Assembly: GCF_902459465.1 (NCBI RefSeq)
Contig: NC_047068.1
Coordinates: forward strand, 8,990,001-9,054,000
Length of the DNA: 64,000 nt
From: Asterias rubens
Taxonomy: Eukaryota
Reading direction: 5' to 3'
Shown here: positions 1 to 64,000 of the stretch, piece after piece
How positions within the stretch are numbered: position 1 is the stretch's first letter
Layout of the letters: the number at the start of each line of letters is the position of its first letter
Translations under genes and position numbers: made by a program
The notes under the pieces: model-generated
The model's input: only the letters and a program-made list of their open reading frames with translations
Told to the model about the DNA's origin: nothing
Database searches by the model: none

Positions 1-2320
1 AATTTGAAATCAAACTGCAATTTCAATTGTAATTGCATTTATATCAAATAATGAGACAAAAATTATTAACATGGGGCCTAACTACAATGACTGTAGGCAA
101 AGAAAAATGAATACATTGTAAATGCACCTGACTACAATTGGTTTATATTTGGACAGTAGCCCACTGTATTATTTCTGGATTTAAATCCAAAGAATTTGCA
201 ACTAACTTTTTAAAGTAATTTTTTCACCTGTTTAAAAATTAAACACAGCTACATGTATAGTGCAAACAATCGATTTTGATTGAGGCTTTATTCACAGCAG
301 AATGAAAAAGACATGTCCTTAACGCCCATTTGTGGGAAAAGCAAACACTCATACCCCCCTCCAAAAACCGTTAGATTCTTTTGTCCATTGAGATCGTTGG
401 TCACCCTTTTCATTGTGTGCGTAACAAAAGACCCTGTACTTAACATGACAATGAGGGCAGAAAGCGCCTAGTTTTGAACCAGTACTACTTCGATCGGTTT
501 GGGTCTTATTATGGTTTTAGACTGAGTCATGTGGGGTTAGGACAAGTGTGTACATCCGTGTTGAGAAATTGAGAGGTATTACATTGCACTGGTATTGATC
601 ATCAACAGGGGGGGGGGCTAAATGTGGGGGCGGGCGGTTAGGAAATGTTTGGGGGGGGGGGTAAATAAATGTGGGGGGGGGTGCGGGAAGCCTGTTGGCC
701 CACACCCACTTTTTGTATTCTTATTTATTTTTGTTGGTGGGCGAGCAACAACAATTAGTAAAAATAAAATGAAACAAGTGCCATTCTCATCTAATAGATG
801 AAATTTCAGGGTCTCCCCATACATGTGTCGGGCTGATACGTGCACATTTCAAGACTATTCTCAGAAGGGCAAGTCAGTTTTCCTTTGGTGAAGGGCACGT
901 CAATGAAGACAACATTGATGTTGATAATAACCGGGCCATGGAGACAATTATGTCCGTAATTAGCTACAGGACAAAGTCAGTTGGCTCAATAAGGACAATG
1001 TGCATACAATGTGCTTTAGACTAATCCGCCATCAGAGAACATAAGGAATATAGCTTTAAATGTTCACTGTTTTGGAACATCAAATGTTGGTGTACCAAGA
1101 TCAAAGTTCCTTAATTTATTGAATGACTTATTTCTCCCAAACTTTCAGGCAAAAATACTTCAAGGGAAGTTTTCCAACCTGACCGCCCTTTATACAATAA
1201 TGCACATCCTTTTAAATCCCCAACACGAGAGGTGGTGGAAATACCGATCCATGACAAACACTATGAACGTCATCCACTTTGCTAGTTTCATATTTGAACA
1301 TTGTAACAATGATAGCATCAGGTTTTTAATCAATAATTCTCGTATTAGATTTTTATCGGCTGCATTGTATGAGTCATACCGTTTTTAAAATTAACAAATA
1401 CAGCTGCTGGTAAAACAACTGTGGTCCCCACCCTAGACAGAATACTGTAGAGTTCATGAACCACACTGGCATGTAGCGCACATATTTTATGTACGTCATA
1501 AACACTCATTCATGGAAAAGATAATGGATTTTGACAATTGATGGTCTAAAAATGTTTGTGCAGTGAAATGTCTGACAAGATTTGAAAGACTTGAAAAATC
1601 AATGACAAATCGTAAATTGTAATACTACTATCTTTTGACTCGAATGAATTATTTCCACCAAGAATAACATTCTTCCACACACATCAATTCTTTTTAAAGA
1701 ACGCTCTACAGACATTTGTTGTACTGGATGTGTTTCTCTGCGCAATAAATTTCAATAAATAAAAATAAAAAAAATTATTCTCGGATAGCTTTCAGTTTCT
1801 AGCCTGGAGTTTCGTCTAGAAACAGAAGGCTGTTTTTGGCAAATGCCACCCAAGTAGATTACTTTTAAGTACTTCTGTTATTTAAAGTCTATACTTTGCT
1901 GGGGAACCAAGCAGTGAAAGCACATTGTTTGGTCGTTATGGCTCCAAAGTTTTAACATCTATATTTTTTAACATAAGCGACTATAAAAACGACCAATGTC
2001 AAAAGGGAAGCATGATGTATTATGACTAATGGCAACGTGTATGAGAAAAGTCCATAGCAGCCCAACATTAATGGACGAGACAACACTAATCCTACCTAGA
2101 ACTATGAGGTTTGTTTTACTATCAAGTATCTGCTATCGCTTCCACGAACCATGACTATGAAATTTGTGGAGACAATAGTAGCTGAACAACCTCAACATTG
2201 GTCTCCCTCCGCTTATTACATGGGGCTAGGGGGAGACCCTCCCCCTTCGGGCAGAAGAGGTCATGGCCTCTCCTGCTTTGGAATGTCTCTATTCTCAACT
2301 GTTCTCCATGGTTCTACCAT

Positions 2321-2470
2321 AGACCTTATTGCAAATACCAATGCGCAAGCGCAGACTGTTGAATGAGGTGCATTGTGGGATAGATATCGATCAAATTTTG
2401 ATATCAGCTAGACCACAATGCACCTAATTCCAAGCTTCACGCGTGCGCCCCAGTATTTGCGAAAAGGTCT
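2321..2470. mobile_element. Small non-autonomous DNA transposon (MITE), possibly PIF/ISL2EU-like
   Basis: Imperfect terminal inverted repeats AGACCTTATTGCAAATAC ... GTATTTGCGAAAAGGTCT, flanked by AT on both sides. Confidence 0.5.
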
Positions 2471-2592
2471 ATGGAGCTATAAGGTTCTACCAATACCATG
2501 GTTCTTATACAACAAAGCTTTTGAAATAAACATCTAAAACAATGCCTGATTTTCCTACACTACAATTTCTAATAATATAGTATAATATCAAG

Positions 2593-2724
2593 GGATAACA
2601 TTCCGTATGGCGCCACCACTTTTTTACTAATTTTTACAAAAAAGGATATCTCATTGAGGTAAATTAGATACTATATTATTTCATATGGAATGAAAAAGTG
2701 GTGGCGCCATACGGAAACTTTTCC
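2593..2724. mobile_element. MITE with 8-bp target-site duplication, Merlin-like
   Basis: TIRs of about 32 bp (GGATAACATTCCGTATGGCGCCACCACTTTTT versus GGAAAAGTTTCCGTATGGCGCCACCACTTTTT). ATATCAAG direct repeat at 2585-2592 and 2725-2732. GG...CC termini with an 8-bp TSD fit Merlin (inference). Confidence 0.65.
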
Positions 2725-3067
2725 ATATCAAGTTACATTTCTCAGTTCATTGACTCTTGAATAGGGCCCTCCTTAGTTCAAATCATTGTTCATAAATTTC
2801 CATTTTAGTAAAAAAATTTGCAGGCAAAATTTTCAAAACATGGGGGTCCTTCCTCCTGATCAAAATACACCAACTTAGTCCATGGAAGAAGGAAAATCCT
2901 CCATGCTTAGTCCAGCTACCAAACCTCCTAAATTGTATAATCGTGTATTGTACTCAACAGAAAACATGAACACATCTAGCTGACTGCCGCTGCCGACATC
3001 AATTTGTGAATCTGTTTGTATCCTGTTAATCCTGGCAACTGACTGACTATCAAATAGAAGTACTCAC

Positions 3068-3187
3068 GTCTTGATCGTGAACTCCGAAGTCTTTCGCCAA
3101 ATCTGCAAATCTATCCGCCGTGATGTACCCGAGGTTTCCTTCGTCCAGAGCCTCAAAAACAGTCCTAAGATGCCGATCAGAGGCCAT
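3068..3187 (-). CDS. First coding exon of an EF-hand protein, Rab11 family-interacting protein 3/4-like; gene continues towards and beyond the window start
   Basis: Not in the ORF track. Minus strand GCC-ATG-GCC reads MASDRHLRTVFEALDEGNLGYITADRFADLAKDFGVHDQD, then a GTGAGT donor (phase 0). It contains an EF-hand loop, and LRTVFEALD resembles, from memory, the LRAVFDALD N-terminal EF-hand of vertebrate RAB11FIP3. Confidence 0.7.
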
Positions 3188-6092
3188 GGCCTAAATAAGA
3201 TTATCAATTCCTTTCTCCATGAAAGACTTGCCTCACAATTTCGCTGACATTTTCGAGGAAACTCCGGGAGGAAAATTCAAGCGTTGCTTTCGTATCCTGT
3301 TGTTACCGCATCATCAGCTGTGTGCGTGTGTTGTGTCTGCTGCTGTTTTGTGTACATTTTCCTTACCGTCCCGTATAAAGGACCGCACCACGCGCTAAAC
3401 ATAAACTTGTACAAGCCTGTCTGTCACTACTTTATTGCGGTACCTCCCAACGTTGGGATAATCATGGAGGAATAAATTAGAATAAAATCTTGGATCGCCA
3501 ATTCAAAAATCGCCGTAAAAACTTTGGCTTATTATTGCAGTGGTTTTGCACTGTTTTTGGTATGAGTACTGTTTTTATAGTTTATCGTCAACACCCCACC
3601 CATAAGATAACAGTTTAATTATCATATTCTCACAACAGCTCAAAAGTTACAAAGGACTTGGAGCAACTTTAAAACACAGCGTTTGTTGACTTTCATCTTT
3701 GGTCAACCATGGAGGATGGGTCACCAACTCAATTTCTAAAAAACTTGTGTTTCGGTCACTTCAAGGCTAAGGTCTATTCGCGAAAAGATTCAAGGTGAAT
3801 CAGCTATAATAGACTCAAACAATGGATGTCTGACAAACAATAATAAAGTGTGACGCATACTGTGTATGTGTTATTGGTGGTGGTTTGGGACGGAGGGGGG
3901 GGGGGGGGGGGGGGGGGCTAGATGCAACTCGGAGAACACATCGTTTTAGAGGTAGATAGTGATGGATTATCGGTGACAACCTCCACGATACAAGCTAGAT
4001 TCAGGAAGATAAATTACCATAGTCAAAGTTACATACATTATATCGTACATGTTACTCCTTTTTAATCTGATTAATTGAACTCTGAACTTGTCACTCACAT
4101 AACCGTTAAATTTAACAATGAGAGTGTAGGGCAACATCACCCCCCCCCCCCCCAAAAAAAAAAAAAAAAAAAAAAAAAACTCGTGATTTTAAAGTTCAAG
4201 CATCGGAGATAAATGATGGTTGGAGTAATTACAAACATACAATTTGGATAGTGTTTTTTTTTCTGTGCAAGAACTTTATTGAGTGCGAAAGTGGTACATT
4301 CAATAGCCATGAAACGTTTAAAAATATTCTTTAAAAAAATAAAAGAATAAAATGAAAGAATAAACGAACTACATAAGAATACATAAATAAGTAGCAACAA
4401 ATAATAAGGAATAGCTAAATAAAAAAAAGTCAACAAATTAATTAACAAATATAATAATAAGAGATATGGGCCTATATATAAGCAAACAACATCATTTTTT
4501 TTTTTTTTTCATTTTCAGCGATTTCATCTCAGTTATTGTACCGTATGATATACTGCATAACCAAAAGAGGGCGCTATTCTATACTAACGGGGCCGGCCAA
4601 AATAAATTGACTAATAGAACTGTGAGGTAGGCCAACGCTGAGTAAACTAATCATAGCAAAATGTAGGAGCATTTTTTTTTAAACAAAGTAACTACAGGAC
4701 AAAAATGTAATATTGACATGCCTGCACATTTACATTGAGCCTCCTCTCAAATAATCCATTGTTTTTTTTTTAAATAATAATAATAATAATGTTATAAACA
4801 CTGGGTGCAGGAGAACTACTTTTAGGAAAATTAATGGTTTTACAAATTTACGTGGTAAGAAAGAATATTCCAGAAATGTGTAAACCTCACTAGTTTAGTA
4901 ATTCTTAGACGGCCTCTTTAAGAATTAAATCAGTTTCAGATACTTTAAACAAAATTGAGAAACATTTTACTTCGAAGTTATCATGGTTATATAAAAAGAT
5001 ACAATTTTTTTGCCTCCAAAACAAATTTGAAAATAAAAGGCTTTACTGCGGTAACGCTTCTCAGATTGTGTATTCCTTTAGGAATTATTCTGTATTTCTG
5101 CGTCGGACATTCGCTCCGGAGTTCAGGGGATATCTATAACGCAACCACCTTTTGAAATGAAATTTTCACTGGTAAATAATTGTTATTGTACGTACACTTA
5201 ACTAACATTAATACATTTTTGGTTTTTGCTGGCCGTGTAAGAACTTTATGTAATCCGCCATCTTGGTCACGAGAGAATAGTGAGAAGAAAAAAAAAACGA
5301 TTACAAATTTTGCATTGTATCGATGCCAAAACAAACAAATTAATGAATAAAACGCTCACTGAGCGATAAACTCCAAACGCGAAATTAGATTATTTATTTC
5401 TCATCAAATATGAAATTTCAGACAGAAATATTTCAAGGGATGTTTATCATCATCATTAGAACGTGTAAGTTGGGGGTGTTTGAAGTTGTCTTTCCCACGA
5501 AGTTGGTTCATAACTGTGTTGTCTCCTACAACCACATACTGATTCGATCATTCTGTCTTTTAAACCGTCAAGTTTGTTTTCAAGGAACACGTTGCCTTGG
5601 ATCGGTCGAGTTGGTCTTTGAAAAGCGTTTGTAACCGTTTGTTATGAAGTACATTATGGTTAGAAAGATGTTTTAAAGTAGAATACAATGATCTACACAA
5701 ATTTGCCTCGAAATTGCGTGGTTTTCCTTTTACTTTGCGAACTAACACCGTCGGCCATTTTTGGGAGTCAAAAATTTGACTCCCATAAAACAAATGGCCG
5801 ACCGTGTTAGTCGGCAAGGTAAAACGAAAACCACGCAATTTGGAGTGTCACTCTAAACACAGTTTTCCCACAAGTGTCATCAAAATACCATAGGTTACCA
5901 CACCATGTAAAATGACACGTACCCGTCGCACGAGTGACAAGCTCAGTTGTGTTATATATTTACCTTCGTGCTTGAACAATAATTTTGGAGAGAGCACAAT
6001 GGTGTTTACATTTCGAACTATTGGTGCGTAAGTAAATTTTGCAAATTAGCTGGCTACAGCCAAACGGTTGGGATGGCAACCTGAAAACACAC

Positions 6093-6794
6093 AATAATAA
6101 TAATACAATCGAAGTCTTATATAGCGCACGTATCTACTAAACAACGTACTATTTGTTTATACAAACTTTCAGAAAGATAGGTTATTGCAGTGATGAATTT
6201 TGAAACCCAATTAGTTGGCACATTATAAGAATTTACAAGGTGCTGTGTCGCATACAGCAGCCACAGCCAGGAAAACCGGGGTGAACTCCTTCTCTTTTCG
6301 ATAAGTGCACTGGGTTCGTTTACATGCGTTTACACAACACATGGGACCAACGGCTTTACGTCCCATCCGAAAGACGAAGCAATGGTTAAGTGTCTTGCTT
6401 AAAGACACTGGATACTATTGGTAATTGTCAAAAGACCAGTCGTCCCACTTGTTGTATCACCCTTGTCACACGAAGTTGTGTGCGTTCAGATGCTTGATTT
6501 TGAGACCTCAAATTCTAAACCTGAGGTCTCGTAATCAAATTCGTGGAAAATTACTTCTTTCTCAAAAACTACTCCACTTCAGCCGTTTCTCACAATGTTT
6601 TATTCTACCAACCTCTCCCCATTGCTCGTTACCAAGTAAGGTTTTACGCTAATAATTATTTTGAGTAATGACCAATAGTGTCCACTGCCTTTAAGGAAAG
6701 TGTCACGGCTTGGGATTCGAACCCACACTCTGCTGATCAGAAACACCAGAGTTTGAATTCGGTGCTCCTAATCGCTCGGCCACGAAACTTCCAC
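6093..6794 (-). mobile_element. tRNA-derived SINE with (ATT)n tail, interrupted by a TTAA MITE
   Basis: Minus-strand head has A-box TGGCCGAGCG and B-box GGTTCGAATCC; AAT-repeat tail at 6093. Same family as 11798-12604, 14200-15013 and 48436-48886. Confidence 0.8.
6403..6690. mobile_element. TTAA-targeting MITE (Kolobok-like), internally deleted copy
   Basis: TIRs AGACACTGGATACTATTGG / CCAATAGTGTCCACTGCCT. TTAA at 6399-6402 and 6691-6694. The uninterrupted SINE near 48780 has one CTTAAGG here, which shows the TSD. AG...CT termini with TTAA suggest Kolobok rather than piggyBac. Confidence 0.75.
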
Positions 6795-7377
6795 AAGTGT
6801 CACCGATGTTTTAAAGAGCCAGTCAAGAGACAATAAGAGCACACCGAGATCCTGGGGACTATTGTAGTTATTATATATTATTCTGATCCAATTTAGCCAG
6901 GGCAGAATTATCCCAGTTCACACCGGTCGCACGGAGAGTGGGCGGGGTGGGGGGGGGGGTTCAGCCGATGGGTGTCTTCCTTTGAAAATGCTGTTTGTCT
7001 TTATCTAATGAAGTTGATTTATGCTGTCTCTTACACATGCACTTAATGCTTCAGTTAGTCTATTGTATATTCTGTTTTAAACTGCCAAAGTTTGTTTTAA
7101 ACTGTCTCGGAGTAAACGCACTATTGAAGGTGTTCCCTGTCGGTTCATGCCGGTCATTGCCGGTGATTAGACTGCCGTGAAGAACAAAACAGATTGGTGT
7201 GAATTGAAATACTCATACAAGTCAAAAGTGAAAGTTCAGCTGAATACAGTGCTGCCTAAACTTGCTGCTAAATCAGGAAATATTCATGGCGACTTCACAG
7301 GAACGTCGAATACATCCACGGTGAGTGATTTCAGCGGGTATCGTATCTCTGGCCACATCAATCGCTAACGGACACCG

Positions 7378-7736
7378 TTATAGTTCAAAGTAGACACAAC
7401 CCTCAATATCCTTGCAGGCTGACCTCCACACAACCAAACTCCTTCTTGAACAACATCTGTGCAGCCGATCCACATACCAACGCTCTCTTTCACTGCCCAT
7501 TCGTAGATGAAGTGGTTTTCTTCTCTTGAATCAGGCACTACGAGGTTGCTCCCTGGTCGCTTGCATATCGCATCGGCTTGCATCCAGTTCATCTTATCAG
7601 GGAGTAAGATGTAGCAAGACTCACGCCATTTTACCCAGCCAGTTGGACACGAGGAGAGGACGATACCAATGCGTTGCATTGTCGTCAATATTAAGAGATG
7701 AAACAGAATGGTATTCATGCTTTGAAGAAACAACAT
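7378..7736 (-). pseudogene. L1: CTLD-PAN lectin copy with an internal deletion of about 0.4 kb
   Basis: Signal peptide plus CTLD N-half (CPTGWVKWRESCY...WIGCTDVVQEGVWLCGGQPA) joined directly and out of frame to the terminal DIEGCVYFEL* sequence. Confidence 0.9.
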
Positions 7737-7806
7737 TATCTTGCTGCTCATCAACTCGGGTCTTGTCACTTATAAACACGGTCTGCCTACTGAATTTAAA
7801 GTGACA

Positions 7807-7960
7807 TACGACACCACACCATAGGCCTTTCGTCGCAACATGGTCAAAATAGACGAGCTCGGTTGTTTACATACGACACCACACCATAGGCCTTTTGTCA
7901 CAACATGGTCAAAATAGACGAGCTCGGTTGTTTACATACTACACCACACAATAGACCCTT
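7807..7960. repeat. 65-bp tandem repeat (about 2.4 copies) upstream of L1
   Basis: TACGACACCACACCATAGG... recurs at 7807 and 7872, and degenerately at 7937. Confidence 0.85.
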
Positions 7961-9224
7961 CGTAGACAAGCTGAGTTGTTGCTATCCTAAACTGACGAGT
8001 TACTTGGAGCTTATGGCACGTATAACTTATAAAAACACTTTATTACCAAACCGTAATGACAAAGGCCCGTTATCCGTTCGACAAGCTCAGTTATTGGTTC
8101 TTTATTAAATTTCTAGCATACACTTATTTATTGGAGATACCCTTGGGACTGTTGTTAGCATAAAGACCTTCACATTGTTCGCAAAATTAGCTATACGGGC
8201 AACCGGAAAACCTCTTGTACCTGACATTTTCAAGGATCTGTATCAAAGATAGCATGAACACAACAGGGGATATTAACTATGGATCCACGGCCCATCTCAT
8301 AATAGCCACCAACAAAGGATCGTGCGAGCTTGGCTTCGCACATCACAATACGCCTACTTCGGACTCAATATTGCCACGATGACGTCAGACTGTTCTTAAT
8401 GGACACGAAGCAACCATGTTGGGGAATTAATTAACCGATTTTGTGAATTTTTTTAGGGTTTTATTTGAGCCACGGGAATGATTTGTTGAAATCAGTGAGT
8501 AAAGTTGCGCAGCTAGCGACAGAATCGAGACCTCTAAAAGTCAGAGTAATGAGGCTTATATTTTATGCAAATGAATATAACACTAAGAATACGTTCACTG
8601 TGTAGTCTAGGATCGGTTCCCGTCATGGGGGGGGGGGGGGGGGCGTTCAGCAGGAACTAATGAAAGCGGAAAAGCATTCATCAAATTCTATCAAAATGTA
8701 TAAATCAATGGAACGATTTTTTATTTCTAAACACATAATTACAATAACACAGCACTTTCAAATTATATTGTTTATGGAATAACAACACGGAGATTAGAGT
8801 TAAAAACACGTTTGGCTAGTACACAAAATATTGACTGCTTAGAGTGCTATGGTTAAAACTACGACTCCCGAGGTGATCCCCGGAGAGTTCTATTTTAGAA
8901 TAGAACGGTCCGGGGATCACCGAACTTGAAACTCAAGAAAACATGTAATTTTTAGAAAACGGAGTCCAAAAATCTTTGAGGGCGCACTTGGTATCCTTGT
9001 ACGAGAGCACGAGAGTTACGGCAATTTGCGATTCAGAAGCCATTTTATTCCCCAAGAAACGCACGGACGAACACGGAGTAGTCGGCCCATTAGGTTGGGA
9101 GACAACATGGCGTCCAGCAATCACGTGACAAAAAACTGCATTTTTTTGTTTCACCTTCGTGTCGCAACTCCCTCAGTACACAGCTCCGCCCTGCAATAGC
9201 AACACATTATTTGCCGATCATTTG

Positions 9225-9520
9225 GGTGACATGATTGGCTTGTTGGCTCGCCTCTTACCAAGGTGACCCCGGTTCGATTCCCGGACAGGGCCATATGTGA
9301 GTTGAGTTGTGCGTTGGTTCTCTGCTGTGCCATGAGGGTTCTCCAGAACATTCGGTTTTCCCCCCCTCGGGAAAAATCAAACACTTTCGATCTTTGGCTA
9401 TGCTTCGTGGTTATAATGGGTTGATGTGGCTGGCAGCCAAAGGGGCCCTTGCATGCCTGCTTCTCTAACACGTTGTAGCCGCGTCATTCGCAATATTCAG
9501 CACTTCGCTGTGAGTAAGGT
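9225..9520 (+). mobile_element. Degenerate tRNA-derived SINE of a second family
   Basis: B-box GGTTCGATTCC at 9271-9281, followed by a GAGTTG...GGTTCTC...CCGGTTTTCCCC-type core resembling V-SINE-like domains (from memory). Boundaries are approximate. Confidence 0.5.
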
Positions 9521-11345
9521 TTTGTTTAGCCCCCCCCCCCAAAAAAAAAAAAACAAAATAAATAAATAAAAAAAATTATGTTATGTTAAACGCAACGAGT
9601 TTGATAATAGGAGGCGTTGAGAACAAAAATGTGCATTGTCATTATCATCCAGATATAAAGTTGAATTGTACTTAGTGCTCAGGATTTAAGGAAAAAGACT
9701 ATTGACGTTATTGGCGTCAATAATTTGTGAAAATTGGTCAAGAAGATTACGTCACAAGACGCATGTGCGTGGACTGTCCAATCACACACACACGATGGTG
9801 CATTGCAGTTGCTTTTGCCAACTTTCTGCAATTTGAGGAATAAATGAAACAATTCAATAATTTATGTCAAATGAATTCAGGACCTAACACGACTGCGCTC
9901 CTACAATAAAATTGAGTAGTTTCTACATAGCAGTATGGGTGCCAAACAATAATGTTGCGAGAGGAATCTACTTCACAAAAAAATATCGACTTGTGATTAT
10001 AAAGTTTTCTCTTCATAAAACCTGTATATCGCCGTGTATTATTTACTGTTGACTCCAGTTAAACTGGTGTATTTCAAGCGAATACACACTTAAGGTTCTT
10101 CTCACTGGATGTATCTCAACATATTATGCATTATAACACACCTGTGGAAATTTGAGCTCAATTTGTAGACGAAGTTGCGAGATAATAATGAAGAAAAAAA
10201 ACCTTGTCATACGAAAGTTGTGTGCTTTAAGATGCTTATTTTCGAGACCTCAAAATCTAGTTCTGAGGTCTCGGAATCAAATTCGTGTAAAATTACTTCT
10301 ATCTCGAAAACTACGTCACTTCAGAGGGAGCCGTTTCTCACAATGTTTTATACTATCAACCTCTCCCCATTACTCGTTACCAAGTAAGGTTTTATGCTAA
10401 CAATTGATTTGAGTAATGACCAATAGTGTCAACTGCCTTTGTTTACCTAACTATCTGATGATGCCTGTAATTTGTGCAAGAAAGAAGATGGCAGCCGTCT
10501 CTTTACGAAACATCCACCCGAGCCAAAATGGCCCTACGTGACGTTAATTGCTATTAAGAATCCGTCGATTTTTGTTAACATCTGCGGTTTAAAGTCACCT
10601 GGAAGTGGTATTTTGTCAAAATAAAGCTTTTGTCACTAAAATATGTGTTTTGATGAGTGGAATATTAGTAAAACAATAAATTAACTTAAGGTTTATAACA
10701 AATTAGTTTCCATGTTATTTACTCGAGAGGGCGCTGATCGCGACGTCAATCGAGGCGCGATGAATCGCATGTTCAGTGCCAGCACAAGATAGTGAGGCTT
10801 GGCGCAAGCTAAAAACATACCCTCAAAGTTGATTGAAACAATACCTGATTTTTTTCACGTTAGGCAAATGCTCCTTTAGGTTCGTTACGTCTTTCTGGTA
10901 CCTTCTTCCACTTCCCCACTAGATGGAAAAATTGTTAGGATGGCGTCATGTTTTAGAAAAGAACTTTTCTCTTCATGTCAAAATGTGTATTGTATTCGAC
11001 CGGATTCTTGCAGCACGACGCGTCGTGACGGATCGGAGTGTTTGCTGCACAGCGCTGGAAAAGACGTCGGACCGGACCATATTGCAAACTGACCCCAGCT
11101 TTAGTTGTTTTGCTGCATCAAGCAGCAATACACCTGGTCGACATTGCCGGAAAAATGAAAACAAAAAAAAACTTTTTCGAAACGTACAAACTCACGACTA
11201 GGACTTGAATGTTAGATCGAGGCAAAGTCTGCCTCGATTGACGTCACAAAATGGGTAGGCGGAGTCACCCCACACAACTTTTTTTTAAAGCATATAAATC
11301 GTTTAAAACAATTACTCAAAAAAATGTATTGTTCAAGAACATACT

Positions 11346-11525
11346 CTTGCATGCCGCCTCGGCTTGTATCCAGTTCATCTTCTCAGGGAGTAAGATGTAG
11401 CAAGACTGACGCCATTTTACCCAGCCAATTGGACAAGAGGAGAGGACGATAACAATGCTTTGTACTGTCATCAATATCAAGAGATGAAACAGAATGAAAT
11501 TCTTTCTTTGAAGAAAAAACATCAT
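11346..11525 (-). pseudogene. L2: 5' fragment of a CTLD-PAN lectin
   Basis: MMFFLQRKNFILFHLLIL...CPIGWVKWRQSCY...EAACK; homology then stops abruptly at a transposon-like segment (about 10590-11340). Confidence 0.85.
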
Positions 11526-11797
11526 CTTGATGCACAACAACTCTGGTTTCCATGTCACTCTAAACACAGTTTTCCACAAGTGTCATCAAAACACCATAGG
11601 TTACCACACCATGTAAAATGACACGTACCCGTCGCACGAACGACAAGCTCAGTTGTGTTGTTTATTTACCTTCATGCTTGAACAATAATTTTGGAGAGAG
11701 CACAATGGTGATACACTTCGAACTGCTGGTGCGTAAGTAAATTTTGCAAATTAGCTGGCTACAGCCAAACGGTTGGGATGGCAACCAGAAAACACAC

Positions 11798-12604
11798 AAT
11801 AATAATAATAATAATAATAATATCGAAATCGTATATATTGCACGTATCTACCAAACAAGGTACTCAATGCGCCGAGTATTTTTTTATACAAACTTTCAGA
11901 AAGATAGGTTATTGCAGTGATGAATTTTGAAACCCAATTAGTTAGCGCCTTATTAGGGTTTACAATGTGCTGTGGCGCATACAGCAGCCACAGCCAGAAA
12001 CATCGGGGCGCACCCCTTCTCTTTTCGATACGTGCACTGGGTTCTTTTACATGCGTTTACACAACACATGTGACCAACAGCTTTACGTCCCATCCGAAGG
12101 ACGAAGCAATGGTTAAGTGTCTTGCTTAAAACACTGGACACTATTGGCAATTGTCAAAGACCAGTCTTCTCACTTGTTGTATCTCAACATATGCATAAAA
12201 TAACGAACCAGTGAAAATTTGAGCTCAATCGGTCGTCGAAGTTGCGAGATAATAATGAAAGAAAAAACACCCTTGTCACACGAAGTTGTGTGCGTTCAGA
12301 TGCTTGATTTTGAGACCTCAAATTCTAAACCTGAGGTCTCGTAATCAAATGCGTGGAAAATTACCTCTTTGTCAAAAACTACTCCACTTCAGCCGTTTCT
12401 CACAATGTTTTATTCTACCAACCTCTCCCCATTGCTCGTTACCAAGTAATTTTACGCTAATAATTATTTTGAGTAATGACCAATAGTGTCCACTGCCTTT
12501 AAGGACACAAGTGTCACGGCTTGGGATTGGAACCCACGCTCTGCTGATCAGAAACGCCAGAGTTTGAATTCGGTGCTCTTACCCGCTCGGCCACGACACT
12601 TCCA
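11798..12604 (-). mobile_element. SINE with nested TTAA MITE (12130-12498)
   Basis: Same nested structure and insertion point as 6093-6794. Confidence 0.8.
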
Positions 12605-13190
12605 CAAGTGTTACCGATGTTTTAAAGAGCCTGTCAAGAGACAATAAGAGCACACCGAGATCCTGGGGACTATTGTAGTTATTATATATTATTCTGATCC
12701 GATTTATCCAGGGCAGAATTATCCCAGTTCACACCGGTCGAACGGAGAGTGGGCGGGGTGGGGGGGGGGGTTCAGCCGATGGGTGTCTTCCTTTGAAAAT
12801 GCTGTTTGTCTTTATCTAATGAAGTTGATTTATAATGTCTTTTACACATGCACTTAATGCTTCAGTTAGTCTATTGTATATTCTGTTTTAAACTGCCAAA
12901 GTTTGTTTTAAACTGTCTCGGAGTAAACGCACTATTGAAGGTGTTCCCTGTCGGTTCATGCCGGTCATTGCCGGTGATTAGACTGCCTTGAAGAACAAAA
13001 CAGATTGGGGTGAATTGAAATACTCATACAAGTCAAAAGTGAAAGTTTCGGCTGAATACAGTGCTGCCTAAACTTGCTGTAAATCAGGAAATATTCATGG
13101 CGATTTCATAGGAACGTCGAATACATCCACGGTGAGTGATTTGACAGCGGGTATCGTATCTCTGGCCACATCAATCGCTAACGGACACCG

Positions 13191-13919
13191 TTATAGTTCA
13201 AAGTAGACACAACCCTCAATATCCTTGGAGTCGGTTTGATCGTCCTCAAGAATGGTGACGTTGTTGAGTTGACACTTCTTCTCGTTCTCGCTGCTCTGCC
13301 GAACATTAAAGGAGCGGCATCGAGGATCTGATGTACACGCCCAGCCACAAGCAACCACACCCTCTACGGCCAGGTTGTCGATGACGTGTTTGATGGGGCA
13401 GTATTGAGAGACACGCCCATTGTGATCAATCAGGGTGTGGTAAACTGGCACGGTAGGGACCGGCATCTCACATACGGCTTCTTTATAAAATGTGGTATCG
13501 ACATATTTGCAACTTACGTCATCAGACCAAGCTCCACCTTTGAATATAGTCATTCGGGCACAGTTCAACCCTGCGTCGCTGTGAGGCTGGTTCGGATACC
13601 AGTTGGTGAATTTTGCAGGCTGACCTCCACACAGCCAAACTCCTTCTTGAGCAGCATCTGTGCAGCCGATCCATAGACCTCCCTGTCCTTTCACTGCCCA
13701 CTCGAAGATGAAGTCGTTTTCTTCTTTTGACTCAGGCACTATGAGGTTGCTCCCTGGTCGCTTGCATGCCATCTCGGCTTGCATCCAGTTCATCTTCTCA
13801 GGGAGTAAGATGTAGCAAGACTGACGCCATTTTACCCAGCCAGTTGGACAAGAGGAGTGGACGATAACAATGCTTTGCATTGTCATCAATATAAAGAGAT
13901 GAAACAGAATGAAATTCAT
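13191..13919 (-). CDS. L3: secreted C-type lectin + PAN/Apple domain protein, cassette A
   Basis: Intact ORF, 242 aa from the ATG at 13919 (the track starts at an upstream TTG). Hydrophobic leader, CTLD motifs (CPTGW, SCY, AEMAC, WIG, NCARM, WSD, AVCE), and a six-Cys PAN-like C-terminus (C..CGWAC.....CRSFN..C.LN..GCVY). Confidence 0.9.
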   Translation of the reverse strand: MNFILFHLFILMTMQSIVIVHSSCPTGWVKWRQSCYILLPEKMNWMQAEMACKRPGSNLIVPESKEENDFIFEWAVKGQGGLWIGCTDAAQEGVWLCGGQPAKFTNWYPNQPHSDAGLNCARMTIFKGGAWSDDVSCKYVDTTFYKEAVCEMPVPTVPVYHTLIDHNGRVSQYCPIKHVIDNLAVEGVVACGWACTSDPRCRSFNVRQSSENEKKCQLNNVTILEDDQTDSKDIEGCVYFEL

Positions 13920-14199
13920 TTTTTGAAGAAAACACAACAACTATGGTTTCCATGTGTCACTCTAAACACAGTTTTCCACAAGTGTCATCAAAATACCATA
14001 GGTTACCACACCATGTAAAACGACACGTACCCGTCGCACGAGTGACAAGCACAGTTGTGTTACATATTTACCTTCATGCTTGAACAATAATTTTGGAGAG
14101 AGCACAATGGTGATACACTTCGAACTGCTGGTGCGTAAGTAAATTTTGCAAATTAGCTGGCTACAGCCAAACGGTTGGGATGGCAACCAGAAAACACAC

Positions 14200-15013
14200 A
14201 ATAATAATAATAATAATAATAATATCGAAATCGTATATATTGCACGTATCTACCAAACAAGGTACTCAATGCGCCGAGTATTTTTTTATACAAACTTTCA
14301 GAAAGATAGGTTTATTGCAGTGATGAATTTTGAAACCTAATTAGTTAGCGCCTTATCAGAGTTTACAATGTGCTGTGGCGCATACAGCAGCCACAGCCAG
14401 GAACATCGGGGCGCACCCCTTCTCTTTTCGATACGTGCACTGGGTTCTTTTACATGCGTTTACACAACACATGGGACCAACAGTTTTACGTCCCATCCGA
14501 AGGACGAAGCAATGGTTAAGTGTCTTGCTTAAAGACACTGGACACTAATGGCGATTGTCAAAGACTAGTCTTCTCACTTGTTGTATCTCAACGTATGCAT
14601 TAAATAACGAACCAGTGAAAATTTGAGCTCAATCGGTCGTCGAAGTTGCGAGATAATAATGAAAGAAAAAAACACCCTTGTCACACGAAGTTGTGTGCGT
14701 TCAGATGCTTGATTTTGAGACCTCAAATTCTAAACCTGAGGTCTCGTAATCAAATTCGTGGAAAATTACTTCTTTCTCAAAAACTACTCCACTTCAGCCG
14801 TTTCTCACAATGTTTTATTCTACCAACCTCTCCCCATTGCTCGTTACCAAGTAAGGTTTTATGATAATAATTATTTTGAGTAATGACCAATAGTGTCCAC
14901 TGCCTTTAAAGGAAACAATTGTCACGGCTTGGGATTCGAACCCACACTCTGCTGATCAGTAACACCAGAGTTTGAATTCGGTGCTCTTAACCGCTCGGCC
15001 ACGACACTTCCAC
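14200..15013 (-). mobile_element. SINE with nested TTAA MITE (14533-14905)
   Basis: Third copy of the nested SINE::MITE, duplicated with the roughly 2.4-kb lectin unit. Confidence 0.8.
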
Positions 15014-15581
15014 AATAGTGTTACCGATGTTTTAAAGAGCCTGTCAAGAGACAATAGGAGCACACCGAGATCCTGGGAGTATTGTAATTATTATATATTA
15101 TTCTGATCCGATTTATCCAGGGCAGAATTATCCCAGTTCACACCGGTCGAACGGAGAGTGGGCGGGGTGGGGGGGGGGGGGGGTTCAGCCGATGGGTGTC
15201 TTCCTTTGAAAATGTTGATTTATAATGTCTCTTACACATGCACTTAATGCTTCAGTTAGTCTATTGTTCTGTTTTAAACTGCCAAAGTTTGTTTTAAACT
15301 GTCTCGGAGTAAACGCACTATTGAAGGTGTTCCCTTACGGTTCATGCCGGTCATTGCCAGTGGTTAGACTGCATTGAAGAACAAAACAGATTGGTGTGAA
15401 TTGAAATACTCATACAAGTAAAAAGTGAAAGTTCAGCTGAATACAGTGCTGCCTAAACTTGCTGCTAGATCAGGAAATAACTGTCATGGCGATTTCACAG
15501 GAACGTGGAATACATCCACGATGAGTAAGTTGACAGCGGGTACATCGTACGTCTGGCCACATCAATCGCTAACGGACATCG

Positions 15582-16316
15582 TTACAGTTCAAAGTAGACA
15601 CAACCCTCAATATCCTTGGTGTCGGTTTGATCGTCCTCAAGAATGATGACGTTGTTGAGTTGACGCTTCATCTCGTTCTCGCTGCTGTGCCAAACATTAA
15701 AGGAGCGGCAACGAGGATCTGATGTACACGCCCAGCCACAAGCAATCACACCCTCTACGGCCAGGTTGTCGATGACGTGATTGAGGGGCCAGTATTGAGA
15801 GACACGCCCATTGTGATCAATTAGGGTGTGGTAGACTGGCACGGTAGGGACCGGCATCTCACATACGGCTGCTTTAGATGCGGTGCTATTGCATTTTATG
15901 GTATCAGCCCAAAGTCCATCTTGATATCGCGTCATTCGGGCACAGTTCAACCCTGCGTCGCTGTGAGGATTGTTCGGATACCAGTTGGTAAACTTTGCAG
16001 GCTGACCTCCACACAGCCAAACTCCTTCTTGAGCAGCATCTGTGCAGCCGATCCACAAACCTCCATTTGCTACTGCTACCCACCTGAGGATGAAGTCGTT
16101 TTCTTCTCTTGAATAAGGTACTACGAGGTTGCTCCCTGGTCGCTTGCATATCGCCTCAGCTTGCATCCAGTTCATCTTCTCAGGTAGTAAGATGTAGCAA
16201 GACTGACGCCATTTTACCCAGGCAGTTGGACAAGAGGAGAGGACGATAATAATGCTTTGCAATGTCATCAATATCAAGAGATGGAACAGAATGGTATTCA
16301 TGCTTTGAAGAAACAT
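15582..16316 (-). CDS. L4: CTLD-PAN lectin with a hybrid A/B-like cassette; two PAN cysteines lost
   Basis: Intact ORF; the probable start MFLQSMN is at 16316, with in-frame upstream ATGs. YCP becomes YWP and KCQ becomes KRQ. Confidence 0.85.
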   Translation of the reverse strand: MFLQSMNTILFHLLILMTLQSIIIVLSSCPTAWVKWRQSCYILLPEKMNWMQAEAICKRPGSNLVVPYSREENDFILRWVAVANGGLWIGCTDAAQEGVWLCGGQPAKFTNWYPNNPHSDAGLNCARMTRYQDGLWADTIKCNSTASKAAVCEMPVPTVPVYHTLIDHNGRVSQYWPLNHVIDNLAVEGVIACGWACTSDPRCRSFNVWHSSENEMKRQLNNVIILEDDQTDTKDIEGCVYFEL

Positions 16317-17669
16317 TGTAATCACACGCCACAGTAACTCTGGTTTCATTTGAAACATAAACTGACACACAACTGTCTTTCACCAATCATGGATTGAACA
16401 TGCAATCAACAGTGGATACACCACAAGTATACAGCCGAGAGTGTGTGTCCTATCGTCATCTTCACCGATATCAACCGCTTCTGTCAAATCATCTAAAATT
16501 AATAACTGTTTTTGTTTTAAGTGCTCTAAGTGTCTCTTACAAGTTCACTAAATAATGAGCCTAATGGATTCGAAGCCAGCGAAAACAAGGGACCCGATGG
16601 AGGTAGACGATCAAATAATTACACTAAGAATAATTTATTCGATTTCTGAAAAAGGATGATTATACAAATAATGGATGCATATGCATTAGAGATTATCGCA
16701 GCATTATATAATCCCAAGGTAGATATTGTCTTCTTTGTTTCATAAATAAATAAGGGAATAAAAGGGTAGCGACGAGTTCTTATACACTACCGTTTAAAAC
16801 CGGCTGGGTCGTGGCCGTGCGATAAAGGCTCGAGCCGAAGGTTTTAAACTACAAGGTTTTAAACGACAAGGTTAAACGGCAGTTTAAGAACGAGTCACTG
16901 CTCTTCTATACCCATGCATAATTGCCTTTTTGGTTAACAGGAGTAATGAAGTAAAAAACAAAATTGACTCCCATAAATGGCCGACCATGTTAGTCGACGA
17001 GGTAAACAGAAAAACTGTGCAATTTCGAGGCATGTTTATGCGGATCATTGTATTCTACTTTTACAGCATCTTTCCATCTATGCGCATTTATTAACAAACG
17101 GTTACAAACGCTTTTCAAAGATCAACTCGATCTATCCGAGGCAACGTGTTCCTTTAAATGCAAAAGAGTGAAAAACAAAACACTCAATGAAGAACAACAG
17201 TGGTTAAGAACTCATCAATTAACAGTCGCAACAACAGTCAGGCGGTTGCAATACTAATGGAAATATCCAGCAACACACCGAGAACATTGATTCACTTTCT
17301 ACATGATAGTGTTTTTTGTTGTCAACGCAACTTGTAGGTTAAGTTACAAGGAAAGAGATATTACAGTCACAAGTGAAAAGTTAAGCTGTGAACGTTATTA
17401 TACTTATTGAGATATCAGGAAGATATCATAAAGATGTTGAATAAAGAAAGTTAGCCTGCACGGTCTCAAAAAGTCGTGCTGTTCAAGAAAACCAATTCAC
17501 GCGACTTGTGCTATAGACATAAAACAATCCCCCAAAATACAGCACAAAAAGATACTAACCTTTCTCTAATATCAAGAATAATTGTCAGTGAATGAAAATG
17601 AAATGCTTTCATAAGAATCACCTGCTTAGCACATGGAAATCTTGCTTAATAGTAAAAACAGTTCACGAA

Positions 17670-18048
17670 AGACAGTGGATACTATTGGCAATTACTCAAA
17701 ATAATTATTAGCATAAAACCTAACTTGGTAATGAGTTATGGGGAGAGGTTGACAGTGTAAAACATTGTGAGAAACGGCTCCCTCTGAAGTGATGTAGTTT
17801 TCGAGAAGGAAGTAATTCTCTACGAATTTGATTTCGAGGCCTCCAGTTTAGAATTTTGAGGTCTTGAAATCAAGCACCTGAAAGCACACAACTTCGTGTG
17901 ACCAGGGTGTTTTTTCTTTGATTAATATCTCGCAACTTCGATGACCAATTGAGCTAAAATGTTCACAGGTTGGTTATTTTATGCATATGTTGAGATACAT
18001 CAAGTGAGAAGACTTGTCATTGACAATTACCAATAGTGTCCAGCGTCT
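17670..18048. mobile_element. TTAA MITE (AGACAGTGG family), opposite orientation
   Basis: Same TIR family as 6403-6690. Other copies or fragments at about 10090-10440, 21050-21325, 25790-26065, 28985-29265, 37765-38130, 38221-38598, 40428-40780, 42353-42705, 60120-60498 and 61955-62340. Confidence 0.75.
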
Positions 18049-18052
18049 TTAA

Positions 18053-18413
18053 AGGGTCTATGTACTTTTTGTAGGACAAAAAACACAATGTCCACAGATT
18101 TACATTAAACTTACACCGTTTGAAGATAATGATAGTAGAAAGCTTCTCGAAAAATATAACTTGCCTCGGTGCTGTAGTTTTTGAGAAATGAGTAAAAGAA
18201 TTCAAGAAAATAAGTTTCGTCTCAGTGATCATGAGACGAAAATTATTTTAGCATGTAAAAACGTAATTTCATGACATTGTTTTACTCATTTCTCAACAAC
18301 TACAACACCTCAGCAAGTAATATTTTCAGGAAAGCTTTCTACTATCATTATCATCAAACGGTGTAAGTTTAATGTAAATCTGTGGACATTGTGTTTTGTG
18401 TTACAAAAAGTAC
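18053..18413. mobile_element. Long-TIR foldback MITE sharing a TTAA with the preceding MITE
   Basis: Arms of about 150 bp (CAAAAAACACAATGTCCACAGATTTACATTAAACTTACACCGTTTGA... and its reverse complement). Begins TTAA|AGG. Repeated at about 21330-21670 and 26065-26410. Confidence 0.7.
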
Positions 18414-18853
18414 CCAAACAGCCAATATTCCATAAAGTTTTCATTATTGCGATTGTCGTTTTGTCCTAAGCAAAACAATGTTTCAAGCTTTTTTCTGCTA
18501 AACAGCTTTGTAAAAAACTGTGCAATACCGATCATATTTGCTGATATCCGATTCATCCAGAGCAGGATTGTTCCAGTTCACAAGGATCGACCGGGTGGTA
18601 TTCAGCCAATGGGACCTTCATTAATTTGAAGATGTTTGTCTCATAAAATTGATTCATACGTCTCTTACATTAACATAATGCTTCGGTTAGTCTGGATTTA
18701 CTTTTAAACCGTCAATTTTGTTTAGAACTGCCGCAATCGAACGCACTACTGTGAATGAGTGTCAGTTCATGTCAGTCTTTGGCGGTGATTAGACTGCATC
18801 AAACAACAACAAAGCAGAAGTTTCCAAAATATATGATTTGCTGATTTAAATAC

Positions 18854-19588
18854 TCAAAGGTTAAAGTAGACACAACCCTCGACGTCATGGGAATCGGTCT
18901 GATCATTCTCAAGACGAGTGACGTCATTGAGCTGAGATTTCTTCTCTTTCTCGCTTCTCTGCCAAACATTAAAGGAGCGGCATTGAGGATCTGATGTACA
19001 CGCCCAGCCACAAGCAATCACACCCTCTACGGCCAGGTTGTCGATGACGTGATTGAGGGGGCAGTATTGATAGACACGCCCATCGGGACCTAGCAGGGTG
19101 TGGTAGATTGGCACAGTAGGGGCCGGCATCTCACATGCAGCAAATTTATGGATGCCATTCTTGCAACTTATGTTATCAGACCAAACTCCAGGTGCTTGAA
19201 CTGTCATTCGGGCACAGTTCAAGTTCATGTCGTTTCTTGGGTTGTCGTTTTTCCAATTTGTGAATCTTGCAGGCTGACCTCCGCACAGCCAAACTCCTTC
19301 TTGAGCAGCATCTGTGCAGCCGATCCACAGACCTCCCTTCCCTTTCACTGCCCACTCGAAGATGAAGTCGTTTTCTTCTTTTGACTCAGGCACTATGAGG
19401 TTGCTCCCTGGTCGCTTGCATATCGCCTCGGCTTGCACCCAGTTCATCTTCTCAGGTAGTAAGATGTAGCAAGACTGACGCCATTTTACCCAGCCAGTTG
19501 GACAAGAGGAGAGGACGATAACAATGCTTTGCATTGTCATCAATATCAAGAGATGGAACAGAATGGAGTTCATGCTTTGAAGAAACAT
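18854..19588 (-). CDS. L5: CTLD-PAN lectin, cassette C
   Basis: Intact ORF from the probable ATG at 19588. WKNDNPRNDMNLNCARMTVQAPGVWSDNISC cassette. PAN Cys5 is replaced by Ser. Confidence 0.9.
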   Translation of the reverse strand: MFLQSMNSILFHLLILMTMQSIVIVLSSCPTGWVKWRQSCYILLPEKMNWVQAEAICKRPGSNLIVPESKEENDFIFEWAVKGKGGLWIGCTDAAQEGVWLCGGQPARFTNWKNDNPRNDMNLNCARMTVQAPGVWSDNISCKNGIHKFAACEMPAPTVPIYHTLLGPDGRVYQYCPLNHVIDNLAVEGVIACGWACTSDPQCRSFNVWQRSEKEKKSQLNDVTRLENDQTDSHDVEGCVYFNL

Positions 19589-22053
19589 TGTAATCACACG
19601 CCACAGTAACTCTGGTTTCATTTGAAACATAAACTGACACATCTGTCTTTCACCAATCATGGATTGAACATGCAATCAACAGTGGATACACCACAATTAT
19701 ACAGCCGATAGTGTGTGTCCTATCGTCACCTTCACCGATTTCAACCGCTTCTGTCAAATCATCTAAAATTAATAACTGTTTTTGTTTTAAGTGCTCTGAG
19801 TGTCTCTTACAAGTTTACTAAAATAATGAGCCGAATGGATTCGAAGCCAGAAAGCATAATTTATTCAATTTTTGAAAAAGGATGACTATACAAATAATGG
19901 ATGCATCTGCATTAGAGAATTATCGCAGCAATATATAATCCTAAGGTAGATATTGTTTTCTTTGTTTCATAAATAAATAAGGGAATACAAGGGTAGCGAC
20001 GAGTTCTGACACTACCGTTTAAACCGGCAGGGTCGTGGCCGTGCGATGAAGGCTCGAGCCGAAGGTTTTAAACTACAAGGTTTTAAACGACAAGGTTTAA
20101 CGGCAGTTTAAGAACGAGTCACTGCTCTTCTATTCCCATGCATAAATGCCTTTTTGGTTATAAAGGGGTAATGAAGTAAAACAAAAAATGTACTCCCATA
20201 AATGGCCGACCATGTTAGTCTACGAGGTAAAAAGAAAACTGTGCAATTTCGAGGCATGTTTATGTGGATCATTGTATTCTACTTTTACAGCATCTTTCCA
20301 ACCATGTGCATTTATTAACAAACGGTTACAAACGCGTTTCAAAGATCAACTCGACCGAAACGAGGCAACGTGTTCCTTTAAATGCAAAAGAGTGAAAAAC
20401 AAAACACTCAATGAAGAACAACAGTGTTTAAGCACTCATCAATTAACAGTCGCAACAACAGTCAGGCGGTTGCAATACTAATGGGAATATTCAGCAACAC
20501 ACCGAGAACATTGATTCACTTTCTACATGATAGTTTTTTTTGTTGTCAACGCAACTTGTAGGTTAAGTTACAAGGAAAGAGATATTACAGTCACAAGTGA
20601 AAAGTTAAGGTGTGAACGTTATTATACTTATTGAGATATCAGGAAGATATCATAAAGATATTGAATAAAGAAAGTAAGCCTGGTCTCAAAAAGTCGTGCT
20701 GTTCATTGGCCTCCCTTTGTCTGAGATCCTGACGTAAATACGAGACAACACACATGAAAGTGAGTCTGGTGCTTTTTTGTACATTCATTCTCTATAATAA
20801 ACTGCGTGGTTTTGTTTTCATTACACGTCAAAGCAATGTAGGTTGAAACCCAATGTTAAAAAGAAAACCAATTCTCGCGACTCGTGCTATAGACATGTAA
20901 AATCCCCCTGAAATACAGTACAAAAAGATACTAACCTTTCTCTAATATCAAGAATCATTGTCAGTGAATGAAAATGAAATGCTTTCATAAGAATCACCTG
21001 CTTAGCACATGGAAATCTTGCTTAATAGTAAAAACAGGTCACGGTGAAGAACGGCTCCCTCTGAAGTGATATAGTTTTCGAGAAAGAAGTAATTCTCTAC
21101 GAATTTGATTTCGAGACCTCAAATGCAGAACTTGAGGTTTTGAAATCAAGCACCTGAAAGCACACAACTTCGTGTGACCAGGGTGTTTTTTCTTTGATTA
21201 ATATCTCGCAACTTCGATGACCAATTGAGCTCAAATTTTCACAGGTTGGTTATTTTATGCATATGTTGAGATACATCAGGTGAGAAGACTTGTCGTTGAC
21301 AATTACCAATAGTGTCCAGCGTCTTTAAAGGACAAAAAACACAATGTCCACAGATTTACATTAAACTTACACCGTTTGAAGATAATGATAGTAGAAAGCT
21401 TCTCGAAAAATATAACTTGCCTCGGTGCTGTAGTTTTTGAGAAATGAGTAAAAAATTTCAAGAAAATAAGTTTCGTCTCAGTGATCATGAGACGAAAATT
21501 ATTTTAGCATGTAAAAACGTATTTTCATGACATTGTTTTACTCATTTCTCAAAACCTACAGCACCTCAGCAAGTAATATTTTCAGGAAAGCTTTCTACTA
21601 TCATTATCATCAAACGGTGTAAGTTTAATGTAAATCTGTGGACATTGTGTTTTGTGTTACAAAAAGTACCCAAACAGCCAATATTCCATAAAGTTTTCAT
21701 TATTGCGACTGGTGCTCCACTCGTTTTGTCCTAAGCAAAACAATGTTCCAAGTTTTTTTTCTGCTAAACAGCTTTATAAAAAACTGTGCAATACTGATCA
21801 CATTTGCTGATCCGATTCATTAATTTGAAGATGTTTGTCTCATAAAATTGATTCATTACGTCTCTTACATTAACATAATGCTTCGGTTAGTCTGGATTTA
21901 CTTTTAAACCGTCAATTTTGTTTAGAACTGCCGCAATCGAACGCACTACTGTGAATGAGTGTCAGTTCATGTCAGTCTTTGGCGGTGACTAGACTGCATC
22001 AAACAACAACAAAGCAGAAGTTTCCAAAAGATATGATTTGCTGATTTAAATAC

Positions 22054-22782
22054 TCAAAGGTTAAAGTAGACACAACCTTCGACGTCATGGGAATCGGTCT
22101 GATCATTCTCAAGACGAGTGACGTCATTGAGCTGACATTTCTTCTCTTTCTCGCTTCTCTGCCAAACATTAAAGGAGCAGCATCGAGGATCTGATGTACA
22201 CGCCCAGCCACAAGCAATCACACCCTCTACGGCCAGGTTGTCGATGACGTGATTGAGGGGGCAGTATTGAGAGACGCGCCCATCGGGACCTAGCAGGGTG
22301 TGGTAAACTGGCATGGTAGGGGCCGGCATCTCACATACGACTGCTTTAGTTGCGGTGCCATTGCATTTTAAGTTATCAGACCAAGGTCCATTTTTTATCA
22401 TTCGGGCACAGTTATAACGTGTGTCTTCCAACGTGAAGTCTGTTTTCCAGTTGGTAAATCTTGCAGGCTGACCTCCACACAACCAAACTCCTTCTTGAGC
22501 AGCATCTGTGCAGCCGATCCACATACCGCCATTCCCTTTCACTGCCCACTCGAAGATGAAGTCGTTTTCTTCTCTTGAATCAGGTACTACGAGGTTGCTC
22601 CCTGGTCGCTTGCATATCGCCTCGGCTTGCATCCAGTTCATCTTCTCAGGGAGTAAGATGTAGCAAGACTGACGCCATTTTACCCAGCCAGTTGGACAAG
22701 AGGAGAGGACGATAACAATGCTTTGCATTGTCATCAATATCAAGAGATGGAACAGAATGGAGTTCATGCTTTGAAGAAACAT
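22054..22782 (-). CDS. L6: CTLD-PAN lectin, cassette B
   Basis: Intact ORF from the probable ATG at 22782. WKTDFTLEDTRYNCARMIKNGPWSDNLKC cassette. Confidence 0.9.
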   Translation of the reverse strand: MFLQSMNSILFHLLILMTMQSIVIVLSSCPTGWVKWRQSCYILLPEKMNWMQAEAICKRPGSNLVVPDSREENDFIFEWAVKGNGGMWIGCTDAAQEGVWLCGGQPARFTNWKTDFTLEDTRYNCARMIKNGPWSDNLKCNGTATKAVVCEMPAPTMPVYHTLLGPDGRVSQYCPLNHVIDNLAVEGVIACGWACTSDPRCCSFNVWQRSEKEKKCQLNDVTRLENDQTDSHDVEGCVYFNL

Positions 22783-25700
22783 TGTAATCACACGCCACAG
22801 TAACTCTGGTTTCATTTGAAACATAAACTGACACATCTGTCTTTCACCAATCATGGATTGAACATGCAATCAACAGTGGATACACCACAAGTATACAGCC
22901 GATAGTGTGTGTCCTATCGTCACCTTCACCGATTTCAACCGCTTCTGTCAAATCATCTAAAATTAATAACTGTTTTTGTTTTAAGTGCTCTGAGTGTCTC
23001 TTACAAGTTTACTAAAATAATGAGCCTAATGGATTCGAAGCCAGAAAGCATAATTTATTCATTTTTTGAAAAAGGATGACTATTACAAATAATGGATGCA
23101 TCTGCATTAGAGAATTATCGCAGCAATATATAATCCTAAGGTAGATATTGTTTTCTTTGTTTCATAAATAAATAAGGGAATACAAGGGTAGCGACGAGTT
23201 CTTACACTACCGTTTAAACCGGCAGGGTCGTGGCCGTGCGATGAAGGCTCGAGCCGAAGGTTTTAAACTACAAGGTTTTAAACGACAAGGTTAAACGGCA
23301 GTTTAAGAACGAGTCACTGCTCTTCTATTCCCATGCATAAATGCCTTTTTGGTTAAAAGGAGTAATGAAGTAAAAAAAAAAATGTACTCCCATAAATGGC
23401 CGACCATGTTAGTCGACGAGGTAAAAAGAAAACTGTGCAATTTCGAGGCATGTTTATGTGGATCATTGTATTCTACTTTTACAGCATCTTTCCAACCATG
23501 TGCATTTATTAACAAACGGTTACAAACGCTTTTCAAAGATCAACTCGACCGATCCGAGGCAACGTGTTCCTTTAAATGCAAAAGAGTGAAAAACAAAACA
23601 CTCAATGTAGAACAACAGTGTTTAAGCACTCATCAATTAACAGTCGCAACAACAGCCAGGCGGTTGCAATACTAATGGGAATATTCAGCAACACACCGAG
23701 AACATTGATTCACTTTCTACATGATAGTGTTTTTTTGTTGTCAACGCAACTTGTAGGTTAAGTTACAAGGAAAGAGATTTTACAGTCACAAGTGAAAAGT
23801 TAAGGTGTGAACGTTATTATACTTATTGAGATATCAGGAAAATGTCATAAAGATATTGAATAAAGAAAGTAAGCCTGCACGGTCTCAAAAAGTCGTGCTG
23901 TTCATTGGCCTCCCTTTGTCTGAGATCCTGACGTAAATACGAGACAACACACATGAAAGTGAGTCTGGTGCTTTTTTGTACATTCATTCTCTATAATAAA
24001 CTGCGTGGTTTTGTTTTCATTACACGTCATAGCAATGTAGGTTGAAACCCAATGTTAAAAAGAAAACCAATTCACGCGACTCGTGCTATAGACATGTAAA
24101 ATCACCCTGAAATACAGTACAAAAAGATACTAACCTTTCTCTAATATCAAGAATCATTGTCAGTGAATGAAAATGAAATGCTTTCATAAGAATCACCTGC
24201 TTAGCACATGGAAATCTTGCTTAATAGTAAAAACAGGTCACGGTGAAGAACGGCTCCCCTTTGAAGTGATATAGTTTTCGAGAAAGAAGTAATTCTCTAC
24301 GAATTTGATTTCGAGACCTCAAGTTTAGAACTTATAAAACACTGTGCAATACTGATCACATTTGCTGATCCGATTCATCCAGAGCAGGATTGTTCCAGTT
24401 CACAAGGATCGACCGGGTGGTAATCAGCCAACAAAGGACCTACTGGGAAGCTTAAATCAAGCAGTGACTTATAAATATTCGGCCTCAATATTGCCATGAT
24501 GATTTGCAGTGTGACGTCAAATTGTTTATTATATTATTTGTTTAATTTGTTCTTAAAAATTTGTTGATATCATTTCCTAAACTAATTTGAAATAGAGGTT
24601 GTTGTTACCATGACATCCGTTTTTATATTTTACCTTGTTTCAATAAGGTACACATTAATAATAAAACTGCTATTTATAACTACAATTTTAAAGCAAAACA
24701 TAATGAACACATTTGTGTGGACTCTATTGTTATTTAGCTATCTGCTGCTGTTGCTTCAGCTGTTGTTGTAGTTGCTGTATATATATATAGGCATGGGTAT
24801 AATCCACATAGAAGCCTGGCTGATGGAGCAGTGTACTTCATTCCCGACCTCTTTAAAATTGCGTAGTTTTCCTTTTACTTTACGAACTAACAAGGTCGGC
24901 CATTTATGGGAGTCAAAATTTTGACTCCCATATATGGCCGACCATGTTAGTCGACGAGGTAAAAAGAAAACTGTGGAATTTCGAGGCATGTTTATGTGGA
25001 TCATTGTATTCTACTTTTACAGCATCTTTCCAACCATGTGCATTTATTAACAAACGGTTACAAACGCTTTTCAAAGATCAACTCGACCGATCCGAGGCAA
25101 CGTGTTCCTTTAAATGCAAAAGAGTGAAAAACAAAACACTCAATGAAGAACAACAGTGTTTAAGCACTCATCAATTAACAGTCGCAACAACAGTCAGGCG
25201 GTTGCAATACTAATGGGAATATCCAGCACCACACCGAGAACATTGATTCACTTTCTACATGATAGTGTTTTTTTGTTGTCAACGCAACTTGTAGGTTAAG
25301 TTACAAGGAAAGAGATATTACAGTCACAGGTGAAAAGTTAAGGTGTGAACGTTATTATACTTATTGAGATATCAGGAAGATATCATAAAGATATTGAATA
25401 AAGAAAGTAAGCCTGCACGGTCTCAAAAAGTCGTGCTGTTCATTGGCCTCCCTTTGTCTGAGATCCTGACGTAAATACGAGACAACACACATGAAAGTGA
25501 GTCTGGTGCTTTTTTGTACATTCATTCTCTATAATAAACTGCGTGGTTTTGTTTTCATTACACGTCAAAGCAATGTAGGTTGAAACCCAATGTTAAAAAG
25601 AAAACCAATTCTCGCGACTCGTGCTATAGACATGTAAAATCCCCCTGAAATACAGTACAAAAAGATACTAACCTTTCTCTAATATCAAGAATCATTGTCA

Positions 25701-26790
25701 GTGAATGAAAATGAAATGCTTTCATAAGAATCACCTGCTTAGCACATGGAAATCTTGCTTAATAGTAAAAACAGGTCACGGTGAAGAACGGCTCCCTCTG
25801 AAGTGATATAGTTTTCGAGAAAGAAGTAATTCTCTACGAATTTGATTTCGAGACCTCAAATGCAGAACTTGAGGTTTTGAAATCAAGCACCTGAAAGCAC
25901 ACAACTTCGTGTGACCAGGGTGTTTTTTCTTTGATTAATATCTCGCAACTTCGATGACCAATTGAGCTCAAATTTTCACAGGTTGGTTATTTTATGCATA
26001 TGTTGAGATACATCAGGTGAGAAGACTTGTCGTTGACAATTACCAATAGTGTCCAGCGTCTTTAAAGGACAAAAAACACAATGTCCACAGATTTACATTA
26101 AACTTACACCGTTTGAAGATAATGATAGTAGAAAGCTTCTCGAAAAATATAACTTGCCTCGGTGCTGTAGTTTTTGAGAAATGAGTAAAAAATTTCAAGA
26201 AAATAAGTTTCGTCTCAGTGATCATGAGACGAAAATTATTTTAGCATGTAAAAACGTATTTTCATGACATTGTTTTACTCATTTCTCAAAACCTACAGCA
26301 CCTCAGCAAGTAATATTTTCAGGAAAGCTTTCTACTATCATTATCATCAAACGGTGTAAGTTTAATGTAAATCTGTGGACATTGTGTTTTGTGTTACAAA
26401 AAGTACCCAAACAGCCAATATTCCATAAAGTTTTCATTATTGCGACTGGTGCTCCACTCGTTTTGTCCTAAGCAAAACAATGTTCCAAGTTTTTTTTCTG
26501 CTAAACAGCTTTATAAAAAACTGTGCAATACTGATCACATTTGCTGATCCGATTCATTAATTTGAAGATGTTTGTCTCATAAAATTGATTCATTACGTCT
26601 CTTACATTAACATAATGCTTCGGTTAGTCTGGATTTACTTTTAAACCGTCAATTTTGTTTAGAACTGCCGCAATCGAACGCACTACTGTGAATGAGTGTC
26701 AGTTCATGTCAGTCTTTGGCGGTGACTAGACTGCATCAAACAACAACAAAGCAGAAGTTTCCAAAAGATATGATTTGCTGATTTAAATAC

Positions 26791-27534
26791 TCAAAGGTTA
26801 AAGTAGACACAACCTTCGACGTCATGGGAATCGGTCTGATCATTCTCAAGACGAGTGACGTCATTGAGCTGACATTTCTTCTCTTTCTCGCTTCTCTGCC
26901 AAACATTAAAGGAGCAGCATCGAGGATCTGATGTACACGCCCAGCCACAAGCAATCACACCCTCTACGGCCAGGTTGTCGATGACGTGATTGAGGGGGCA
27001 GTATTGAGAGACGCGCCCATCGGGACCTATCAGGGTGTGGTAAACTGGCACGGTAGGGACCGGCATCTCACATACGGCTTCTTTATAAAATGTGGTATCG
27101 ACATATTTGCAACTTACGTCATCAGACCAAGCTCCACCTTTGAATATAGTCATTCGGGCACAGTTCAACCCTGCGTCGCTGTGAGGCTGGTTCGGATACC
27201 AGTTGGTGAATTTTGCAGGCTGACCTCCACACAGCCAAACTCCTTCTTGAGCAGCATCTGTGCAGCCGATCCACATACCGCCATTCCCTTTCACTGCCCA
27301 CTCGAAGATGAAGTCGTTTTCTTCTCTTGAATCAGGTACTACGAGGTTGCTCCCTGGTCGCTTGCATATCGCCTCGGCTTGCATCCAGTTCATCTTCTCA
27401 GGGAGTAAGATGTAGCAAGACTGACGCCATTTTACCCAGCCAGTTGGACAAGAGGAGAGGACGATAACAATGCTTTGCATTGTCATCAATATCAAGAGAT
27501 GGAACAGAATGGAGTTCATGCTTTGAAGAAACAT
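26791..27534 (-). CDS. L7: CTLD-PAN lectin, L6 scaffold carrying cassette A
   Basis: Intact ORF. Matches L6 outside about 27030-27273 and matches L3 inside that interval. Confidence 0.9.
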   Translation of the reverse strand: MFLQSMNSILFHLLILMTMQSIVIVLSSCPTGWVKWRQSCYILLPEKMNWMQAEAICKRPGSNLVVPDSREENDFIFEWAVKGNGGMWIGCTDAAQEGVWLCGGQPAKFTNWYPNQPHSDAGLNCARMTIFKGGAWSDDVSCKYVDTTFYKEAVCEMPVPTVPVYHTLIGPDGRVSQYCPLNHVIDNLAVEGVIACGWACTSDPRCCSFNVWQRSEKEKKCQLNDVTRLENDQTDSHDVEGCVYFNL

Positions 27535-29360
27535 TGTAATCACACGCCACAGTAACTCTGGTTTCATTTGAAACATAAACTGACACATCTGTCTTTCACC
27601 AATCATGGATTGAACATGCAATCAACAGTGGATACACCACAAGTATACAGCCAATAGTGTGTGTCCTATCGTCACCTTCACCGATTTCAACCGCTTCTGT
27701 CAAATCATCTAAAATTAATAACTGTTTTTGTTTTAAGTGCTCTGAGTGTCTCTTACAAGTTTACTAAAATAATGAGCCTAATGGATTCGAAGCCAGAAAG
27801 CATAATTTATTCATTTTTTGAAAAAGGATGACTATACAAATAATGGATGCATCTGCATTAGAGAATTATCACAGCAATATATAATCCTAAGGTAGATATT
27901 GTTTTCTTTGTTTCATAAATAAATAAGGGAATACAAGGGTAGCGACGAGTTCTTACACTACCGTTTAAACCGGCAGGGTCGTGGCCGTGCGATGAAGGCT
28001 CGAGCCGAAGGTTTTAAACTACAAGGTTTTAAACGACAAGGTTAAACGGCAGTTTAAGAACGAGTCACTGCTCTTCTATTCCCATGCATAAATGCCTTTT
28101 TGGTTAAAAGGAGTAATGAAGTAAAACAAAAATGTACTCCCATAAATGGCCGACCATGTTAGTCGACGAGGTAAAAAGAAAACTGTGCAATTTCGAGGCA
28201 TGTTTATGTGGATCATTGTATTCTACTTTTACAGCATCTTTCCAACCATGTGCATTTATTAACAAACGGTTACAAACGCTTTTCAAAGATCAACTCGACC
28301 GATCCGAGGCAACGTGTTCCTTTAAATGCAAAAGAGTGAAAAACAAAACACTCATAGAAGAACAACAGTGTTTAAGCACTCTTCAATTAACAGTCGCAAC
28401 AACAGTCAGGCGGTTGCAATACTAATGGGAATATTCAGCAACACACCGAGAACATTGATTCACTTTCTACATGATATTTTTTTTTTTGTCAACGCAACTT
28501 GTAGGTTAAGTTACAAGGAAAGAAATATTACAGTCACAAGTGAAAAGTTAAGCTGTGAACGTCATTATACTTATTGAGATATCAGGAAGATATCATAAAG
28601 ATATTGAATAAAGAAAGTAAGCCTGGTCTCAAAAAGTCGTGCTGTTCATTGGCCTCCCTTTGTCTGAGATCCTGACGTAAATACGAGACAACACACATGA
28701 AAGTGAGTCTGGAGCTTTTTTGTACATTCTCTATAATAAACTGCGTGGTTTTGTTTTCATTACACGTCAAAGCAATGTAGGTTGAAACCCAATGTTAAAA
28801 AGAAAACCAATTCACGCGACTCGTGCTATAGACATGTAAAATCCCCCTAAAATACAGTACAAAAAGATACTAACCTTTCTCTAATATCAAGAATCATTGT
28901 TAGTGAATGAAAATGAAATGCTTTCATAAGAATCACCTGCTTAGCACATGGAAATCTTGCTTAATAGTAAAAACAGGTCACGGTGAAGAACGGCTCTCCT
29001 TTGAAGTGATATAGTTTTCGAGAAAGAAGTAATTCTCTACGAATTTGATTTCGAGACCTCAAGTTTAGAACTTGAGGTCTTGAAATCAAGCACCTGAAAG
29101 CACACAACTTCGTGTGACCAGGGTGTTTTTTCTTTGATTAATATCTCGCAACTTCGATGACCAATTGAGCTCAAATGTTCACAGGTTGGTTATTTTATGC
29201 AAATGTTGAGATACATCAAGTGAGAAGACTTGTCGTTGACAATTACCAATAGTGTCCAGCGTCTTTAATGTCCCATCCAAAGGACAAAGCAATTATGGTT
29301 TAGTATCTTGCTCAATGAAACAAGTTCCAGACAAGGACTCAAACCTATAATATATATATA

Positions 29361-29426
29361 TAGCTCAGTTGGTAGAGCGCCGGCACGTTAAACCGGAGGT
29401 CGTTGGTTCAAATCCCGTTCTAGTCA
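29361..29426 (+). mobile_element. tRNA-like segment of a (TA)n-associated non-autonomous element (5'-clipped)
   Basis: TAGCTCAGTTGGTAGAGC...GGTTCAAATCC with A and B boxes, abutting (TA)n. The acceptor 5' strand is missing. Confidence 0.7.
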
Positions 29427-29606
29427 ATTTTTCTTTGTTCAATCCTAAATCATTTAAAAATGTACCCAGTCAGTTTCCCTTGTGGTTTATTATTTGATAT
29501 ATATATATATATTATATATCAAATAATAAACCACAAGGGAAACTGACTATATAATATATATATATATATATACTAACCTTTCTCTAATATCAAGAATCAT
29601 TGTCAG

Positions 29607-31184
29607 ATACACAAGCCCAATAACCCGGGGAGACCTATTGTATCTGGGAATGGTAGCCCCACAGAGCGCATTTCTGAGTTTGTCGATAGCTTCCTCAAAC
29701 CCTTAGTCTGCCGTATTCCTTCCTTCATCAAGGATACCAAAGACTTTCTCCACAAACTAGATGAGGTCAAGCACCAAATACCTGACTCTGCTATTTTGGT
29801 TACTTTTGATGTTTCATCACTGTATACTAACATACCCCATCATGAAGGCATGAGTGCATGTGTCTCTGCCCTCAATGCTAGTAATCAGTCCCGCCCCTCA
29901 GTGAGTCATATTAAGGAACTCATGAGCCACATTCTAATGAAGAATAATTTCACATTTTCTGACAGGCATTTTCTACAGGTACAGGGTACTGCCATGGGTA
30001 CCAAAATGGCACCCTCATATGCTAACCTATTCATGTCTCAGTTGGAGGACAGACTCCTGTCCTCCGCCCCCAACCGACCACTAGTTTGGTGGAGATTTAT
30101 TGATGATATTTTCTCCATCTGGTGTGGTGACCAAGACAGCTTGGATGAGTTTATTGACCATATCAACTCATTTCACCCCACCATAAAGTTCACTACCGAA
30201 CAATCTCTCACCAGTGTGAACTTTCTAGATGTGACAATAACCAAGTCTCCTAATGGCCTTGTCACAGATGTTTACAGTAAACCCACCGACACCCACCAGT
30301 ACCTTCTCTCCAATAGCTGTCACCCTAGTCACTGTAAGAAGGCAATTGCTTACAGTCAGGCCTTACGTATCAGGCGTATCTGTTCCACAGATACCCTGTA
30401 CAAGAGGCGCTCATCAGAGCTAAGGAAACACCTTGTATCTAGGGGACACAGCGAACGTAGGGTCCAACTTGCTATCAACAGGGCTCTCAACGTACCTCGT
30501 CATACTCTGTTGACTAACACGGGAGCTAAAAAAGCTCCTACCAATAGAGTTGCTTTGGTCACCACTTTCCACCCCAAACTACCCAAACTTCCCTCAATTC
30601 TCAATAATAACATGCCTATACTTCACTCCTCCAGCAGGTTACACTCAGCAATCACTGAGGTTCCCATGGTTGCATTCCGCCGCCCTAAGAACCTTGGTGA
30701 CATACTAGTCAGGGCCAAACTTCCCCCAGGTACAGTCCAAACACAACCCCCGACAGATATACTGGGCTGTCACAAATGTACCCGTTCCAAATGCAAAACG
30801 TGTCTGCACATTAAGCCCTCACTTAAGGTGAAGAGTCATACCACTGGCTCTTCATACAACATCAAGACCGACTCTGAATGCAGCACGTCTAATGTAGTCT
30901 ATGTCATATCATGTAAGAGATGTGGGCTACAATATGTGGGAGAGACTAAGACCAAACTTAGTCTTCGCTTTGCGAATCATGTCTCTTCCATAAAGACTAA
31001 GAAACCGTACCCAGTCTCTATCCACTTCAACAGCCCCAATCATAGTGTCATTGATGTTGAACTTCTGGTGATTGAAGCTTGCAATGGTGATGACACACAC
31101 CGCAAGAATAGAGAATCACACTGGATTCACCAACTCAAGACAGTCAAACCCTTTGGACTTAACATAAACACTGGTGTTAAATAA
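29607..31184 (+). CDS. 5'-truncated Penelope-like element ORF: reverse transcriptase + GIY-YIG endonuclease (Neptune-like)
   Basis: The frame is open from IHKPNNPGRPIVSG at 29607 (63 codons before the track start). It contains TFDVSSLYTNIP, QVQGTAMGTKMAPSYANLF, WWRFIDD, VNFLDV, YSKPTDTHQYL, a CxxC-x4-CxxC linker, and NVVYVISCKRCGLQYVGET...RFANH...HFN...E..WI. No ATG or N-terminus is present. Confidence 0.93.
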   Translation: MHKPNNPGRPIVSGNGSPTERISEFVDSFLKPLVCRIPSFIKDTKDFLHKLDEVKHQIPDSAILVTFDVSSLYTNIPHHEGMSACVSALNASNQSRPSVSHIKELMSHILMKNNFTFSDRHFLQVQGTAMGTKMAPSYANLFMSQLEDRLLSSAPNRPLVWWRFIDDIFSIWCGDQDSLDEFIDHINSFHPTIKFTTEQSLTSVNFLDVTITKSPNGLVTDVYSKPTDTHQYLLSNSCHPSHCKKAIAYSQALRIRRICSTDTLYKRRSSELRKHLVSRGHSERRVQLAINRALNVPRHTLLTNTGAKKAPTNRVALVTTFHPKLPKLPSILNNNMPILHSSSRLHSAITEVPMVAFRRPKNLGDILVRAKLPPGTVQTQPPTDILGCHKCTRSKCKTCLHIKPSLKVKSHTTGSSYNIKTDSECSTSNVVYVISCKRCGLQYVGETKTKLSLRFANHVSSIKTKKPYPVSIHFNSPNHSVIDVELLVIEACNGDDTHRKNRESHWIHQLKTVKPFGLNINTGVK

Positions 31185-31698
31185 CTTCTCATTACCCTCC
31201 ACTTCACTTCTGCCTAAGAACTTATATGTTGTATATATTCTGTACATAAAGTATAAATTAACCTAGTTTAAAGTTGTTTTTATAAATTCATCACTGTAAC
31301 TATCTGATGTAAGTAACCCCCCCCCCCCCTTTTTCCACAGGTCCCTCATACCTATTTTTAAAAATCATCATACCTTTGATCTTGCTATTCTTATTAATTG
31401 ACCATTGTTAGTTGCATCATGATGCAACTTGCTCTCTAATCCTACCCTTTCATGTCTCCCTGCATTGTTGTCGAACAATACTTTTACCACTTTTATGGTC
31501 CAGTAACCCTTCCTTTCATTCTAAACATCCTTTGTCCTCGCCACTCCACTCCTATTGGTTCATAGCCACCAATATTGTTTCTGAAATAGGAACTTTGATT
31601 GGCTGTTATTTTCCCGCTTCTTTCTGGATCCTTTCCTTAATCCCTTTCCCCCTCTCTTTTTCTATAAATGGATATGTATTTGTTTGTACTTGTTTTAT

Positions 31699-31737
31699 GC
31701 CTCTGAAGAAGGTCCGGATTGGATCGAAAGCTAAGGC
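31699..31737 (+). ncRNA. Minimal type I hammerhead ribozyme
   Basis: GCCT (stem I) - CTGAAGA-A core - GGTCC/GGATT/GGATC (stem II, one G-U pair) - GAAA - GCTA (palindromic AGCT in place of helix III; C-U-A cleavage triplet) - AGGC (stem I partner). Matches the minimal hammerheads described in Penelope-like elements. Confidence 0.85.
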
Positions 31738-31777
31738 CATCTACCCTATTCATTATATACATATATATATATATATA

Positions 31778-32168
31778 ATATCAAATAATAAACCACAAGG
31801 GAAACTGACTGGGAACATTTGTTTTAAATGATTTTGGATTGAACAAAGAAAATTGACTAGAGCGGGATTTGAACCAACGACCTCCGGTTTAACGTGCCGG
31901 CGCTCTACCAACTGAGCTATCTAGCCCTATGTTGGTGGTCTCCCAATTTTGTCAATATCTTTGTTCGGGGGTGCCTGTCAGAAGCCATTAAACCGCAAAC
32001 TGCCGTGTAGCCAGGGATCACACCCGGGTAAAGATACAACCTGGGAAGCGGCAGACAGGGGATCACCTTAAGGGGATGCGACTTTTTTATATCAGATATC
32101 AAATAATAAACCACAAGGGAAACTGACTGGGAACATTTGTTTTAAATGATTTTGGATTGAACAAAGAA
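31778..32168 (-). mobile_element. 391-bp non-autonomous element with 73-bp terminal direct repeats and an internal tRNA cloverleaf
   Basis: Identical 73-bp repeats at 31778-31850 and 32096-32168. A 73-nt tRNA-like sequence lies at 31926-31854. Flanked by (TA)n. Confidence 0.75.
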
Positions 32169-32730
32169 TATATATATATTTTTTTTTGGGGGGGGTTAAA
32201 CAAAATTGGATTTCATTATCATCAAACGGTGTAAGTTTAATGTAAATCTGTGGACATTGTGTTTTGTGTTACAAAAAGTACCCAAACAGCCAATATTCCA
32301 TAAAGTTTTCATTATTGCGACTGGTGCTCCACTCGTTTTGTCCTAAGTAAAACAATGTTTCAAGTTTTTTTTCTGCTAAACAGCTTTATAAAAAACTGTG
32401 CAATACTGATCACATTTGCTGATCCGATTCATCCAGAGCAGGATTGTTCCAGTTCACAAGGATCGACCGGGTGGTAATCAGCCAATGGGGCCTACATTAA
32501 TTTGAAGACGTTTGTCTCATAAAATTGATTCATTACGTCTCTTACATTAACATAATGCTTCGGTTAGTCTGGATTTACTTTTAAACCGTCAATTTTGTTT
32601 CGAACTGCCGCAATCGAACGCACTACTGTGAATGAGTGTCAGTTCATGTCAGTCTTTGGCGGTGATTAGACTGCATCAAACAACAACAAAGCAGAAGTTT
32701 CCAAAATATATGATTTGCTGATTTAAATAC

Positions 32731-33499
32731 TCAAAGGTTAAAGTAGACACAACCCTCGACGTCATGGGAATCGGTCTGATCATTCTCAAGACGAGTGACG
32801 TCATTGAGCTGACATTTCTTCTCTTTCTCGCTTCTCTGCCAAACATTAAAGGAGCGGCATCGAGGATCTGATGTACACGCCCAGCCACAAGCAACCACAC
32901 CCTCTACGGCCAGGTTGTCGATGACGTGTTTGATGGGGCAGTATTGAGAGACACGCCCATTGTGATCAATCTGGGTGTGGTAAACTGGCACGGTAGGGAC
33001 CGGCATTTCACATACGGCTTCTTTAGTAAATGTGGTATCGACATTGCAACTTACGTCATCAGACCAAGCTCCACCGTTGTATATAGTCATTCGGGGTCAG
33101 TTCAACCCTGCGTCGCTGTGAGGATGGTTCGGATACCAGTTGGTAAATTTTGCAGGCTGACCTCCACACAGCCAAACTCCTTCTTGAGCAGCATCTGTGC
33201 AGCCGATCCACATACCAACGCTCCCTTTCACTGCCCACTCGAAGATGAAGTCGTTTTCTTCTCTTGAATCAGGCACTATGATGTTGCTCCCTGGGCGCTT
33301 GCACGCCGCCTCGGCTTGCATCCAGTTCATATTATTCTCAGTGAGTAAGATGTAGCAAGACTGACGCCATTTTACCCAGCCAGAACAAGGACAAGAGGAG
33401 AGGACAAGAGGAGAGGACGATAACAATGCTTTGTATTGTCATCAATATCAAGAGATGAAACAGAGTGGTATTCATTCTTTGATAAAATAAAAACACCAT
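32731..33499 (-). pseudogene. L8: full-length CTLD-PAN pseudogene with a cassette A variant
   Basis: A 13-bp tandem duplication GGACAAGAGGAGA (33389-33414) frameshifts just after the leader. There is also an in-frame TGA at 33099-33097 replacing the NCAR cysteine. Confidence 0.9.
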
Positions 33500-33989
33500 C
33501 TTGCTGCACAGCAAAACACAGTGTCTTACCTCGTCTTTATCAACACATGGGTTACCACATAATGCAGATGTACTATTAGCCTCGCCAAAACAACGTGCTC
33601 GTTATCAAAGGATAGTATGCAAAATGAACTGAGTGTTCTGTGGCCGTCGTCACAATTGACAATTTCGGAATTGGTTTGTAATTAGCAAACAATTGCAAAT
33701 TTACCCTTTATTCAGTATCTTAGCCAGCAGTCAAACGGTAGCAATTTCAAAGGCCAAAGTGTTTTTTGTAATTACAAACAATTGCAAATTACGCAAATTA
33801 AGCATACAGATTGTAGCTATTGTTCAATATTTGTTTCCTGGTGACGCATGTGTATAGCTAACAGTCAAACGGTAGTAAAAGCAAAGGGCATGGGAATACC
33901 ACAACAACAACGAGGGAGTTTGAAAACCCATGCGATATGTCACCATTAAAGGGCACTGTCGTTGAAAACAACGTATAGTGTGCGACCAG

Positions 33990-34229
33990 GGCCCAATTTC
34001 ATAAAGCTGCTAAGCACACAAATTTTCTTAGCATGAATTTCTTTCCTTGATACAGACAGGATTACCAACAAAAATTCAATTGATTGTATATTTCTTGTTA
34101 CTGGTATTAAGCTGTTGTTTGCTTATCCTGAAAATCATGTGGAAATTTGATTGCTAATCCCGTTTTTAAAAGGAAGACATTTCATGCAAAGCATTTTTTT
34201 TGTGCTTAGCAGCTCTATGAAATTGGGCC
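33990..34229. mobile_element. MITE with GGCCCAATTTCAT TIRs and CAG TSD (Harbinger-like)
   Basis: CAG|GGCCCAATTTCATAAAGCTGCTAAGCAC...GTGCTTAGCAGCTCTATGAAATTGGGCC|CAG. Confidence 0.75.
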
Positions 34230-34373
34230 CAGATGGTTTCTTAAATATTCATATAACTTAATTGTGAGACGACTATAATCATCCTTATACTAGCAGCTAT
34301 GAAACTAGCCTGTATATCTGACGTCACACTTCGAGGCTCGTGAAGAAATTAACGCCAGAGACCGTCCATCCAG

Positions 34374-34622
34374 GGCCCAATTTCATGTCTCTGCTTACCG
34401 TAAGCACAGAATCAGCGCTTACGGAAGCAGGGAATTCTGTGCTTACGGCAAGCCTATTTCACGGGTTAGCGGCAAATGTTGGCGTCTGCCCGTGCGTACT
34501 CCACGTTATATAGGCACTCTACGCTTACAAGACTAGCGCAGAAATTCGGCGCTTGCAAGTAAGCGGGGAATCGTGATCGTAAACGCAGATTTTGGCGGTA
34601 AGCAGAGCCATGGAATTGGGCC
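34374..34622. mobile_element. Second GGCCCAATTTCAT MITE with CAG TSD
   Basis: CAG|GGCCCAATTTCATG...CATGGAATTGGGCC|CAG. A related copy lies at about 59672-59870. Confidence 0.75.
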
Positions 34623-34667
34623 CAGGCTGCGTGTACATTCACCTTTGACCTACATTCATTTCACATA

Positions 34668-34820
34668 GGGTGCGTTCGTTTAGCTTCCCTGGGTCGACCC
34701 CAGTGTGTGATAGGTTTTTTTTCCCCAGGACGAACGTGTGCTTATAATTAGCCACGTTCGTCCTGGAAAAAACCCTACCACACACCGGGGTCGACCCAGT
34801 GAAGCTAAACGAACACACCC
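34668..34820. mobile_element. Near-perfect palindromic MITE (GGGTGCGTTCG family)
   Basis: The whole 153 bp folds back on itself and is flanked by ATA on both sides. Same TIRs as 49658-49899. Confidence 0.75.
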
Positions 34821-35783
34821 ATAGAGAAACCTTCTTCCTCCATGGAGATACGCAGTCAAATTCTACACAAACATGCAAGTACATGCACATGCACGTACTG
34901 GGTACATTACACACATACGTGGACACAGCTTGCAGACGACCAAAAGTAAGCTTTCCAGGTCTGTGTTTTGATTGGTCGTTCGAGGTGACTTCAGACCAAT
35001 CAAAACAAACCCAGCTACGGTAGCTTTTAGTCACTGCATTTATCCATTGGTATCATTGTATCCAATGGAATCACTTGATCTGAGTAGCGGGTACTTAATC
35101 CTTGCGGATAAAGACAGGGGCCCAGTCTGTCTACTATAAAACTTACGATAACAAAATTTGGGCTAAAAGACATTTATTCAAAAGGGGGCAATAGGGGAAC
35201 TGGAAATCTATGATTATGTAGGTTTCTCCAGAAATTAAGGTAATTTAAATTCATAGAATCATAGTAAAACTGTATCTTGGGGATATAGTTATAAACCAAG
35301 TTAGCTTGCGGTGAGTGGAATTGTTGATGTTGTGTTTTTTGGGGCTCCCATTAATATTGCTTAAGTGTGTGACCAAAACAAAATCCCATAGTTTATTGGA
35401 CATAGATATTCAAATTCACCAGACTCGCAGGCTCGTTAATTTTCCTATTAACGTCAGAAACCCTGAAATAGCAAACGCCAATGTAGAATGAGGGCATTTA
35501 AGACCACCGCTCAATATCACATGATGAAGATGACACTGCCTAAATCGATATGAGGAATATTAGTTTAAGAATAACTATCTGTTGATTGATTTTACACGAC
35601 CTTCCTTGTATAAGTGAATCAAAGAAACCTCCAAATTTGATAATTTGGATAATTGCAATAAAACATAGATCAATATTGTCATAAATGCTCAGAGTAGACA
35701 CGAAGCTCTTCCGAAGCAGAACAAAAACACTGGCAGGTCGACAGTATATGGAACCTTTTTAGGTTGTTAGCGAGAGAATAGTG

Positions 35784-36497
35784 ATGTTTCTTCGAAGCTT
35801 GAATATCATTCTGTTTCATCTCTTGATATTGATGACAATCGTCCTCTCCTCTTGCCCAACTGGCTGGGTAAAATGGCGTCAGTCTTGCTACATCTTACTC
35901 CCTGATAAGATGAACTGGATGCAAGCTGAGGCGGCATGCAAGCGACCAGGGAGCAACCTCATAGTGCCTGACTCAAGGGAAGAAAACGACTTCATCTTCA
36001 ATTGGTTAGCAACAGAAAATACAGGTTTGTGGATCGGCTGCACAGATGCTGCTCAAGAGGGAGTATGGTTGTGTGGAGGTCAGCCTGCAAGATTTACCGA
36101 CTGGAAAACAGACTTCCCGTTGGAAGACTCACGTTATAACTGTGCCCGAATGATGAAAAATGGACCTTGGTCTGATAACTTAAAATGCAATGGCACCGCA
36201 ACTAAAGCAGTCGTATGTGAGATGCCGGCCCCTTCCATGCCAGTTTACCACACCCTGCTAGGTCCCGATGGGCGTGTCTCTCAATACTGCCTCCTCCATC
36301 ACGTCATCGACAACCTGGCCGTAGAGGGTGTGATTGCTTGTGGCTGGGCGTGTACATCAGATCCTCGATGCCGCTCCTTTAATGTTTGGCAGAGCAGCAT
36401 GAAAGAGAAGAAATGTCAGCTCAATGACGTCACTCGTCTTGATAATGATCAGACCGATTCCCATGACATCGAAGGTTGTGTTTACTTTGAACTTTGA
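35784..36497 (+). CDS. L9: CTLD-PAN lectin, cassette B
   Basis: Intact ORF with ATG at 35784. The leader is about 5 aa shorter. WKTDFPLEDSRYNCARMMKNGPWSDNLKC cassette. Confidence 0.9.
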   Translation: MFLRSLNIILFHLLILMTIVLSSCPTGWVKWRQSCYILLPDKMNWMQAEAACKRPGSNLIVPDSREENDFIFNWLATENTGLWIGCTDAAQEGVWLCGGQPARFTDWKTDFPLEDSRYNCARMMKNGPWSDNLKCNGTATKAVVCEMPAPSMPVYHTLLGPDGRVSQYCLLHHVIDNLAVEGVIACGWACTSDPRCRSFNVWQSSMKEKKCQLNDVTRLDNDQTDSHDIEGCVYFEL

Positions 36498-48435: not shown

Positions 48436-48886
48436 AATAATAATAATAATAATTGTGGCTTCTTATATAGCGCTCCTGGCCCTGTAACATACAGTATTTC
48501 CTGCAAGATGTGGGACTACGTTTTGAATTATGAGACCTAATTCTGATAGCACCATGTAATGTTTTACAATTGCTGTGGCGCAATTTGCTGCCGATCGGAC
48601 CAGGAACACCGGGTCATAACACAGTGCACATACACATCGTAGATATTTTGTTGTTGGTGCTTGCTCATTTCTTTTTCTCTTTTCGATAAGTGCACTGGGT
48701 TCTTTTACATGCGTTACATAACACATGGGACCAACGGCTTATGTCCCATCCGAAGGACGAAGCAATGGTGAAGTGTCTTGCTTAAGGACACAGGTGTCAC
48801 GGCTGGGGATTCGAACCCACACTCTGCTGATCAGAAACACCAGAGTTTGAATTCGGTGCTCTTAACCGCTCGGCCACGACACTTCC
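48436..48886 (-). mobile_element. tRNA-derived SINE without the nested MITE
   Basis: A and B boxes at about 48810-48880, an (AAT)n tail at 48436, and an empty CTTAAGG site near 48781. Confidence 0.8.
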
Positions 48887-49195
48887 ATTATGGACCTATA
48901 GTGCTATAGTGCGTTTACACATTCTGTCATTATAGATTGATTCGCTAGCACCGATAATCATCTCTTCTGAACGTACAACATAATTAAATGCTATTATGCA
49001 AAGTCAGTGGTTCTACTAGGCAGTGGGAAGTTAGCTCGAAGGTCATGCACAGAAAGCCGAGTCATAACACAGTGCACATACACATCGTAGATATTTTGTT
49101 GTTGGTGCTTGCTCATTTCTTTCGCAGTGAAAAGTCAGTGGTTACACACGATACCGCTTTAGACAGGAGAAAGCAAACATTTCCTGCAGTACACT

Positions 49196-56208
<7,013 letters not shown>

Positions 56209-57971
56209 AAAAAATAATTGTTGTCTTTTATAAGAAATGATTATTTTTGTACAGTGCTGCTCTTGAATATCGACACATTCGTGTCGGGATTTACAAATGA
56301 ACCATAAGATTTCCATTTGAATCGATTGAGCTCTTTTTATAACTGAAATGTCTGTATTGTTCTCTCTCTTCTCGTTGGCTCTATAAATAGAGCGTTGACA
56401 AAAATATTTCCGAAATCCCAAAATTTAGCTTCAAACCATTTGTGTTTTGATTTTTTTTGTTCTCTAAACTCTGATCAGTTAGCATTCAGACTGAATATAA
56501 GTTAAGTAACGAATGTTTGTATTGTTACCAATCCATTACAATACCTTCATTATACCAAACCGGAACATTGCATTCCTGATATATATTTTTTCGGGTATGT
56601 AGCATAATGAATTCTTTATACACTGTTCGTTGAATAGTTAATACAAGTCATGTAACATTTATTAGCAACTTAAAACTGTATTTTCCGTGTGCTTTTAAAC
56701 AAATCTATTTTCAGATTTTGGTAACTATTTAAAATAGGTGTTCTCAAGGGCTCTGCTACAGGCTCGAAACGTCTAACCTTACTGTTTAAATAAATTTGGT
56801 TATAGCACAGGGCCTTTTGGTTGGTAAGCAATCTGCATAATCTAATCCAATTAGCTCGTTTATTGTTGTTATAGGTTTTCTCGGTCAATTTCGGAAAAAG
56901 AGCAGCCAATTTAACCACCAAGCTATTCTATTTCGCGCAAAATCGAATGCTACTCAAAAGGGTCATTCGATTTCGTTTTATGATTAGTCAAATGTAATGT
57001 TGCGTCATTCGAATTAACAAAATAATCATTAAATTTAACAATTCATCAAAGCAGCATTCAAATTCGCAGACGCTTCTTGAGGCGTGTGTGTCACGAAAAA
57101 GAATGACGCTACGCTAAATTGAACAGAGTGCTTAAGGAATTTGACTCGACCCAAAACGAAATTGAATGGCCGAATTCTGAATTTGAAACGCAGTAACAAC
57201 TGGAAAAGCAAAACAGCTTTAATTCGAACGCACGAAAATTAAATTGACTGCTCATTTGCCGAATTTGACCGAGAAAACCTATATTATAGGATGCATTGAC
57301 GTGGCGGTAACAACAAATACGTTGTCTATATACAAACAAAAACTTGTTGTAATATGATTGATTGAAAATACTCTATTAAGTTTTAAAGTTTTTAAAGTGT
57401 GATGTCTCTTGTATTTTTGTATCCTGAAAAGTACACTATTGCATAATTATGTGCTAACTCGTGTATCGCAGTAACACATTAACTGACTTGTTCGTTTACT
57501 CCTCCTTACAGACTCTTGGTGGCGCCCTTTGTTCTACAGAATTCAAATCCTTTTGCTTCTGAACCTGAGTCGATTTCACTTATAAGTAAGTTAAGACTAG
57601 CCCTATAGAGATATTTAAAACTTAAGGCGAGATCTAACCTGAGACGAGTAACTCGTCCTTCAAGATAAGGCTATAGTCTTTTAAACTCTTTGTGATGTTG
57701 AAATCCAACCAAGGTCAACTGCTTCAATGTCTCGAGCACCAATCTGGGTGTAGCCTACACGGATTTTGGTCATTGGTCACCTATCGGCCAGCAGGGGTCA
57801 TTTTACGAGGACATCTTTATATTATAGTTTCGCATTTATTTCATCGGGCTGGTATTAGTGTCTTTGCTTTGCATTACTACTAGAAATATATTATTTCACA
57901 CGTAAACGACGTTCTCTATAAATTTTGAATTAAGCTGTCTTATTTGTTTCGTCTGTGTCTTTACACTTTTG

Positions 57972-60795
57972 TTAAGATTGGCATTTGCCATCATTTTCTA
58001 CAAGGCACTGTCCCGCCCCCTGGTTGAATTGCAGTGTGTACGGGCAGGATCTATGATATATAATTCCATGGCTACACTCGTAGTACATCTCGCAGTTGAA
58101 GGGGTCCGAATACCTTCCATCGACCTTACCCTCACAAGTGAAGGGGGTTTGGGGTATGGTTGCCGGCAGGTCGGTGGTTGCGAATGTCGTGGTGTGCTCC
58201 CCATTGGGCGGGATGGACGAATCTGTGAATTTAGAACAGAGTCGGAAAAGATCTTGATTTGCGTTTTCAATTTTCGTAAACTCAGCACCAAATTCAGACC
58301 CCAAATCAACTAACTCGACATTGGAGTCGGAATACATTGAGAGAAACGGCTCCCTCTGAATTAACGTATTTTTTGAGGGGGTAAATTCTCACTAAGGCCC
58401 CTTTTAGGCATCGGAAGGCACACATGTTTGTGCAACAAGGGTGTTTTTCATCCATTATTTTCCTGCAACCTCGATAACATTGAGTAAAAAGTTTCACAGA
58501 TTTGTTTTTTATGCATAAGGTTGGGATACTGGTCTGTGACAACCACCGAAGGTATCTGTGCCTTTTACATTTAACATTGTTGATGCAATGTTTCAAAGAA
58601 TTTCTTACCGGGGCAATTGAGCCATTGGCGGATCTCCTTTGGAGAGTTGCTGATCAGAATGGTATCAAAGTAGATGACTTTGAAGTTGCGGCCGGGTGTA
58701 CGGGTGTTTATACCACCTGGTCGAATCTCGGTGCACTTGCAGGGATCCTCCACCGGGATGACCCATCGGTATCTATGGGCGGCGTTCGAATCCGGTTCCT
58801 GTCCCATCTGACACACCATCGCTAAAAACGTAAACCGATACAAGAGTAAAATAAAATAAAAACATTGTTCAGTAAATTGAACCTACTGTTTGTTTCAATG
58901 TACTTGTAGCATACCATAAAACTAACCCGTGGAAATTTCATTTGAAAAGGTGACAGCATTTTTATAGATATTGCCAAAAATCTGGACCGGTTTTGTCCAC
59001 CCAGCAAGAATAATCTGGAATACACAATCTGAAAAACGTTACTGTCATATCGCTTCTCATATTCGAAGTTTTTACTATAAGAGTGATAATACTTTCTTAA
59101 ACCGCAGTACTTCGAAGTGAAAAGATTAAAAAATGCATGTTGAATTTAAAGCTGATGTGTGATACTTCTTACCTAGTAGGCCTACGCTTGTATACTAGCG
59201 CCATTAATTTTCAGCGTCTTAATACCAAACGTATATAAATCGTAATTGTTTTCGCAGAAGCAGATGCGCATGATTAATTGCCTTCTTCAGATCTTAAACG
59301 GTTAATAAGAGGATCTCAACTGGCTGCCAGTTTCACAAAGAATGAAGTGCCAACTCGGCCTGTTTGTTTTCGAAGTCCTTCACATGAGTGATTAGGAATA
59401 CCTCATCAATCTCATCCATCCATACCCATCTGTGGGGCAACGGGTCATTTTCTGTGTCATCGGCCCGAGTGTGGAACCATTTATTAGCATGAAACCTTAC
59501 TATTTCGGGTTAAGCCAGCTTACGTGTGTGGTTCCACTGTTCGGACGTCCTCAAATTTTTATGGGTATCTTTTGCAGCAGAATTACACGAACGTATTTGG
59601 TTCAAAGACGCTCAAGATCAAAATTACATTCAGGTATAACTTGTTCTCTCTATAGTGTTTTCAGTGCCAATAGGGCCCAATTTCATGGCTCCGCTTGCAG
59701 TAAGCAAATCATTGGGTTAGCAGGGAACTTTTGCTTGTGTGCATCATGCTTACTCCACGTTACTATAGGCATTGTATGCTTACACACTAGCACAGAAATT
59801 CGGCGCTTGCCTTGCAAGTGGAGAATGGTGACCAGAATTCGGCAGTTAGCAGAGCCTTGAAATTGGGCATCCAAGCTAGTACAATTCACCTGTGATTACG
59901 GTGTATAACAAGACAGTAAAAACGTGTGAACCACGTTTTTTTCCCTTTTAGTTTAAAGTGCTATATGAAAACCAGAAAGGTAGCACTGTTGGTACGTATA
60001 TGCAGTGGGAAAATAATCCAGCTTCTTTTGCTCCTTATCGGATAAACCTACCACATTCTCAGTCGATGGTACTTGAACAAGTTTTTTTAATAGCACAGGG
60101 GCTCATCGTTCATAATAAAGGCACTGGACAGCTTTGGTAATTGTCAAAGACTAATCTTCTCACTTGGAGTGTCTCAACATATGCACAAAATAACAAACCT
60201 GTAAAAGTTTGAACTCAAATTGGTCATCGAAGTTGCGAGAGAATAATGGAAGAAAAAAAACACCCTTGTCGCACAAGTTGTGTGCTTTTTAGGATGCTTG
60301 ATTTCGGGACCTTAACATCTAATTTTGAGGTCACGTTTAAGTGTAAATCAACTTCTTTCTCGAAAAACTATACGCTACTTCAGAGTACGCCGTTACTCGC
60401 AATGTTAATGCTATCAGCAGCTCTCCAAATTGCTCAGTAATTAAGGTTTTCATGCTAAAAATAAATGTTGAGTAATTTCCAATATTTTCCAGTGCCTTTA
60501 AGTCTAGTAAATCAATGTCCATTTTAAAATGATGCAAACAACATTCTATTGGTTGCACATCTTCTCTCTGCTTTTTAATTTTCAATAATTTTCTCAATTT
60601 TTTCTCTGCTTTTTAAATTTTTTATATAATAATGTAAATCTGTATTTTAATTCAGTCTCAGGACTGCGACAAGCAGATGTTTTTACAATAAACCAGTAAT
60701 AATAATCTTCTACCCCATACAGTCTTACCTTCAGAAAGACATGCAATCACAGCAATACAACTCAAAATACAGACGCCTTGCAGAAACACTGCCAT
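57972..60795 (-). CDS. Secreted protein with a C-terminal chitin-binding peritrophin-A (CBM14) domain, 3 exons, 205 aa
   Basis: Exons 60795-60729 (signal peptide MAVFLQGVCILSCIAVIACLSE, GTAAG donor), 58821-58609 (TTTTTAG acceptor, GTAAG donor) and 58309-57972; both introns are phase 1. The total of 618 nt is an open frame. It has a Thr/Pro linker, then CEGKVDGRYSDPFNCEMYYECSHG...CPYTLQFN...QC, a typical CBM14 Cys pattern. Confidence 0.8.
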
Positions 60796-63791
60796 TTTTG
60801 TTCGAGTAAAACTGTTTTCTATAATGCCTGTCGTGCTTGAGTATTTAATTAACTTGCTGACATATAGCCCTTATTTTGGCAGCTATGTAATATTAACGTA
60901 AATTGTACGTTAACCCTCTAGTCCCTGCACCGCCCAAATTTGCTGAAAACTAATACTTCAAGATTCTTGCAGTTATTTACTGGAATCGTAGTTCAAATTT
61001 TAAAAGATAGCCACAGCTTATTTTTTATGCACAATTTGAACCTTGGGATATTTGTATAAAAGTACAAGTTCGCATGAGAATAATACATGTCTCTCGTTAA
61101 ACGGCTACGGTAATTTTTATGGCGAATATTTGTTTGTAAGGATAAAATGGACACAATGGCTTTTCAAGGCTTTTATCTGACTCAATGATTATACTAATAA
61201 AATGCGAAGGCGTGAGTTTCATGAATAAATACAGTTTCCTTTGTGTTTACTAATGAGCGTCTTGTTGGAGTAAGAGCTAATTAAATTAGTTCACCATCAT
61301 TAGCTTCATTAGCTTAATAATCGAGGATTCTTTTGATGTTCCTTTTTTTCTACAAACACAAGCTAGCAAGGTTTCCTCCTACCACTACAGTATATCGATT
61401 GGCGGCTGGGCGGTCCAGTGGCTAAAATGGTTAATTGCTCTAATATTGAAATCTGGCCACACATTTAAAATATGTTGTTGTCCGTAAATCAATAACATAT
61501 TTCTAGCTTGATACTAAATAATGTTGTGTCGAAGATAAAACTTGTGATTTGTTTGTATTAAAACACAACCTCTTAACTTTATCACAGGTTGTTTTAATAA
61601 TGGTCACCTTAACGGCTTTACGAGATAAACCTACGAAAACTTAAAAGTGCGTAAATTTAAAATGTTTGGTTGCGTAATTTACAAATGCTATTTAGTGAAA
61701 CGCTACATTTTTTTCGAGCAAAGATTGACTCGTTACTTCGAGTCTCCAATTAGCTTGCTGACTTACGCTGCCATTAACATTAGCAAAGGGAACAACAGGC
61801 TGATGTGCCTTGTTTCGTAGAGCTGCTAATCACGAAATTAGCTAAGCACAACCGAATTGATGCTCACTAGAAAAAGGTTAAAAGCCAAACTATCATGCAA
61901 GATGTACAATTTGTGACTCTATCCGGCTTATTTTAAGCAACATTCTCACATTAAAGACACTGGACAATATCGGTAATTGTCAAAGACACATCTTCTCACT
62001 TGGTGAGTCATCAATATATGCATAAAATAACAAACCTGTGAAAACTTGAGCTCAATTGGTCGACGAAGTTGCGAGATAATATAATGGAAGAAAAAACACC
62101 CTTTGTCACACGAAGTTGTGTGCTTTCAGATGCTTGATTTTGGGACTTCAAAATCTAATTCCGAGGTCTCGAAATCAAATTCAAATATTTTAGTGGACAA
62201 TTACTTCTTTCTCGAAAACTACGTTACTTCAGAGGGAGCCGTTTTCACAATGTGTTATACTATCAACAGCTCCCCATTGCATGTTACCAAGTAAGTTTTT
62301 ATGCTAACAATTATTTTGAGTAATTACCAATAGTGTCCAGTGCAATCAAAGGGTTTAACAGTTTTTTCAGGCAATTTAAACTTTCGTGACACGATCAGAT
62401 GGAAAAACACACAATTAGAAACCAAACGTATGGGAAAAATATGCCTGTTGTAATCACTATGAGTAAAAAACAGTCGTTTAATGTGGAGTATAAATTAAGG
62501 GCCGAGTTGGTTATAGTGTGCACACACGTCCCTCGAAATCGGCCATTTTTATTTGTAGAATCAATTTAACACAATTCTTCATTAATGAACACTTATATAG
62601 CTCTCGCCTAATTAAATTATGGATTGTTGTCACGAAAATTGTTTCCAAGACCCCTGGGCAAATATTAATGCTGAGTACGAATTAAGGTGAATGTTTGATT
62701 AACGTTGACGCATACGTCCGTCTATTTGAGGATTCAAAAGGCAGCCACTTTTAATGTTGTAGATGAAGAGCTAATCAAAATTATATATCGCTTGCATAAT
62801 TAATTGTTCGTGATGGCCAAACTTATCCCACAGTATTATTTTAAAACATGGGCATTGTTGACGTATCGTTTGATGCAAACCTCATTTCTTTTAGATACCT
62901 ATCTGTGGAAGTGGATGTGTCATTCATGGCTGAGCGGTTTAAGTACCTTGTTTGGTAGATACGTGTGCGATATAAGACTTCGATATTGTTATATTATCTC
63001 ACTTCCTCTCCCCATGTTCTCACTGTTTTGGGTCGAAAACCACAAACCAAAACCAAGTGTTTGCGGCAAAGTAGGTTTCAATTCTTTTTTTGATAACATG
63101 TTTCGTGGTATCATGCGTTTATTGTCAAAGAAAACGACCGGGAAATTTATGAACAGTAGGTGATTTTTTTATTTTCTAACAATCAGTTGACTCTTAGTTC
63201 TTGAAAGGCATAATTAAGTTTGAGTCTATAAATGAAAGTTATGGTATAGAAGGATGATTTACACAAACGTTAGTTAAACTCATTTTGAAGGATTTTTTCC
63301 AGTTTAAGGTTTACATGAGTGTAAACAAACAAATATTTAATGAATTTGAAATGAGCTTCTATACAAAACAAATTCAGAATAGAGTTAATTTACAGTTTCC
63401 TCCGGTATGTCATATACGATCAACATGTTGCTTTTGAAGACACTGGATACCTTTGTCAAAGACCAGTATTCTCACTTGGTATATTCCAATGCATAAAGTA
63501 ACAAATCTGCGACATCGACGTTTTTCAATACAAAAATAAATGACAAAACACACTGTTACGCTAATTTGTTAGCTTTCAGATGCAAAATAAAAGGCTTCAG
63601 GTCTAATTTTTGTTATTATTTCTTTAAAAAAAAATACGTTACTTCAGATGGAGCCGTTTCACACCATGTTTTATACTATCAACAGCTCTCCGTTGCTCTT
63701 AACCAAGTAAGGTTTTATGCTAGTAATTATTTCGAGTAAATTAACAGCAGTGTCCAATGCCTTTAACAAACAGATTTGTTCATAATCTTAC

Positions 63792-63858
63792 CTTTAGAAA
63801 GGTGAGCCGTCAGCGCAAGTGAAATCAACAGATATGCAGATCCCCAAGACGCCGTCAT
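63792..63858 (-). CDS. Signal-peptide exon (candidate alternative first exon of the CBM14 gene)
   Basis: AAG-ATG then MTASWGSAYLLISLALTAHLSK-G, ending at a GTAAGA donor. It is 67 nt and phase 1, the same as the 60795 exon. Confidence 0.6.
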
Positions 63859-63944
63859 CTTCCCGAGACACTCGTCTTCGAGTGTTAAATGTGTCGGTGC
63901 AGAGGTAGAAACGAACAGGGTCGTTCATTCATAGATGCCAGTAG

Positions 63945-63951
63945 TTTTATA
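63945..63951 (-). promoter_or_regulatory. TATA box candidate
   Basis: TATAAAA on the minus strand about 90 bp upstream of the 63858 ATG. Confidence 0.45.
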
Positions 63952-64000
63952 ATGTTCCGCCTTGCCTATCTAATTGCATAAAATATCGGAACAATACAAG

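What the first reader, a model, noticed from the sequence alone, without database searches (positions are those of the whole stretch)
13429..27273. 245-bp perfect cassette transfer between L3 and L7, 13.6 kb apart
By eye, 13429-13673 and 27029-27273 are identical. Outside that tract L7 is identical to its neighbour L6 in both the 5' and 3' coding parts, including the private PRCCSFN, whereas L3 differs there. L6 carries cassette B at the same position. The tract spans WIG to YHTL, almost exactly the binding cassette. This is a clean, very recent gene-conversion (or double-crossover) event that gives a new specificity on an unchanged scaffold.
Basis: seen in the sequence. Interest (0 to 1): 0.85.

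Follow-up and report, generated by a model that had tools for sequence, protein, structure and literature searches.

The report
Lectin binding-loop patch copied between paralogues
In a sea-star cluster of a dozen near-identical lectin genes, one gene carries a 245-base stretch (its ligand-contact half) copied exactly from a gene 13.6 kb away. This is a clean but ordinary case of gene conversion, and it still needs checking in the raw reads.

Summary
Window 13429-13673 and 27029-27273 are identical over 245 bp, with a mismatch immediately outside each end. L7 equals its neighbour L6 over 2,029 bp around the tract. It differs from L6 at 62 positions inside 27030-27234. L3 and L7 differ at 10.6% of sites in the coding flanks. 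Chance is excluded (P about 1e-12; 0 of 20,000 permutations).

The genes are intronless, secreted C-type-lectin-domain plus PAN-like genes of an asteriid sea star. The tract covers the second half of the lectin domain. The array is a mosaic throughout: hypervariable cassettes have several-fold higher synonymous divergence than the scaffolds, and the three gene segments have different nearest relatives.

The best reading is a recent non-reciprocal ectopic gene conversion from L3 to L7, with a tract of 205-245 bp (confidence about 0.7).

- The cassette is not a new specificity; it is an existing one copied.
- Sugar binding is not shown, because the canonical EPN/QPD motif is absent.
- Recency is only bounded, at under about 1.2% divergence.

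Read-level confirmation was not possible. Only assembled contigs of public runs were available, and they have no power at the diagnostic junction. An assembly artefact or false duplication remains at about 0.2.

This is a new example of a known process and of moderate interest. Earlier notes of this scan flagged the same array and similar ones elsewhere in this genome.

The parts
27029..27273 (-). Converted tract in L7, maximal extent (identical to L3). It encodes WIGCTD... to ...VYHTL, the second half of the C-type lectin domain plus a short linker.
27030..27234 (-). Minimal tract. All 62 L6/L7 differences lie here, and the segment is 15 bp longer than in L6.
13429..13673 (-). Donor copy of the tract in L3.
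26791..27534 (-). L7 coding sequence (247 aa from the ATG at 27534, stop included). It is an intact chimera with an L6 5' part, the L3 cassette and an L6 3' part.
13191..13919 (-). L3 coding sequence (donor gene). Its own flanks differ from L7 by 10.6%.
22054..22782 (-). L6 coding sequence. It is the scaffold twin of L7 and carries cassette B at 22293-22482.
25419..27652 (.). L7 side of the block with no L6/L7 difference (the L6 side is 20682-22900), interrupted only by the tract. The duplicated units outside this block are about 2% diverged.
27235..27273 (-). 5' junction interval: 39 bp identical in L3, L6 and L7, inside the nearly invariant WIGCTDAAQEGVW block.
27028..27030 (-). 3' junction, resolved to 1 bp. 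Position 27028 has the L6 state and not the L3 state; 27030 has the L3 state and not the L6 state. The 29 31-mers that span both are unique in the window.
32731..33426 (-). L8, a broken paralogue (in-frame stop in GLN*PRM, no start codon) with a related cassette A'. It is itself a mosaic: L3-type just after the cassette, L6-type at the 3' end.
35781..36497 (+). L9, on the opposite strand. It shares cassette B with L6 at 96.9% nt against 88% in the 5' scaffold, which points to an older cassette exchange.

Best explanation
L7 is the product of a recent non-reciprocal ectopic (interlocus) gene conversion. L7 is an L6-type member of a tandem array of intronless secreted genes with a C-type lectin domain and a PAN-like domain. 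It was repaired using L3, 13.6 kb away in the same orientation, as template. A tract of 205-245 bp of L3 replaced the L6-type sequence. The 5' end of the tract resolved inside a 39-bp block that is identical in all three genes (the WIGCTDAAQEGVW codons). The 3' end resolved just after the YHTL codons. The patch covers the long-loop region and the beta3-beta5 strands of the lectin domain, the part that contacts ligand in solved C-type lectin domains. L7 therefore now presents L3's loops on L6's N-terminal half, PAN-like domain and upstream region. Shown here: the sequence pattern, its statistical significance, the direction of transfer, and the mosaic nature of the whole array. Inferred: the repair mechanism, the germline origin, and any functional consequence. 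One variant I find attractive but cannot test is a single repair event with template switching (L6, then L3, then L6). It would explain why the 2,029-bp L6/L7 identity and the 245-bp L3/L7 identity both show no substitution at all.
For: The 245-bp identity ends abruptly at both sides. L6 and L7 are identical over 1,611 + 418 bp around it, while L3 and L7 differ by 10.6% in the coding flanks, giving P about 1e-12. The Sawyer-type permutation test gives 0 of 20,000. Direction: the L7 unit matches the L6 unit over 4.1 kb, and A-type cassettes sit natively before IDHNG in L3, L4 and L8. The 3' junction has only 1 bp of shared identity between the L3 and L6 states, so a k-mer or overlap-graph mis-threading could not create it. 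L3 and L7 are similar only over about 740 bp of coding DNA at 93%, too short for long-read mis-recruitment. A gap-free assembly through 2-kb exact repeats implies long reads (inference). Conversion is recurrent in this array. Synonymous divergence is 0.36-0.99 in the hypervariable part against 0.06-0.25 in the scaffolds. The three gene segments have different nearest neighbours. Further significant shared runs occur for L6-L9, L5-L6, L3-L4 and L10-L12.
Against: There is no read-level confirmation. A run search with the 60-bp junction listed no run, though only 2 words were sampled. In the four runs laid (three samples), every contig that covers 27030 reads the non-chimeric G, and the L7-private bases 27653A and 27871A are not seen. 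In sample S1, contigs specific for cassette A have about the same depth as the contig specific for L8's cassette (206, 191 vs 191 in X1; 260, 231 vs 257 in X2). The assembly predicts a 2:1 ratio. All k-mers of the eight S1 contigs I rebuilt occur in the window, so S1 may be the assembled animal. Power is poor, however. Position 27043 has zero laid depth in X1 and X2 even though L3 must cover it. Logan contigs also drop minority paralogue variants. A junction 37-mer was absent from the metagenome contigs, but that collection held only one relevant sea-star contig.
Confidence: 0.7

Rival explanations
1. Assembly or consensus artefact: the true L7 carries cassette B, or the L7 unit does not exist, and the A cassette was written in during read correction, consensus or polishing.
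For: The chimeric junction and the L7-private SNPs are not seen in any laid contig or in the junction word search. The depth ratio of cassette A to L8's cassette is about 1:1 in S1, not 2:1. The perfect identity of both L7/L6 and L7/L3 is what consensus bleed would give. An extra 1,538-bp partial duplication lies between L6 and L7.
Against: Polishing cannot replace 62 differences that include a 15-bp length change. The 3' junction has 1 bp of shared identity, so graph mis-threading is excluded. L3 and L7 share only about 740 bp at 93%, too little for long-read mis-recruitment. The region is gap-free, and the N gap lies 18 kb away at 45350-45849. The contigs used have no power at the junction: depth at 27043 is zero even for L3.
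Confidence: 0.17
2. False tandem duplication of two haplotypes: 'L6' and 'L7' are alleles of one locus, one carrying cassette B and one carrying a converted cassette A, placed head to tail by the assembler. The conversion from L3 is then real, but it is an allelic polymorphism and not a second locus.
For: The units are about 2% diverged outside the identical block, which is allele-like for a sea star. Per-copy depths in S1 are most self-consistent if L7 is present on one haplotype only: about 127-142 for four contigs (my arithmetic). The A to A' depth ratio is well under 2.
Against: The two units are separated by their own 590-bp unique segment and a 1,538-bp partial repeat inside one contig. 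False duplications usually sit at contig ends or gaps. The depth figures from contigs are noisy; X2 gives 70-257.
Confidence: 0.08
3. Unconverted island: L7 began as a duplicate of L3, and L6-derived conversion overwrote both flanks, sparing the cassette.
For: Across the array the scaffolds are homogenised while the cassettes are spared.
Against: The L7 unit is L6-type for 4.1 kb, including parts about 2% diverged from L6 that lie outside the identical block. The L3 unit has a different period and different spacers. This reading would still need a very recent copy of L3 to explain 245 of 245 identity.
Confidence: 0.02
4. Programmed or somatic cassette exchange: a dedicated diversification system in which conserved DNA anchors and broken donor copies (L1, L2, L8) feed cassettes into expressed genes.
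For: Mosaic breakpoints recur near the WIG block and the NCARM block. Truncated or broken copies lie in the array. The anchors are almost invariant at the DNA level.
Against: An assembly consensus reflects the germline. No enzyme or signal sequence was identified. The cassette types have orthologues in Asterias amurensis, as expected for ordinary old paralogues. The recurrence of breakpoints is explained equally well by resolution in the best-matching DNA plus selection.
Confidence: 0.03

Closest known systems
Interlocus (ectopic) gene conversion in tandem immune-receptor families, for example the NKG2 C-type lectin-like receptor genes (PMC2195720 turned up in the search, abstract only, not read further). 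MHC and Ly49/KLR examples are from my own knowledge.
   Same: A short non-reciprocal tract between paralogues in cis, embedded in diverged flanks. The result is a mosaic gene, and the family shows patchwork relationships.
   Different: Here the tract coincides almost exactly with the ligand-contact half of the domain. It moved into a gene whose scaffold is identical to a neighbour's. The family (lectin domain plus PAN-like domain, intronless, asteroid-specific expansion) has no published description that I could find.
Sp185/333 (SpTransformer) gene cluster of the purple sea urchin (PMC5103432, PMC1988830, PMC3342357; found, abstracts only)
   Same: An echinoderm immune-type family of clustered, very similar genes in which recombination and conversion among members are proposed to generate mosaics of sequence elements.
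   Different: It is an unrelated protein with no lectin domain. Its diversity lies in presence or absence of elements and in repeats flanked by microsatellites, not in one hypervariable cassette between invariant anchors.
Chicken immunoglobulin V diversification by pseudogene-templated gene conversion (own knowledge)
   Same: Short templated patches are copied from nearby, partly defective, family members into the binding region of a functional gene.
   Different: That process is somatic, depends on AID and is directional from a pseudogene pool. Nothing here shows somatic activity or dedicated machinery, and the donor L3 is an intact gene.
Diversity-generating retroelements acting on C-type-lectin-fold variable regions (PMC4372165, found, abstract only)
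   Same: Diversity is focused on the ligand-binding part of a C-type lectin fold.
   Different: Those elements are prokaryotic or phage-borne and use mutagenic reverse transcription with adenine-specific changes. Here the copy is exact, and the only reverse transcriptase nearby belongs to a Penelope-like transposon.

Membership tests
C-type lectin-like domain (Pfam PF00059) | Significant match to the domain profile and to solved C-type lectin domains | tested here: met
   Lectin_C E-values of 1e-11 to 1e-12 for L3, L6 and L7, above the gathering score; 144 PDB sequences match, including PLA2R, DEC-205, mannose receptor and DC-SIGN.
Calcium-dependent carbohydrate-binding C-type lectin | EPN or QPD tripeptide and the WND motif at the principal Ca2+/sugar site | tested here: not met
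   the aligned tripeptide is QPH (cassette A), NPR (C) or FTL (B), and WND is replaced by WSD. Positions were assigned by alignment, not by structure. Sugar binding is therefore not established.
PAN/apple domain (Pfam PF00024) | Profile match of the C-terminal 80 residues above the curated cut-off | tested here: inconclusive
   L3 scores 20.3 bits against a cut-off of 21.4 (E 5e-4), and L6 and L7 have no hit; the homologues P0021, P0022 and P0024 carry a precomputed PF00024 hit.
Interlocus gene conversion | A tract of identity between paralogues bounded by diverged flanks and significant against site permutation | tested here: met
Interlocus gene conversion | Non-reciprocal: the donor keeps its own sequence and the recipient alone is changed | tested here: met
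   L3 keeps cassette A in its native flanks and holds no B-type sequence. L7 alone is chimeric.
Interlocus gene conversion | The recombinant molecule exists in unassembled reads of the organism | not testable with these tools
   Only Logan contigs were served. They do not cover 27043 even for L3, and the run search sampled only 2 junction words.
Programmed or somatic templated diversification (Ig pseudogene conversion, VLR assembly) | Somatic variation among cells, a dedicated deaminase, and donor cassettes that are not expressed themselves | not testable with these tools
   No tissue-resolved reads were available. The donor L3 is an intact ORF.
Diversity-generating retroelement | Template/variable repeat pair with adenine-specific differences next to a DGR-type reverse transcriptase | tested here: not met
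   The two copies are identical. The nearby RT ORF at 29796-31184 carries RVT_1 plus GIY-YIG, the Penelope-like architecture.

The most novel reading that the evidence does not exclude
The array works as a germline, or even somatic, cassette-exchange system. Nearly invariant DNA anchors (the WIGCTDAAQEGVWLCGGQPA codons on one side, the NCARM and CEMP...YHTL codons on the other) act as preferred recombination sites. Whole ligand-binding cassettes, including those kept in broken copies such as L8, are repeatedly moved between expressed scaffolds. L7 would then be the newest product of this process. That would be an invertebrate analogue of pseudogene-templated receptor diversification.
Probability: 0.05. 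Interest if true: 0.85.

Novelty: new member of a known kind. Interest (0 to 1): 0.35.

Why it matters
If the junctions hold up in raw reads, L7 is an unusually clean natural experiment. L6 and L7 are two adjacent genes with identical upstream DNA, identical N-terminal half and identical PAN-like domain, and they differ only in the ligand-contact half of the lectin domain. L3 and L7 share that half on different scaffolds. Expressing the three proteins would show directly what the cassette determines. At the family level, the contrast between old cassettes and young, homogenised scaffolds shows how conversion and selection together shape an echinoderm recognition-gene array. As a mechanism it adds nothing new: gene conversion in tandem immune-type families is well known.

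Tried and rejected
1. A run search with the 60-bp 3' junction sampled only 2 words and listed nothing. This is uninformative.

2. Laying four runs on 26450-27950 returned only Logan contigs. These break at every paralogue branch point and drop minority variants, and no contig at all covers 27043. The junction could be neither confirmed nor refuted.

3. Copy-number inference from contig depths was not decisive. Per-copy depths are roughly self-consistent under 'no L7' (167-206), under 'L7 on one haplotype' (127-142, with L8 an outlier at 191), and less so under 'homozygous L7' (95-125, with L8 at 191). X2 is too noisy to use.

4. An exact look-up of the L7, L6 and L5 proteins among 15 billion sequences found none. 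The L3 query in that call began at the wrong residue and tests nothing.

5. A metagenome scan for a junction 37-mer gave 0 hits. A control with a conserved 36-mer found one contig of a different species, about 87% identical, so that collection hardly samples this animal.

6. I fetched the Asterias rubens locus of P0007 to test the species assignment. It is a different locus with two paralogues at about 87% nt, so it does not settle whether the window is A. rubens.

7. The bacterial promoter/terminator scan is irrelevant for a eukaryotic gene and was ignored.

8. Rejected readings: a chance match (P about 1e-12), a DGR (exact copy, Penelope-type RT), and an unconverted island (the L7 unit is L6-type over 4.1 kb).
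Full report
WHAT IS THERE

The window has about 40% G+C and one 500-N gap at 45350-45849. Between 7 and 44 kb it holds about a dozen copies of one intronless gene.
- On the minus strand: L1 (truncated, 7365-7769), an L2 fragment near 11346, L3 (13191-13940 as an ORF), L4, L5, L6 (22054-22869), L7 (26791-27621) and L8 (broken).
- On the plus strand: L9 to L12.

Each gene encodes a signal peptide, a C-type lectin-like domain and a cysteine-rich C-terminal domain. The lectin domain matches Pfam Lectin_C at E 1e-11 to 1e-12 and 144 solved C-type lectin domain sequences. The C-terminal domain matches PAN only weakly: L3 scores 20.3 bits against a cut-off of 21.4, though some homologues carry the Pfam hit.

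The closest public proteins are from Asterias amurensis and A. rubens, at 80-89% by tblastn against the window. Patiria and Acanthaster follow at 50-56%. The animal is therefore an asteriid sea star. Earlier notes of this scan call the genome Asterias rubens. I could not verify that: the one A. rubens locus I fetched is a different locus.

A Penelope-like retroelement ORF (RVT_1 plus GIY-YIG) lies at 29796-31184, between L7 and L8.

THE OBSERVATION

Window 13429-13673 and 27029-27273 are identical, and the identity stops at the very next base on both sides. On the minus strand the tract reads from WIGCTD to VYHTL.

L7 and L6 are identical over 25419-27029 and 27235-27652, which is 1,611 + 418 bp. 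All 62 L6/L7 differences within that block, with a 15-bp length difference, fall in 27030-27234. The replaced segment is therefore between 205 and 245 bp long.

L3 and L7 differ at 51 of 481 positions in the coding flanks. At that divergence, 245 matching bases have a probability of about 1e-12. In a Sawyer-type test on the nine intact copies, L3 and L7 share a run of 87 consecutive concordant sites out of 211 polymorphic sites. No run that long occurred in 20,000 permutations.

DIRECTION OF TRANSFER

L7 is the recipient, for two reasons.
- Its whole repeat unit matches the L6 unit over about 4.1 kb: 24924-29073 against 20192-24333. This includes parts that are about 2% diverged. The L3 unit has a different period and different spacers.
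- In L3, L4 and L8 an A-type cassette is followed by IDHNG. L7 has IGPDG, in which only the isoleucine codon is of the A type.

That layout also rules out L7 being an old L3-like gene whose flanks were overwritten.

THE JUNCTIONS

The 5' end of the tract lies somewhere in 27235-27273. These 39 bp are identical in L3, L6 and L7, and they sit inside the block encoding WIGCTDAAQEGVW, which hardly varies among the copies even at the DNA level.

The 3' end is resolved to a single base. Position 27028 has the L6 state and 27030 has the L3 state.

This sharpness bears on the artefact question. An assembler that mis-threads a graph needs a shared k-mer or overlap, and here the shared identity is 1 bp. 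Polishing cannot introduce 62 differences that include a length change. L3 and L7 resemble each other only over about 740 bp at 93%, too little for long reads to be recruited to the wrong locus. The region runs without gaps through 2-kb exact repeats, which implies a long-read assembly. That last point is inference.

THE ARRAY AS A WHOLE

Synonymous divergence between cassette types is 0.36-0.99 in the hypervariable part, from NW to CEMP. In the two scaffolds it is 0.06-0.25. dN/dS is about 0.6-1.5 in the hypervariable part and about 0.2-0.6 in the scaffolds for most pairs.

Cassette types have counterparts in Asterias amurensis. The hypervariable part of L5 is 90% identical to that of P0003, and that of L6 is 73% identical to that of P0004. 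The cassettes are therefore old lineages, while the scaffolds are young or homogenised.

The 5' scaffold, the tract and the 3' scaffold each give different nearest neighbours. For example, L6 and L9 lie on opposite strands and share cassette B at 96.9%, yet their 5' scaffolds are only 88% alike. Several other pairs show significant shared runs. L8 is itself a mosaic.

L7 is thus the youngest and cleanest example of a process that has shaped the whole array. The 2.2-kb block with no L6/L7 difference, set in units that are otherwise about 2% diverged, is itself evidence of a separate or simultaneous L6/L7 homogenisation. A single repair event with template switching would explain both zero-divergence tracts, but that is speculation.

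WHAT THE TRACT ENCODES

By alignment to solved lectin domains and to the Pfam model, the tract starts at the WIG strand. It covers the long-loop region, the position of the EPN/QPD motif, the WND-type strand and the last two cysteines.

The EPN/QPD position, however, reads QPH, NPR or FTL, and WND reads WSD. Calcium-dependent sugar binding is not established and the ligand is unknown.

The event also did not create a new specificity. It placed a second copy of L3's loops on L6's scaffold and upstream region.

READ-LEVEL EVIDENCE

This is the weak point of the case.

The run search on 25800-28100 found runs holding up to 71% of the sampled words. The 60-bp junction query sampled only 2 words and listed no run.

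I laid X1 and X2 (one sample, S1), X3 and X4 on 26450-27950. All four are Logan contigs. The results were:
- Every contig covering 27030 reads G, the common paralogue state.
- The L7-private bases at 27653 and 27871 are not seen.
- The L6/L7-private bases at 26916 and 27013 are not seen either.
- Cassette A itself is present without any difference, at 27050-27138 and 27157-27238.
- The variant with six differences is exactly L8's cassette.

Every 31-mer of the eight S1 contigs I rebuilt occurs in the window, so S1 may well be the assembled animal. In S1 the A-specific and L8-specific contigs have about equal depth, whereas the assembly predicts 2:1. That is the one observation that sits badly with a homozygous L7 carrying cassette A. 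It fits a heterozygous L7, a falsely duplicated haplotype, or an artefact.

Against reading too much into this: no laid contig covers 27043 in X1 or X2, although L3 must contain it. Two-copy variants that the assembly certainly holds are also missing from the contigs. The contigs therefore have no power at the diagnostic junction.

Other look-ups did not help. The exact proteins are not in the public collection. The metagenome scans were uninformative.

VERDICT

The best explanation is a recent ectopic gene conversion from L3 into L7 (about 0.7). An assembly artefact stands at about 0.17, and a falsely duplicated haplotype that still carries a real conversion at about 0.08.

'Recent' means under about 1.2% divergence (95% bound from 0 of 245 differences) and younger than the L6/L7 unit divergence of about 2%.

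The process is well known in tandem immune-type families. The literature searches found no description of it for this sea-star family. I rate it a new member of a known kind, of moderate interest, with a simple decisive test still to be done on the raw reads.

Noticed in passing
window 25419-27652 vs 20682-22900: L6 and L7 units show no difference over 2.2 kb apart from the cassette, yet they are about 2% diverged on both sides. This indicates a second, longer homogenisation tract between L6 and L7, or one repair event with template switching.
   Followed up: partly
window 23386-24333 vs 24924-25870; 24334-24923: A 1,538-bp partial tandem duplication of the spacer (98% identical), with a 590-bp segment that does not align to the corresponding part of the duplicate, lies between L6 and L7. 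This makes the L6-L7 spacing 4.7 kb instead of 3.2 kb. The segment would be a good anchor for read or PCR tests.
   Followed up: partly
window 22054-22782 (L6) and 35781-36497 (L9): L6 and L9 lie on opposite strands, 13 kb apart. They share cassette B with no synonymous difference in the hypervariable part, while their 5' scaffolds have dS 0.215. This looks like an older cassette exchange in inverted orientation.
   Followed up: partly
window 32731-33492 (L8): L8 is a broken copy: an in-frame stop replaces the Cys of NCARM, and there is no start codon. It carries a related cassette A'. It is also a mosaic, with L3-type sequence just after the cassette and L6-type sequence at the 3' end.
   Followed up: partly
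window 29796-31184 (element roughly 29.3-31.9 kb): A Penelope-like retroelement ORF (reverse transcriptase plus GIY-YIG nuclease) lies between L7 and L8. The reads show very high copy depth from 27878 onward, which indicates a repeat.
   Followed up: no
window 26916 (codon of PRCC in L6 and L7): The L6/L7-private Arg-to-Cys change in the PAN-like domain adds an odd cysteine. That base is absent from all contigs of the four runs laid.
   Followed up: partly
window 39497-44024 (L10-L12): L10 and L11 are 1,925-bp-period tandem copies with identical cassettes. L12 shares its 5' part with L11 (46 concordant polymorphic sites) but then diverges, and its ORF ends early.
   Followed up: partly
L002:8493-9259 and L002:10001-10714 (Asterias rubens LR699098.1, about 12.5 Mb): Two paralogues of the family lie side by side in A. 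rubens, but only one is a called gene in the public annotation. The family is probably under-annotated.
   Followed up: no
L001 (JACSEG010013666.1): A contig filed among the metagenome contigs carries one and a half tandem copies of the same family from another sea-star species (about 87% nt). The WIGCTDAAQEGVW DNA block matches the window's sequence exactly over the 36 bases searched.
   Followed up: no
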